From an uncultured Bacilli bacterium (GTDB lineage: Bacteria > Bacillota_I > Bacilli_A > RF39 > UBA660): a stretch of DNA of 64,000 nt. The DNA is taken from positions 6,510 through 70,509 of the forward strand of contig CAKPHY010000001.1 in the NCBI GenBank assembly GCA_934162285.1, in the 5' to 3' direction. The position numbers and the translations under genes were made by a program. Positions 1-64,000 of the stretch are shown one piece after another (positions within the stretch are counted from its first letter, which is position 1; each line of letters begins with the position of its first letter). The notes under the pieces are model-generated. The model did no database searches, had not been told where the DNA came from, and saw only the letters and a program-made list of their open reading frames with translations.

Positions 1-7961: not shown

Positions 7962-9557
7962 TCATTGAAAGTTTTTGATGATCGCGCTTGTAATTGCATC
8001 GGCAATTTTTTCAGTTGAGTTAATTATCCAAAGAGCATCATCATAATTATCATGAAAACCAATTTCTAAGAGTATTCCATGGTTTACATTTTTTTCGTCA
8101 ATTTCATACATCATTTTAAAATCAGTTCCAAATTTAACACCACTACGATAAGATGGTCCGGTATAAACTTTCATCAATTCTTGTTGAACAATATTAGCAA
8201 ATATTAACATGTCCGATTCTCTTCTAGAAATATAAGAATCAATTCCACGAGCTTTACCTTCAAGAGGATAACCATTAGTACTAGCATTAGTGTGTAAGGC
8301 AATATAAAGATCAGATTTTAATTTGTTACTTTCTTTTACACGATCAGGTAAATCTTTTTCTTGTTCTGCTCTTACTACTCGGAAGTTTTTTTCTTTTAAT
8401 TTTTTTTCTAATACTTTAGCTAAAACATTCATTTCTTCCATTTCAGTTCTATAACCTGCTCTTTTAACTCCTTGGTTTTGAGTTTGTCTAGAAGGACTTA
8501 AATAAATTAAAGGTCTTTGTTCTTTGATTTTAAAATCTATTTTTGATACTTCACTTTTTAAATTATTTTTAATGGCTATAGCAGTTATAATAGTATCTTT
8601 TTTTATAGTAATTGGTTGATCATACTTGATAGAATTTTCATCGGGAATAGTATTATCTAATGTATAATATATTTCACCATTATTAGGACTTTTTAAATCG
8701 ATAGTAGTATCTTTAACTACTTCATTTTCATTGCTACTATAAACTTGTAATAATTTTTCTTGTTCTTTAACTTTAAAAGTTATTTTTTCTTCTTTTAAAA
8801 TCATCTGGGAATTTTTATTTAAATATTTTACTTCTAAATTATAGTTCGTGTTTTCTTTTAATAATTCTTTTTTTACTAAATATTCGCATTTATTAATATT
8901 ATTAAAAACTACTTTTTTATTTTGTTTTAATGTTAATAAACAATCAAGATTAGTTTCTATTTTTATATAGAAGTCTTCATATAAAATTGCTTCTTGATCT
9001 AAAGGATAAATTATTTTACTTTCATTAGATCTAGAATAATAAACTTTATTTATTAAAATATCATTTTGATATAATTCTAATTTAACATTATCAAAATTTA
9101 ATTCTTCATTTTCTTTTATTTCTTTTAATGCAACGTCATTTTTTTTAATTAATATTTTATAGTTGCTATTTAATTTATTTTTAATTTCTACTTTATTATC
9201 ATTTATTTCTATGTAAGCTATATTCCATTCTAATAATTCCCTTTTAGATTTTCTTAATTCCCTATTTTTATTATTATAAGATATTATTTGAATATACATT
9301 TTTTCTTTTAAGTTATTGATATTACTTAAATTTATCATGTTAGTATTAGTTTTTTTCACATCAATTAAGTTGTTTTTTTCATCATAAATATTAATTAAAT
9401 AATAAGTAGCTTTTTTATCTTTATTAAAATATAAATTATTTAAAGTTACTTGATCATTTATATTTTGATAAAATTTTATATTTTTAATTTCTTTTTTATT
9501 AAAAATAACAATTAAAAAAGCTATGATACAGCTTAATACAATTAGTTTCTTTTTCAT
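7962..9557 (-). CDS. N-acetylmuramoyl-L-alanine amidase family protein (Amidase_3-like C-terminal domain) with N-terminal repeats
   Basis: C-terminal LIYLSPSRQ...LYIALHTNAS...GIDSYIS resembles the Amidase_3 fold (LFISIHADA-type motif); N-terminal signal anchor. Confidence 0.5.
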   Translation of the reverse strand: MKKKLIVLSCIIAFLIVIFNKKEIKNIKFYQNINDQVTLNNLYFNKDKKATYYLINIYDEKNNLIDVKKTNTNMINLSNINNLKEKMYIQIISYNNKNRELRKSKRELLEWNIAYIEINDNKVEIKNKLNSNYKILIKKNDVALKEIKENEELNFDNVKLELYQNDILINKVYYSRSNESKIIYPLDQEAILYEDFYIKIETNLDCLLTLKQNKKVVFNNINKCEYLVKKELLKENTNYNLEVKYLNKNSQMILKEEKITFKVKEQEKLLQVYSSNENEVVKDTTIDLKSPNNGEIYYTLDNTIPDENSIKYDQPITIKKDTIITAIAIKNNLKSEVSKIDFKIKEQRPLIYLSPSRQTQNQGVKRAGYRTEMEEMNVLAKVLEKKLKEKNFRVVRAEQEKDLPDRVKESNKLKSDLYIALHTNASTNGYPLEGKARGIDSYISRRESDMLIFANIVQQELMKVYTGPSYRSGVKFGTDFKMMYEIDEKNVNHGILLEIGFHDNYDDALWIINSTEKIADAITSAIIKNFQ

Positions 9558-9599
9558 TTTATCACCTACTAATTGTATGCCTGTCCATAGCTTTTTATT

Positions 9600-11699
9600 T
9601 TATATAGTTAATTCATTTTGATCGACTTTAATTTCTAAAGTTGTACCTTCTTTTAATTCTCCAGATAACAACTTTTTAGCAATTAATGTTTCTAACTTTT
9701 CAGTTACATATCGTTTAATTGGTCTAGCTCCGTAAGCTTCATTATAAGAATGATCAATAATGAAATTAGCAGCTTCATCAGTTAATTTTAATGTTATTCT
9801 TTTATCTTTTAAACGAGCTTCTAAATCTTTAATTATTTTAGTTAATATTTCTTTAATAACATCTTTATTTAAAGCATTAAAAATAACTATTTCATCTATT
9901 CTATTTAAAAATTCTGGTTTAAAATTAGCTCGCAATTCATTCATAACTTTTTCACGATCATTATTTTCTAAAATGTGTTCGCTTCCTAAATTTGAAGTCA
10001 TAATAATGATAGTGTTTTTAAAATCAACTGTACGACCTTGAGAATCAGTTAAACGTCCATCGTCTAATATTTGAAGTAATATATTAAATACATCTTTATG
10101 AGCTTTTTCTATTTCATCAAATAGAATGATACTATATGGATTTCTTCTAACAGCTTCGGTTAATTGACCACCTTCATCGTAACCTACATATCCGGGAGGC
10201 GCTCCAACTAATCTAGATACTGAAAAGCTTTCCATATATTCTGACATATCAATACGAATCATATGACGTTCATCATCAAATAGTTCATATGCTAATGTTT
10301 TAGCAACTTCAGTTTTACCAACACCAGTTGGTCCTAAGAAAATGAATGAACCAATTGGTCTATTAGGATCTTTAATGCCAGAACGAGCACGAATGATTGC
10401 TTCGCACACTAATTTTATAGCTTCATCTTGACCTTTAACGCGTTTAATCATATTAGTTTCTAAATTCATTAATTTTTCTTTTTCTGTTCCTACTAATTTA
10501 CTTATAGGAATATTAGTCCATCTAGAAATTATTTCAGCAATTGATTCATCAGTAACAGTATCACTTAAAATTTGATATTTATCACTTTTTTTCAACTCTT
10601 CAATTTCTTTTTCTAACGTTGGAATTACACCATGACGCAACTTAGCAGCTGCTTCTAGGTCGTAATTATTTTCAGCTTGTTCTAAATTGAATTTTGCTTT
10701 TTCTAATTCTTCTTTTTTCTTACTGATTGTTTCGTTGATATTTTTTTCTTTTTCCCACTTACCACGTAGTTCAGATTCATCTTTCTTCAAGGTTTCTATT
10801 TGTTCTTTAATTTCAACTACACGTTTTTTAGAATCTTCATCATTATCTTTTTTAATAGCTTGAAGTTCTATTTGTAATTGCATTATTTTTCTAGTTAAGC
10901 GATCTAATTCTACTGGTGATGAATCCATTTGCACTTTGATAGTAGCACAAGCTTCATCAACTAAATCGATTGCTTTATCTGGCAAGAAACGATCAGTTAT
11001 ATAACGATCAGATAAGGTAGCAGCCGCAATTAAGGCACTGTCTTTTATATTAACACCATGATATACTTCAAAACGTTCTTTTAACCCACGCAAAATAGTA
11101 ATAGTATCTAAAACATTAGGTTCAGTAACTAATACTTTTTGAAAACGACGTTCTAAAGCTCCATCTTTTTCTATGTATTTACGATATTCATTTAAAGTAG
11201 TAGCTCCAATACAATGAATTTCACCACGAGCAAGTAATGGTTTTAACATATTACCAGCATCCATAGCACCTTCCATAGCTCCAGCTCCTACTAACATATG
11301 AATTTCATCAATGAAAAGAATGATTTTGCCTTCACTTTTAGTTATTTCTTTTAAAACAGCTTTTAATCGTTCTTCAAATTCACCACGATATTTAGCACCA
11401 GCAATTAAAGCTCCCATATCTAATTCCCAAATAGTTTTATCTTTTAAGGAATTAGGTACATCGCCTTTTATTATTCTTAAAGCAAGTCCTTCTACAATAG
11501 CAGTTTTACCAACACCTGGTTCACCTATTAATACGGGATTGTTTTTAGTTTTTCTTGATAAAATACGGGTAATACTACGAATTTCTTCATCTCGACCAAT
11601 GACGGGATCTATTTTTCCACTCTTGGCTGCATCTACAATATTACGGCCATATTTTTCTAAAACATTTTCAAGATTTTCTTGATATGGATTTTGATTCAT
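9600..11699 (-). CDS. clpB: ClpB chaperone lacking the N-terminal domain
   Basis: Two AAA modules ([15 protein letters not shown] and [10 protein letters not shown]), a ClpB-type coiled-coil M-domain between them and a C-terminal domain. Begins at the NBD1 linker; no in-frame N-domain upstream. Confidence 0.9.
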
Positions 11700-11720
11700 A
11701 ATTATCCCCTCCTAAAAAAA

Positions 11721-11748
11721 TTATGTTGCTTTTTTTACAACATAATAA
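11721..11748 (-). terminator. hairpin plus U-tract in the clpB 5' leader, possibly a terminator for the upstream MBL gene or an attenuator
   Basis: TTATGTTG-taaaaaaag-CAACATAA followed by TTTTTTT, then AGGAGGGG and the ATG. Confidence 0.5.
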
Positions 11749-11775
11749 TTATACCACACTATTAGCACTTGTCAA
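11748..11775 (-). promoter_or_regulatory. sigma-A promoter of clpB (-35 TTGACA, 16-nt spacer, extended -10 TGgTATAAT)
   Basis: Minus-strand sequence cTATTGACAagtgctaatagtgTGgTATAATtatt. Confidence 0.7.
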
Positions 11776-11788
11776 TAGAGAGTGCTAA
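11762..11788 (-). promoter_or_regulatory. CIRCE element (HrcA operator) overlapping the clpB promoter
   Basis: TTAGCACTT-GTCAATAGA-GAGTGCTAA against the consensus TTAGCACTC-N9-GAGTGCTAA (17 of 18); the -35 lies within the spacer and right arm. Confidence 0.8.
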
Positions 11789-12303
11789 TTTAAATAAATA
11801 TTATTCATTTTTTCAGTTTTAAGGCTTGTCATTTCACCATGACCAGGATAAACAATTATATCTTCAGGATATTCTTTAATTTTATTAATTGACTCGATCA
11901 TCAAATGTGGATTACTATCTAGCATATCAGTTCTCCCGATTGTTCCTTTAAATAGAAAGTCACCTGTAAACAAAATTTTTTCCTTTGGAAAATAGATTGA
12001 TATTCCTGTATTGCTATGACCTTTAGTAGATATTATTTCAAAATTAAATGGATCAATGTTTATTATTCCAATATTATGACAATCATAAACAGGAATTTGA
12101 TAATTTTTTTTAATTTCTTCTAAAGCACCAATGTGATCAAAGTGGTAATGCGTAATTATGATAGCTACTGGTATTAAATTTCCTATAGTGTTAATTATTT
12201 TACTAGCTTCTGCTCCCGGATCAATTATTAAACATTTATTAGTAGAAATGACGAGATAACAATTAGTTTGTAATTTGCCTACTATTATTCTTTTTACTTG
12301 CAT
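11785..12303 (-). CDS. MBL-fold metallo-hydrolase
   Basis: HxHxDH motif ITHYHFDHIG and downstream His/Asp ligands. Confidence 0.75.
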   Translation of the reverse strand: MQVKRIIVGKLQTNCYLVISTNKCLIIDPGAEASKIINTIGNLIPVAIIITHYHFDHIGALEEIKKNYQIPVYDCHNIGIINIDPFNFEIISTKGHSNTGISIYFPKEKILFTGDFLFKGTIGRTDMLDSNPHLMIESINKIKEYPEDIIVYPGHGEMTSLKTEKMNNIYLN

Positions 12304-12797
12304 AATTCTAAATTCAATACTTCTTCCAAATCAGAGATAACAGGATATTTAGATATTTTTTTAGTTTTTGAAAATTTAATACCTATACCACCATGTTCTT
12401 CCCAATCTTCTAAATTACCAGTAAAGTCGTCAATTAAAATTGAATCTTTAGCACAAACCATATCAGTTTTAGCTACTTCTTTGGGAACAACAATAATCGT
12501 TACATCTTTTAAAAATCTTCTTATAAATTTAATTTTAGCAATACTTTCTTTTTGACTAACAACATGGGTTAAAATAGAAACATCAAAAACATTTTCAGTT
12601 ATAATTTTAGCGATTTTATGCATGCTATCATTTATTAATGGTGTTTTATTTAAAAGATCTTCCCAGTCAAGATTTTGATAAAAAAGCATGACACTATCTA
12701 AATTTTTTCGATCAATTTTTTGTTTATTCATCATTTCATAAGTTACTTCAATGGTATCAGAAATAACACCATCAAAATCAATGTATAAATTTTTCAT
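12294..12797 (-). CDS. HAD-superfamily 5'(3')-deoxyribonucleotidase-like hydrolase
   Basis: N-terminal DxDGV motif (LYIDFDGVISDT), as in HAD phosphatases of the NT5C/YorS type. Confidence 0.5.
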   Translation of the reverse strand: MKNLYIDFDGVISDTIEVTYEMMNKQKIDRKNLDSVMLFYQNLDWEDLLNKTPLINDSMHKIAKIITENVFDVSILTHVVSQKESIAKIKFIRRFLKDVTIIVVPKEVAKTDMVCAKDSILIDDFTGNLEDWEEHGGIGIKFSKTKKISKYPVISDLEEVLNLELCK

Positions 12798-12805
12798 GTT
12801 ATCAC

Positions 12806-12841
12806 CTATTTTGATTTTAGCATTTTTGTTACAAAAAAGGA
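12806..12841 (-). terminator. rho-independent terminator of the infC-rpmI-rplT operon
   Basis: GGAAGTTT-atttt-AAAACTTCC hairpin followed on the minus strand by TTTTTT. Confidence 0.7.
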
Positions 12842-12844
12842 AGT

Positions 12845-13357
12845 TTATTTTAAAACTTCCAATAATTCTGCTTTCTTCATAGCAGTAAATCCTTCGATTC
12901 CTTTTGCTTTTGCTAATTCACGTAATTCAGCAACTGTCATTTTAGAAATATCAGTTGTTTTTTTAGTTGCTTTTTCTTTTTTAGCAACAGCAGCTGTTTT
13001 TTCTTCTAAAGCTTTCTTTGAAATTTCAACTAATGAAGTGAATGCTTTTGGATTATCAATTGCTAATTCACTTAACATCTTACGGTTGAATACAACACCT
13101 GCTTTATTTAAACCATTGATGAATTTAGAATAACTAATTTCATTTTGACGGCAAGCAGCATTGATTCTTGTAATCCATAATTTACGGAAATCTCTTTTCT
13201 TTTGCTTACGATCACGGTATGCATATTTTCCAGAATGCATAACTTGTTCGGCTGCTGACTTATATAGTCTATGTTTACTTCCAAAGTATCCTTTGGCTTG
13301 ATCCATTATTTTTTTGCGACGTGCACGATGAATAGTGCCACCTTTAACTCTTGTCAT
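12845..13357 (-). CDS. rplT: 50S ribosomal protein L20 with a ~45-aa C-terminal Rho_N/SAP-like extension
   Basis: [16 protein letters not shown]...[15 protein letters not shown] matches L20; the extra tail [32 protein letters not shown] resembles the Rho N-terminal helix motif. Confidence 0.9.
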
Positions 13358-13369
13358 TTTTTAACCTCC

Positions 13370-13564
13370 TTACTTTGCTAAAACGTTTTTCAATCTTTTC
13401 ATATCTGACTTATTCATATTTGAAGCAGATCTTGCTTTACGATTGAATGCAGCGTTTTTCTTTCCTGTATTGTGTCTAGAACCAGGCATACCTATTTTTA
13501 CTGTTCCACCTGGACGAACATTAGCAACTTTTGCAGTTCCTTTATGTGTTTTAATTTTTGGCAT
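13370..13564 (-). CDS. rpmI: 50S ribosomal protein L35
   Basis: MPKIKTHKGTAK... 64 aa. Confidence 0.9.
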   Translation of the reverse strand: MPKIKTHKGTAKVANVRPGGTVKIGMPGSRHNTGKKNAAFNRKARSASNMNKSDMKRLKNVLAK

Positions 13565-13574
13565 AAAATTCCTC

Positions 13575-14105
13575 CTATTTTTCTTTTTTTGGCATTAATA
13601 TCATTGTCATATATCTACCTTCTAATGTTGGCTTTTGTTCAACATCAGCAACATTACTTAAGGCTGTAGCAAATTTTAGTAAAACATCACGACCTAATTC
13701 AGGGTGAGCCATCTCACGACCTTTAAATCTAATTGAAGCTTTTACTTTATGGCCTTTAACTAAATATTTTGACGAATTATTAACACGAGTATTAAAATCA
13801 TGAACATCAATTGTAACTGAAAGACGATATTCTTTTAATTCAAGATTATTTTCTCTTTGTTTTTTCATGTTTTCTTTTTGACGTTTTTTATTTTCATACT
13901 TAAATTTGTTATAATCCATTATTTTGCATACTTGAGGATTAGCATTAGGATTAATCAATACTAAATCAAAGCCTGCATATGTAGCCAACGTTAAAGCATC
14001 TTTAATATTTTTGATACCTAGTTGTTCTCCATTAGGACCTATAACCATTACTTCTTTTGCTCTGATCTGTTCATTTATAAACAAATCTCTTTCTTTACTA
14101 GCGAT
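13575..14105 (-). CDS. infC: translation initiation factor IF-3, probable non-AUG (AUC) start
   Basis: INEQIRAKEVMVIGPNGEQLG... matches the IF-3 N-terminus. GGAGGTG sits 7 nt upstream of the in-frame ATC at 14105-14103. The annotated ATG at 14150 has no Shine-Dalgarno and adds 15 non-conserved residues. Confidence 0.8.
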   Translation of the reverse strand: MASKERDLFINEQIRAKEVMVIGPNGEQLGIKNIKDALTLATYAGFDLVLINPNANPQVCKIMDYNKFKYENKKRQKENMKKQRENNLELKEYRLSVTIDVHDFNTRVNNSSKYLVKGHKVKASIRFKGREMAHPELGRDVLLKFATALSNVADVEQKPTLEGRYMTMILMPKKEK

Positions 14106-14149
14106 AAAATGACACCTCCAAATAAAAAGTGAATGCGAGAATGCATCCA

Positions 14150-14395
14150 CTTAAAAACCACTAAATGATATTAGGCATGTTTCTTAACCCAAAGACTTAA
14201 TCAATCGGGTGAGAAGTGGATACTTCTTCTTTCCTTTTTAAATACACCAGTATTATAAACAATATTATGTTTTTTGTCAACTAAATATGTTAATTTTTAT
14301 TTTTTTTCAAGTTTTAACTTGAATATATTTATATTATAACAAAATTTTTTTAAATATCAACTAATTAAGTTGTATAATTTAAGTAGGAGGTAAAT
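14150..14395 (-). promoter_or_regulatory. infC-rpmI-rplT leader region (candidate L20-leader autoregulatory RNA)
   Basis: 245-bp untranslated leader containing the imperfect hairpin GAGAAGT-ggat-ACTTCTTC; Firmicutes regulate this operon through an L20-binding leader structure. Confidence 0.3.
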
Positions 14396-14755
14396 ATGGA
14401 TTGTTTATTTTGTAAAATTATCAAAGGTGATATTCCTTCATATAAGATTTATGAAGATGAATTAGTTTTAGCTTTTTTAGATATTAATCCTAAAAGTAAT
14501 GGTCATACTTTAATTATACCTAAAAAACATTATACTGATTATTTAGAATTAGATAATGAAATTTATGAGCATATGTTAGAAGTAGGCCAAAAAATTCAAA
14601 AGGAAATTGCTGATAAATTAAAAGCAACAGGTTTTACATTTCTTTTTAATTATGGTGATACTCAAGAAGTTAAACATTTTCATTTACATATTATTCCTAA
14701 ATATGAAAATAAAACTTTAGCTGATCCTAAAGATATATATGATTTATTAAAATAA
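14396..14755 (+). CDS. HIT-family (histidine triad) hydrolase
   Basis: HFHLHIIP histidine-triad motif; 119 aa; AGGAGG Shine-Dalgarno. Confidence 0.85.
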   Translation: MDCLFCKIIKGDIPSYKIYEDELVLAFLDINPKSNGHTLIIPKKHYTDYLELDNEIYEHMLEVGQKIQKEIADKLKATGFTFLFNYGDTQEVKHFHLHIIPKYENKTLADPKDIYDLLK

Positions 14756-14811
14756 AACTTCGGTTTTATTTTTTTATAAAAAAGAATCACTCTTTTATAA
14801 TAAGTGATTCT
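14752..14811. terminator. bidirectional terminator region between the convergent HIT and gpmI genes
   Basis: AAAACTTCGGTTTT followed by ATTTTTTT on the plus strand; second palindrome GAATCACT-N11-AGTGATTC overlapping the gpmI stop. Confidence 0.6.
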
Positions 14812-16292
14812 CCTGTCATTTCTTCAGGTTTTGTTAGTTCTAATAATTCAAGTAACGTTGGAGCGATATCAGCTAAAATTCCTTTGCGCAAACTTTTAAC
14901 ATTAGTATTAAAAACTATTAAAGGTACTAGATTAGTTGTATGAGCTGTCATAGGATTTCCTGATTCATCAACCATTACTTCACAGTTACCATGATCGGCA
15001 GTAACGATCATGGCTCCATTTAACTCTTTTAACTTAGCAATTATTTTCCCTAGACAAACATCTAATGTTTCAACGGCTTTAACAGCAGCTTCATAATTTC
15101 CTGTATGACCAACCATATCACCATTAGCAAAATTTAAAATTACTAAATCAACTTTATCAAGATTTTCAAGTAATTTTTCTGTTACTTCATAAGCACTCAT
15201 TTCAGGTTTTAAATCATATGTAGCTACTTTAGGTGATGGTATTAAAATTCTTGTGCAATCAGGTATTTCTTTATCTAAGCCACCATCAAAGAAATAAGTA
15301 ACATGAGCATATTTTTCAGTTTCGGCAATTCTTAATTGTTTTAAACCTTTACTAGATACATAATCACCTAAGGTATTTTTTAGTTCATCTAACTTGAAAG
15401 CATTAGTTGTTATAACGTCATCACTGACTTTCATCATAGTAACTAATTTTATATTATTAAATTTTTTTACTTCCATTTCTTTAAAATTTGGATTAGTGAT
15501 AGCATAAAATAATTCTCTTAGGCGATCTGGGCGATAGTTAAATACTATTAATCCATCATTATCTTCAATATTACCATTTTCTGATAATACAGCTGGTTTA
15601 ATAAATTCATCAGTTATATCTAAACTATAATTATGATCAATTGCTTCGACATAACTTAGATAATGTTCCCCGTTTTTATTAACAATTGCATCATAAGCTA
15701 ATTTAATTCTTTCCCAGCGATTATCACGATCCATAGCATAGAATCTACCAGATATGGTTGCTATTTCACCTATTTTAGTTTCTTTAATTTTATTATCTAA
15801 AATTTCAAAATATTTCTTTGATGATTTTGGTGAAGTATCGCGACCATCTGTAAATAAGTGATAATAAACATTATTGATATTTTCTTTTTTACACATATCA
15901 ATAAGGGCTAGTAAGTGGTTAATGTGCGAATGAATACCACCATCACTTAAAAGACCAAATATATGCAATTTAGAATTATTTTTTTTGACATGATTCATAA
16001 CTTCTAAGATTTGTTCATTATTAAAGAATTCTTGATTTTTGATTTTATTATTAATTAATTGTAATGGTTGATATACTATTCTGCCAGCACCAATATTTAA
16101 GTGACCAACCTCAGAATTACCCATTTGACCAATTGGTAAACCTACAACTTCACCACTGGCTTCAATAGTTGTATGAGGATAATTATTCCATAAATATTCA
16201 AAATTAGGTTTGTTAGCGTTTTTAAAAGCATTACCTAACGAATTTTCACTTAAACCTACTCCATCTAATATTGTTAAAACTACTGGTTTCAT
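14787..16292 (-). CDS. gpmI: 2,3-bisphosphoglycerate-independent phosphoglycerate mutase
   Basis: 501 aa; N-terminal MKPVVLTILDGVG and a metal-binding DGG...SHG pattern typical of iPGM. Confidence 0.9.
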   Translation of the reverse strand: MKPVVLTILDGVGLSENSLGNAFKNANKPNFEYLWNNYPHTTIEASGEVVGLPIGQMGNSEVGHLNIGAGRIVYQPLQLINNKIKNQEFFNNEQILEVMNHVKKNNSKLHIFGLLSDGGIHSHINHLLALIDMCKKENINNVYYHLFTDGRDTSPKSSKKYFEILDNKIKETKIGEIATISGRFYAMDRDNRWERIKLAYDAIVNKNGEHYLSYVEAIDHNYSLDITDEFIKPAVLSENGNIEDNDGLIVFNYRPDRLRELFYAITNPNFKEMEVKKFNNIKLVTMMKVSDDVITTNAFKLDELKNTLGDYVSSKGLKQLRIAETEKYAHVTYFFDGGLDKEIPDCTRILIPSPKVATYDLKPEMSAYEVTEKLLENLDKVDLVILNFANGDMVGHTGNYEAAVKAVETLDVCLGKIIAKLKELNGAMIVTADHGNCEVMVDESGNPMTAHTTNLVPLIVFNTNVKSLRKGILADIAPTLLELLELTKPEEMTGESLIIKE

Positions 16293-16296
16293 TAAT

Positions 16297-17148
16297 TCAT
16301 CTTCCTTCTATTTTATTAACTAGTATTTTTACGTCTTCAGGCATTTCTGTTGTTATAGTTATTCCTTTTTTTATTAATTTGAAATCAAAGCGATGGAATT
16401 TTTTTATTTCACCATCTAAATTTACACTTAAAACATTAGGAATTTCAGCTATAAAAGATAGTTCATCTATAAGTTCTTTATTTAAAAATTCTTCATGTTT
16501 ACCTTGTAGTAATTTTAAAAGAATTTTTAAAAGTTTAAATTTAGTAACTTCACCTATTTCATATTTATCCAAAAAGCCATCAGTTAAAGAAGCCGTAGGA
16601 GCTATTTTAAAGCCACCGCCATAATACTTTCCGTTACAAAGGGTTAGCATAGCTATTTCTTTATTAGTAACTTGATCAACTTCAATTTTTTTTAATATTT
16701 CTTGAATTAAACCTATGATATAGGAAGCATGTCCAACAATGCGACGATTTTTTAAAGCATTTTCGCATACGCGAGCATCAAAACCTAATGAAGCTATATT
16801 TAAAAAATATTCATAATTTATTTGACCAATATCAATTTTAGTTGGACCTGTTATTTTTTCTTCTTTTAAAGTTCGAGCAAAATCATTACCACTACCTAAT
16901 GGTATTACACCCATAATTGCTTTAGATCCAACAACTCCATTTAAAACAGAATTTAAAGTCCCATCGCCACCAACTGCATAAATTACTTTGGATTCTTCAT
17001 TATTGCTTTTAAGGAAAGCATAATAATTTGTTTCAGCTGCATTACTAGGAACTATTATTTCACGGTTTTCTTTAGATGATATTCCTTCTATAAAATGTTT
17101 TATTTTACCTTTTCCTGAACTTGGATTAACTATAAATACTTCTTTCAT
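16297..17148 (-). CDS. diacylglycerol/lipid kinase catalytic-domain protein (DagK/YegS family)
   Basis: GGDGTLNSVLNG motif; 283 aa. Confidence 0.75.
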   Translation of the reverse strand: MKEVFIVNPSSGKGKIKHFIEGISSKENREIIVPSNAAETNYYAFLKSNNEESKVIYAVGGDGTLNSVLNGVVGSKAIMGVIPLGSGNDFARTLKEEKITGPTKIDIGQINYEYFLNIASLGFDARVCENALKNRRIVGHASYIIGLIQEILKKIEVDQVTNKEIAMLTLCNGKYYGGGFKIAPTASLTDGFLDKYEIGEVTKFKLLKILLKLLQGKHEEFLNKELIDELSFIAEIPNVLSVNLDGEIKKFHRFDFKLIKKGITITTEMPEDVKILVNKIEGR

Positions 17149-17211
17149 ACCTTATCCCCCTATTAATATTTTAACATAAATTAACGCAAAAAAGAAGATA
17201 ATGTGCATTAT

Positions 17212-17976
17212 CTAGTTTTTAACGGCATGAAATTCTAATCTTAGTTTATCAGCTATAGTAACAATAAATTCAGAGTTAGTTGGTTTAGCTTTATCTATAT
17301 CAACACTATGACCAAATATTTCTTCCATAAGATTCCAATTACCACGATTCCAACTTACTTCAATCGCATGTCTTATCGCTCTTTCAACACGTGAAACGGT
17401 TGTATCAAATTTATCAGCTAGTTCTGGATATAATTCCTTAGTTATTCCACCTATTGTTTCCGGTCTTTCATATACGATACTTATACCTTCACGAATGTAT
17501 TGATAGCCTTTAATATGTGAAGGAATTCCTAATTCGTGTAATATTTTAGTTATGGACATATGTAAATTATCCTTTTTAAAATCAATATTTTTAGTTTCAA
17601 TATTAGTTTTAGTTGTTTCTAATATTCTTTTTTCTAAGTCACACAACTCAAAAGGTTTTAAAATGAAATAAGAAACTCCAAATTCAGCTACTTGTCTAAT
17701 TACTTCACTGGCATTGTAAGAGGTTGCAACTATAACTTTCTTATCAATATGTCTTTTTTGCATTTCTTCTAAAACATATATTCCGTCTTTCTTAGGCATA
17801 ATTAAGTCAAGAATCATAACATCAATTTCGTCTTTATGTTTTTCTAATTCAATTATTCCTTCTTCACCATTATATGCTTCATAAGTTATTTCAATATTTT
17901 TATCTTTAAAATACTCCTTAACCATTTCAATTAAATTAACATTATCGTCTATCATTAAGACTTTTATTTTATCCAT
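17212..17976 (-). CDS. spo0A: sporulation master response regulator Spo0A
   Basis: Receiver domain (IDDN...D) plus a C-terminal Spo0[19 protein letters not shown]...[22 protein letters not shown]...[18 protein letters not shown] nearly matches B. subtilis Spo0A. The ATG at 17976 is preceded by GGAGGA; the ORF track starts 28 codons upstream. Confidence 0.88.
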
Positions 17977-18015
17977 TTTTTCCTCCTTATTTAATTTAAT
18001 TATATTTTTTTTACT

Positions 18016-18032
18016 TGTCGAACCTTGTCTAA
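18016..18032 (+). promoter_or_regulatory. tandem 0A-boxes (TGTCGAA-cct-TGTCTAA) in the spo0A upstream region
   Basis: One perfect and one 6-of-7 0A-box spaced 10 bp apart, 40-55 bp upstream of the spo0A start and just downstream of the tpiA stop. Confidence 0.45.
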
Positions 18033-18046
18033 AAAATAAAAGGAAG

Positions 18047-18769
18047 TCATTTTTCAACAACTTCCTTCATTTTTAAAACTTTTTTATAATCAAGTGAGGC
18101 ACCACCTACTAGGAATCCGCCTACGTTTGATATTTCATTTAATACTTCAATACTTTTTTCGTTGACACTACCACCATACAATACTATTGGATCAAAATTA
18201 TAAATTTTCAAGGTTGTATCTTTAATATAGTTGATAGTTTCTTCAATTTCTCTTTTTTCTAGTATATCACCACTACCAATTGACCATAAAGGTTCATAGG
18301 CAATGATAACGTTTTTATATAAATTTTCATCAAGCTCTTTTAAATCATAAGTTATTTCTTTTTTTAGCACTCGAGTAGTTCTAAGCATTTCTCTTTCTTC
18401 TTTAGTTTCACCAATGCACAAAATAACTTTTAAATCATTAGCTAAAGCTTGTTTTATTTTTAAATTGATTAATTGATCAGATTCTGCTTGATCGCTTCTT
18501 CTTTCACTATTACCAATTATTACATATTTGCCACCAATACTTTTCAATTGAGTACAAGATGTTTCACCAGTATGAGAACCATTATCAAATTCACTTATTG
18601 TTTGTGAACCTATAGAATATTCATTACTGATAAAATATGGTAAAAAGATAGTTGGGGGAAAGAATATAACATCTAAATTATTTATTCTGCCTTTAATATT
18701 GTCAATGTAGTTTTTAACATCACTATAATTGAAGTTCATCTTAAAGTTTAAAGCAAGAATTTTACTCAT
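18047..18769 (-). CDS. tpiA: triosephosphate isomerase
   Basis: [19 protein letters not shown] (catalytic Glu loop) and YGGSV/GGASL motifs. Confidence 0.85.
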
Positions 18770-20247
18770 CGACGTTTAGCACCTTCACTATTAGCTAAAT
18801 GACCATATACTATTTGAAAATTTTCATATTGCCATTTAGTACAACCTAAGCTATTTTCTAAATTGCTTAAGGCTTTTTCTTTAGTTTCAATTTTGGTAAT
18901 AATTTGTTTTTCTTTAACTCTATATTTTTCTAGGTATTCTTCATATTTAGATATTTTTATTTCATAGGCATTTTTTTCATAATAATCCATCTTATTTTTC
19001 AATGCTATACATTTATTGCTAAGAATTTCTATACTTTCTTTTAAAGACTGATATGATGAATCGTTTTCTAAAATATTTTTTCTAATTTTTATTATTTCTT
19101 TTTGAGGTGGATTATTTATGATGCGTAGATATTTTTTAAAATAATTATTTGTCGACATTCCCTTAGGAATATTCAAAAGGTTTGTCATTTTTTGTTTTAC
19201 CATTTTGTTTTCTTGCTTATATAAATTCAGAATTCGATCGTAATAGCTTTGGTATGCTCTATACTGCTCACTTATAATACAATTCAATTCTTTAAGACGA
19301 TTATCTATATCTAATTTAAGAATATCTAGGTCATCATTCATCTTGTTATAATTTGTAAGCATTTCTTGGCACTCTTTGTTGTATTCATTATCAATATTGC
19401 TTTCGCTGCAAACATATTCTCCTTCATAAATTGTTCGATTTCGCTTAGTATAAAGAGATTGAATTGTTCCTTTTGTTGTCTCAATTTTATATTGAAGACT
19501 TCTTATTTTTCTTTCGTATAGTGCTTTTAGCGAAAAATAATCTTTTTCTGTTGATGGTATTTTATTAATCTTAAAGTTAATTCGTGACCTAACATATTCA
19601 GAAACTTTTTTAGCTTGGGTTCTCATCCAACTATCTTCATCATAAGATTCATCTTCCTCATTATACTGTCTGAATCCTCGGCTTTTGGTTCTATCAGTTT
19701 GATTTCTAAAATCATAATAGTTTTGATTATGATACTCTTCTTCATAAGCACCAGCACTTCTTCGTGATTGATTTTCTGTTTGATTACTTCTCCTTCTTCG
19801 AGGATCGTATTCTTCTTGATATTGCTTTTTTTCTTGTTCGTAAGCTTTTTGATATTCTTGTTCCGCACTATTGGTTTTATTTAAATGCCATAAGTATGTA
19901 GTTTGACCCTCTTCATTAGCTTTTTTCACAATTTTTTTAACAGAATCAATAGTACCATTAAAATTTTGTAATACTTCAGTGGCTTTAGCACCTAATTCTC
20001 GATTATCATGAAATGTATCAGGATGGATTATTGTTGGCACTGTTCGTGATAAACCATTAAAGTCAAATTTTAAAAGATCAACATCTTGTGTTGTTAATGT
20101 TTCATAATCGTCTTTGATGATGTTAAATGATTTTTCGTTTTTTTCAATAAGATTATTTATTTGAATAAATTTAATTATGTTATTTAAATTATTAATAGTT
20201 TTTTCTACTTGTAATTCTAAATCATAAAGTTTTTCCATTTGAGTCAC
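18766..20247 (-). CDS. hypothetical coiled-coil protein, Q/E/Y/R-rich
   Basis: 493 aa, strongly heptad-like and low-complexity; 4-nt overlap with the tpiA start (translational coupling); no recognisable domain. Confidence 0.4.
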   Translation of the reverse strand: MTQMEKLYDLELQVEKTINNLNNIIKFIQINNLIEKNEKSFNIIKDDYETLTTQDVDLLKFDFNGLSRTVPTIIHPDTFHDNRELGAKATEVLQNFNGTIDSVKKIVKKANEEGQTTYLWHLNKTNSAEQEYQKAYEQEKKQYQEEYDPRRRRSNQTENQSRRSAGAYEEEYHNQNYYDFRNQTDRTKSRGFRQYNEEDESYDEDSWMRTQAKKVSEYVRSRINFKINKIPSTEKDYFSLKALYERKIRSLQYKIETTKGTIQSLYTKRNRTIYEGEYVCSESNIDNEYNKECQEMLTNYNKMNDDLDILKLDIDNRLKELNCIISEQYRAYQSYYDRILNLYKQENKMVKQKMTNLLNIPKGMSTNNYFKKYLRIINNPPQKEIIKIRKNILENDSSYQSLKESIEILSNKCIALKNKMDYYEKNAYEIKISKYEEYLEKYRVKEKQIITKIETKEKALSNLENSLGCTKWQYENFQIVYGHLANSEGAKRR

Positions 20248-20289
20248 CCTATTCTATTAAAATTCTATCACATATTAAACTTTTTGACA

Positions 20290-20316
20290 ATAAAAAAAAG
20301 GCAAATTATTTGCCTT
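20290..20316 (-). terminator. rho-independent terminator of the rpoA-rplQ operon
   Basis: AAGGCAAAttaTTTGCCTT palindrome overlapping the rplQ stop, followed on the minus strand by TTTTTTTT. Confidence 0.75.
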
Positions 20317-20653
20317 CTACGATTTCTAAAATAACCATTAAAGCGTCATCGCCACGACGTTCGTCTAATTTTAAGATACGAGTATAACCACCGTTACGAT
20401 CTTTAAATCTTACGCTTAAGTCATTAAATACTTTTTTAACAGCTTCATTATCATTTTGTAAGAAAGCTAATGCTTTTCTACGAGATACTAATGAACCATT
20501 TTTTCCATAACTAATCATTTTATCGAAGCAACCTCTAACTTCTTTAGCACGAGTTTCTGTTGTTTCAATTTTTTCATTCATGATTAAGTCTTTTGTTAAA
20601 TTAGCTAGCATGCTACGACGATGCTTACTAGTGCGTCCTAATTTTCTGTACAC
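20306..20653 (-). CDS. rplQ: 50S ribosomal protein L17
   Basis: [19 protein letters not shown]... Confidence 0.95.
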
Positions 20654-20667
20654 TTAGTATACCTCCC

Positions 20668-21618
20668 TTAATCTTCATCACGGAATTTAAGTCCCATATC
20701 TTTAATTTTGTCAATAACTTCTTTTAAAGATTTTTTACCTAAATTACGAATTTTCATCATTTCTAATTCGGATTTTTCAGTTAAATCTCCTAATGTAGAA
20801 ATTCCGGCTCTCTTTAAGCAATTATAAGCACGTACTGAGAAATCTAAATCATCAATTGATGTTTCAAGCTTTTTCTGTTTGCTATCTTCTTGTTTAGCAT
20901 TCATAATACCAGTCATATCAGCGATTTCACTGATGTTTGTAATAATATTTAAATGTTCAATTAAGATTTTAGCTCCTAAGGCCATTGCATCTTCTGGACG
21001 TAATGATCCATTAGTATAAACATTCATGATTAACTTATCATAATTTGCATCTTGACCAACACGAGCAGCTTCAACTTCATAGTTGATTCTTGTTATTGGA
21101 GAAAATAATGCATCAATTGGAATATAACCAATTTTACTATTATCAGCATATTCTTTATTTTCATTGGCTGGAACATAACCACGACCATTAGCAATTATTA
21201 ATTCCATATCTAACTTTCCACCTTTTGCTAAAGTCGCAATTTCTTGATCCTTATTAATTATTTCAACATCTGAATCGCATACAATATCAGCAGCAGTTAC
21301 TACTCTTTCTTCAGAAACATTAATATGACATACTTTTGTTTCTTCTGAATGATTTTTTACAACAACATTTTTTAAATTTAAAACGATTGTTGTTACATCT
21401 TCAACTACGCTTTCGATTGTTTGGAATTCATGCATTACACCATCAATTTTGATAGCTACAATTGCACTACCAGGCATGCTTGAAAGCATAACTCTTCTTA
21501 AAGCATTACCTAAAGTAATTCCAAAACCTCTTTCTAAAGGTTCTAATTCAAATTTTCCATAATTACTATTCTCTACATATTCTGCAATTTTATATATAGG
21601 CTTTTCAAAATTTAACAT
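20668..21618 (-). CDS. rpoA: DNA-directed RNA polymerase subunit alpha
   Basis: 316 aa, N-terminal dimerisation domain and C-terminal alphaCTD (SIDDLDFSVRAYNCLKRAGI). Confidence 0.95.
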   Translation of the reverse strand: MLNFEKPIYKIAEYVENSNYGKFELEPLERGFGITLGNALRRVMLSSMPGSAIVAIKIDGVMHEFQTIESVVEDVTTIVLNLKNVVVKNHSEETKVCHINVSEERVVTAADIVCDSDVEIINKDQEIATLAKGGKLDMELIIANGRGYVPANENKEYADNSKIGYIPIDALFSPITRINYEVEAARVGQDANYDKLIMNVYTNGSLRPEDAMALGAKILIEHLNIITNISEIADMTGIMNAKQEDSKQKKLETSIDDLDFSVRAYNCLKRAGISTLGDLTEKSELEMMKIRNLGKKSLKEVIDKIKDMGLKFRDED

Positions 21619-21645
21619 GTTTCCATCCTCCTTTTTTTATTTATA

Positions 21646-22029
21646 CTATCCACGTGGACGTTTTGGTGGACGACATCCGTTGTGTGGAATAGGTGTTACA
21701 TCAGAGATGGTAGTTATTTCTAGTCCAGCAGTTTGTAATGAACGAATTGCTGTTTCACGACCAGAGCCTAAGCCCTTAGCAAATACTTCAACTTTACGCA
21801 TTCCCATATCATATGCAGTCTTTCCTGCAGCTTCTGCAGCCATACCAGCAGCAAATGGTGTTGATTTTTTGCTTCCTTTAAATCCTAAAGTACCAGCTGA
21901 AGCCCAACTAATTGCGTTTCCTGCTTCATCACATATTGTAACAATTGTGTTATTAAATGTTGAATGAATGTAAGCTTGACCTTGTGGTACATTCTTTTTA
22001 ACTTTACGTTTTCTTGGTTTATAAGCCAT
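21646..22029 (-). CDS. rpsK: 30S ribosomal protein S11
   Basis: sequence match; position in the alpha operon. Confidence 0.95.
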
Positions 22030-22057
22030 TTATATAACCTCCTTTAATTAGTTACGA

Positions 22058-22423
22058 TTATTTTTTCTTATTTGCAACTACTTTTCCTTTACCTTTACGT
22101 GTTCTAGCATTTCTGTTAGTTCTTTGACCACGAACTGGTAATCCTTTTTTATGACGAGTTCCTTCGTATGAGTTAATTTCCATCTTTGTTTTGATGTTCA
22201 TATTAACTTCACGTCTTAACTCACCTTCAGTTTGATATTTATTTACTTCATCACGAATACGTGAGATTTCTTCATTTGTTAGATCTTCTGCTTTTTTATC
22301 TTTATCAACATTTGCAGCTTCTAATATTTTATTTGATAAACTTCTGCCGATACCATAAATATATGTTAAGGCAATTTCAACTCTCTTATTATTTGGTATA
22401 TCTACACCTTTAATACGTGCCAT
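22058..22423 (-). CDS. rpsM: 30S ribosomal protein S13
   Basis: [26 protein letters not shown]. Confidence 0.95.
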
Positions 22424-22438
22424 AAAACACCTCCTATT

Positions 22439-22552
22439 TTAACCTTGTTTTTGTTTATGCTTTGGATTTTCGCATATAACATATACTTTTCCTTTACGTC
22501 TTACTATCTTACATTTAGGACAGATAGGTTTTACTGATGGTTTAATTTTCAT
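22439..22552 (-). CDS. rpmJ: 50S ribosomal protein L36 (absent from the ORF track)
   Basis: Minus-strand translation [37 protein letters not shown] lies between infA and rpsM. Confidence 0.85.
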
Positions 22553-22563
22553 CTAAATCCCTC

Positions 22564-22779
22564 CTACTTTCTATAGGTTATACGCCCACGTGTTAAATCA
22601 TATAGCGAGATCGCTACTGTTACTGTATCACCTGGTGAAATACGAATATTATTTACTCGCATTTTACCAGAAACCTGGGCTATTACAGTATGTTTATTTT
22701 CTAATTCTATTCTAAAATCGCCTCTAGGTAAAACATCTATTACTTTACCTTCAACTTCAATTACGTCATCCTTTGCCAT
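22564..22779 (-). CDS. infA: translation initiation factor IF-1
   Basis: [13 protein letters not shown]... S1-like; 71 aa. Confidence 0.95.
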
Positions 22780-22783
22780 TTTA

Positions 22784-23530
22784 TCACCTCTTTGTTAATA
22801 TTGTATATCCGTCTTTTTCAACTACTACTGTATGTTCGAAATGAGCAGACGGTTTACCATCCGCGGTAATAATTGTCCAATCATCATCGAGAATATATAT
22901 ATCTGGTGTTCCTAAATTCAGCATTGGTTCAACTGCAATCGTCATACCAGCTTTTAAAATAGGTCCTTTCCCTGGTGTTCCATAATTTGGTACATCTGGA
23001 TCTTCGTGAACTACTTCACCAACTCCATGTCCAACTAATTCTTTAACTACACCAAGTTTATATTTTTTTGCATATGTTGCAATTGCATTACCGATGTCTC
23101 CAATATGAGCTCCTTCTTTAACTACACTTAAACCTTCAAATAAAGATTGTTCAGTGTGTTTTAATAGTTCTTCTTTTTCTTTACTAATTGTTCCTACAGG
23201 ATATGTCCAAGCTGAATCTCCATGATAGCCTTTATAACATGCACCAATATCAACAGAGATTATATCTCCATTTTTTAATTTTCTTTTACTTGGAATACCA
23301 TGAACAACTTCATCATTGATTGATGTACAAATTGTTGCTGGAAATCCTTCATAATTTAAGAAAGATGGTGTTGCGTCTTGGCTAATAATGAAATCATAAG
23401 CTAATTTATCTAATTCCTTAGTAGTAATACCTGGTTTTATAAATGGCTTTAAATAATTGTGAGTTGCCCCAACAATTGATCCAGCTTTTTTCATTAATTC
23501 AATTTCGCGCTCTGACTTAATTGTAATCAT
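22784..23530 (-). CDS. map: methionine aminopeptidase type I
   Basis: 248 aa; pita-bread fold metal-ligand pattern (D..D..H..E..E). Confidence 0.9.
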
Positions 23531-23532
23531 TT

Positions 23533-24168
23533 CTAATCCTGACTATCTAGTATATTTTTGACATCTGCAAATGTATCTTCTTTTTTATCATGTGATTTTA
23601 TAATATATAAGCAATTTTGATTACGATAGTAATCCAATAAACCTTGAACGTTATTTAAATAAGTATTAAATCTTACTTTGAATGATTCTTCATTATCATC
23701 ACTTCTGCCTTGTAATTCGACATTACAATTATCACATAAGTTAGCATTCTTTGGTTTCATTTCAGAATATTTATTATAAATCTTACCACATTTTGGACAA
23801 GATAGGCGTCCAAGTGTTCTTTCTAGAGCAACTTGCTCTTCTACTTCTATATTAATTACAACATAATTGCTAAAAAATTTATCTAATATTTTGGCTTGAT
23901 TTAAAGTTCTTGGAAAGCCATCCAAGACAACAGCAACATTACCTAATTCTTTTAATTTAGCTTGAAGTAATTTAGCTGTTGTTTCATCATCAATTAAAAT
24001 TCCTTTAGAGATTTTTTCATGAATTTCACGATTTAATTCTGTTGAATCATCTAAATCTCTAAATAATTGACCCATGGAAATATGTTTATATCCATATTCA
24101 CGAACTAACAATTCACATTGAGTTCCTTTACCAGCAGCTGGAGCACCATATAAAATAATGTTTTTCAT
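23533..24168 (-). CDS. adk: adenylate kinase with a zinc-binding lid
   Basis: GAPAAGKGTQ P-loop; CPKCG...CDNC lid. Confidence 0.92.
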   Translation of the reverse strand: MKNIILYGAPAAGKGTQCELLVREYGYKHISMGQLFRDLDDSTELNREIHEKISKGILIDDETTAKLLQAKLKELGNVAVVLDGFPRTLNQAKILDKFFSNYVVINIEVEEQVALERTLGRLSCPKCGKIYNKYSEMKPKNANLCDNCNVELQGRSDDNEESFKVRFNTYLNNVQGLLDYYRNQNCLYIIKSHDKKEDTFADVKNILDSQD

Positions 24169-25422
24169 TTATCTTCTCCCTTTTGTATAATTTCTGCTTA
24201 ATATTAAACTTTCTAATTGTTTGTAAGTTTCTAAGGCAACACCGACAACTATTAATAATCCTGTACCACCTAAGGCAATACTACTGCTTAAACCAGTTAT
24301 CCAAACAAATATTGTTGGTAATGCTGCTAATAAAGCAAGTAATGCAGCTCCGACAAAAGTTATATGATTTATTACATTTTTAATATAGGTAATTGTTGTT
24401 TCACCTGGACGCACACCTGGAATATAGCCACCATTTTTTTGTAAATTTTCAGCCATATCTTTTGGTTTTAATTGTGCATAAGTGTAAAAGTAAGAAAAAC
24501 CAAATATTAATAAAATATAAAGTATAAATCCTGTTGGTGAAGTTGTTGATAACCACTTTTCAGTGAATGTTGTTATCTTTTCAACTTTGAAAAATTGAGC
24601 AATAAATGCTGGCATTTGTAATAATGCTGATGCAAATATTACGGGAATAACTCCAGCAGAATTTAAACGGAATGGAATATAACTTTGTTTTCCTCCAACA
24701 GCCGTTGATTTATTGGCATATTGGATTGGTACTCTTCTTTCAGCATTTTCTTCAAAAACTACTGCAAGAACAATGAAAATATATAACAAGATATAAACAA
24801 CAAATTTTATAATACCTGCTACTGTTGCACCTTCCATAAATATTTGGTAGGCTTGAACAAAGGTATTTGGTAAAGTCATTAAAATACCTGCCATGATAAT
24901 CATTGAAATACCATTGCCGATTCCTTTTTGAGTCATTTGATCACCTAGCCATAATAGCAAAGATGTACCTGCTGTCATAACTAAAGCGAACTTTAAGTAT
25001 TGTTCAAATGAACCTCCTTGAATAATTGCAAATGAGAACATATATCCTTGGATAAATGCCATTGCAATTCCCAAGTAACGGGTAATTTTATTTAATTTTA
25101 CTTGACCTGTATGTCCTTCTTTGGCTAAGTCAGCTAAATATGGAATAATATCCATTTGTAATAACTGAATTATGAAAGAAGCAGTAATGTATGGAGATAC
25201 TCCTAAAGCAAAAATTGAAAATTGCTCTAAAGCGCCACCACCCATTACATTTAATAGTTGAAAATATTTTAATGTACTTAATCCTAATTGCGCTTTATTT
25301 ATTCCTGGAATAACTATTGCTGTTCCTAATTTAAAAATAAATAAGGCAAATAGAGTAAAATATATTTTCTTTCTTATATCTTTATTTTTGGGATTAAATA
25401 TTTGCTTTAATGTTGCAAACAT
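24169..25422 (-). CDS. secY: preprotein translocase subunit SecY
   Basis: 417 aa, 10 TM helices, position between rplO and adk. Confidence 0.95.
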   Translation of the reverse strand: MFATLKQIFNPKNKDIRKKIYFTLFALFIFKLGTAIVIPGINKAQLGLSTLKYFQLLNVMGGGALEQFSIFALGVSPYITASFIIQLLQMDIIPYLADLAKEGHTGQVKLNKITRYLGIAMAFIQGYMFSFAIIQGGSFEQYLKFALVMTAGTSLLLWLGDQMTQKGIGNGISMIIMAGILMTLPNTFVQAYQIFMEGATVAGIIKFVVYILLYIFIVLAVVFEENAERRVPIQYANKSTAVGGKQSYIPFRLNSAGVIPVIFASALLQMPAFIAQFFKVEKITTFTEKWLSTTSPTGFILYILLIFGFSYFYTYAQLKPKDMAENLQKNGGYIPGVRPGETTITYIKNVINHITFVGAALLALLAALPTIFVWITGLSSSIALGGTGLLIVVGVALETYKQLESLILSRNYTKGRR

Positions 25423-25423
25423 A

Positions 25424-25867
25424 TTAGATCACCTCTGCTTTTCCACCTATTTTTTCGATTTCTCTTAAGGCAGCATCAGAGAATTTGTTAGCTTTAACTG
25501 TGATCTTCTTTGTTAAAGTTCCATTGCCTAAAACCTTAACTCCGTCTAATTGTTTTTTAATAAGTCCCATTTCTTTTAATAATTCCGGTGTTACTACAGC
25601 ACCTTCTTCAAATTTATCTAAATCACTTAAATTAATAACTGCATATCTTGTTTTAAATAATGCATTTTTGAATCCACGTTTTGGTAAACGACGGAATAAT
25701 GGTAATTGGCCACCTTCGAAGCCTGGACGAACGCCGCCACCGCTTCTAGCATTTTGACCTTTATGACCTTTTCCTGAAGTTTTTCCTAAACCTGATCCTG
25801 GTCCACGACCAACTCTTTTACGAGTTTGTTTAGCACCAACTGGTGCATACATACAATTTAATTTCAT
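25424..25867 (-). CDS. rplO: 50S ribosomal protein L15
   Basis: sequence match and position. Confidence 0.92.
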
Positions 25868-26370
25868 TATAATTCCTCAACTTTCTTACCACGAAGTTTA
25901 GCAACTTCTTCAGTAGTTTTTTGAGCAGCTAATGCCTTTAATGTTGCACGAGCCATATTAATTTTAGTGTTTGAACCTAATGATTTAGATAATACATCTT
26001 TAACGCCTGCTAATTCTAGTACGGCGCGAACTGGACCACCTGCTTTAACTCCAGTACCTTCGGCAGCAGGTTTTAACATAACTTTACTAGCGCCTTCAAC
26101 ACCGTAAGCTTCATGTGGAATAGTACGACCATCAACGATTGAAACTTTAACGATATCTTTTGCTGCAGCTGCACTGGCTTTTTTAATTGCATCTGGAACT
26201 TCGTTTGCTTTTCCAGTACCAATTCCTACTAAGCCATTACGATTTCCAACTGCAACAGTCGCTGAAAAACGGAAATGACGACCACCTTTTGTTACTTTCG
26301 TAACACGACCAATATTGATTATTTCTTCATCATATTGTTTTTGACGTGGTTCTCTTTTAGCTTTTTCCAT
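25867..26370 (-). CDS. rpsE: 30S ribosomal protein S5
   Basis: sequence match and position. Confidence 0.95.
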
Positions 26371-26383
26371 TGTTTTCCTCCTT

Positions 26384-26746
26384 TTAGAATTCTAATCCAT
26401 TTTCACGTGCTGCTTCTGCTAAAGCTTTAACACGTCCATGATAAAGGTAGCCACCTCTATCAAATACTACTTTAGTTATTTTTGCTTCTTTTGCTCTTTT
26501 AGCAAGAAGAACGCCAACTTGAATAGCAGCTTCTACATTGCTACCATTTTCAAGTTTTAATTCTTTATCGATAGAAGAAGCACTAACTAATGTACGAGCA
26601 TTTTCGTCATCAATAATTTGTGCAAAAATGTTAGCATTTGATCTATATACATTTAAACGTGGAACACTTGGAGTGCCTACTACATTTTTTCTTACACGAT
26701 CATGTCTTAATTTTCGCATTTCATTACGAGATTCTTTTTTAATCAT
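26384..26746 (-). CDS. rplR: 50S ribosomal protein L18
   Basis: sequence match and position. Confidence 0.95.
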
Positions 26747-26769
26747 GAGTATTACTCTCCTTTACTTAA

Positions 26770-27300
26770 TTAAGCCGCTTTTTTACCGACTTTACGACGA
26801 ATTACTTCGCCACTATAACGAATACCTTTTCCCTTATATGGTTCTGGTTTTCTAATTTTTCTAATGTTAGCAGCATATTCGCCTACAAGACATTTATCAA
26901 TACCTCTTATAAATAATTCAGTGTTGCTTGGAGATTCCAATTTAATGCCTTCAGGAATATCTACTTCAACTGGATGTGAGAATCCAGCAGTTATAACTAA
27001 TTGGTTACCTTTTAGAGCAAAACGATATCCTACACCTACAGCTTCTAATTTCTTTTCAAAACCATCTGTAACACCAATAATAGCATTATGAAGATTGGCA
27101 TTAACTGTACCATGTAAATTTTTAATTGTATCATTATCTCTAGTAACGATAGCTTCTGTTCCATGTATATTAACATTAATTCCATTTGGAACTACAACGT
27201 TTAACTCACCTTTTGGTCCAGCAACATGAACGTTACCTTCACCAACAGTGATAGTTACAGAAGCTGGTATAGTTAAAATTTTATTACCTATACGACTCAT
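26770..27300 (-). CDS. rplF: 50S ribosomal protein L6
   Basis: sequence match and position. Confidence 0.95.
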   Translation of the reverse strand: MSRIGNKILTIPASVTITVGEGNVHVAGPKGELNVVVPNGINVNIHGTEAIVTRDNDTIKNLHGTVNANLHNAIIGVTDGFEKKLEAVGVGYRFALKGNQLVITAGFSHPVEVDIPEGIKLESPSNTELFIRGIDKCLVGEYAANIRKIRKPEPYKGKGIRYSGEVIRRKVGKKAA

Positions 27301-27315
27301 AATATCTCTCCATTT

Positions 27316-27711
27316 CTACCAGATATAAGCTAATACTTCGCCGCCAAGATTTTCTTTTCTTGCATTTTTATCAGTCATTAAACCTTTTGATGTTGATAAT
27401 ATTGCAATACCTAAACCATTTAATACTTTTGGCACCTCATCAGCTTTAACGTAAACACGTAATCCTGGTTTTGAGATTCTCTTTAAGCCAGTGATAACAC
27501 GTTCTCTTTTTTCTGTATATCTTAAACTTAAGACAATAGTATTTTGAACACTATTTTTCTTAATTTTGTAATCATTTATAAACCCTTCTTCTTTTAAAAT
27601 ACGGGCAATTTCTTCTTTTAGTTTTGAAGCGGGTACTTCAACTTCTTTATCGCGCATTTGATTTGCATTACGAACTCTTGTAAGCATATCTGCGATTGGA
27701 TCTGTTACCAT
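27316..27711 (-). CDS. rpsH: 30S ribosomal protein S8
   Basis: sequence match and position. Confidence 0.95.
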
Positions 27712-27732
27712 ATATATCCTCCCTTCATTATC

Positions 27733-27918
27733 CTACCAGCTAGATTTTTTCATTCCTGGTATTTGTCCTTTATAAGCTAACTCTCTAAAACAGATACGAC
27801 AAATGCCATATTTACTAAGAACTGCATGTGGTCTTCCACAACGAGTGCATCGTGTGTAAGCACGTGTAGAGAACTTAGGTTTACGGTTAGCTTTTATAAT
27901 CATGCTTTTTTTAGCCAT
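27733..27918 (-). CDS. rpsZ: 30S ribosomal protein S14 type Z (zinc-binding)
   Basis: 61 aa; [23 protein letters not shown]. Confidence 0.95.
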
Positions 27919-27937
27919 AAATTCCTCCTAATTATAG

Positions 27938-28477
27938 TTATTTTTTAAACGGCATCCCAAAGCCTTTTAATAAATCATACGCTTCTTCATTTGACTTAGC
28001 TGTTGTTACAAATACAACGTCCATTCCACGTACTTTAACTACGTTATCGTATTCAATTTCAGAAAAAATTAATTGTTCTGTTAATCCTAATGTATAGTTT
28101 CCTCTACCATCGAATGATTTTGGAGAAATACCTCTAAAATCTCTTACACGTGGTAATGCTATACGAATTAATTTTTCTAAGAAGTTATACATATTTTCAC
28201 CTCTTAGAGTAACTTTACAACCAATTGATTGTCCGGCTCTTAATTTGAAACCAGCAATTGCTTTTTTAGCTTTTGTTGCAACTGGTTTTTGACCTGTAAT
28301 TAATTCTAATTCATTCATTGCAGCTTCTAATAATTTTGAATTAGTTGTTGCATCTCCTGTACCAATATTTACTACAATCTTTTCAAGTTTTGGAACATTC
28401 ATTACAGTTGTATATTTATATTTTTCCATCATTGAAGGTACGATTTCTTTTGTATATTTTTCTTTTAGGTGGTTCAT
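27938..28477 (-). CDS. rplE: 50S ribosomal protein L5
   Basis: sequence match and position. Confidence 0.95.
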
Positions 28478-28494
28478 AAATACCCTCCTTCCAA

Positions 28495-28803
28495 TTAATC
28501 AAGGCTTTCATTAGAAGTGCGTGCAATTCTAATCTTCTTGCCTTTTTTATCTACAGTATGACCGATACGAGTAGGTTTATTTGTTTTTGGATCAATTAAC
28601 ATTACATTTGATGCATGAATTGGTGCTTCGCGATCAACGATACTACCTTCTCTTTGTCCATTTGGTTTCAAATGTTTCTTACGAATATTAACGCCTTCAA
28701 CAACAACTCTGTTTTCATCACGAAGGATTTGAGTAATTTTACCTTGTTTTCCCTTTGATGATCCAGAAATAACTACTACTTTATCTCCAGTTTTAAAGTT
28801 CAT
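28495..28803 (-). CDS. rplX: 50S ribosomal protein L24
   Basis: sequence match and position. Confidence 0.95.
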
Positions 28804-28821
28804 GTTTTACCTCCTTTAAGG

Positions 28822-29190
28822 TTATAATACTTCTTTTGCTAGTGATACGATCTTCATATAATCTTTATCACGTAATTCACGAGCAACTGGTCCAAATACA
28901 CGAGTTCCAACTGGGCTCTTATCGTCTTTAATTATAACGCAAGCGTTATCGTCAAATTTTATATAAGATCCATCGGCTCTTCTAAGACCAAATTTACTTC
29001 TAACAACTACAGCTTTTACAACTTTACCCTTGCGAACTGTACCATTAGGAGTAGCTTTTTTAATAGCCCCTACGACTACATCTCCAATATTTCCTGTTTT
29101 AACTTTGCTTCCTCCAAGAACACGGATAACAGATAGTTCACGTGCTCCTGAGTTATCAGCAACTTTCAAACGACTTTCTGGTTGAATCAT
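28822..29190 (-). CDS. rplN: 50S ribosomal protein L14
   Basis: sequence match and position. Confidence 0.95.
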
Positions 29191-29214
29191 AATTAATCCT
29201 CCTATCGTTTACAA

Positions 29215-29475
29215 TTATAGAATAATTGCTTTTTCTACAACTTCTACTAGACGGAAATGCTTTGTTTTTGAAAGCGGTCTAGTTTCAGCTATACGTACTA
29301 TATCACCAGTTTGTGCAACACAGTTTTCATCATGTGCAGCATATTTTTTAGAGTATTTAACACGTTTTCCATATTTTGAATTAACTTTGTAAGTTTCAAC
29401 TAATACTGTAATAGTTTTATCACACTTGTTGCTAACAACTTTACCAACTAATTCTCTTGCGTTTTTCTTTTCCAT
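29215..29475 (-). CDS. rpsQ: 30S ribosomal protein S17
   Basis: [27 protein letters not shown]... The ATG at 29475 is preceded by GGAGGT. The ORF-track start at 29487 lies inside the Shine-Dalgarno and the rpmC stop. Confidence 0.93.
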
Positions 29476-29486
29476 AAATACCTCCA

Positions 29487-29687
29487 TTATTTTTCACGTT
29501 CACGTAAGATTGTTTTCATACGTGCAACTAACTTTCTTAGTTCTCTAATTCTTGAAGGTTTTTCTAAATTACCTGACGCTTGGCTCATACGCAAATTAAA
29601 TAATTCTTCTTTTGATTCAGCAATCTTCTTATTTAATTCTTCATTGCTTAATGCTCTAATATCTTTATTATTCATGCGCTTCACCAT
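29487..29687 (-). CDS. rpmC: 50S ribosomal protein L29
   Basis: sequence match and position. Confidence 0.93.
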
Positions 29688-30093
29688 CTTTCTTTACAAA
29701 TTTACATCTAATTGGTAATTTATGCATTGCTAAACGTAATGCTTCACGAGCTGTTGCTTCGTCAACTTCACCAATTTCAAACATAATTTTATTTTTCTTA
29801 ACAACTGCAACCCATACTTCTGGTTGACCTTTACCTTTACCCATACGAGTTTCTAAAGGAATTTTAGTTAATGATAAGTGTGGGAAAATATTTATCCAAA
29901 CTTTTCCACCACGTTTCATATAACGAGTCATAGCAACACGAGCTGCTTCAATTTGTTGTTGTGTAATCCATGCACCTTCTAAGGCCATAAGACCATATTC
30001 ACCAAAGTGTAATTCTGTATTACCTTTAGCTACACCGTCATATCTTAAACGATGAGGACGACGGTACTTAGTTCTTTTTGGTATTACTGCCAT
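29668..30093 (-). CDS. rplP: 50S ribosomal protein L16
   Basis: [15 protein letters not shown]... Confidence 0.95.
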
Positions 30094-30745
30094 GTTCTTT
30101 TCCCCCTTCGTTTTTCTTAGCTAAGATTTCGCCTTTATAGATCCAAACCTTAACACCGATTTTTCCATATGTTGTATCTGCTTCTACATGAGCATAATCA
30201 ACATCAGCTCTTAAAGTATGAAGTGGAATATTTCCTTCAGTATAACCTTCAGTTCTTGCCATATCAGCTCCGCCTAAACGTCCTGAAACAGCAGTTTTAA
30301 TTCCTTTTGCTCCAGCCTTCATAGTATTACGAATTGCTCTTTTTTGAGAAACTCTGAATGAAACTCTGTTTTCAATTTGATGAGCAATTCCTTCAGCAAC
30401 TAGTCTTGCATTTAAATCTGGATTCTTAACTTCCATAATAGAAATTGAAATATCTTCTTTAACTAGTTTTGATAATTCTTTTTTGATCTTTTCGATTTCT
30501 TCACCACTGTGTCCGATTACTACACCTGGCTTAGCAGTATTAATAATTACTTCTGTTTTTCCGTTACTTCTTTCAATAACGATACTTGCAACAGCAGCAT
30601 CTTTTAATTTTGCGTATAAAAACTTACGGATCTTAACATCGTTTTCTAGGAATTTTGCAAAATCTTTATTTCCTGCATACCACTTTGATTCCCAAGTCTT
30701 ATTAATTCCCATTCTAAGTCCTATTGGACTAACTTTTTGACCCAC
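30068..30745 (-). CDS. rpsC: 30S ribosomal protein S3
   Basis: KH domain; sequence match. Confidence 0.95.
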
Positions 30746-30762
30746 GAGTTTACCTCCTTTAT

Positions 30763-31098
30763 CTAATTTCTATCACTAACAACGATTGTTATGTGACTTG
30801 TTCTTTTCTTAATTGGTTCAACGTGTCCACGTGATCCAAATCTCATTCTTTTTAAGGTTCTACCTTCATTTATGAAGGCTTCTTTTACATATAAATTATC
30901 TTTATTTAATCCTAAATTATTTTCAGCATTAGCTGTAGCAGAAATTAATACTTTACGAATTAATCTAGCTGATTCTTTATTTAAATTTTTAAGAATAATG
31001 TCAGCTTCTTTTACTGATTTTCCTCTGATTAAATCGATAACTAAGCGTGCTTTACGAGGTACAGTTCTTACCTCTTTTGCAGTAGCTCTAGCTTCCAT
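30763..31098 (-). CDS. rplV: 50S ribosomal protein L22
   Basis: sequence match and position. Confidence 0.95.
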
Positions 31099-31117
31099 TT
31101 CTGAAACCTCCTATCTT

Positions 31118-31390
31118 CTATTTACTTTCTTTATCGGTTCCGTGTCCACCAAACTTACGAGTAAGTGCAAATTCACCTAATTTGTGGCCTACCATATCTT
31201 CTGTTACATAAACTGGAATAAATTCTTTTCCATTATGAACTGCAAATGTATGACCAATGAAATCAGGGAATATAGTAGAACGACGTGACCATGTTTTAAT
31301 AACTTCTTTTTTACCACTTTCATTTAAAGCTTTAACTTTTTTCATTAAAGATTCATCTGCAAATGGTCCTTTTTTTAAACTTCTAGCCAT
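31118..31390 (-). CDS. rpsS: 30S ribosomal protein S19
   Basis: sequence match and position. Confidence 0.95.
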
Positions 31391-31406
31391 TTATATCATC
31401 CTTTCA

Positions 31407-32237
31407 CTATTTTTTACGACGACGTACTATTAACTTATTAGAAGCTTTTTTATTCTTACGTGTCTTGTAACCAAGTGCTGGCTTACCCCATGGAGTAACA
31501 GGTCCTTTACGTCCGATTGGTGCACGACCTTCACCACCACCGTGTGGGTGATCGTTAGGGTTCATAACAGAACCACGAACAGTTGGTTTAATACCCATGT
31601 GACGTTTGCGTCCAGCTTTTCCAATGTTTACTAGTTCGTGATCTAAGTTTCCTACTACACCAATAGTAGCACGACAAATTCCTAATACTTTACGAACTTC
31701 GCCACTATTTAAACGGATAAGTACATACTTTCCTTCACTACCTAATATTTGAACACTTGAACCAGCTGATCTTGCAAGTTGTCCACCTTTTCCAGGTTTT
31801 AATTCAACATTATGTACTAATGTACCTTCTGGAATTTTATTTAATGGTAAATTGTTACCTACTTTAATATCAGCATTTTCGCCGCTTTCGATTTTATCTC
31901 CAACTTTAATTCCGTTTGGAGCTAATATGTATCTTTTTTCGCCATCGGCATATGTAATTAAGGCAATGTTTGCTGTTCTGTTTGGATCATATTCGATAGA
32001 ACTTACAGTTCCAACAATGCCATCTTTTAAACGTTTGAAATCAATTAAACGGTATTTTCTTTTTGCGCCACCACCACGGTGTCTTAAAGTAATTTTACCT
32101 TGATTATTACGTCCGCCATTTTTCTTTAATGTAATAACTAATGATTTTTCAGGAGTGGCCTTTGTAAGAACATCATTGATTAATGTTGACATGCCACGTT
32201 GACCGTTAGTCATTGACTTATAATTTTTTACTGGCAT
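31407..32237 (-). CDS. rplB: 50S ribosomal protein L2
   Basis: sequence match and position. Confidence 0.95.
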
Positions 32238-32255
32238 ACTTTTCCTCCTTCAAGA

Positions 32256-32537
32256 TTAGTTAAGTTCGATTGAACTTCCTTCTTTTAACTTAACAATTGC
32301 TTTTTTAACTTTGTTAGTTTTTCCAGTATAACGACCAACTCTTCTATCTTTTGGTCTTACTGTTACAGTGTTAACACTTGCAACTTTTACTTTGAATACT
32401 TCTTCAATTGCTTGTTTAATTTGTATTTTATTAGCTTTAACATCTACACTAAATGTATATGTGTTAGCATTTTGTGCTAAATCTGAACTTTTTTCAGTTA
32501 TGATTTTGCCTTTAATAATATCGCGTGCGTTACTCAT
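32256..32537 (-). CDS. rplW: 50S ribosomal protein L23
   Basis: sequence match and position. Confidence 0.95.
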
Positions 32538-33160
32538 TATTTTAAAGCCTCCTCAATATTTTTAAGAGCAGTTTCAGTTATGATTAATTTATCAGCACTT
32601 ACTACATCTAAAGTATTGATTTCATTAGCTTCTAATAAAATAACATTATTTAAATTACGAGTTGCTAAGATTAAGTTATCATTTAATTCATCAACAACAA
32701 TTAAAGTTTTCTTAGTTGCTCCTAATGTATTTAATAAATTCTTAACTTCTTTTGTTTTATTACTTTCTAAAGCAAAATTATCAACAACGATTAATTCGCT
32801 TCCTAATACTTTATATGAAAGAGCTGATTTTAATGCTAAACGTCTTTCTTTCTTATTCATTTTAACTTTGTATGAACGTGGATGTGGTCCGAATACAATT
32901 CCACCACCTGGCCAGTTAGGAGATCTACGACTTCCTTGACGAGCACGTCCAGTACCTTTTTGACGCCATGGTTTTGCGCCACCACCACTCACTTCGCTGC
33001 GAGTTTTAGTGCTAGCAGTTCCTTGACGTAAAGATGCTTGTGATAAAACGATGGCATCATATAATACAGCATCATTTGGTTCAATTGCCCAAATTTCTGT
33101 ATTTAATGTTACATCTTTAACTTTATCACCTTTAGTATTTAATACAGATACTTTACTCAT
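32537..33160 (-). CDS. rplD: 50S ribosomal protein L4
   Basis: sequence match and position. Confidence 0.95.
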
Positions 33161-33172
33161 TTATTTGCCCTC

Positions 33173-33925
33173 CTACTCGTTTACACTTTCTGAAGTTTCG
33201 TTTTCTACTGCTTCTGCAGCTTCTTCTTTAACTTCTTCTACAGCATCAACAACAGTTTCATAGCAAACCAATTCTTCTGCTTCATTAACTTTTCCTGGAG
33301 TTTTTGTAGATGTTTTAATAAATACTAATGATTGTTTAGCACCTGGAATATTTCCTTTTACTAAAATTACATTTTCTTTAGCATCTACAGCAACTATTTC
33401 TAAGTTTTGAATTGTTACTGTTAATTGACCCATATGGCCTGGTAATTTTTTACCTGGTATAACTCTCATTGGTCTCATTGTTCCTAATGAACCTGGTCTT
33501 CTATGATAATGTGAACCATGTCCCATAGGTCCTCTTGATTGACCATGACGTTTAATAACGCCTTGGAACCCTTTACCTTTAGTAGTTCCTGTTACATCAA
33601 CAACTTCACCTTCAGTAAAGATATCAACTTTGATTTCTTGACCAAGTGTATAGTTATTTACGTCTACACCTTTGATTTCTTTAAAGAAGCGCTTAGGTGT
33701 TGTGTTTGCTTTATTAGTGTGACCTAATGAAGCTTTTGTTGCTAACTTTTCGCGTTTAGTATCAAAACCTAATTGAATAGCTTCATAACCATCGTTTTCT
33801 TTTGTCTTAATTTGTGTTACCACATTTGGTTCAACTGAAACAACTGTTACTGGTATCAATTTTCCTGATTTTGTAAACACTTGAGTCATTCCGATCTTAC
33901 GACCTAAGATTCCTTTCATTTCCAT
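33173..33925 (-). CDS. rplC: 50S ribosomal protein L3 with a ~40-aa acidic C-terminal extension
   Basis: [15 protein letters not shown]... core; extra tail ...[36 protein letters not shown]. Confidence 0.93.
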
Positions 33926-33933
33926 ATTTCCTC

Positions 33934-34242
33934 CTATAATTTGATTTGAATATCAACACCGCTTGGAATATCTAAGTGTGCTAAAGCATCTACAGTTTCC
34001 TTGCTTGGGTTAATGATATCAATTAATCTCTTGTGTGTTCTTTTTTCAAATTGTTCACGTGAATCTTTATATTTGTGAACAGCTCTCAAAATAGTGATTT
34101 TTTCGATTTCAGTTGGTAGTGGAATTGGTCCTACTACTTCGCCTCCAGTTCTTTTCACTGTTTCGATAATTTTGCCACAAGCTGTGTCTAATGTCTTGTG
34201 TTCAAATGCTTTTAATCTGATTCGAACTTTAGTTTTTGACAT
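33934..34242 (-). CDS. rpsJ: 30S ribosomal protein S10
   Basis: [19 protein letters not shown]... The ATG at 34242 is preceded by GGGAGGA; the ORF track starts 24 codons upstream in the leader. Confidence 0.93.
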
Positions 34243-34382
34243 ATTATCCTCCCTTCGCCTATATCTAGTATAGACTCGCTCCGTACGAAAACCTAATATA
34301 TCCGGTTTTATCAACTAATAAATAAACAACTTAACCGGGTGTATCAGCAACCTCGCACATCCTCGCGTGCCACACGACTAAG

Positions 34383-34411
34383 ATTATACACAATTAACAT
34401 ATTATTTGCAA
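34383..34411 (-). promoter_or_regulatory. consensus sigma-A promoter of the S10 operon (-35 TTGCAA, 17-nt spacer, -10 TATAAT)
   Basis: Minus-strand sequence TTGCAAataatatgttaattgtgTATAAT, about 140 nt upstream of the rpsJ ATG. Confidence 0.7.
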
Positions 34412-34466
34412 GCATTTTTTACTTTTTTTTACAAAAATTTTTTTTAATTTTAAAATATGAAAAAAA

Positions 34467-34489
34467 GAAAGCAATTTTTTTATGCTTTC
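34467..34489 (-). terminator. rho-independent terminator of the acyl-CoA synthetase gene
   Basis: GAAAGCA-attttttta-TGCTTTC hairpin followed on the minus strand by TTTTTTT. Confidence 0.75.
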
Positions 34490-34502
34490 CTTATTATATA
34501 TA

Positions 34503-36230
34503 TTATTTATTATTTTCTTTTTCAAGTTCTTTATATGCTACTTTACCAACCAATGTTCGTGGTAAACTATCACGATATTCAAAATAATATGGCATCGTGT
34601 ATTTAGCAAGATTTCTTTGACAATGTTCTTCAATATCTTTTTTTAATTCATTGGTTAAAGTTATTCCTTCATTTAATACTATATAAGCTTTAGCTACTTG
34701 AACTTTGTGAGGATGACTTACACCAATTACTGTTGATGTTAAAACCGCAGGATGTTCATTTATTACTTTTTCAACATGACTTGGGTATATATTATAACCA
34801 GACGATATTATCACTCTTTTTAATCTTTGTTTAAAATAAACAAAACCATCTTCATCCATAGAACCAATATCTCCAGTATGAAGCCAAACGTGACCATCTT
34901 CATGAGTTCTTAAAGTCTGCATTGTTTCTTCTAAATTATTTAAATATCCAACCATTACTGAAGGCCCTGATATACATATTTCACCATCAGTATTAGTTGG
35001 TGCTTCATCATGAGTTCCGTTAATTACTATTTTAAAATATGTATCTGGGAAAGGAATACCAATACTTCCTTTACGATAATAATTATCTGGTGTTAAACAT
35101 GTTGCCCCAGCACTTTCTGTTAAACCATAGCCTTCTCTAACAATAGCAGTACTACCATGTTCATTTAAAAATTTATCAACTCTTTCTTTTAAGGTTGGAT
35201 CTAATGAATCACCACCACAAATAGCATTAGTAACTGTCGCTAACTCATTAGGACCAAAGTCGCCTCTTGTTAGGGAATCAAATAAAGTTGGTACACCAGC
35301 TATAAAATTAGGATGATATTTACGAATTAGATTTACAAATTTCTTAGAAGAAAATTCTGGTATTAATATGCATTTCATTCCTCCTACTAGTGGTGTATGA
35401 ATACATACACTTAACCCAAAGCCATGAAAAATAGGCATTATAGCTAGAATAGATTCACCTGGCTTAGCATGGCACATAGCAAGAGCTTGAACCGCTACAG
35501 CATTAAAATTTTTATTTGACAACATTATTCCTTTAGGGGTTCCAGTTGTACCACCACTATAAAGGATAGCAGCAATACTATCTGGGGTTTTGTGACATTT
35601 ATAAGTTCCCGTGTATTTTTTCCCAGCTTCAATAAATTTACGCCAACTAATAATATTATCTCTTTCAATTTTAACATTTATTTTGCGACCTTTGGTAAGC
35701 CAATAAAAGAAAGTCATTGATCTACCAAAATCATTGGCTGCTGAGACAACCACTACTTTTTCTAAATGAGTATTATCAATTATTTCCATTACTTTATTAT
35801 AAGCAATATCAATAGTAATTAAAAAGTTACTATCTGAAATATTTAAATAAAATTCAATTTCTTTTTCAGCTGATAGTGGATGAATCATATTAGCTGTTGC
35901 TCCGATCATATTAACAGCATAGAAGGCCATTAATCCTTGAGGAGTATTGGGCATACAAATAGTAACACGATCGTTTTCTTTAACACCTTGCATTTTTAAA
36001 GCTTTTGCAACTTCAATAATGCGTTCATAAAATTCTTTAAAAGTGACACTCATGCCATAATATTCATAAGCAATATTATTAGGATATTTATTAACTGTAT
36101 TTTCTAAAAATTCAACGATTGTTCCTTGAGGATATACTAAATTAGGTTTTACGTCACCATAAAATTTTTTCCATGGATTATTTAATGATTCAGTACTATT
36201 TTCTCTTCTTTTCTTGAATAATCTTTTCAC
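34503..36230 (-). CDS. AMP-dependent synthetase/ligase (acyl-CoA or fatty-acid-CoA ligase family)
   Basis: AMP-binding box YSGGTTGTPKG; 575 aa. Confidence 0.85.
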   Translation of the reverse strand: MKRLFKKRRENSTESLNNPWKKFYGDVKPNLVYPQGTIVEFLENTVNKYPNNIAYEYYGMSVTFKEFYERIIEVAKALKMQGVKENDRVTICMPNTPQGLMAFYAVNMIGATANMIHPLSAEKEIEFYLNISDSNFLITIDIAYNKVMEIIDNTHLEKVVVVSAANDFGRSMTFFYWLTKGRKINVKIERDNIISWRKFIEAGKKYTGTYKCHKTPDSIAAILYSGGTTGTPKGIMLSNKNFNAVAVQALAMCHAKPGESILAIMPIFHGFGLSVCIHTPLVGGMKCILIPEFSSKKFVNLIRKYHPNFIAGVPTLFDSLTRGDFGPNELATVTNAICGGDSLDPTLKERVDKFLNEHGSTAIVREGYGLTESAGATCLTPDNYYRKGSIGIPFPDTYFKIVINGTHDEAPTNTDGEICISGPSVMVGYLNNLEETMQTLRTHEDGHVWLHTGDIGSMDEDGFVYFKQRLKRVIISSGYNIYPSHVEKVINEHPAVLTSTVIGVSHPHKVQVAKAYIVLNEGITLTNELKKDIEEHCQRNLAKYTMPYYFEYRDSLPRTLVGKVAYKELEKENNK

Positions 36231-37074
36231 TTATTTTTTCCTCCAACATTTCGGGATGTTCTAATATATATTCAAACATTTTAAATGATTTTACGAAGTA
36301 AAAACCATCGCCAATTCTTTCATCTAAGTTTATGCCAAAATCACAAAAATCATGTATTTCAATTTCGCCTTTTTCATTAACATATGGTTCTTTTTTGATT
36401 TCACCTATTGTTATTAAAAGAGAGGTTGTACCAATATCTGGAAGATTATGATAAATAGCTCCACCTTCAATACTTCCTAAATTAGAAATAAGTGCACTAC
36501 TATAATAGATTAGATTTTCTGTTAAACTACTAGGTAGAAGATCGTGGCGATCCATAAATTTTACAATACCGGCAACTATATTAAATAACCATTTAGGTAA
36601 TTTAGCTAAAAAAGTAATTGCTCCATCGGTTGTATTATCTTTTTTATTTCTTAAATTTGATACATATTTATTAATTTTTTTATGAATTGTATTTATATTG
36701 TCATCATCTTCAACTTTTAAAACAACCATATTTTCTTTTGATTCATCAGTAAATTCTACTTTAGCAACAAAAGCAAGACGAATATCTTTATGATCATAAT
36801 AATTATTGTTTATTACAAAACGATTTAATAAAGGACGATTATATATGGTTTTAGCAAATGCTGTTAAAAAAGCATGAAAATAAGTAAATCTTTCATCAGG
36901 ATTTTCATTTTTCTTTTTTTCCATATATTTTACTAAATTAGTAACATCTATTTTTTGATTTATAAAGACATCAGCATCGCAACGCAGAGGTTTTATTCGC
37001 AGTAAAAATTTTTGAAAAGCTCCTGCATCTCTAACTTTATAGCCATCTCTTCTATCACCAAATCTTTTTTTCAT
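36196..37074 (-). CDS. stand-alone 2-oxoacid-dehydrogenase-E2/CAT-fold acyltransferase domain protein, catalytic His apparently replaced by Glu
   Basis: Domain-length match to the E2 catalytic fold; motif INLDERIGDG where E2 and CAT enzymes have DHRxxDG; no lipoyl domain; overlaps the downstream ligase by 35 nt. Confidence 0.45.
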   Translation of the reverse strand: MKKRFGDRRDGYKVRDAGAFQKFLLRIKPLRCDADVFINQKIDVTNLVKYMEKKKNENPDERFTYFHAFLTAFAKTIYNRPLLNRFVINNNYYDHKDIRLAFVAKVEFTDESKENMVVLKVEDDDNINTIHKKINKYVSNLRNKKDNTTDGAITFLAKLPKWLFNIVAGIVKFMDRHDLLPSSLTENLIYYSSALISNLGSIEGGAIYHNLPDIGTTSLLITIGEIKKEPYVNEKGEIEIHDFCDFGINLDERIGDGFYFVKSFKMFEYILEHPEMLEEKISEKIIQEKKRK

Positions 37075-37176
37075 ATTAATTCCTCCACTATAATTTCACT
37101 ATTTTTGATTATAGCATAAATAGACTTTTTTTGTAAAATTAATCGACATCATGTATGAAAAAAAGCACTAATGTGC

Positions 37177-38937
37177 TTAATTTATAGTTTTACCATTTAC
37201 ATATATTTTATATCCATTAAAATCAATATTGGAATTACTTGAATCTTCATTATTAAAACTTGTTAAATAGGTATCACCTAAAAGTTTTATTTTTGATGTT
37301 TTATCTAGAGTTAGTTCTAAACTTTTAGCTGTATTACTACCATTGATAATTCCTTCAAAAGTAGAGTTGTTTTTTAAAGATATGTTTAAAGTAGAAATTT
37401 TATCAACAACGATATTTCCTTTAATTTTTTGATTAGTAGCATTTAATATTACATCCCCACCATTAGAATTATTGTTTCCCCAAGAATCACTTTGAATTCT
37501 TAAAAAGTTACCTGAAGTATCATTATTTATGATAGTGTTATTTTCTAGTGTTATTGTTGATGATGTATTGGTTACATAAAAAGTGTCACCTTTATTAGTG
37601 GTAATAGTGCTATCTTTAGCTGTAAATTCTGAATTCCCGGTAGCAGCGTCTCCACTCATTGATTGATATAAAAAGATATTTTTATAGGTTGTTGATTTTC
37701 CATTCAATGTTGTATTAGTATCTTCAAGAGTACAAGAATTTAATGTTACTTTATTTTTTCCTTCAATTACAACGCCTTCAGAAGCTGTCGCAATTAAATT
37801 TGCATTGGTTACTGTTATATCAGCGGTTGAATAAATAGTTGGGGATCCTTTACCTGTAGTTTTATATGTGCCTTCATTAACAGTTACTGTTCCACCACCA
37901 CGATCACTTCTTATAGCAGCACTTGATGTACCTGCAGTTGCTATTTCTAAATTGGTAGCTTCCATTATTCCTCCACCCGTAGTCATAATGCCACCAGAGT
38001 TATCTTTAGTAGTAGTTATTTTAGAATTTTTAATAATTACTTTAGTTCCATCACTACTACTATTATTTGTTGTTGCTGAACCACCATAACTAAATACACC
38101 ATTAGCACCGGTTGCACTTGTTTCGATAGTAACATTTTCCAAAGTTAATGTTGCTTTATCTTTAGCTAAAACTGCTGAATTAGTTCCATAAAAACTGGTA
38201 TTATCACCACCATCTGAATCTCCTGTTTTAGAAACAGTGATATTAGATATGTTAGCATCTGCTGTTACTAAAATAGCATTTTCTAAAGCTGAAGAAGATG
38301 TATAATTACCACTTGTAATAGTTGTTTCTTCTTTTATTTCAGTATTTGCTGTATAGTTAGTATTGGTTTGATTATTAGGATTATTTGAATTATTTGGATT
38401 ATTACTTTTACTATTCATTGCTAATAGTGAACTTCCATATGTTAAAATAATCGTCAAGATAATTATCGATAATCCATATATTGTTTTTTTATCATTACTA
38501 GAAAATGTTTCTAAAGCTGTTTTAGAATTAAAATTTGACATTATTAAATACATTATTGTTGCTGATAAAATTAAACTTTCAATACCAAATAATACATAAT
38601 AAGTTATATCTAAAGAAGTTGATTGATTTGGCATTTGTTGTTTTTCATTACTAGATTCACTAGGTTTATTATTGGCTTCAGTATTATCACCAGCTGGCTT
38701 CTCTGGTGGATTTGAACCATTGCCTGAATCTGGCATTTCTGGTGGTTGATTATCATTTGACATTTCCGGTGATTGATTATCGCCACTTCCAGAATTTGGC
38801 ATTTCTGGTCTTTCACCACCCATTTCAGGCATACTATTTTTATTATTAGTTTGAGCTAAATTAACTGTTAAAACCAATGAAGCAATCATTAATATTATAA
38901 GAATTATACTTACAATATTTTTTGTTTTTTTATGCAT
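37177..38937 (-). CDS. surface or membrane protein with a Pro/Glu/Met-rich repeat linker and a T/S/N-rich beta-helix-like (Cthe_2159-like?) domain
   Basis: N-terminal TM, PEM/PPEMP repeats, second TM, then about 400 aa of T/N/G/S-rich repeats of the form ..TI.N..I... Confidence 0.45.
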   Translation of the reverse strand: MHKKTKNIVSIILIILMIASLVLTVNLAQTNNKNSMPEMGGERPEMPNSGSGDNQSPEMSNDNQPPEMPDSGNGSNPPEKPAGDNTEANNKPSESSNEKQQMPNQSTSLDITYYVLFGIESLILSATIMYLIMSNFNSKTALETFSSNDKKTIYGLSIIILTIILTYGSSLLAMNSKSNNPNNSNNPNNQTNTNYTANTEIKEETTITSGNYTSSSALENAILVTADANISNITVSKTGDSDGGDNTSFYGTNSAVLAKDKATLTLENVTIETSATGANGVFSYGGSATTNNSSSDGTKVIIKNSKITTTKDNSGGIMTTGGGIMEATNLEIATAGTSSAAIRSDRGGGTVTVNEGTYKTTGKGSPTIYSTADITVTNANLIATASEGVVIEGKNKVTLNSCTLEDTNTTLNGKSTTYKNIFLYQSMSGDAATGNSEFTAKDSTITTNKGDTFYVTNTSSTITLENNTIINNDTSGNFLRIQSDSWGNNNSNGGDVILNATNQKIKGNIVVDKISTLNISLKNNSTFEGIINGSNTAKSLELTLDKTSKIKLLGDTYLTSFNNEDSSNSNIDFNGYKIYVNGKTIN

Positions 38938-38946
38938 TTTTCCTCC

Positions 38947-40173
38947 TTATTTATAGTAATTTATTTGTTTATCTATTTTTAAATCATTTTGTTGATTAAT
39001 TTCTAATATTTCACCAATATCTAAAACATTTTCAATAATACCATAAAGGTCATTATAATTAGGGTTTTGATATAATGAATAATTAGTGTCATTAAAGTTC
39101 ATGCTGATAATTATTGTTTTAAAACTTTTGGGAGCATTAAAGCTAATTTGATCGTTTTCACTTTTTAAAGTTATAAGTGTATCTTTAGGAATGATTGAGT
39201 TTAAACTAAAAGCTAAAGTATTGGCTTTAGAAGTAGATTCTAGTAATTCAATCATATCTGTTCCTAGAGCAATTACTACACCACCATTTATAGTGTAACC
39301 ATCATCTGTATCAATTCCTGAATCACCGTCTTTATCACTTCCTATTACAAATATTTCGCCACCATTTATTACAAGATCTTGATTAGAATCTATACCATCA
39401 CCATTAGCATTGATGTAAAATTTACCACCATTTATAGTAATGGTTGCTCCATCTCCTCCGGCATTAATGCCATCATCGTTAGATGTTATTTGATATATTC
39501 CATCATTAAAGGTAATTGTTTGTGTTTCAGTAGCAATGCCTTCACCTTCATTTTGATTACCATTTACAATTAAGGTACCACTACCATTAAATTCTAATGG
39601 AGCATTACTGAAAATACAGCCATCGTATTCGGAATTACCACCATCACTTAATTTATTAATTGATTGATCAGCTAAAGTTATTGTTATCTTTTTAGCATTT
39701 AAACCAATAATAGTAGCTGTTTTAGAATTATTTATTTCAACATTATCTAAAATTAATTCTACTTCATCTTCGGTGTCGATTATTACCGAATTACTAAATG
39801 TGCCACTTAAAGTATAACTTCCTCCTTCGGTTATTGTGATGTCACTTTTTTCTTCACCTAAATTAACATTTTTATATGCAATAATATTGCTCTTATCTAA
39901 AATTACTTTATCTTTAGAAGTTTGATCTTTTATATTATTCTGAGTAGGAATTGTTAAAGCTAAAGCAATTGCTACTAAGAAAGCTTCTAAAATAAAGATA
40001 ATTATTTTATCTTTATTTTTAGTAAAATTTTTATTCATTATAACATTTACTAAAAATGATAAAGATAGTGATAATATTAATATTAATAGTAATAATAATC
40101 TAGAACTCTTATCTATTAATATTATTCCAATTAAGGATAAAACTAATATTATTGAAACTATAATATTTTTCAT
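38947..40173 (-). CDS. membrane-anchored beta-helix-like protein (paralogous type to 37177..38937)
   Basis: Two N-terminal TM segments; repeats GDGIDSNQDLVINGGEIFVIGSDKDGDSGIDTDDGYTINGG typical of a parallel beta-helix. Confidence 0.45.
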   Translation of the reverse strand: MKNIIVSIILVLSLIGIILIDKSSRLLLLLILILSLSLSFLVNVIMNKNFTKNKDKIIIFILEAFLVAIALALTIPTQNNIKDQTSKDKVILDKSNIIAYKNVNLGEEKSDITITEGGSYTLSGTFSNSVIIDTEDEVELILDNVEINNSKTATIIGLNAKKITITLADQSINKLSDGGNSEYDGCIFSNAPLEFNGSGTLIVNGNQNEGEGIATETQTITFNDGIYQITSNDDGINAGGDGATITINGGKFYINANGDGIDSNQDLVINGGEIFVIGSDKDGDSGIDTDDGYTINGGVVIALGTDMIELLESTSKANTLAFSLNSIIPKDTLITLKSENDQISFNAPKSFKTIIISMNFNDTNYSLYQNPNYNDLYGIIENVLDIGEILEINQQNDLKIDKQINYYK

Positions 40174-40240
40174 TCTTTCTCCTTTCTGTTTTCATTTTAA
40201 TATTCTAATATTAAATAAACATTAAAAAATAAAAAAAGTT

Positions 40241-41440
40241 TTATTTTTTGAATAAAACTTTAAATGTTGTAACTTCATCTTTTGATGCAGCACTTATTAT
40301 ACCTTTATGATTTAAAACAATATTTTTTGCAATAGCTAAACCCAAGCCATATCTTCCTTCTTTACGATTTCTTGATTTATCTACACGATAAAATCTTTCA
40401 AATATTTTTTCTTCTTCACCTTTAGGAATTTCTGATCCTTCATTTTGAATAGTTAATATTATATTTTCGTTTGCTTCCAATTTTATTTTAATTGTACTAT
40501 TTTTTTTAGCATGTTTAATTGCATTATCTAGGAGTATTTCAACTAATTGCTTAATGCTTCCTTCATCTAAAGTCATCATTATATTAGGTTCAATATTATA
40601 TTCTAATTTTAAATGACTTTCATAAGCTTTACCTTCAAAAGTTAATGTTTGAAGTTCAATTATTTTAGATAAATTGGCTTCTTCAAACTTATATGTTTCT
40701 TGATATTCTGAATGAGCCAGCTCTAACAAATTGTTTATCAGCCTATTCATGCGTTCTGATTCAACATTGATATTTTTAAGCCACTTTTCATTATAGTTTT
40801 CTTCTAAAGCTTCACTACTAGCTATTATAACTGAAAGGGGTGTTTTTAATTCATGGGAAGCATCGGCAATAAATTGTTTTTGTTTATTAAATGTTTCTTC
40901 AACTGGTTTAATAATCCAACTAGTTATTTTTTTAGATATAAAATAGTTTATAATTTCTAATATTAAAAAGATTAGTAAAGAAATATTTAAAGAAACTAAA
41001 AGATTATTTTTGATTTTACTATTATCTAAAATAACTAAGGAATTATTGGCTTGATAAGCATACGAATAATTAGCAAAATATAAACATCCAATATAAGTTG
41101 ATTTTATATTTTTTTTAGAAAGTATTTCTTTAGCAATATTTATTATTTTAACTTCTAATTCATTATTAGAGTGATTTATAACTTCTTTTATATTATTGTT
41201 TTCATCTAAAAGAACAGTATAAATTGTTTGATCTAAAAACTTTATATTTTCTTTTGGTTCTTTATCTAACATTAAAGGAGGATCTTTTTTTTCAGTTTCT
41301 TGAGTCATTTTTAAATTGTTACTTATGTTATTTTTTTCTTCTAAATATTTTTGACTATTAAAAACAATAATAAAAGTTAAAATGCTTATTGTTAAGATTA
41401 GAAAAATAGTATAAAAAACTTTATTTTGAAGATTTTTCAT
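40241..41440 (-). CDS. sensor histidine kinase (HisKA + HATPase_c)
   Basis: H-box ASHELKTPLS; N and G boxes; two TM helices. Confidence 0.85.
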   Translation of the reverse strand: MKNLQNKVFYTIFLILTISILTFIIVFNSQKYLEEKNNISNNLKMTQETEKKDPPLMLDKEPKENIKFLDQTIYTVLLDENNNIKEVINHSNNELEVKIINIAKEILSKKNIKSTYIGCLYFANYSYAYQANNSLVILDNSKIKNNLLVSLNISLLIFLILEIINYFISKKITSWIIKPVEETFNKQKQFIADASHELKTPLSVIIASSEALEENYNEKWLKNINVESERMNRLINNLLELAHSEYQETYKFEEANLSKIIELQTLTFEGKAYESHLKLEYNIEPNIMMTLDEGSIKQLVEILLDNAIKHAKKNSTIKIKLEANENIILTIQNEGSEIPKGEEEKIFERFYRVDKSRNRKEGRYGLGLAIAKNIVLNHKGIISAASKDEVTTFKVLFKK

Positions 41441-42107
41441 TTTCTTCCTCCAATTTATAACCTAAGCCACGCACAGCTTTAATATTAACATTAGAACCAA
41501 TCGCTTTTAATTTTTTTCTTATGAATGATAAATATGCTTCTAGATTATTGGATTCGATTTCATTTTCAATTCCCCATACTTTATCATAGATTTGATCTTT
41601 AGATATTATTTGATTAGGATTTTTCATGAAGTTTTCTAATAGTTGTAGTTCTTTACAAACTAATAAAACAAATTCATTAGTTTTAATACATTTTAAAGTT
41701 GATGTTTTGATATCTAATTCTAAATCAGCATAAGATATATTTTTGGTTTTATTAATATTTAATTGAATGTTAATACGCGCTAATAATTCATCTATATGAA
41801 ATGGTTTTGTTAAATAGTCATTGGCACCATTTTCTAAACCATTTAATTTATCTTCTAAAGTTGATTTAGCTGTTAACATAATTATTTTACTATCAATTTC
41901 TTTTTCTCTTAATGTTTTTAGAATTTCAAAACCATTTTTATTAGGTAACATTACATCTAATATAATCAAATCATAAGCATTAGTTAAAGCTTTATATAAT
42001 CCTTCTTCACCATCGGTTGCAATATCTACTAAAAATTTTTCACTTTTTAATTTTGATGCAATGGCATCAGCTAAATTAAATTCATCTTCAATTATTAATA
42101 ATCGCAT
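41421..42107 (-). CDS. OmpR-family response regulator
   Basis: Receiver domain (IIEDE...D) plus winged-helix trans_reg_C. Confidence 0.88.
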   Translation of the reverse strand: MRLLIIEDEFNLADAIASKLKSEKFLVDIATDGEEGLYKALTNAYDLIILDVMLPNKNGFEILKTLREKEIDSKIIMLTAKSTLEDKLNGLENGANDYLTKPFHIDELLARINIQLNINKTKNISYADLELDIKTSTLKCIKTNEFVLLVCKELQLLENFMKNPNQIISKDQIYDKVWGIENEIESNNLEAYLSFIRKKLKAIGSNVNIKAVRGLGYKLEEENEKSSK

Positions 42108-42184
42108 TTTTGATCACCTTTTTCATTTTAGATCTTTTTTATTAAATAAATATTAAAAATAGCAAAAAAGCACACTAAAGTGCT

Positions 42185-42553
42185 TTATATATTTCTTAGT
42201 ATTCCAAACATTATTGTTATAAAAAGTAAGATGTAAGTAATAAATTTAGGAATTTGGATTTTTTTAAAGTTACAAATATACGCAAATTCATTATATAAGT
42301 AATAAACAATAAATGCTGGTAGTAATATAAATACTAATTGGTTATAATTGAAAGCTTTTTGAAATTCACCTTCAAAAATAGCAAAAAAGCATCTAGTTAT
42401 ACCACAGCCTGGACATAATAAATTTGTTAATTTGTTAAATAGACAAGGAATACCAATATGAAATTTATTAAAGATAAAGTAATAAGTAACGGCTATTAAA
42501 ATTAAACCAAAATTAAATAATAGTCTTTTTTTTAGTCTATACTGCAAATTCAT
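42185..42553 (-). CDS. DUF2752-family small membrane protein
   Basis: LCPGCGITRCF motif between TM helices. Confidence 0.6.
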   Translation of the reverse strand: MNLQYRLKKRLLFNFGLILIAVTYYFIFNKFHIGIPCLFNKLTNLLCPGCGITRCFFAIFEGEFQKAFNYNQLVFILLPAFIVYYLYNEFAYICNFKKIQIPKFITYILLFITIMFGILRNI

Positions 42554-42989
42554 TTAAATCATTTTGAATTAAGCACCATGCTACAAATTCTAAACCAAAA
42601 ATAGAAAGTAATAGATATAAAACACTATTATCACTTTTATTTCCTTTATTATATTTTTGTGATGCTGCGTATAGTCTTTGAGCTGTTTTATAAATCCAGA
42701 TTAAACCATAAATATTACATGTTAAAATTGATAATAATACTACTGTTCCACCTGATGTTGTATCGCCATCATTTGCTACAATGTTCATATCATCTTGCAT
42801 TTGTGACATCCATATTAAGCCATAAATTCCACATGTTACAATCGATAATATAATTGCAGTTACTAGATCTCTTTTTGGGATTTGAGGTGCAGCAAAATTT
42901 TGATTATTTGCTTGTTCTCTACTGGCTCCACAATTTGGACAGAATCTTTCATTATCTTCTAATTTTACTCCACAATTTTTACAAAACAT
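42537..42989 (-). CDS. zinc-ribbon membrane protein (DUF4234-like) with an internal tandem duplication
   Basis: N-terminal CKNCG...CPNCG zinc ribbon; duplicated module CGIYGLIWMSQMQDDMN / CNIYGLIWIYKTAQRLY. Confidence 0.5.
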   Translation of the reverse strand: MFCKNCGVKLEDNERFCPNCGASREQANNQNFAAPQIPKRDLVTAIILSIVTCGIYGLIWMSQMQDDMNIVANDGDTTSGGTVVLLSILTCNIYGLIWIYKTAQRLYAASQKYNKGNKSDNSVLYLLLSIFGLEFVAWCLIQNDLNEFAV

Positions 42990-43052
42990 AGTTTCAACTC
43001 CTTTTCTGTGATTAAGATATCATTTTTAGGGTATTTTGTCAATTTTACAAAT

Positions 43053-44258
43053 TTAGTCTTTATAGTATTTAATGGTAAAAGTAGTTTTATCATTTTCTTT
43101 AGAACTTACACTTATTTTACCATTATTTTTTTCTATTATTGTTTTAGCTAAAGAAAGTCCAATACCAAAACTATCTTCGTTAGAATTTTCACCTTTATAG
43201 AAACGATCAAATATATGTTTTATGTCTTTATCATTAATTCCTATTCCATAATTTATTATTTCTATTTTAGAATATAATTTTTCATCGGAAGCATTTATGA
43301 TAATGTTTTTATCTTTGAAAGAATGTTCAATACTATTTTTAACAATATTAGTAAGAGCTTCTACTTGCCAATTAAAATCACAATAAATATTAAAGTCATT
43401 TTTAATATTTAAATCAATCTTAATATTTTTTAAATCACTTAAAGTTGATACATTATTAACTACTTTATTAACAATTAATTTAATATTATTAAAATCATTA
43501 TTATAATTAACGGCGTTAATATCAAATCTTGATAATTTTAATAAAGATTTAACTAAAAAATTTATATTATTTATTTCTCTATTTATATCATTTATAAAAT
43601 CATTTCTAACATTAGCATCCATATCGGGATCATCTATTATATTATCAAGCATAATACTTATCGACGTAAGTGGGGTTTTTAGTTGATGAGAAATGTCCTC
43701 AATTGATTTTTTTATATTATCTTTATCTTTATTAGAATTATATGCTTCTTCTTTTAGCATAACAGTTGTTTTATATATTTCATTTTTTAAAATTGATAAT
43801 TCATCTTCAGTATTATTATCTATATTTAGATAATAGTTTTTTCGATTTATTTGTTCAATTAAATTAGTAATTTCTTTTATTTTTTTACTTTGATTTTTTT
43901 TATTTATAAAAGATATTAAGATAAATAAAATAATAAAAATAATTATAATAGTATTATTGATTATTAAACTTTGAATATAATCTTTTTTACTATTTAATAT
44001 GAGATAATCATCATCAATATCAATTCCATATTCTTTTAAAACATTTTGAGAAATTACTTTACCATCTAGTATTTCTATTATATCTTTATTATTAACTAAG
44101 GGATATTTAATACTAACTTGATATATAATGCTATTTAATGTTTGATTATATCTGATTCTATTTTTATCGTTTAATTTTATATAAAAGATATTAAAGGCAA
44201 GGATAAAACTTAATATTATTAATACATAACTAATTATAATCTTTTTACTTTTCTTCAT
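43053..44258 (-). CDS. sensor histidine kinase
   Basis: H-box SHQLKTPLTSI; HATPase; two TM helices. Confidence 0.85.
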   Translation of the reverse strand: MKKSKKIIISYVLIILSFILAFNIFYIKLNDKNRIRYNQTLNSIIYQVSIKYPLVNNKDIIEILDGKVISQNVLKEYGIDIDDDYLILNSKKDYIQSLIINNTIIIIFIILFILISFINKKNQSKKIKEITNLIEQINRKNYYLNIDNNTEDELSILKNEIYKTTVMLKEEAYNSNKDKDNIKKSIEDISHQLKTPLTSISIMLDNIIDDPDMDANVRNDFINDINREINNINFLVKSLLKLSRFDINAVNYNNDFNNIKLIVNKVVNNVSTLSDLKNIKIDLNIKNDFNIYCDFNWQVEALTNIVKNSIEHSFKDKNIIINASDEKLYSKIEIINYGIGINDKDIKHIFDRFYKGENSNEDSFGIGLSLAKTIIEKNNGKISVSSKENDKTTFTIKYYKD

Positions 44259-44898
44259 TTTCGATTCTATAACCTATTCCTTTAATCGTGATTATGATAT
44301 CATTACCTATTTTTTCTCTTATTCTTTTCAAATAAACTGTTATGGTATTATCATTTACGTCATTGCCTGTTAAGTTATAAATATATTCGATTAAATAGTT
44401 TCTAGTAACAGCTTTGTTTAGATTAGAAAATAGTAAATATAAAATTTTTAATTCTAAAGAAGTTAAGTTAACAATCTCATTATTTTTATATACTTGCATT
44501 TTATCCATATCAAATTTAATATTTTTTACTTCAATAATTCTTGCATTTTTAGATAATATTTTATTTATTCTAGCTATTAATTCTCGTGTAGAAAATGGTT
44601 TAGTTATATAGTCATTAGCACCTATTTCTAAGCCTTTGACAATATCATCTTCACTATCTTTTGCTGTTAAAAAAATTGTTGGAATATTTAATTTTTTTAT
44701 GGTGTCTAGATATAAATCAAAACCATTACCATCAGGTAAACTAACATCTAATACTATTAACTGGGGTTGATAATTATTAATAAGATATTTACTAGAATTA
44801 ATAGAATTAGCTATTTCACATTCATAGCCATTACTTTTAAAAGCGTATTCTAGTCCTTTACAAATTGTTGAATTATCTTCGATCAATAATATTTTCAT
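44245..44898 (-). CDS. OmpR-family response regulator
   Basis: Receiver plus winged helix. Confidence 0.88.
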   Translation of the reverse strand: MKILLIEDNSTICKGLEYAFKSNGYECEIANSINSSKYLINNYQPQLIVLDVSLPDGNGFDLYLDTIKKLNIPTIFLTAKDSEDDIVKGLEIGANDYITKPFSTRELIARINKILSKNARIIEVKNIKFDMDKMQVYKNNEIVNLTSLELKILYLLFSNLNKAVTRNYLIEYIYNLTGNDVNDNTITVYLKRIREKIGNDIIITIKGIGYRIENEEK

Positions 44899-44955
44899 TA
44901 TTTCACTTCCTTAAACTCATTATAGCAATAAATAAGAGACTAAACTAGCCTCTTA

Positions 44956-47484
44956 TTAAATATTTTCATTTCTTATTGTTTCGATGATGTTATTATTTTT
45001 TACTTTATTAACAGAATATTTCATTAAAGTAAATATAAGAATAAACACAACACTGATACTAATAATAATTCCTTTGTAAGGTAAAACATAGTTGAATTCT
45101 ATTTCACCAATTAAAACTTTATAAATTACATAAGAAATTGCTATTCCGATTGGTAAACCAATAAGTAATGATTTAATGCAATAGAAGAAACTTTCTAAGA
45201 ATATCATTCTATTGAATTCATGATTAGTCATACCTATACTTTTAAGCATTGCAAATTCACTTTTTCTTAGTTCAATATTAGTAGTAATAGTATTAAAGAT
45301 ATTAGTAACTCCAATTAAAGCTATTACAATAATAAATCCATATAAAAATATAGCAACAATTAAATAAATATTATTCATAGATTTAAAGGTACTATCAATA
45401 TTTGCTATACTATAATTATCAAAGTTTGCAAGCATTTTAGTAATTTCGTCTTGAAGCGTATCAGGATTATCACAATTAATAAATATAGATATTTGATCTC
45501 TTTTCGGTAAGGTATCCATTACTTCATCACTGACGATTAAAATAGCATCACTATAATAATTTTCGTATCCCATTGGTCTTATATCGGTAACTTTAGCAAT
45601 TTCAATATCAAAGTCTTTTTCGGTTTCCTCGATCATTATTTTACTATTAATAATGTCACCAATCTTAATATCAAAAATAGAATAGCTTACTTTTTTAGCT
45701 TCATCGTCTTCGATAATCTTAATAATATCATTATTAATTAATATTCCTTTATTCTTAACTTTTTCATAATCAAGATTTAGCTTATCAACATATTTTTTAT
45801 ATTCTTTCTCACCAACGCTTAGCACAGTCAATGTTTTATTCTTAGCTTCATTACCATCATAACTATTATATTTAACTGCATCATTGGTATATTTTAAGTT
45901 TGCTTCTAACATAGAAGTGCGGATGACTGAATAATCTTTAATTCCTTCTAATTTGGTAATATTTTCTATTTGGTCATAGTTACTTAAAGCATCTTTAAAG
46001 ATATAAACATTTAAATTATAAGTATATTCACCAAACTCCATTTTAACAACGTTGAAAGCCATGTTTATAAAGTATGATAATGCGACATAAACAGCTACAC
46101 ATAATACTATGGATATAACTGTAGTTCGATATTTTTTCTTATTTCTTTTTATATTTTTATAAGATATTACACCACCGATTCCAAATAGTTTTTTTATTAG
46201 TTTTGGTGTTTTTAATTTTTTAGGATTGATTTTAATAGAACAACTATTTCTAATTGCTGCTATTGGGGATGTTTTAGATGCGATCTTTGATGCTTTTCTA
46301 GATGATAAGAAAATAGTAATGATACTTAATATTATAGAAAAAATAATTGCTAAAATTGATACTCTAAAGATTAAAAATCCTTCTATTACCATGGAATTTC
46401 CAATAAGAGCATTGACTACTTTAATTAGAATGAAGGAAGCAAGTATTCCACTTAATATTCCGAGTGGAATACCAATTATGGATAATAAGAAAGCTTCATA
46501 ATAAACATTTTTTTTAATTTGTTTACTTGTTGCTCCAACACTAGCAAGCATACCATATTGTTTTATTTTTTCGGTTATCGAAATGTTAAAACTATTTTTA
46601 ATGCAAAAAACGGAAGTAAATATTACTATAATTATAACTACAATAGCTAAGTTAATAATTACTTTCATTGTATCATCATTAAATGAGAAAGTTTCTAGTT
46701 CAATTAAATGCTCATTTATACCAAAACTATATTTAGGATTTTCTAAATCGCCAACAATATTCTGTGTTGTTTTTCGGTAATCTTTAAGTGCATCTTTAGT
46801 ATATCTTGCATAAATGTCATAAGTACCGCTTACACTATTAGATTTGAAAGTAACGAAAGTATAACCGGGAGCAGTGTAATATTCAAAACTTGGTCTTTCG
46901 ACGATACCAACTATTTTATAAGTTTTAGGGGTTGTATTTACTATTTCTTCTTCTGTTTCATTATTAAAGGGATTGCTTTGATTTAAGCTATATCCTTCAC
47001 TTACACGATCACCAACATTTAATGTAATTGTTTCCCCTATCTCAAGGGTAAGGCGACCATTAGTTTTTAAGTGTCTAGGGATAACTATTTCGGTATCGTT
47101 TTTAGGTAATTCGCCACTTATTAGTTGAAGTCTAGTGTTTTTAAAAGCATTTTTATCCATTTCTATTATGTAGGCATAGGGCTTATATTTATTTTTGACG
47201 CCATCAAGTTTAGCATATCCTATACCGTTAGTAACATAATAGGATTCAATACTTCTATTATTATCAAAATATTTTAAATCTTCTAAAGGAACATTATTAA
47301 AACTAATATGATAATCGCCTTTTCTTGTTTTTTCATAATTAATCATGCTTTCTTTAAAGCTTGATACCATTGAAGAAACGGCTGTAATTAAAGCAACACT
47401 AAGGATTATTCCTATAATAGTAACAATGCTTCTTTTTTTATTCAGAATTAAATTTTTATATGTTAATTTGTTTAAGAGTTTCAC
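44956..47484 (-). CDS. ABC transporter permease, FtsX/MacB-like (BceB-like)
   Basis: 842 aa; N-terminal TM followed by a large extracytoplasmic domain and two FtsX-type 4-TM bundles. Confidence 0.8.
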   Translation of the reverse strand: MKLLNKLTYKNLILNKKRSIVTIIGIILSVALITAVSSMVSSFKESMINYEKTRKGDYHISFNNVPLEDLKYFDNNRSIESYYVTNGIGYAKLDGVKNKYKPYAYIIEMDKNAFKNTRLQLISGELPKNDTEIVIPRHLKTNGRLTLEIGETITLNVGDRVSEGYSLNQSNPFNNETEEEIVNTTPKTYKIVGIVERPSFEYYTAPGYTFVTFKSNSVSGTYDIYARYTKDALKDYRKTTQNIVGDLENPKYSFGINEHLIELETFSFNDDTMKVIINLAIVVIIIVIFTSVFCIKNSFNISITEKIKQYGMLASVGATSKQIKKNVYYEAFLLSIIGIPLGILSGILASFILIKVVNALIGNSMVIEGFLIFRVSILAIIFSIILSIITIFLSSRKASKIASKTSPIAAIRNSCSIKINPKKLKTPKLIKKLFGIGGVISYKNIKRNKKKYRTTVISIVLCVAVYVALSYFINMAFNVVKMEFGEYTYNLNVYIFKDALSNYDQIENITKLEGIKDYSVIRTSMLEANLKYTNDAVKYNSYDGNEAKNKTLTVLSVGEKEYKKYVDKLNLDYEKVKNKGILINNDIIKIIEDDEAKKVSYSIFDIKIGDIINSKIMIEETEKDFDIEIAKVTDIRPMGYENYYSDAILIVSDEVMDTLPKRDQISIFINCDNPDTLQDEITKMLANFDNYSIANIDSTFKSMNNIYLIVAIFLYGFIIVIALIGVTNIFNTITTNIELRKSEFAMLKSIGMTNHEFNRMIFLESFFYCIKSLLIGLPIGIAISYVIYKVLIGEIEFNYVLPYKGIIISISVVFILIFTLMKYSVNKVKNNNIIETIRNENI

Positions 47485-47486
47485 AA

Positions 47487-48179
47487 TTATGCCTCCTTAA
47501 CAATTTTTCCATCTTCAATTTTAATTATTCTATCAGCTATCTCAGCTAATTCTAAATTATGAGTAATCATAATAATAGTTTGATTTAATTCTTTATTAGA
47601 TTTTCTAAGTAATTCAACAATCTCTTCACTAGCTTTAGAATCTAAATTTCCTGTAGGTTCATCAGCTAAAATTATAGATGGTTTTGTTATTAAAGCACGA
47701 CCTATAGAAGTTCTTTGTTGTTGTCCACCAGATAATTGATTTGGCAAATGATGACGTCTTCTTTCTAATCCTAAAAGAATTAACATTTCATTTAAATCTA
47801 TTCTATTTACACTTCTTCCATCAAGTTCTAAAGGTAAAGATATATTTTCTTCAACATCTAATATAGGTATTAAATTATAAAATTGATATATTAATCCAAT
47901 TTGTCTTCTTCTAAATATAGCAAGTTTATCATCATTCATACTAAAAATATCTTTATCATTAATATAAACTTTTCCACTAGTAGGTCTATCTACGCCACCT
48001 ATTAAGTGAAGAAGTGTACTTTTACCACTACCAGAAGCACCAACTATAGCCACAAATTCACCTTTCTTAACACTAAAAGATACATTATCTAAAGCAACAA
48101 CTTTAGTGCTATCTTTCCCGTATACTTTTGTTAAATTTTCAACTTTTAATATTTCCATATATTTTTTCCTTTCATTCAA
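47487..48179 (-). CDS. ABC transporter ATP-binding protein (MacB/BceA-type)
   Basis: Walker A GASGSGKST, signature LSGGQQQR, Walker B ILADEPT. Confidence 0.9.
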   Translation of the reverse strand: MNERKKYMEILKVENLTKVYGKDSTKVVALDNVSFSVKKGEFVAIVGASGSGKSTLLHLIGGVDRPTSGKVYINDKDIFSMNDDKLAIFRRRQIGLIYQFYNLIPILDVEENISLPLELDGRSVNRIDLNEMLILLGLERRRHHLPNQLSGGQQQRTSIGRALITKPSIILADEPTGNLDSKASEEIVELLRKSNKELNQTIIMITHNLELAEIADRIIKIEDGKIVKEA

Positions 48180-48225
48180 TATAATTATATGACTCTATAA
48201 GTGACATCTAAATGACAAAAATAAA

Positions 48226-48246
48226 AGATCAAAATTATTTTGATCT
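48226..48246 (-). terminator. palindromic terminator AGATCAAAAT-t-ATTTTGATCT
   Basis: Perfect 10-bp arms, followed on the minus strand by TTTATTTTTG. Confidence 0.6.
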
Positions 48247-48498
48247 TAATTAAATATTTATTGGAATTTTCTTGTTAATAATTGAAAGAAAGTTGTTTTA
48301 TTTATATCTTCATTAACAGTTAATTCAACTACTTCATAAGAATTATTAATTCTTACTTTCATTGTTCCTACTTTGTCACCTTTTTTTATTGGATCTTTTA
48401 TATTGTTTACATCAATTGTCAAATCTATTTTAGGATCTTCGTCCATTTTATTTTTCAAAAATGTTACTTTTTTACTTGGTACTATCTCAACTTCATCT
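48234..48498. repeat. direct repeat copy A (265 bp, about 95% identical to 50441..50705)
   Basis: Base-by-base comparison of the two segments; homology ends abruptly at 48498/48499 and 50705/50706. Confidence 0.8.
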
Positions 48499-48503
48499 AT
48501 CAA
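48258..48503 (-). pseudogene. duplicated 3' fragment of the DD-carboxypeptidase gene (PBP5 C-terminal domain remnant)
   Basis: 81 aa, over 90% identical to the C-terminal 80 aa of the 50453..51589 product; TTG start with an in-frame stop two codons upstream; lies inside the 265-bp direct repeat. Confidence 0.7.
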
Positions 48504-48598
48504 TTTCTAATATTATATTTCCACTATTTAAATATGTAATTACATTTTTATGTCCTAGTAATTCTATTTCTAGGACGATATTTTCACATTTATCATTT

Positions 48599-50308
48599 TT
48601 ATTCGATTGCTTCAAATAAACTTGTATTTTCTAAACTAGGATAATATTTGTATAATGTTTCTTTTAAGTATTTTCCTTTTTCTAATAAATGGCTATATTT
48701 TTTGATATTACTATCCTTTCCTTCAAAACATATACTTTCAAATACTCTTGCCATATCTTCCGCTGGAAAAGTGTGACTATAATAATCTACGAAGTAAACA
48801 TTATCATCAGCAGTCACTCCTATAGTATATTCAGTTCTGTTAGTTACTTTGTATGAATAAGAGTACTCATATTTTTTCGGATTAAATGTCGACCATTCAG
48901 AAAAATACTCTCCTTTTGATTTTAATTTGTTTTCTATAGTGTGCATTAGTTCATGACATACATAGGTTTCTAGTGGTATTTGGGATATATTTAGAGCTAT
49001 TAAATACATATTTTCATATACACTTGTGTAACCAGCTGGATCAAAGTTTTGAGATGAAGCATCTGCCGGTTTTAACTCTCCAGTTAAATATATATTTAAA
49101 CCTTTATAGTCATTTTCATATAAAGAATCATAAAAATCCTTTGTTAGTTTACTAAGTATATTTTCCACAGTATTGATACTACTATAAATACCTCCTAATT
49201 CATCATATTCTTTTGCTAAAAAATCTGGAGACTTTATTATGGCTTTATCTTTTATGTAAAGATTAACATTATATTTATTTTTAATATCATTTATTTTATT
49301 TGTTAATTCATTGTTAATTTCATTAATATATTCTTCTGTAGTAAAAGATTTAAATGTATAGTTTTCATCTATAATATAGTAATCATATTTATTATTTATT
49401 AATTTTAAGAATATTTTATTATCAACTATACTTATACTTGATACGTTTTTAACATTATATGTTTTAATTTCATCTTTAGTTAAATTAATTATTTCTAGTC
49501 TTTCTAGATTGTTATTATAAACATATAGATTATTATTATATAAATAATTTATGTAGGAATTTTCTCTATTTATGCTAATAGCATACTCATTGTATTTATT
49601 ACTTACTAAATCATATACTTTTACTTTATCATTAGATATAGTATAAATACCATTTTCATATTTAGAATATGCTGTTAGTTTATTTTCTTCACATGTATTA
49701 TTCTTAACATTACATATTATATTTTTATTTGTATCAAAATTGCTATATAGCAAATATATGTTGCCTTTTATATTAACATTATCTATTAGTTCATATCCTT
49801 CATAATCTTTACTAAGTGAAAATATTTCTTTTTCATTTTTATCATATATTTTTCCATTGGTATTAATACTATAATAATTATTGCCATAGTAAGCTATGTT
49901 TATGCCTTTTAATGTTAATTCTAATTTCCCTTTGCTATTATATAAATATGTATTTTCATTGTTTGTACATCCTATTAAATCATTATATTTTTTACATTCG
50001 TAATAATTTATATTATCTAATAGTTTTTCTTTTTCACCACTATAAATATTATATTTATATAGTACTTTATTATCTTCAATTCCATATATATAATATATTT
50101 CTTTATCATCAATAACATCAGAATTAATATTATCGTTTTCGTTTTCTTTTAGTGTTACTGCATGTACATTATCAGTTATTAAGTCTCCCTTTATTTCTAT
50201 ATTATTTTCTATGCTTTTATTTAGAGATACTTTTTTATAGATTATTATAGCTAATAATATAACAATTAACATTATTAATATTTTAATTATCTTTTTCATT
50301 ACTTTCAT
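48599..50308 (-). CDS. AT-rich secreted protein with a Y/N-rich repeat region and a C-terminal HExxH (zinc-metallopeptidase-like) motif
   Basis: Signal anchor KKIIKILIMLIVILLAIIIY; YVCHELMHTIE near the C-terminus; very low GC compared with the flanking genes. Confidence 0.45.
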   Translation of the reverse strand: MKVMKKIIKILIMLIVILLAIIIYKKVSLNKSIENNIEIKGDLITDNVHAVTLKENENDNINSDVIDDKEIYYIYGIEDNKVLYKYNIYSGEKEKLLDNINYYECKKYNDLIGCTNNENTYLYNSKGKLELTLKGINIAYYGNNYYSINTNGKIYDKNEKEIFSLSKDYEGYELIDNVNIKGNIYLLYSNFDTNKNIICNVKNNTCEENKLTAYSKYENGIYTISNDKVKVYDLVSNKYNEYAISINRENSYINYLYNNNLYVYNNNLERLEIINLTKDEIKTYNVKNVSSISIVDNKIFLKLINNKYDYYIIDENYTFKSFTTEEYINEINNELTNKINDIKNKYNVNLYIKDKAIIKSPDFLAKEYDELGGIYSSINTVENILSKLTKDFYDSLYENDYKGLNIYLTGELKPADASSQNFDPAGYTSVYENMYLIALNISQIPLETYVCHELMHTIENKLKSKGEYFSEWSTFNPKKYEYSYSYKVTNRTEYTIGVTADDNVYFVDYYSHTFPAEDMARVFESICFEGKDSNIKKYSHLLEKGKYLKETLYKYYPSLENTSLFEAIE

Positions 50309-50330
50309 ATTATCACCAATAATATTATAG

Positions 50331-50371
50331 CAAAAATAGCAAAGTAATGTTTTAATACTTTGCTATTTTTG
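50331..50371 (-). promoter_or_regulatory. perfect 16-bp palindrome (CAAAAATAGCAAAGTA-N9-TACTTTGCTATTTTTG) between dacB and the HExxH gene
   Basis: Followed on the minus strand immediately by cTATAAT and the HExxH-gene start; may be the dacB terminator and/or an operator. Confidence 0.5.
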
Positions 50372-50440
50372 TGTAAAGTTTATACTTTTATTGATGATTT
50401 TTATAATAATCTTCTTTTAACATTTCAGATTCTTTTTTAT

Positions 50441-50705
50441 ATTATTTTGATCTTAATTAAATATTAATTTGAATTTTCTTGTTAATAATTGAAAGAAAGT
50501 TATTTTATTTATATCTTCATTAACAGTTAATTCAACTACTTCATAAGAATTATTAATTCTTACTTTCATTGTTCCTACTTTGTCACCTTTTTTTATTGGA
50601 GCTTTTATATTGTTTAAATCAATTGTCAAATCTATTTTAGGATCTTCATCCATTTTATTTTTCAAAAATGTTACTTTTTTACTTGGTACTATCTCAACTT
50701 CATCT
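50441..50705. repeat. direct repeat copy B (3' end of the intact dacB-like gene plus 12 bp downstream)
   Basis: See copy A. Confidence 0.8.
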
Positions 50706-51589
50706 TTGTATCCTTTTTCAACTTTAGCTTTTTTTAAAACTTTGTCGGTATTTATAGCAGTACCAAGTTCATATTGAGCATAGGCGTAATCTAACATTTC
50801 GCTTGCTTCCTTATTTCTTAATTCGCTTGATGGTTCATCTAATACTATAGCTAAGATACGCATATTATTTTTTTTAGCTGTTGCTACTAAACAATATCCT
50901 GCTGTTTTAGTATATCCAGTTTTTAAACCATCAACACCGTCATAAAATCTAACTAGTTTATTAGTATTAACTAACCATAATCTTCTATTGGTATTTTCTC
51001 TTAAATAACTTTCATATAAAGATGTATATTTAAATATTTCTTCATGCTTTACTAATTCTAAAGCTATTTTAGCTAAATCATTAGCAGTTGTATAGTGTCC
51101 TTCAGTTGTTAAGCCGTGAGAATTTTTAAATACTGTATTAGTTAAACCTAATTCTTTTGCTCTTTTATTCATAAGACTAACAAAATTTTCTTCAGTTCCA
51201 GCTATTTTTTCAGCTAAAGCAACTACAGCATCATTACCGCTCGCGATAGCTATTCCTTTAAAAAGATCTTCAACGGTCATTCTTTCATTGGTTTCTAATA
51301 GTATTTGACTTCCACCCATACTAGATGCATGAGCACTTACAGTTACTACTTGATTCCAAGATAAAACACTTTTGTCAATTGCTTCGACGATCAAAAGCAT
51401 TGACATCATTTTAGTTAAAGATGCTGGTTCTAATTTTTCGTGGGGATTTTTTGAAAATATTATTTCACCTGTGCTTGCTTCTAAAAGCAATGCTGCTCTA
51501 GCATTTGTTGCTAAAGTTACCTCAGCACGAACAAAAAAAGGAATAAAACACAATAAAATTAATATAAATTTTTTCACATTCCACCTCAT
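50453..51589 (-). CDS. D-alanyl-D-alanine carboxypeptidase (low-molecular-weight PBP, PBP5/DacB-like) with a PBP5_C domain
   Basis: SxxK ASLTKMMS, SGN (IASGND) and KTG (KTGYT) motifs; signal peptide. Confidence 0.85.
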   Translation of the reverse strand: MRWNVKKFILILLCFIPFFVRAEVTLATNARAALLLEASTGEIIFSKNPHEKLEPASLTKMMSMLLIVEAIDKSVLSWNQVVTVSAHASSMGGSQILLETNERMTVEDLFKGIAIASGNDAVVALAEKIAGTEENFVSLMNKRAKELGLTNTVFKNSHGLTTEGHYTTANDLAKIALELVKHEEIFKYTSLYESYLRENTNRRLWLVNTNKLVRFYDGVDGLKTGYTKTAGYCLVATAKKNNMRILAIVLDEPSSELRNKEASEMLDYAYAQYELGTAINTDKVLKKAKVEKGYKDEVEIVPSKKVTFLKNKMDEDPKIDLTIDLNNIKAPIKKGDKVGTMKVRINNSYEVVELTVNEDINKITFFQLLTRKFKLIFN

Positions 51590-51652
51590 TTAAAAATATG
51601 AAAAAAAATAGTAAAAATTACTATTCTTTTAATAAACTTATATGCTTTATTG

Positions 51653-53116
51653 TTATGCAGTGGCTTTTTTTATGTATATATAGCACATATCATCTTGATA
51701 ATACAAATCATATTCTTCCATTTCATCAAGAAAATAATGTAATTGGTTGACTTTATATGTTAGTATTACATCAAAATCATAATGTTCTAACAATTCACGG
51801 GTATTTTCTCTTACTTCGCCTATTTTTAAAGAGTTTGGTAATATTTCTGAACTAAATACATCACCTAGACCATATGAAAATATTTTTACATCATCAAGTA
51901 AATTGTATTGATCTAGTTTATATAATAGATAGCCACCACCACCAAAATCATTAAATAGTCTTTTAGGTTTTAATTCGCCTATTTTTTTTACAGCTTCGTC
52001 ACTATAGTATCCATCATTATCAATAACACCAACTGTTTTAAGAGTTTTTATTTGCTTATATCCTGCTAATGTACACGTAGCTACTAATAATAAGCAAAAA
52101 CAAATGTAAATTGGTTTTTCTAACTTTCTGAATGGTTTTTTTAAAGTTTCATACACCTCATTGCTTACAAAGAAATATTTTCCTAAATTCCACATTGAAT
52201 AGATTGCATACATTCCTATAAATCTTTGGCTTTTCAAACACATATAAAAGAAAAGTAATTGAAATGCAATTTCATAGAATTTCATTTTATGTTTTGTTAA
52301 TATTAGATTAAAGATAGGAATAGCTATTATTATGAAAATATACATCCCGAAAAGGCCGTGGAAATCTGGGCTCATCCATTCTACAATATTATTTAACATG
52401 TTATTATCAGCCATGTTAGTAAATGGATATAGGATCATTTTATATCCAAATGGATTTAAACAACTAGCAATTAATGTTAATATTAATACTTTTATTAACG
52501 TTTGAATTTGAGTTTTTGAAAGATTATTAGATGACCAACGTTCTTCTTTAAATTTAAATATTTTTAAAAATAGTTCACATAATAGAACACCTATTATAAA
52601 GATATATGATAAAGAAGAAGAGCCACCATGGAAATTTACCCATAATATTTGTAATATAGGAATTGTATAAATTAATTTTTGATATTTTTTTTCATCATCT
52701 AAATAGCTAAATAGTATATAAACTAAATATGCCATAAAAACTAGACTCAAGATATATGGACGTGGTCCTGTAACTTTAAAAAATACAGTAACCATTAATA
52801 AATAAACTAACTTAAAATCAAATATTTTCTTTAAATTTACCTTTAACATTTTTGCTAGCAATATATATAAAATTAAAAATATTACTAACATTATAGCCAG
52901 ACACCCTACTGGACCTAATTTGTACATTATTAACTCTGTTAGCCATTCATGTGATGTCCATTCATATGGACCATGCCATGTAAATAGTTCGCTTTTTGGA
53001 ATTGTATGGGTATTACTTATGTAATGTCCAATAACATAATGCCAAAACCAATCATTATCAGTTATTGGTTCCAATGACATGATTAACCCCATAATAAACG
53101 TAAATATAACTACCAT
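51653..53116 (-). CDS. polytopic membrane protein with a C-terminal soluble domain (Wzy/ligase-like polymer-handling protein?)
   Basis: About 10 predicted TM helices and a 120-aa C-terminal hydrophilic domain; immediately downstream of the ATP-grasp, racemase and flippase genes. Confidence 0.35.
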   Translation of the reverse strand: MVVIFTFIMGLIMSLEPITDNDWFWHYVIGHYISNTHTIPKSELFTWHGPYEWTSHEWLTELIMYKLGPVGCLAIMLVIFLILYILLAKMLKVNLKKIFDFKLVYLLMVTVFFKVTGPRPYILSLVFMAYLVYILFSYLDDEKKYQKLIYTIPILQILWVNFHGGSSSLSYIFIIGVLLCELFLKIFKFKEERWSSNNLSKTQIQTLIKVLILTLIASCLNPFGYKMILYPFTNMADNNMLNNIVEWMSPDFHGLFGMYIFIIIAIPIFNLILTKHKMKFYEIAFQLLFFYMCLKSQRFIGMYAIYSMWNLGKYFFVSNEVYETLKKPFRKLEKPIYICFCLLLVATCTLAGYKQIKTLKTVGVIDNDGYYSDEAVKKIGELKPKRLFNDFGGGGYLLYKLDQYNLLDDVKIFSYGLGDVFSSEILPNSLKIGEVRENTRELLEHYDFDVILTYKVNQLHYFLDEMEEYDLYYQDDMCYIYIKKATA

Positions 53117-53128
53117 AAAGTTTTCCTC

Positions 53129-54151
53129 CTACAACTTTATTTTCTTAAGTTCTTCACCAAGAACATCTTCTATTTCTTTTAAATGACCTGTTTTAGAATT
53201 TTTCAATTTATAATGTTGGATAAGACCATATCCAGGATATTCATTACCTTCTACTATAACAGGACCTTTTTCAGAGAAAGCAACATCCCAACCGATGTAG
53301 CGCACTTCAAGAATTTCTTTGTGAGCCTCAATACACATATCAAAAGCTTTTTGTACATCTTTGATACAAACATCTTTAAATTTTTTACGTGTAAGTGGAT
53401 GAGATTCATAAATATTGCCATAATCATCAATAACGTTGCTATTTATTTTACCATCTTTATCAAACGAGCAATATAAATCATTAGTACAACCTATAATCGC
53501 CGTTTCGTCTTGATTTATTCTTAAAGCATTATTTAATAGATGAATTTTACCATCTTTATCTACCAATGTAATTACTCTAAAAGAATTTACTACATTAGGA
53601 TTTATTTCGTTTAATTCTTTACTTTGAACTATAGCTTCTTCAACTAAAAATTGCCCATGTTCTTTTAATTTATGATACAAATTTTCTACTTCGTAGTTTT
53701 TAACTATTATTTTCTTAACTCCATGTCCACCTTCACCTATTGGAGTTTTAGCAAATACTACTTCTTGATTTTCTAAAAATTCTTTAAATTCTTCTAATGT
53801 TGCAATTTTTAGATTTATATAGTTGCGTTTTAAATATTTTTTAAAATATTGATTAAAAACTAATTTATCATTTAGAAGTACAGTGTATTTGGGATTATTT
53901 AAATATGCAAGTATTTTGTAAAACTTTTTAGCTGTCACGAATGTATCTTTTTCTTTTTTACTTAAATTGATATAATCACCACGAAAATAATCTGTGTATC
54001 CACAACCTCTTGTCAAGAAGTTGATAAATATATCAGCTTTTATATATAATTTTGATTTCCCAGTATTTTTAGAAATTGTTTCAATGTGCTTGTTTAATCT
54101 TGTTTTATCTATTCCTCTTATTTTTCTTAAGATCCATCTTGTTACATTCAT
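53129..54151 (-). CDS. sugar-transfer-associated ATP-grasp (ATP-grasp_ST) family ligase
   Basis: 340 aa; ATP-grasp fold signatures (…EGGHGVKKI…, …RYIGWDVAF…EGN) resembling the PF14397-type. Confidence 0.5.
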   Translation of the reverse strand: MNVTRWILRKIRGIDKTRLNKHIETISKNTGKSKLYIKADIFINFLTRGCGYTDYFRGDYINLSKKEKDTFVTAKKFYKILAYLNNPKYTVLLNDKLVFNQYFKKYLKRNYINLKIATLEEFKEFLENQEVVFAKTPIGEGGHGVKKIIVKNYEVENLYHKLKEHGQFLVEEAIVQSKELNEINPNVVNSFRVITLVDKDGKIHLLNNALRINQDETAIIGCTNDLYCSFDKDGKINSNVIDDYGNIYESHPLTRKKFKDVCIKDVQKAFDMCIEAHKEILEVRYIGWDVAFSEKGPVIVEGNEYPGYGLIQHYKLKNSKTGHLKEIEDVLGEELKKIKL

Positions 54152-55323
54152 ATTTCTCCCTCTTTGTTTTCCGTATAGATTTTTTTATTGTTATTGCCAA
54201 TATTTATCAGCATTTCTGCTAGGCCAATTCCTTCAAATCGGCTTAACGTTCCCAATGAAATTCCTTTACCTAAAATTATTACTGTATCATTTATTGACAC
54301 TTTTTTATCTATAGAAATGGTCATCATGTTCATTCCTATACTTCCCACAACATCGTATTTTTTATCATTTATCATTACATATCTTCCATTGTTTTTATTT
54401 CCTATTCCATTGGCATAACCTATAGGAAGTATTGCTATTCGCATATTTTTCTTAGCACGATAAGTGCAACCATAACCAATATATTCGCCCTTTTTTACTT
54501 CTTTAATTTGAATTATTCTTGTTTGCATTGACATTAATGGTTTCACATTAATCGTAGTATTATTAATTGTTTTACTTAATTTGTAAATTTTTTGATAGCA
54601 AATATTTCTTAGAATTTTTATTTTATTTTTTATCCCCTTATTACTTATTTTATAGCCTACATCATATCCATACATTAAAATTCCTAGTCTTGTTCCATTC
54701 ACATATGGCAATTTTTCATGAGATAACATAACTATCGAATTAGCTAAATGAATAATAGGTATTTTAGTTAAATCAATTAAAGATGTTAACTCTTGAAATT
54801 TTTCTACTTGCTCATCGTAATGTTTATCAATTAAACCTGTTGTTGCAAAGTGTGTAAAGATACCTTCTATAAAAATATTTTTATTTGTATCTTCAAATAT
54901 TTTTTTTACTTCATTTTTATTTTTTATACCTAATCGATTCATTCCTGTATCAAGCTTTAGATGTACTTTTATTTTTTGAGATAAATTAATTTTTTTCAAT
55001 TCATTATAGTAGTTATAATCATGTATTGTTAATGTTATATTGTTCATAGCTGCTTCTTTTAATCTACTTAATGATATTGGTTGCAAGCACAAGATAGGAA
55101 TTTTTTCATTCATTTTTCTTATTTCTAGTGCTTCATCTAAATATGATACAGCTAAATAATTTATGCCACCTTTTATTAATTCATTAACTATATCTTTTCC
55201 ATGACCATAGAAGTTAGATTTAACAACTCCGATATAGTATTTATATTGAGGATGATCTTCTATAATTGTTTCAACATTTTTAGAAACAAATTCTAAATTA
55301 ATTTTTACAATTGTATCATTCAT
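54148..55323 (-). CDS. alanine racemase-family PLP-dependent enzyme
   Basis: PLP-lysine motif IGVVKSNFYGHG (cf. Alr AVVKANAYGHG); 391 aa with a TIM-barrel plus beta domain. Confidence 0.6.
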   Translation of the reverse strand: MNDTIVKINLEFVSKNVETIIEDHPQYKYYIGVVKSNFYGHGKDIVNELIKGGINYLAVSYLDEALEIRKMNEKIPILCLQPISLSRLKEAAMNNITLTIHDYNYYNELKKINLSQKIKVHLKLDTGMNRLGIKNKNEVKKIFEDTNKNIFIEGIFTHFATTGLIDKHYDEQVEKFQELTSLIDLTKIPIIHLANSIVMLSHEKLPYVNGTRLGILMYGYDVGYKISNKGIKNKIKILRNICYQKIYKLSKTINNTTINVKPLMSMQTRIIQIKEVKKGEYIGYGCTYRAKKNMRIAILPIGYANGIGNKNNGRYVMINDKKYDVVGSIGMNMMTISIDKKVSINDTVIILGKGISLGTLSRFEGIGLAEMLINIGNNNKKIYTENKEGEI

Positions 55324-56941
55324 ATTTTCTCCTATTTATTTTTAGTTTTTTTAATATTTTGTCTATTTCTTCTTCACTAAAGATTTTAAAAATTAATTTT
55401 GTTTTATACGTAATATATATGTATATTGGAACAAATATTAGTCCTGAAATTCCTACTTTAAGCAAATTATAATTGATATTATTTAATAGACTTTTCTTTA
55501 AAATAAACGAAGTTAATAGTAATAATGTACTTACAATAGTTATTTTAAATAATAATTTAAATATTTCTTTATATTTGAAATTCAATTCTTTTTTTAGATT
55601 TATGAATACTATAGTAATAGATATTAATTGTCCTATCATTGTTGAAATGATTGTACCTATAATGGGATAAAATTTAATTTTGTTTAATAAAAGAATCAAG
55701 GGAATATCCAAAATGGCATTTACAACTATACCTACAATAGTGTTTAGATAAACTAACTTATATTTTTTCATTCCCTGCAAAATCATATTTATTACTAAAT
55801 GAATACTAAATAGTATACTAACAACAGATAAAACTGCTAGAATTACTCCACCATAAGGGCTACTTCCATAAAAGATAGAATATATTTCTTTTGAATATAA
55901 AATTATAAAGAATGAAATAGGTATGCTTACAAAATTTATAATATTAATGGCTTGATTAAATTTTTGATTTAATTCTTTATGCTGATTTTTTAAATAATTA
56001 TCAACAATAAAAGGTACAATACTTGCACAAAGACCTAAAGCTAAAGTATTTATAATCATACAAATTTTAGGTGCCCATGTTACAATTATGCTGGCAATAA
56101 GTTCACATTGACTAGCATCATATCCTATTAAATATAGTCCTTTAATAATAAACTTGAAATCGATTAATTCATATATATTTTGAGAAACTGATATTATGGT
56201 TGCTGGCAAAGCATATATGGCTATTTTTTTTATAATATTTTTAGAATTATTTAGATTTTTTTGAGGTATTTCTTTAACTGAAATATATTTTTTACGTTTT
56301 TTATTTAAATATAAATATGCTATTATGGCTCCTATTGTTGTTCCTGAAAGGGCAAAAGATATTCCAACAGGAATGCTAAAATGCAAAATATTTATTGTTA
56401 AATAAGAACCAACAAGAACAACAAATATTCTAACTAATTGTTCTATTAGTTGGCTAAATGTTGATGGAGTTATATATTTATTACCTTGCATGTATCCTCT
56501 AGTAACGCTTAAAAATGGTACTATCAATAAGCAGAACGAAATTACTCTTATTACTAAAACTATTGATTCTATTGATTGACCACCCTTAATATCGCCTATT
56601 ATAAATAGTCCAATGGATCGAGCAAAGATAAAAAGTACTAAAAAAGCGATAGTGGAAATGATCGAAATTATTTTAGTAGATACTTTATACGCATATTCAC
56701 GTTCTTCTATTTGATTTAAGGCATTATATTCGGCAATCATTATACATATTGCAGTGGGAATTCCACTTGTTGATATGTTTAAAAGTAAATTATATACATT
56801 ATATGCATATGAATATAAAACGCCGCCATCTGTTCCTACTATCTTATAAAATGGTATTACATATAGTACTCCCAGTATTTTAGTTATTATTAATAGTATA
56901 TAAGAAATGATTGTACCTTCTGTAAAACTATTTTTTTTCAT
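55316..56941 (-). CDS. MOP-superfamily polysaccharide/lipid-II-type flippase (Wzx/MurJ-like)
   Basis: 541 aa with about 14 TM helices, typical of the oligosaccharide flippase family. Confidence 0.65.
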   Translation of the reverse strand: MKKNSFTEGTIISYILLIITKILGVLYVIPFYKIVGTDGGVLYSYAYNVYNLLLNISTSGIPTAICIMIAEYNALNQIEEREYAYKVSTKIISIISTIAFLVLFIFARSIGLFIIGDIKGGQSIESIVLVIRVISFCLLIVPFLSVTRGYMQGNKYITPSTFSQLIEQLVRIFVVLVGSYLTINILHFSIPVGISFALSGTTIGAIIAYLYLNKKRKKYISVKEIPQKNLNNSKNIIKKIAIYALPATIISVSQNIYELIDFKFIIKGLYLIGYDASQCELIASIIVTWAPKICMIINTLALGLCASIVPFIVDNYLKNQHKELNQKFNQAINIINFVSIPISFFIILYSKEIYSIFYGSSPYGGVILAVLSVVSILFSIHLVINMILQGMKKYKLVYLNTIVGIVVNAILDIPLILLLNKIKFYPIIGTIISTMIGQLISITIVFINLKKELNFKYKEIFKLLFKITIVSTLLLLTSFILKKSLLNNINYNLLKVGISGLIFVPIYIYITYKTKLIFKIFSEEEIDKILKKLKINRRKYE

Positions 56942-57057
56942 TTTTACCTCTTAATCTATATAACGCTATATTTTATAGCTTTATTTATATTTTATCATTA
57001 CATCAACTAGATGTCTATTATTTATTCTTATAATGAAAAGATTGAAAAAAATAATTT

Positions 57058-58299
57058 TTATTCATTCCAACCTAATATTTTTATTAATTTTTTATCGGCA
57101 TAATTATATGCTGATAATGGATAGTTTTGACGATCTGTCGAATTGGAAGTAGTTAAAACATCAACAATTTTTCCATCTTTTTCAACTAATCCCGAAACAA
57201 CTATAGTATGAACGTAAGAATTATTAGCACCAACTTGCATAATATCGCCTTTTTCAGCATAAAAATAGTTTACATCAGTTACAGAACATAATCCTGCTCC
57301 TGTATTATTTCTGGCATAACTATAAAAATAACTTACACCTGTCCATGATGGTGTTCTGCCTTTTTCAGCAGTTGTTTCATCAACTAAACTTCCATAGTAT
57401 TTCCACTTATAATTACCAGTTACATCCATAGGTATACCCCCGGCATAAATAACTTGAGAAGCGTAATTTTGACAATTTCCTCCATATACAGCAAAATCAA
57501 AATAATCACTATTCCTAGTTAATGCATATTTTTCTAGATAAATATAAGCGGAATTGTGGTCATAACTATGATCACATTTTTTAGTAGTAATACCTTTATT
57601 TTCTAGATATGATTCGTAATATAATTTTTCATTTTCAACTGATTTTTCAACTTTTTCTAAAGCATTATTTACTAATTCGATTAAATCTTTTTTAGTTTCA
57701 GTTTCATCTTTAGTAATTTTATAGTAATCAGTTATTATATTATAGAAATCAGCTGCTTTTTCTACTTTAACTAATTCGTTATTGGCATTAAAGGTAAAAA
57801 TATTTTTTACTCCTTGCGTAACAGATTCTATATCATTCATAAAATTGAAAGTTACTTTGCTATCTTCTAAAATTGTTATAGTAATTAAATCATCATTATT
57901 TTTTATTTCTTTAATTGTTAAAGTGTAATTACCATCTTTTAGTTTTAAATCATTTCTTTGTAATAAGCGATATCTAACAAAATAATTCATAGCCATTTGT
58001 GTTAAATTTGCTTCATTTTGAGCTGATGGACTAAAAAGATAAGTAAAATTATATTCATTTAATTCTTTCATTGTTAGAAAATATAAATCAAAGTAAGAAA
58101 TAATTTTATTTTTTATTTCATCATTTATTGATAAACCACTTATATTTTTAAAATCTTTTAAAAATGTTGTTTGTTTAGGGGTATAAGAATCTTTTTCTTT
58201 AGTTGAAGTGCATGATTTTACTAAAAATATAATTCCTATTATTAATACTAATAAAATAATTATGGGTTTCTTTTTTAATTTAATTTTTCGTTTATTCAT
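57058..58299 (-). CDS. putative amidase-domain (Amidase_6, papain-like) cell-wall protein
   Basis: N-terminal signal anchor; C-terminal region with GGNCQNYASQ...H typical of the putative amidase domain. Confidence 0.5.
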   Translation of the reverse strand: MNKRKIKLKKKPIIILLVLIIGIIFLVKSCTSTKEKDSYTPKQTTFLKDFKNISGLSINDEIKNKIISYFDLYFLTMKELNEYNFTYLFSPSAQNEANLTQMAMNYFVRYRLLQRNDLKLKDGNYTLTIKEIKNNDDLITITILEDSKVTFNFMNDIESVTQGVKNIFTFNANNELVKVEKAADFYNIITDYYKITKDETETKKDLIELVNNALEKVEKSVENEKLYYESYLENKGITTKKCDHSYDHNSAYIYLEKYALTRNSDYFDFAVYGGNCQNYASQVIYAGGIPMDVTGNYKWKYYGSLVDETTAEKGRTPSWTGVSYFYSYARNNTGAGLCSVTDVNYFYAEKGDIMQVGANNSYVHTIVVSGLVEKDGKIVDVLTTSNSTDRQNYPLSAYNYADKKLIKILGWNE

Positions 58300-58306
58300 T
58301 TTTCAC

Positions 58307-60886
58307 CTACTTTAGTTGGTACCAATTATCACCATATTCTATTTCTACTTTTAAAGGTACTTTAAGTTCACACACGTTTTCCATAGTTGTTGTCATGATT
58401 TTTACTACATCTTCTAATTCTTCTTTTTTGCAGTCGAATACTAGTTCGTCATGAACTTGTAAAATCATTTTTGATTTTAGATTTTTTTCTTTTAAAGCTT
58501 TAGCAATTCTAATCATTGCTATTTTTAAAATATCAGCACTTGTTCCTTGGATTGGGGTATTAAGTGCTATTCGTTCACCACTATTTCTTATTATATAATT
58601 TTTATTAGCTAATTCGGGAATATTTCTTTTACGATTAAAGAGAGTTTTAACATAACCATTTTTATAGGCTTCAGCTATTTCTTTTTCCATAAATACTTTA
58701 ATTCCTGGATAAGTTATAAAATAATTATCAATAAACTCTTTAGCTTCTTTTACAGAAATATTTAAATTTTCTGCTAAACCAAAGCTACTTATACCATAAA
58801 TGATACCAAAATTAACAGCTTTAGCCATACGGCGCATATCTTTGGTAACTAATTCTTCGGGAACTTTAAAAACATCACTTGCTGTTTTAGTATGAATATC
58901 TTTGTTTTCTTTAAAAGCTGTTATTAAGGCTTCCGAATCAGCCATGTGTGATAAAATACGAAGCTCAATTTGTGAGTAATCACCACTCAATATTAAAGAA
59001 TCTTTACTAGGAACAAAAGCTTTTCTAATTAATTTTCCTAATTCACTTCGAACTGGTATGTTTTGTAAATTTGGTTCTATTGATGATAAACGACCGGTTC
59101 TTGTTAATGTTTGGGTATAAATTGTATGAATTTTACCATCTGCCATGATGGTATCTTTTAATCCCTCAATATAAGTGGAATACAATTTAGAAATTGCACG
59201 ATATTCAATTATTTTATCAACTATTTGATATTTTCCACTTAATTTGGTTAAAACTTCCATAGAAGTTGAATAACCATTACTATTTTTCTTACCATGTGGC
59301 AAATTCAATTTTTCAAACAAAATTTCACCTAATTGTTTAGGAGAAGAAATATTAAAAACATCTCCAGCTAAGTTATAGATTTCAGAACTAATTAGTTCAA
59401 GTTTAATTTGAAATTCTTCACCTAATTCATCAAGCGTTTTTCTTTCAACATACACACCATTGTATTCCATATCACCCAAAACTGTTGCTAATTGATGTTC
59501 GATATCATAATAAAGAGAGTGCATTTCTTCTTTTACTAATTCTTCGTTAAAACGACTATATGTCTCATATATAAACTTAGCTTTTAAGCTAGCAGTTGCT
59601 GCTATTTCTTCAATTGGTGGCTCTTTATATTTATTGTTTTTACCATACATTATTTCATAAAAAGGAATTTCATATCCATTGCTATTAGCAATCACGGCTA
59701 TATCATCTTTGATTGTATAGTCTAATAAATAAGCAGCAATCATGGTATCAAATGTAATATTAGATAATTCAATTCCTTGCCATTTTAAGGCTACATATAA
59801 TTTTTTTAAGTCATAAGTATATTTTTCAAAGTTCAATTTTTTATAGTCTTTTTTTAATGTTTCAAAAGGTACAAAATAGTTATTATTTTTATTATAAATA
59901 GCTAAGCCTAATATTTGGGCATGATGATAATTTTCACCTAAAATTTCTAAATATACAGCTGAGGGTTCAGTGATATTTAAATCTGTTAGGTCATTAATTA
60001 TTTTTACATCACTTTTTACTTCAGATATTTTATTTTCTCTTTTAATAAATGAATAAAATTCTAATTCTTCATATAATTTATTTAGTTCTTTGGTTGGACC
60101 TGTATATCTTACTTCATCTAAAGAAATATTAATAGGCACATGCGTGCAAATTGTTGCTAATTCATAACTCATATAAGCATTGGCTTTATCATTTATTAAT
60201 TTTTCACGCATCTTTGGTGATAGTGAATCTAAATTGGCATAGATGCCATCTAATGTTTGATAATCTTGTAAAAGCTTAATGGCTGTTTTTTCACCTATTC
60301 CTTTAACACCAGGAATATTATCAGAAGCATCACCAGATAAAGCTTTTAAATCAATTATTTTGATTGGTTCTATTCCATATTCATCCATAAATGAGGTTTT
60401 AGTATATCTAACAAAATCTTTAGATTTTAACATTTTCATGTGGACACTTGGGGTTATTAATTGCAATAAGTCATGATCACTACTAATTATTGTTGCTTGA
60501 CAATTAGGGCTTTGATCACAAAATCTTGCAAATGTTCCGATTATATCGTCAGCTTCGTAATCATCAACCTCATAATACTTAATTCCCATACCTTTTAATA
60601 ATTCGCGTGAATAAGGTATTTGGGCTTTTAGTTCATTTGGTGTTTCAATTCTTCCTGCTTTATAATTCTCATATTTTTTATGTCTAAATGTTTTACCTTT
60701 ATCAAAAGCTACCATTATATAAGTGGGTTTTTCTTCATTAATTATTTTATTCATCATATTAGCAAAACCAAAAAGAGCATTTGTAGGGAAACTTTTTGAA
60801 TTATGCATGAAATTACCGTTATAAGCGGTAGCGTAATAACTTCTAAATAAAAGGTTATTACCATCAACTAGTATTATTTTTTCCAT
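58307..60886 (-). CDS. polA: DNA polymerase I
   Basis: 5'-3' exonuclease domain (ILVDGNNLLFRSYYA), 3'-5' exonuclease domain and polymerase motifs (RRMAKAVNFGIIYG, QVHDELV). The ATG at 60886 is preceded by AGGAGG; the ORF-track start lies 13 codons upstream. Confidence 0.95.
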   Translation of the reverse strand: MEKIILVDGNNLLFRSYYATAYNGNFMHNSKSFPTNALFGFANMMNKIINEEKPTYIMVAFDKGKTFRHKKYENYKAGRIETPNELKAQIPYSRELLKGMGIKYYEVDDYEADDIIGTFARFCDQSPNCQATIISSDHDLLQLITPSVHMKMLKSKDFVRYTKTSFMDEYGIEPIKIIDLKALSGDASDNIPGVKGIGEKTAIKLLQDYQTLDGIYANLDSLSPKMREKLINDKANAYMSYELATICTHVPINISLDEVRYTGPTKELNKLYEELEFYSFIKRENKISEVKSDVKIINDLTDLNITEPSAVYLEILGENYHHAQILGLAIYNKNNNYFVPFETLKKDYKKLNFEKYTYDLKKLYVALKWQGIELSNITFDTMIAAYLLDYTIKDDIAVIANSNGYEIPFYEIMYGKNNKYKEPPIEEIAATASLKAKFIYETYSRFNEELVKEEMHSLYYDIEHQLATVLGDMEYNGVYVERKTLDELGEEFQIKLELISSEIYNLAGDVFNISSPKQLGEILFEKLNLPHGKKNSNGYSTSMEVLTKLSGKYQIVDKIIEYRAISKLYSTYIEGLKDTIMADGKIHTIYTQTLTRTGRLSSIEPNLQNIPVRSELGKLIRKAFVPSKDSLILSGDYSQIELRILSHMADSEALITAFKENKDIHTKTASDVFKVPEELVTKDMRRMAKAVNFGIIYGISSFGLAENLNISVKEAKEFIDNYFITYPGIKVFMEKEIAEAYKNGYVKTLFNRKRNIPELANKNYIIRNSGERIALNTPIQGTSADILKIAMIRIAKALKEKNLKSKMILQVHDELVFDCKKEELEDVVKIMTTTMENVCELKVPLKVEIEYGDNWYQLK

Positions 60887-60976
60887 GTTAAACCTCCTAG
60901 TTATATTATAGCAAATTATTATCAAAAAAAATATGTGAAGTTATTTTTTATATGTTATAATTTTATTGGTGAGATA

Positions 60977-62173
60977 ATGCGACTAAAAATAATGATAATT
61001 ATCATCTTTTTATTTATGCCTTTTGTTAAAGCTTTAGATACTAGGTCTAATAATATTATTTTATATAATTTAAACAATGATGAAATTTTGTATGAAAAAA
61101 ATAGCCACGAGCCTATTAAAATTGCTAGTTTAACAAAAGTAATGACAGGTATTGTTGCTCTTGAAAAAATTGATGATCTTGATAGAGAAGTTTTAATCAC
61201 TGCAGAAATGTTAGATGGTTTAATAGAATCTAATGCTTCGGTTGTCGGTTTAAAAGTTAATGATATTGTTACTTATCGAGATCTTTTATATGCCTTATTA
61301 CTACCTTCTGGAGGGGACGCTGCTAATGCTCTTGCGATTAATGTTGCTGGTTCTATAGATAATTTTGTTAAATTAATGAATATTAAGGCTGGTTCTTTAG
61401 GACTAAGCAATACTTTTTTTACAAATGCCACCGGACTTGATAATGGTGATAATCATTCTAATGTTTATGATGTTGCTACTATTCTTAGATATGCTTTAAA
61501 AAATGATGAGTTTAAAAAAATATATGAAACTAGAAAATATACGATGTCAAATGGAATAAAATTAAGATCCTCATTAGAAAAAAACAGTGAAAAGTTACAC
61601 CTTAATATTGATTATATTAAAGGTGCTAAAACTGGAACTACTACTTTAGCTGGTGTTTGTTTATCTTCGACATTTAATTATAATGATATAAATTATTTAA
61701 TGGTAAGTTGTGATTCTTCTTTTAAAAACCTTACTTATAATGTATTTGATGCTGGAGTTTTATATAATTATTATGCTAATAATTATCACCTACGAAGTAT
61801 TTTAAAAAAAAATAAAGTTATTAAATCTATTAATAACAAATATTCTAGTAATAAAGTTAATTTATATCCTGATACTGATTATTCTTTATATATGCTTGAT
61901 AATGATTACAAGAATTTAAAATTTACTTATGATGGTTTAGAAACTATTGACATTTATACTAAAGATAAAATTATTGGTAAGTATGAAATTAGCTTAAATA
62001 ATAATGTTTTAAAAACAATTGATGTGTATAAACCAGATAAAATAGAATTTTCTATTTTCAATTTTATATTTGTTAATTATATTTATTTTTTGGCTATTCT
62101 AATTTTTATTGTTTTAATTTTTATTATTAATTTATTTTTGAAAAAGAAAAAGAGTTTTAAAACTGAAATTTAA
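60977..62173 (+). CDS. D-alanyl-D-alanine carboxypeptidase (DacA/PBP5-like) with a C-terminal TM anchor
   Basis: ASLTKVMT (SxxK), SGGD, KTGTT motifs; signal peptide MRLKIMIIIIFLFMPFVKA; C-terminal hydrophobic anchor. Confidence 0.8.
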   Translation: MRLKIMIIIIFLFMPFVKALDTRSNNIILYNLNNDEILYEKNSHEPIKIASLTKVMTGIVALEKIDDLDREVLITAEMLDGLIESNASVVGLKVNDIVTYRDLLYALLLPSGGDAANALAINVAGSIDNFVKLMNIKAGSLGLSNTFFTNATGLDNGDNHSNVYDVATILRYALKNDEFKKIYETRKYTMSNGIKLRSSLEKNSEKLHLNIDYIKGAKTGTTTLAGVCLSSTFNYNDINYLMVSCDSSFKNLTYNVFDAGVLYNYYANNYHLRSILKKNKVIKSINNKYSSNKVNLYPDTDYSLYMLDNDYKNLKFTYDGLETIDIYTKDKIIGKYEISLNNNVLKTIDVYKPDKIEFSIFNFIFVNYIYFLAILIFIVLIFIINLFLKKKKSFKTEI

Positions 62174-62191
62174 ATCAGTTTAAGACTCTTT

Positions 62192-64000
62192 TTAAAATAG
62201 ACTTAATTGATTAGATTCATCCATTCCATTTAAAATACCAAGAGAACGCATTGTTTCTATAATAGTTCCTGAAACTTTTCCACGTTTTTGTAAATCTTCA
62301 ATACTTTGAAATGGACGTTTTTTTCTTTCTTCAATTATTGTTAAAGCTACGGTATCACCTAAGCCATCAATTGTTGAAAATGGTGGATACATAGTTGTAT
62401 CATCTTTAACAACAAAAGTCTTAGCTTCACTTTTATTAATATCAATGTTAGCAAACTTAATGCCTCTAGCTGTTGCTTCTAAGGCAATTTTTAAAGTTTC
62501 TAAAACTGATAATTCCTTATTACTAGCATCTTTACCTTTAGCTCCAATTTCTTGCATTTTATTTTTAATAGCATTATATCCTTTACACATAACACCAATA
62601 TCATAATCAGTAATACGAGCAGATAAATATGTTGCATAATAATATACTGGCATGTGGACTTTAAACCAAGCAATTCTAAAAGCACTGATAACATAAGCAG
62701 CGGCATGAGCTTTCGGGAACATGTATTTTATTTTTCCGCATGATTCAATAAACCAATCTTCAATCCCAGCTTTTTTCATTGTTTCTTTATGTTCAAGCCA
62801 AGTATCAGGTTCTTTAGAAGCCTTACCTTTTCTGACGAATTCCATTATTTTGAAAGCTTTTATTGGTGCTAAGCCATGATACATTAAATAAACCATAATA
62901 TCGTCACGGCAACCAATAACTTCTTTAAAAGGAACAACTTTATTACGAATTAACTCTTGAGCATTACCTAGCCATACATCAGTACCATGTGATAGACCTG
63001 ATATTTTAATTAATTCGGAGAAAGTTGTTGGTTTAGTATCAACTAACATACCAATAGTAAAGTTGGTTCCGAATTCGGGAATTCCTAATGTTCCGGTTGG
63101 ACACATTATTTGTTCTTCCGTTACTCCTAAGGGTGCTGGTGATAAAAATATTGCCATCGTTTCTTTATCATCAAGTGGAACATCGGTAACATTCATACCG
63201 GTTAAATCTTGAAGATAACGTAACTGAGTTGGATCAGAGTGACCTAAAATATCTAATTTTAATAGATCTTGATCGATAGCATGATAATCGAAGTGGGTTG
63301 TTCGCCATTCAGCTGTTTTATCATCAGCAGGATATTGATATGGAGTAAAATCATATACTTCTTTATAGTGTGGTACAACAACAATTCCACCTGGATGTTG
63401 CCCGGTTGTTCTTTTTACACCAGTACAGCCAACTGCTAATCTTTCGATTTCAGGAGAACGTTTATTGATACCACGATCTTCATAAAAACCTTTAACATAT
63501 CCGTAGGCGGTTTTATCGGCAACAGTACCAATAGTTCCGGCACGGTAGACATTGTCAACACCGAATAATACTTTAGTATAATTATGGGCATCTGCTTGGT
63601 TAAGATCGGAGAAGTTTAAATCAATATCAGGTACTTTATCGGCATTAAAACCTAAGAAAGTAGCGAATGGCATATCTTGACCATCTTTATGAAGCATTTC
63701 GCCACAATTTGGACATTTTTTATCTGGCAAATCAAAGCCACTAGAATAAGTAGCACCTAATTGATTCCCTTTATCATCAGTAAAAACACTATATTGACAT
63801 TTCAAACAACGATAATGGGCTGGTAAAGGATTAACTTCCGTTATACCCATCATGGTTGCTACAAATGATGATCCAACAGAACCTCTTGATCCTACTAAAT
63901 AGCCATCATCATTAGAGTGTTTTACTAACTTTTGAGCAATTAAATAAATTACATCGAAGCCACCACCGATTATACCACCTAAGTCTTTTTGAACAGCTTT
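62192..64000 (-). CDS. polC: DNA polymerase III PolC-type, 3' (C-terminal) portion; the gene continues beyond the window end
   Basis: [20 protein letters not shown] polymerase motif, zinc finger C..C...C..C, C-terminal ...[14 protein letters not shown]; the reading frame stays open to position 64000. Confidence 0.9.

Follow-up and report, generated by a model that had tools for sequence, protein, structure and literature searches.

The clpB gene of an uncultured Bacilli bacterium is preceded by a promoter in which a putative operator of the repressor HrcA is embedded, and a terminator-like hairpin lies between this promoter and the gene. This locus raises two questions, namely which repressor would control clpB and on which transcript the hairpin would act. 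Both were addressed by an analysis of a stretch of 64,000 nt (hereafter, the window), which has a G+C content of about 28%, and by comparison with related loci, which are designated by L and a number. The combined explanation that we consider likely consists of an operator for HrcA fused to the clpB promoter and a displaced terminator of the upstream transcription unit.

The clpB gene and the layout of its promoter

The following elements of the gene and its control region can be distinguished:

9600..11699, (-) strand: clpB, 699 aa, without the N-terminal domain (Pfam, TIGR03346 and structure-protein alignments)
11708..11713, (-) strand: Shine-Dalgarno sequence AGGAGG, 8 nt before the ATG
11741, (-) strand: G, predicted transcription start, 7 nt past the -10, inferred from standard sigma-A geometry
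11748..11756, (-) strand: extended -10 TGgTATAAT (TG at 11756-11755, TATAAT at 11753-11748)
11770..11775, (-) strand: -35 TTGACA, made up of 5 nt of the CIRCE spacer and base 1 of the right arm
11762..11788, (-) strand: CIRCE operator TTAGCACTC-TCTATTGAC-AAGTGCTAA, 17/18 consensus positions
11788-11780, (-) strand: left arm of CIRCE, TTAGCACTC
11779-11771, (-) strand: spacer of CIRCE, TCTATTGAC (N9)
11770-11762, (-) strand: right arm of CIRCE, AAGTGCTAA

Judging by its profile and structure matches, the 699-aa protein belongs to the ClpB family, as a variant without the N-domain. The Pfam domains AAA, AAA_lid_9, AAA_2 and ClpB_D2-small were identified, and the architecture of the disaggregase is present, with its two AAA+ modules, its long coiled-coil middle domain and its D2-small domain. 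The TIGR03346 profile was aligned over positions 146-851 of 853; its positions 1-145 were unmatched, and Clp_N had no Pfam match in the protein. The TIGR03346 score (1139.6) is lower than the equivalog cut-off (1232.1) because the first 145 profile positions are missing. The protein can be aligned with T. thermophilus ClpB (residues 143-839) and E. coli ClpB (residues 155-852), and its residues 4-696 give a continuous alignment to the ClpB structures 1qvr and 4d2q. No in-frame extension upstream of the clpB ATG is possible according to the reading of the ORF, and all ClpB relatives with 78-100% identity are 697-721 aa in length. Since the relatives down to 78% identity are all short and no upstream extension exists, the N-domain-less form is, on this comparison, a trait fixed across the clade and not an annotation artefact, in agreement with the description of the gene in the earlier note. 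The ClpB proteins of mycoplasmas, about 715 aa in length, are also N-domain-less. ClpB forms whose start corresponds to about residue 145-150 of full-length ClpB are represented by E. coli ClpB80 and by the short isoform of M. tuberculosis ClpB (PMC6168691); however, these are produced from an internal start in a full-length gene, whereas the gene described here encodes the short form only.

The CIRCE consensus is TTAGCACTC-N9-GAGTGCTAA, a 9-N9-9 inverted repeat for which up to two mismatches were allowed. The only mismatch of the clpB site is a substitution of A for G at base 1 of the right arm (G->A), and the same base completes the TTGACA of the -35. This is the sole match at up to three mismatches in the 64-kb window, where shuffled sequences predict 0.01 matches. 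Directly 3' of the right arm, the (-) strand reads tagtgTGgTATAAT, which includes both the TG and the TATAAT; the extended -10 follows at a distance of 8 nt from the operator, and the -35 and -10 are separated by 16 nt. In the promoter scan, the site scored 12/12 plus TG, as expected for an extended -10 promoter of sigma-A. Perfect TTGACA-N16-18-TATAAT sites occur twice in the 64 kb, the clpB promoter included, versus 0.16 expected. The earlier note had placed an operator with 17 of 18 consensus positions here, with the -35 in its spacer and right arm and TGgTATAAT 16 nt downstream, and all of these elements were recovered at exactly these places. CIRCE overlaps the -35, and thus it is located within the promoter of a chaperone gene. 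As it lies upstream of the clpB start site, the operator is absent from the clpB mRNA. The letters between the Shine-Dalgarno sequence and the ATG (11699) are ggataatt.

Predicted control of clpB by HrcA

When comparing orthologous clpB promoters, it can be noted that CIRCE is kept at 17-18/18 positions in L087, L088 and L089, while the intergenic flanks and the leader have changed, as has even the upstream gene. L087 (86% ClpB identity) has TTAGCACTCACTATTGACAAGTGCTAA with TGaTATAAT. L088 (80% ClpB identity) has TTAGCACTCGTTATTGACGAGTGCTAA, which contains a perfect 18/18 CIRCE, a -35 TTGACG and TGaTATACT downstream. L089 (78% ClpB identity) has TTAGCACTCCCTCTTGACAAGTGCTAA with 17/18 positions and TATAAT, and a further copy of the module is located before htpG in this locus. 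Conservation of CIRCE in orthologous promoters with diverged flanks argues for a functional HrcA operator. Repression through promoter occlusion, which had been suggested for this promoter earlier, can be regarded as well supported by these sequence comparisons.

A scan of metagenome contigs for the fused arrangement TTAGCACTC-N4-TTGACAAGTGCTAA revealed at least 120 loci, and about 110 distinct loci were taken into the module alignment. The family identities of the downstream genes were checked on cluster representatives. Among the matches listed, the first gene downstream of the module is the N-domain-less clpB (55 loci), hsp20 (38) or htpG (8); other downstream genes are hrcA (3), a dnaJ-like gene, groES and full-length clpB (one each). 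Thus, among the matches listed, the module precedes chaperone genes almost exclusively. The three listed loci in which it precedes hrcA have a higher G+C content and belong to another lineage. The complete genes of the listed N-domain-less clpB loci mostly encode 698-719 aa, and the G+C content of these loci is mostly 0.21-0.33. In nearly all module loci listed, the -10 is found at 16-17 nt, often with TG. That the palindrome is retained at 17-18/18 before chaperone genes in so many independent contexts strongly indicates recognition by a trans-acting factor, namely HrcA. We consider it highly probable that the clpB promoter, of the sigma-A type, carries a genuine CIRCE operator for HrcA fused to it.

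By analogy with B. subtilis and the Mollicutes, an HrcA dimer on CIRCE would cover the -35 and exclude RNA polymerase. When GroEL is titrated by unfolded proteins, HrcA would become inactive and clpB would be transcribed; the product of the derepressed gene would be a naturally N-domain-less disaggregase. The same fused module would also drive hsp20 and htpG in the lineage. The 9-N9-9 operator and the logic of HrcA-GroEL titration are attributed to Mogk et al. 1997 (cited in PMC7737663).

The genes hrcA, dnaK and groEL were not found in the window or in any fetched low-GC locus (tblastn with two HrcA queries, together with motif scans), and none of 20 ORFs of the window scanned with Pfam matches their products. 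In the window and the 210 loci searched, hrcA was detected only in the unrelated loci L003, L090, L098 and L118. This result would suit a constitutive promoter with a CIRCE-like palindrome that is not used by HrcA, being a relic, the site of another factor or a 3' hairpin of the upstream mRNA. Likewise, the CIRCE promoters of M. gallisepticum act much like other heat-induced promoters (PMC4245973), and decaying CIRCE sites have been described in S. melliferum (PMC5138195). Nevertheless, we regard such an explanation as very improbable, given that the match of 17-18/18 is retained in relatives with differing intergenic sequence, that the module occurs almost exclusively at chaperone genes among at least 120 loci and that CIRCE, being upstream of the clpB start, is outside the clpB mRNA. 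The single mismatch is also no obstacle, as functional CIRCEs reportedly tolerate up to two (PMC5138195).

Control by the other repressor of Firmicute heat-shock genes, CtsR, was also considered. The premise of the earlier note that clpB is normally controlled by CtsR in Firmicutes is reasonable; for example, clpB of L. plantarum (lp_1903) is under CtsR control (PMC3842655). The operator of such Bacilli genes is the CtsR heptad direct repeat, whereas no CtsR box (RGTCAAANANRGTCAAA, direct repeat) was found near clpB here. Only two weak CtsR-type matches, at 25344 and 37094, are present in the window, at chance level, and a CtsR operator at the clpB promoter was rejected. With the CtsR-controlled Bacilli the locus would share the heat induction of clpB through a dedicated repressor (PMC3842655), predicted here to be HrcA.

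The leader hairpin and the upstream transcription unit

The region between the upstream genes and the Shine-Dalgarno sequence contains the following elements:

12294..12797, (-) strand: ORF of 167 aa (orf167), no family assigned, presumed to open the upstream unit
11785..12303, (-) strand: gene of an MBL-fold hydrolase, 172 aa, co-directional with clpB and upstream of it
11720..11747, (-) strand: AT-rich hairpin ATTATGTTG(T)-A7-(G)CAACATAAT, stem of 9-10 bp, A7 loop
11714..11719, (-) strand: U-tract after the hairpin, T7 counting 11720, adjoining the Shine-Dalgarno sequence

The end of orf167 and the start of the MBL gene overlap by 10 nt, and the MBL gene stops at a TAG (11787-11785) that is at the same time the TAG in the left arm of CIRCE, TTAGCACTC. 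The leader letters 11746-11720 of the (-) strand are t-ATTATGTTGt-aaaaaaa-gCAACATAAT. The hairpin formed by them has a dG of -8.7 kcal/mol (z = -4.0), and together with the U-tract it has the form of an intrinsic terminator located 39 nt past the MBL stop codon. With 9-10 bp, this dG and T7, the stem is terminator-like, yet it has only two G-C pairs; this explains why the generic terminator scan passes over it without a call. The terminator-like element that the earlier note had seen directly before the Shine-Dalgarno sequence is real, but the action on clpB transcripts implied there is not favoured by the comparisons, which point to a terminator of the upstream unit.

As the MBL stop codon is inside CIRCE, there is no space for a terminator ahead of the clpB promoter. 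We give a little better than an even chance to the reading that the hairpin and the U-tract are the terminator of the orf167-MBL unit, displaced into the clpB 5'UTR. In RNA reading through from upstream, the full 9-10-bp stem would form beside the U-tract and transcription would stop. The predicted clpB start site (11741) falls within the 5' arm of the hairpin, so RNA from the clpB promoter would begin about 5 nt into this arm. In RNA starting at G11741, the hairpin falls from -8.7 to -3.9 kcal/mol and is reduced to a 5-bp stem, 5 nt away from the U-tract, which transcription would probably read past.

Two classes of clpB leaders are found in the clade. Most leaders are short (18-31 nt) and unstructured; the others are long (43-59 nt) and have a stem-loop starting 1-5 nt after the -10. 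L087 has the same hairpin arms as the window with a loop of 4 nt instead of 9, and the TAA in the right arm of its CIRCE is the stop codon of the upstream ORF. L089/L160, L123, L130 and L155 have other stem sequences at the same leader position. The stems thus vary by lineage (ATTATGTTG; GTGAGTGG; GTGAATGA; AAGTATGC), whereas their position is retained. Between lineages, the sequences of the leader stems cannot be aligned.

The position of the upstream stop codon was compared with the presence of the hairpin in de-duplicated module loci. Loci in which the stop of a co-directional upstream ORF falls within -8..+27 of the CIRCE start were defined as having no room for a terminator. Among the matches listed, a hairpin with a T-run 1-5 nt after the -10 was found in 8/19 no-room loci versus 2/90 others (Fisher p=7e-6), although the positives represent only about 4-5 independent stems, so that independence is overstated by this test. 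In loci with room, a terminator-like hairpin is located between the stop codon and CIRCE in 40 of the 66 cases among the matches listed. As the hairpin with its T-run tracks an upstream stop inside or against CIRCE, it is best read as the displaced terminator of the upstream unit. On the other side, 11 of the 19 no-room loci among the matches listed are without a leader terminator; for example, the L088 leader contains a hairpin and no T-run, and L117 has neither. In L123 and L130, the stem starts 5 nt after the -10, and promoter-derived RNA would retain most of it. The U-tract is also variable among contigs of the same species, being T7, T8 (L084) or T3 (L210). The shortening to T3 in L210, a MAG of the same species, suggests that the tract is dispensable, and this counts against a terminator.

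Some of these observations would also be compatible with a function in the clpB mRNA. 5'-terminal stem-loops protect several Firmicute mRNAs from 5'-end-dependent decay by RNase J/Y. The leader hairpin could be such a stem-loop stabilising the clpB mRNA, with the U-run serving as an AU-rich leader or translational enhancer, a role that would be compatible with termination. The hairpins begin at or beside the expected 5' end, 1-5 nt past the -10, a hairpin without a T-run occupies the same position in L088, L105/L158, L188, L198 and L210, and the length of the U-tract varies within the species, all of which would fit a stabiliser. However, the predicted start is 5 nt inside the stem in the window and in L087, with only -3.9 kcal/mol remaining; most clade clpB leaders (18-31 nt) lack any hairpin, and the concentration of hairpin and T-run where the upstream stop abuts CIRCE would be left unexplained. 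We consider stabilisation a serious but unlikely alternative. Still less probable, in our opinion, is an attenuator or a heat-labile terminator or thermometer acting on clpB transcripts and adding heat control at the RNA level to that by HrcA, although this was the reading implied by the earlier note. The terminator-like form directly ahead of the Shine-Dalgarno sequence and the weak AT-rich stem, which would melt easily, are in keeping with it, and in L089/L160 the promoter-derived RNA could contain the whole stem. Against this, the Shine-Dalgarno sequence is unpaired in both the MFE and the centroid of the predicted leader fold, as is the AUG; the truncated leader has an alternative fold that is no better than shuffles (z = -1.0), and no Rfam family was found anywhere in the window at the gathering threshold. 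Moreover, the element is missing from most orthologous clpB leaders and tracks the position of the upstream stop, not clpB. An RNA thermometer of the fourU or ROSE type, with a fold sequestering the Shine-Dalgarno sequence, was rejected because this sequence is unpaired, the alternative fold is at shuffle level and Rfam gives no match.

The repeat ATTATGTTG-N9-CAACATAAT can also be regarded at the DNA level. Its two arms, perfectly inverted over 9 bp, stand 9 bp apart, which is the 9-N9-9 geometry of CIRCE, and the repeat overlaps +1, as would an operator of a second repressor over the start site. However, there is a single copy in the window, where 0.26 chance matches are expected at three mismatches, the arms are spaced by 4 nt and not 9 in L087, and in other relatives the arms are entirely different. 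The differing stem sequences and the short loop of L087 indicate an RNA stem and argue against a protein-binding repeat. A second DNA operator is hardly credible and was rejected, since neither spacing nor sequence is conserved.

Returning to the displaced terminator, a more general proposal may be made, tentatively and with somewhat less than even confidence, that compact low-GC Firmicute genomes recurrently nest a terminator in the promoter-proximal leader of the next gene. In such an arrangement, the stop codon of the upstream gene would be the TAG of CIRCE, the terminator would lie past the -10 of the next promoter, and the start site would fall in its 5' arm. The same DNA would then end read-through RNA and let promoter-initiated RNA pass. 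A literature search for promoter-overlapping terminators found nothing relevant.

The host, known CIRCE systems and significance

The earlier note took HrcA control of clpB as characteristic of lineages related to Mollicutes and as a hint at the affinity of the host. The window encodes Spo0A (TIGR02875, 262 bits), PolC, PolA and a SipW-type signal peptidase, as well as peptidoglycan enzymes (an amidase, two D-Ala-D-Ala carboxypeptidases, an alanine racemase and a MurJ-like flippase). The presence of Spo0A, SipW and the peptidoglycan enzymes indicates a walled Firmicute and not a mollicute. More than 100 gut-metagenome contigs encode exactly this ClpB; an essentially identical protein (~100%) carries the name 'MAG: Erysipelotrichaceae bacterium' (GCA_022767685.1), a relative at 80% is named 'Mollicutes bacterium' (MAG), and the best match from a GTDB representative, among the matches listed, is 'uncultured Bacilli bacterium' (72%). 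From its gene content and protein matches, the host is a walled Firmicute of a sporulating lineage in the neighbourhood of Erysipelotrichia and Mollicutes. The taxonomic hint was thus roughly right as regards the nearest named proteins, but the host is walled and Spo0A-positive.

The character on which the hint was based is not specific. In a comparison of 80 ClpB loci from GTDB species representatives among the matches listed, mostly with 57-63% identity and from many phyla, many Clostridia, among them Lachnospiraceae, Oscillospiraceae, Christensenellaceae and 'Clostridium sp.', were found to have a CIRCE with up to two mismatches no more than about 100 nt ahead of a full-length clpB. As CIRCE-clpB fusions, including the TTGACA, are found in many Clostridia, this character does not discriminate lineages related to Mollicutes. 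In the clostridial full-length clpB loci compared (L012, L013, L017, L026, L031, L032, L042, L043, L050, L052, L055 and L071), CIRCE is 41-100 nt from the clpB start, and many of them likewise have an embedded TTGACA and one mismatch at base 1 of the right arm. Their register, however, is 1 nt further right, TTAGCACTC-N5-TTGA|CAGTGCTAA, the mismatch is G->C versus G->A here, and their ClpB has an N-domain of about 145-150 aa. The Izemoplasmatales MAG locus L029 combines an N-domain-less ClpB with the clostridial CIRCE/-35 register.

In the CIRCE systems of the dnaK and groESL operons of B. subtilis and Clostridium, the operator follows the -10 or start site, precedes the gene and is transcribed. 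They share with the clpB promoter the 9-N9-9 operator and the proposed HrcA-GroEL titration; unlike in these operons, here CIRCE lies over the -35 and outside the mRNA, and the gene targeted is clpB instead of dnaK or groE. The dnaK and groESL operators of C. botulinum are described in PMC3806222. In the Mollicutes, HrcA/CIRCE controls clpB in M. pneumoniae (MPN531; PMC7737663), M. gallisepticum (PMC4245973) and S. melliferum (PMC5138195). The resemblance to these systems lies in the position of CIRCE just upstream of the clpB -10 and in the HrcA regulon, not CtsR (PMC7737663, PMC4245973, PMC5138195). The differences are that the host here is a walled, Spo0A-encoding Firmicute with code 11, that the -35 fused to the operator has the full consensus, a hexamer absent from most mollicute promoters, and that the module is also found before hsp20 and htpG in the lineage.

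Apparently, the CIRCE-clpB promoter is a real and conserved HrcA/CIRCE class I heat-shock switch of an essentially known kind, and these findings do not overturn the current understanding. The mollicute-like arrangement would now be recognised in a walled relative, with hsp20 and htpG added in the lineage. As the operator/promoter fusion is widespread in Clostridia, CIRCE-clpB cannot serve to mark Mollicutes in taxonomy. The fused module TTAGCACTC-N4-TTGACAAGTGCTAA-N5-TGnTATAAT may represent a compact natural heat-inducible promoter part. If the terminator is indeed located inside the leader, this would neatly illustrate how a gene can be insulated from its neighbours where genes are densely packed, the nested terminator shielding an HrcA-repressed gene from upstream transcription without a cost in intergenic space. 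For the organism itself, an abundant uncultured gut lineage resembling Erysipelotrichaceae, the analysis would place clpB in the HrcA (class I) regulon and not in that of CtsR, and hsp20 and htpG of its relatives share the CIRCE/promoter module.

The fused module ahead of clpB and other genes

A clostridial variant of the fused module, in which the HrcA operator CIRCE incorporates the -35 hexamer, was found about 40-100 nt upstream of clpB in six comparison loci (L012, L032, L043, L050, L052, and L055). Compared with the module in the window, its -35 is displaced by one base (TTAGCACTC-N5-TTGA|CAGTGCTAA), and the single CIRCE mismatch consequently becomes G→C instead of G→A.

The ClpB ORF of Planococcus maritimus (L014, 2989-5100) apparently begins without the N-domain. 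A full-length ClpB would be expected in this genus, and the short ORF may be due to a frameshift or a wrongly picked start.

The metagenome scan placed the fused module ahead of hsp20 in at least 38 loci and, among the matches listed, ahead of htpG in at least eight (both sets within L091-L209). In L089, a relative with 78% ClpB identity, a second copy lies ahead of htpG:

L089 20143-20169: copy of the fused CIRCE/-35 module

The hsp20 loci with higher G+C content have a long leader in common, starting with TATAACATAGTCAGAACAAAGGAA; an extra half-CIRCE is present within some low-GC hsp20 leaders. In three hrcA loci from a lineage of 37-40% G+C, the fused module is present with a second CIRCE placed in tandem behind it (L090 4109-4135, L098 3699-3725, and L118 441-467). 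The HrcA proteins of L090 and L098 are unusually short, about 250-265 aa, and the L118 ORF is cut.

Leader elements of clpB and infC

The length of the U-tract behind the clpB leader hairpin (window 11714-11720) differs among contigs of the same species (L081-L086 and L210): T7 is found in most of them and T8 in L084. The same-species NCBI MAG GCA_022767685.1 (L210) has T3, together with a G→A change in the hairpin loop.

Besides the clpB promoter, only one perfect TTGACA-N17-TATAAT site occurs within the window, and a hairpin lies between this site and infC:

14252-14280, minus strand: perfect TTGACA-N17-TATAAT upstream of infC
14128-14151, minus strand: hairpin of -10 to -11 kcal/mol, then a T-run

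The latter has the appearance of a leader attenuator of L20/IF3 type belonging to the infC-rpmI-rplT operon; this element has no Rfam match. At the gathering threshold, Rfam gave zero matches across window positions 1-64000. No tRNAs, ribosomal-protein leaders, or riboswitches are present. These 64 kb take in a large ribosomal-protein cluster.

End of the ribosomal operon and the array with a SipW-type peptidase

12839-12860, minus strand: hairpin GGAAGTTTTAAAATAAACTTCC with T6, covering the rplT stop codon
12845-13357, minus strand: ribosomal protein L20 (170 aa), whose C-terminal tail is Rho_N/SAP-like

Given this hairpin across the rplT stop codon, the ribosomal operon seems to possess its own terminator. 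Downstream of rplT, the two-gene orf167-MBL unit has only ~36 nt available for its own promoter. The L20 protein corresponds to the NCBIfam "L20/unknown domain fusion protein", and the same tail is present in L20 of the relatives L087 and L088.

3160-7808, minus strand: array of six paralogous secreted proteins, 165-206 aa
5948-6514, minus strand: SipW-type signal peptidase, inside the array

The six paralogues have a hydrophobic N-terminal helix followed by a common GTYAYYQ motif, and no family match was found for them in Pfam or NCBIfam. In its arrangement, the array with the SipW-type peptidase is a TasA/camelysin-like cluster.

Follow-up and report, generated by a model that had tools for sequence, protein, structure and literature searches.

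A conserved pair of a Tyr354-less racemase and an ATPgrasp_ST ligase in Ruminococcus and Bacilli-like gut bacteria, with a proposed role in peptidoglycan-precursor modification

Organization of the locus

The window, meaning the whole 64 kb stretch of DNA analysed here, contains a run of minus-strand genes encoding an Amidase_6 protein (57058–58299), a flippase (55316–56941), a racemase (54148–55323), an ATP-grasp protein of 340 residues (53129–54151) and a polytopic membrane protein of 487 residues (51653–53116). The first two are separated by 116 nt, the racemase frame overlaps that of the flippase by 8 nt and that of the ATP-grasp by 4 nt, and a further 12 nt lie between the ATP-grasp and the membrane-protein gene; the reading frames, the two overlaps and the 12 nt gap agree with the first-pass annotation. 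The 116 nt gap upstream of the flippase contains a promoter-like site on the minus strand (TAGACA-17-TAAAAT with TG; 56989–57017), which is weak evidence given that the density of such sites around it is no higher than in shuffled sequence. A search of the minus strand from 51600 to 57000 revealed no terminator-like site. The remaining genes of interest encode a DacA-like S11 peptidase (50453–51589, minus strand) and a second S11 peptidase (60935–62173, plus strand).

A survey of 83 loci with this clade of ATP-grasp proteins, from the Ruminococcus bromii group and uncultured Bacilli-like gut MAGs, shows that the grouping seen in the window exceeds chance in part only, namely in the adjacency of racemase and ATP-grasp (61 of the 83 loci). 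The single five-gene pathway envisaged in the first-pass annotation is not conserved as a unit, and only these two genes form a conserved core, although four of its five domain assignments are confirmed, the exception being a 'Wzy-like' label for the membrane protein. The Amidase_6 domain (90.7 bits) and the Peptidase_S11 domains of the two DD-carboxypeptidases (260 and 156 bits) are recognized by HMM. However, neither the Amidase_6 gene nor a gene for a 569-residue protein ever lies beside the ATP-grasp in other loci of the clade, leaving the amidase without a conserved partnership. Of the two carboxypeptidases, which had been taken as a meaningful setting, one has a counterpart elsewhere, a DacA homologue encoded some 6.5 kb downstream in 12 Ruminococcus loci, whereas the other does not recur. 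The amidase and both carboxypeptidases are ordinary neighbours.

The racemase and the ATP-grasp ligase

The racemase matches Ala_racemase_N (155.7 bits) and Ala_racemase_C (98.3 bits) and passes the equivalog cutoff of the NCBI alr model TIGR00492 (250 bits against 168); its R. bromii orthologue is named 'alanine racemase' in RefSeq. The catalytic lysine (VVKSNFYGHG) and tyrosine (IGYANG), equivalent to Lys39 and Tyr265', are retained. Alignment with the Clostridioides difficile enzyme (PDB entry 4luy) shows 'icMDQ' replaced by 'igMNM' and 'tinYEv' by 'glaEml', the latter substituting alanine for Tyr354. This inner-layer tyrosine is strictly conserved in alanine racemases and determines specificity for alanine, and VanT, BsrV, Bar and Lyr have another residue in its place (PMC4542195, PMC3485190). 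All 52 full-length linked racemases compared share the MNM motif, a 30-residue inter-domain insert and the absence of Tyr354; position 354 is never tyrosine and mostly alanine, glycine or serine, and most of these racemases carry GYNNG or GYANG instead of GYADG. The sequence is thus indicative of a fold-type III PLP enzyme of the alanine racemase family, in a subfamily that lacks the Tyr354 determinant and is therefore not a strict Alr. Having passed the alr equivalog cutoff, it could nevertheless be the sole source of D-Ala. Assignment as a VanT serine racemase was rejected, since no transmembrane segment was found, position 354 is alanine rather than asparagine and the two NCBIfam vanT scores are far below their cutoffs (vanT-G-Cterm, the second-best match, 190.7 bits against 460; the other, 119 against 900).

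The HMM comparison that had been proposed as a check on the ATP-grasp confirms it as a member of PF14397 (ATPgrasp_ST), with a score of 122.6 bits against a gathering threshold of 31.4. This family has 7166 representatives at E ≤ 0.001; the literature searched contains no characterized member and no biochemical evidence, and no solved structure was found. In an AlphaFold model (pLDDT 94), an N-terminal region made up entirely of helices (residues 1–107) precedes the ATP-grasp core. Eight residues (Lys96, Arg109, Lys135, Glu171, Arg192, His251, Asp289 and Asn303) are invariant in 50 family members, of which Lys135, Glu171, Asp289 and Asn303 are nucleotide- or Mg-binding residues of the fold. 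A Foldseek search returns Ddl, PurK, LysX/ArgX and RimK with TM scores of 0.37–0.48 and probability 1.0, together with BacD and other L-amino-acid ligases. The top match is Staphylococcus aureus Ddl, but these are generic ATP-grasp matches with no power to discriminate the substrate. Identification as a Ddl was rejected because neither Dala_Dala_lig_N nor Dala_Dala_lig_C is matched at E ≤ 0.01 and the N-terminal region is helical; moreover, a canonical Ddl is encoded 7.5 kb upstream of the module in one carrier genome (L001), so that the protein is not a Ddl substitute. It is predicted to be a cytoplasmic ATP-dependent carboxylate-amine ligase of the ATPgrasp_ST family and the anchor of the conserved module. 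The clade forms a single 50% cluster at 626 bits, with the next full-length match at 327 bits, and clade-specific search patterns applied to 185 579 species genomes confirmed it in no more than 155 stretches, suggesting an accessory modification placed on a core pathway.

In 61 of the 83 loci the racemase lies within 8 kb of the ATP-grasp; in most of these it immediately precedes the ATP-grasp in the same orientation, and in about ten the two genes diverge. The pairwise distances of the two proteins are correlated (r = 0.87), the sequences of the Ruminococcus clade are about 60% identical to those of the Bacilli-like MAGs, and the nearest outgroup ATP-grasp (39% identity) abuts a gene of the alanine racemase family in reversed order. 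The R. bromii module has no such company and is flanked by TrkAH and PFOR. The coupling of racemase and ligase suggested in the first-pass annotation is therefore supported as a functional pair, and the conserved unit consists of the Tyr354-less racemase and the ATPgrasp_ST ligase only. There is no racemase within 10 kb in 19 loci, all from one clade, nor near the fusions of ATPgrasp_ST with MurT described below, indicating that a D-amino acid is not obligatory for the family.

The flippase and the GT-C membrane protein

The flippase has about 14 hydrophobic segments and matches Polysacc_synt (77 bits) and MatE. It scores just above the cutoff of the MurJ family PF03023 (28.8 bits against 27.4) and well below that of TIGR01695 (32 against 235); its best NCBIfam match is SpoVB (TIGR02900), at 139 bits far below the cutoff of 372. 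Taking these scores together with its gene context, it is probably a lipid II flippase of the YtgP/SpoVB-like MurJ type within the MOP superfamily, which would be a core function. The flippase adjoins the module in seven of the 83 loci, spread through the clade of the window, so that the link drawn in the first-pass annotation is real within this clade; homologues with 35–61% identity lie directly upstream of the racemase and ATP-grasp in L004, L048, L062, L068, L078 and L093.

The 487-residue membrane protein matches no Pfam or NCBIfam model, and none of its 153 homologues contains a Pfam domain. Its AlphaFold model (pLDDT 80.8) resembles the GT-C glycosyltransferases STT3, PglB, ArnT and ALG9, with modest TM scores (best match STT3, E = 5 × 10−4, TM score 0.51), and all 22 sequences compared retain Asp20 and Asp22 in the first loop. 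These results support a GT-C fold whose first extracytoplasmic loop carries a conserved acidic motif, in place of the Wzy-like protein originally proposed, for which no Wzy_C or O-antigen ligase match was obtained. Homologues directly follow a GtrB-like GT2 gene in L081, L082/L083 and L085 (three of four genomes of relatives; four of the five loci examined), with GtrA in one genome; the GT2 partner is absent from the window and from L084. In these relatives the arrangement resembles that of GtrA/GtrB/GtrC-type (CsbB/YfhO-like) systems, with a GT-C fold, acidic residues in the first outer loop and a preceding GT2 that has C-terminal transmembrane helices, although no named GT-C family model matches here. 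The gene is near the ATP-grasp in the window only and never in other loci of the clade. Although probably co-transcribed in the window, it is part of another module, a passenger from a separate extracytoplasmic glycosylation system of the GtrA/GtrB/GT-C type. The GT-C fold, the GT2 partner and the non-recurring Amidase_6 together indicate that export and attachment of a lipid-linked precursor by a flippase and a Wzy protein, the mechanism first suggested, is not the one at work.

Proposed relation to peptidoglycan precursors and alternative functions

The window itself encodes neither MurT nor GatD. However, 12 Ruminococcus loci have MurT–GatD adjoining the ATP-grasp, immediately upstream in 11 and divergent in one (L063). 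The MurT proteins of these 11 loci are 82–85% identical, and such closely related loci count as one event, giving about four independent events in all. There are also two lineages of ATPgrasp_ST::MurT fusions, 43% identical to each other and each followed by GatD, and the flippase family of the window is found beside such fusions and GatD in three outgroup loci; these include a homologue of 45% identity after the fusion and GatD in L092, which also has a PAP2 phosphatase, and one of 37% identity before the fusion in L095, which also has a MurA-like gene. MurT/GatD acts on lipid II and not on a soluble nucleotide precursor (PMC4155827), making an ATP-dependent change to a stem-peptide carboxylate just before flipping, which is the stage proposed here. 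MurT differs in being a homologue of the Mur ligases to which GatD supplies ammonia, whereas the window protein has an ATP-grasp fold and a racemase partner. Between the peptidoglycan and the secondary wall polymer offered as targets in the first-pass annotation, this adjacency, the fusions and the shared flippase family make peptidoglycan the most likely.

The interpretation to which we give an even chance is that of a cytoplasmic side-chain ligase, adding a D-amino acid to a peptidoglycan precursor before flipping by a MurJ-type protein, a reading drawn from gene context alone. The racemase, an Alr scaffold with its side-chain pocket widened by the Tyr354-to-Ala substitution, would produce a D-amino acid, possibly D-Ala, although the pocket argues for a larger residue. 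The ATP-grasp would activate a carboxylate as an acyl-phosphate in the cytoplasm and join the D-amino acid by an amide bond to the stem peptide of UDP-MurNAc-peptide or lipid II, so that a side chain or branch would be added at the inner face of the membrane, where MurT/GatD acts, and the flippase would then export the modified lipid II. We infer that a peptidoglycan precursor is the substrate and that lipid II is the cargo of the flippase, and likewise which amino acid is used and in which direction it is ligated.

A precedent is provided by Lactococcus and Enterococcus faecium, in which a two-gene operon is responsible for the Lys-D-Asp branch, combining racD with aslA (Aslfm), the gene for a D-Asp ligase of the ATP-grasp type (PMC4155827). 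The racemase and ATP-grasp genes of the window, with their 4 nt overlap, have the same arrangement. That system is likewise cytoplasmic and attaches a D-amino-acid side chain to the peptidoglycan precursor (PMC4155827), as proposed here from gene context, and is likewise stand-alone, needing only common precursors. The reaction that defines it attaches the D-amino acid at position 3 of the UDP-MurNAc-pentapeptide. The proteins differ: the ligase of the window belongs to PF14397, with its helical N-terminal region, and not to the AslA family, and RacD is a cofactor-independent Asp/Glu racemase whereas the present racemase is PLP-dependent and of the Alr family.

Amidation of a glycopolymer, an unlikely alternative that is close to the original reading, would have the ATP-grasp join D-Ala to a sugar carboxylate, such as that of a uronic acid, in the precursor of a wall polysaccharide or teichoic acid, with the flippase exporting the polymer and the GT-C protein acting on it in the window genome. 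The name of the Pfam family ('sugar-transfer associated') and one outgroup member (P0244) in a polysaccharide locus, among GT2s, a pyruvyl transferase and a GH25, do favour a glycan over a peptide as acceptor. The IMG name of the flippase ('O-antigen/teichoic acid export membrane protein') and the GT-C gene 12 nt downstream are also in keeping with a glycan, as is the related TupA-like ATP-grasp Cj1438C, which amidates a carboxylate of a cell-surface glycan, the glucuronate of the Campylobacter jejuni capsule (PMC11800379). Cj1438C is, however, from a different Pfam family, is encoded in a capsule locus as a fusion with a GT2 and works with serinol or ethanolamine phosphate. The annotated neighbourhoods of the clade lack an initiating transferase, a UDP-sugar dehydrogenase and a cytoplasmic glycosyltransferase, the R. 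bromii module is isolated, the GT-C link is confined to the window and the MurT/GatD linkage points to lipid II. Formation of a free dipeptide is improbable to a similar degree: the racemase would make D-Ser or another D-amino acid and the ATP-grasp D-Ala-D-X (or D-X-D-Ala), to be loaded by MurF, altering the stem terminus as in VanC/VanG-type systems with a non-Ddl ligase. VanT/VanG-type pathways likewise pair an Alr-family racemase substituted at the Tyr354 position, a hallmark of VanT, with an ATP-grasp ligase and alter peptidoglycan precursors (PMC4542195), the target proposed here; the vanT-G-Cterm score, the Ddl at the head of the Foldseek list and the links to precursor-pathway genes, which fit equally, could be read in the same way. 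Against this are the alanine in place of asparagine, the missing VanT membrane domain, a ligase outside the Ddl family that lacks the N-terminal domain binding the first D-Ala, and the MurT fusions, which argue for lipid II over free amino acids; furthermore, the neighbours of the module that were examined include neither VanRS nor a peptidase of the VanXY, VanX or VanY type.

The condition that would reduce the locus to a core precursor cluster, with the racemase as the only alr, the flippase as the only murJ and the ATP-grasp as an unrelated neighbour, is rather improbable. The TIGR00492 score, the RefSeq name, the presence of the flippase family beside core lipid II genes and the lack of a second alr or murJ within the 64 kb window are compatible with housekeeping, but not readily the absence of a strictly conserved tyrosine, the clade-specific insert and the coevolution with the ATP-grasp of a racemase common to the Ruminococcus clade and the Bacilli-like MAGs, in a pairing that has survived many rearrangements and is present in an outgroup too. 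Least probable, and very much so, is a secreted D-amino-acid dipeptide or small metabolite of the bacilysin type exported by a MOP-family transporter. A MatE transporter is divergent from the ATP-grasp–racemase pair in one outgroup (L086), and BacD is among the fold matches with other L-amino-acid ligases. The flippase of the window is nevertheless of the SpoVB/YtgP type rather than a drug or metabolite MATE exporter, the conservation between the two groups of organisms would be unusual for secondary metabolism, and the MurT/GatD fusions and PAP2 neighbours would be left unexplained.

For the ATPgrasp_ST clade as a whole, the preferred side-chain-ligase reading may be extended, somewhat more tentatively, to the view that its members are unrecognized peptidoglycan-precursor ligases which, with a dedicated Tyr354-less PLP racemase, decorate lipid II with a D-amino acid, as a branch or as a substituent. 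Tailoring of lipid II by one tight PF14397 clade constitutes a testable substrate hypothesis for an uncharacterized family, and R. bromii is a cultivable keystone gut species in which to pursue it. For annotation, the label 'alanine racemase' is being applied by pipelines to an enzyme without the alanine-specificity residue. The peptidoglycan type of Ruminococcus is listed as unknown in a recent review (PMC11382707). If correct, the proposal would imply an undescribed peptidoglycan chemotype in R. bromii and in uncultured small-genome gut Bacilli, and the ATPgrasp_ST::MurT fusions would be enzymes that tailor lipid II in two steps. The side chains of stem peptides determine how peptidoglycan is cross-linked, how sensitive it is to lysozyme and antibiotics, and how host NOD receptors recognize muropeptides from the gut.

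Gene organization and recurrence of the locus

The window is part of a Firmicute chromosome, is low in GC (22–35%) and carries nearly all of its genes on the minus strand, with polA, polC and a cluster of ribosomal-protein-sized genes near those considered here. On this strand, a MOP flippase (55316–56941), closest to the SpoVB/YtgP type in Pfam and NCBIfam, overlaps by 8 nt a racemase (54148–55323) that contains both alanine-racemase domains and scores above the TIGR00492 cut-off. The racemase overlaps by 4 nt an ATP-grasp protein of the ATPgrasp_ST family (PF14397; 53129–54151), which is followed after a 12 nt gap by a 487-residue membrane protein (51653–53116). An Amidase_6 protein (57058–58299) and an S11 DD-carboxypeptidase (dacA; 50453–51589) are also on the minus strand, and a second Peptidase_S11 enzyme (60935–62173) is on the plus strand. 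All of the reading frames, overlaps and the gap described in the first-pass annotation are present, and its assignments hold in Pfam and NCBIfam for every protein except the membrane protein, which matches no model in either. No minus-strand terminator-like site was found between 51600 and 57000, and a promoter-like site, from a scan that has no statistical power and is uninformative in AT-rich DNA (104 sites versus 112 expected), lies within the 116 nt gap ahead of the flippase; it is thus plausible that the four genes from flippase to membrane protein are transcribed together in this genome.

Close homologues of the ATP-grasp protein (n = 515, 59–76% identity) are nearly all unnamed gut-metagenome proteins. 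The clade of the protein is a single 50% cluster scoring 626 bits, with the next full-length match among 1.84 billion representatives at 327 bits. A one-genome-per-species scan gave 80 loci, including Ruminococcus bromii ATCC 27255, Ruminococcoides intestinale and many metagenome-assembled genomes (MAGs) labelled Bacilli, Tenericutes, Mycoplasma, Erysipelotrichaceae or Clostridia; adding the window and two other contigs makes 83 in all. Within 8 kb of the ATP-grasp gene, homologues of the racemase occur in 61 of the 83 loci, MurT and GatD in 12 and the flippase in seven. The membrane protein, Amidase_6 and a 569-residue protein encoded at 48599–50308 are near it in the window only, and 12 Ruminococcus loci have a DacA homologue ∼6.5 kb downstream. 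In R. bromii racemase and ATP-grasp form an isolated pair, with TrkAH on one side and pyruvate:ferredoxin oxidoreductase on the other. Among the nearest relatives of the window, one locus (L093) has flippase, racemase and ATP-grasp followed by an unrelated coiled-coil protein, and two (L094 and L001) have only racemase and ATP-grasp. These counts and arrangements show the five-gene set, previously proposed to be a single pathway, to be a mosaic: a core of two genes, a block of three in the clade of the window, and unrelated neighbours. One clade of 19 loci lacks a racemase near the ATP-grasp gene; the recurrent neighbours of racemase-less loci are the housekeeping genes RadA, PyrH, RRF and YebC, with no functional pattern.

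A CofE-like protein of ∼232 residues with a weak F420_ligase match adjoins the racemase/ATP-grasp pair, in more than one arrangement, in 19 of the 83 loci (L015:8103–8801, L024:9125–9838 and 17 others, all ≤8 kb from the ATP-grasp gene). The Ruminococcus versions and those of 'Bacilli' MAGs share 77–97% identity. The window lacks this protein, which may be a further component of the system.

The membrane protein and neighbouring genes

The membrane protein had been labelled Wzy-like or a ligase, an identity rejected here: it has no Pfam or NCBIfam match, and none of its 153 homologues contains a Pfam domain. Its predicted structure (pLDDT 80.8) instead matches STT3, PglB, ArnT and ALG9, which share the GT-C fold, with modest TM scores of 0.41–0.51, and Asp20 and Asp22 in the first loop are invariant. 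In L081, L082/L083 and L085, loci with homologues of this protein, its gene comes immediately after a GT2 gene, or shares one base with it; the GT2 is a GtrB/CsbB-like protein of 310–317 residues with C-terminal transmembrane helices. A GtrA family protein is present in L082 and L083, the pair lies beside the dcw cluster in L081 and L085, and the homologue gene is alone in L084. No GT2/GtrA partner was found within the window. The fold match and the GT2/GtrA neighbours in relatives indicate a putative GT-C glycosyltransferase that belongs to a different system, one for extracytoplasmic glycosylation.

A 265 nt direct repeat (98% identity; 48234–48498 and 50441–50705) flanks the gene of the 569-residue protein (minus strand) and corresponds to a duplicated 3' end of dacA (residues 296–378, PBP5_C domain), a sign of a recent insertion or duplication. 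An 81-residue reading frame (48258–48503) is formed by the downstream copy. The 569-residue protein matches no Pfam or NCBIfam model and may be a membrane-anchored metallopeptidase, given its transmembrane segment at the N-terminus and, close to the other end, the HExxH-like motif VCHELMHT. Further along the minus strand, a MacB/FtsX-type ABC permease (842 residues) with its ATPase, then a histidine kinase and a response regulator (43053–48179), resemble in layout a peptide-antibiotic sensing and detoxification module, and a second kinase/regulator pair is found at 40241–42107. An AMP-binding (adenylating) enzyme overlaps a 292-residue protein with a 2-oxoacid_dh-type acyltransferase domain (34503–37074, minus strand), and a 531-residue protein (7962–9557, minus strand) that combines Fn3_assoc/CHB_HEX_C domains with an Amidase_3 (N-acetylmuramoyl-L-alanine amidase) domain at its C-terminus is predicted to be a further cell-wall hydrolase.

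The racemase and the ATP-grasp ligase

The racemase retains the catalytic lysine and tyrosine as well as the Arg-Leu and Lys positions of the Alr scaffold. Alignment with Clostridioides difficile Alr (4luy) shows 'MDQ' replaced by 'MNM', 'GYADG' by 'GYANG' and the tyrosine of 'TINYEV' (Tyr354 in Geobacillus stearothermophilus numbering) by alanine. Tyr354 is described as the determinant of alanine specificity, strictly conserved in alanine racemases, its position being occupied by Asn in VanT, Pro in BsrV, Ala in Bar and Thr in Lyr (PMC4542195, PMC3485190). All 52 full-length linked racemases compared, which span the Ruminococcus clade and Bacilli-like MAGs, carry MNM, lack Tyr354 and have an insert of 30 residues between the two domains; in most of them GYADG has become GYNNG or GYANG. 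Pairwise distances of racemase and ATP-grasp are correlated (r = 0.87), and the nearest outgroup ATP-grasp (39% identity) abuts, in reversed gene order, an alanine-racemase-family gene that also lacks the tyrosine. From these findings we conclude that the racemase is probably a dedicated partner of the ATP-grasp protein with relaxed or altered specificity. No Rfam match (riboswitch or T-box) that might hint at the amino acid was found in the window or in seven loci.

The AlphaFold model of the ATP-grasp protein (pLDDT 94) is confident and combines a standard ATP-grasp core with an all-helical N-terminal region that replaces the usual pre-ATP-grasp domain. Foldseek matches to Ddl, PurK, LysX/ArgX, RimK, PsnB and BacD have similar and modest TM scores (0.37–0.48), so the fold alone cannot tell the substrate, and a profile search of the PDB found no solved structure with detectable sequence similarity. 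The wider family (7166 members at E ≤ 0.001 among the 1.84 billion representatives) includes tandem ATPgrasp_ST proteins, a fusion with a CapA-like domain and two lineages in which the fusion partner is a MurT-type Mur ligase. L053 has three ATPgrasp_ST paralogues in tandem (7756–11014) at ∼1 kb downstream of a phage-type integrase; a frameshift splits the first of them. At L090:1054–3006 the gene immediately after an outgroup member encodes a radical-SAM protein similar to lysine 2,3-aminomutase, another case of this family beside an enzyme making a non-standard amino acid.

Association with lipid II and possible function

Eleven Ruminococcus loci have the order MurT, GatD, ATP-grasp with a divergent racemase, and in L063 the MurT-GatD and racemase-ATP-grasp pairs are divergently oriented; MurT/GatD was not found within the window. 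MurT/GatD amidates D-iGlu on lipid II and not on the soluble nucleotide precursor (PMC4155827). One ATPgrasp_ST::MurT fusion (P0263) is followed by GatD, a flippase 45% identical to that of the window and a PAP2 phosphatase. A second (P0267; 43% identical to P0263) has GatD after it and, before it, a flippase with 37% identity to that of the window; a MurA-like gene is also close. About four independent associations tie the ATP-grasp family both to lipid II tailoring and to the flippase family of the window. These two gene sets, the one with the PAP2 phosphatase at L092:981–6314 and the one with the MurA-like gene at L095:6225–11062, encode fusions of 786–788 residues beside GatD and a MurJ-like flippase, and look like compact operons for lipid II tailoring and export in low-GC bacteria.

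In the best-supported reading, which is based on gene context and to which we give about an even chance, the racemase would supply a D-amino acid, the ATP-grasp protein would ligate it to the stem peptide of the peptidoglycan precursor at the cytoplasmic face and the MurJ/YtgP-type flippase would export the modified precursor. This mechanism is like that of the AslA/RacD system for D-Asp branches (PMC4155827); both enzymes of that system are from other families, so the module is not a member of it. The reading is weakened by the 19-locus clade and the MurT fusions, which have no racemase nearby, and by an outgroup member in a polysaccharide locus. The last would suit amidation of a glycopolymer carboxylate by the ATP-grasp protein, the alternative closest to the first-pass proposal, which we consider unlikely in view of the MurT/GatD associations. 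The characterized Campylobacter jejuni amidoligase Cj1438C was rejected as an ATPgrasp_ST member: it belongs to a TupA-like family, unlike the ATP-grasp protein of the window, and is hence an analogue only (PMC11800379).

A non-Ddl D-Ala-D-X dipeptide ligase is slightly less likely still. Replacement of Ddl itself is rejected for L001, whose module has a canonical Ddl 7.5 kb away. A simple housekeeping alr-murJ cluster, to which the ATP-grasp protein is unrelated, would agree with the database name of the racemase ('alanine racemase') and with the finding of no second alr or murJ within the window; set against the loss of Tyr354 and the correlated distances, it appears improbable. Export of a small peptide, given the recurrent link to lipid II enzymes, is very improbable.

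Tailoring of the stem peptide would make the system of the window a variant of an already known kind: cytoplasmic modification of peptidoglycan precursors by an ATP-dependent ligase and a dedicated racemase. Literature on PF14397/ATPgrasp_ST, R. bromii peptidoglycan and MurT with ATP-grasp yielded no description of the racemase/ATP-grasp pairing, and no enzymology of any PF14397 member was found in the literature searched. The peptidoglycan type of Ruminococcus is listed as unknown in a recent review (PMC11382707), and the proposal is directly testable in the cultivable R. bromii.
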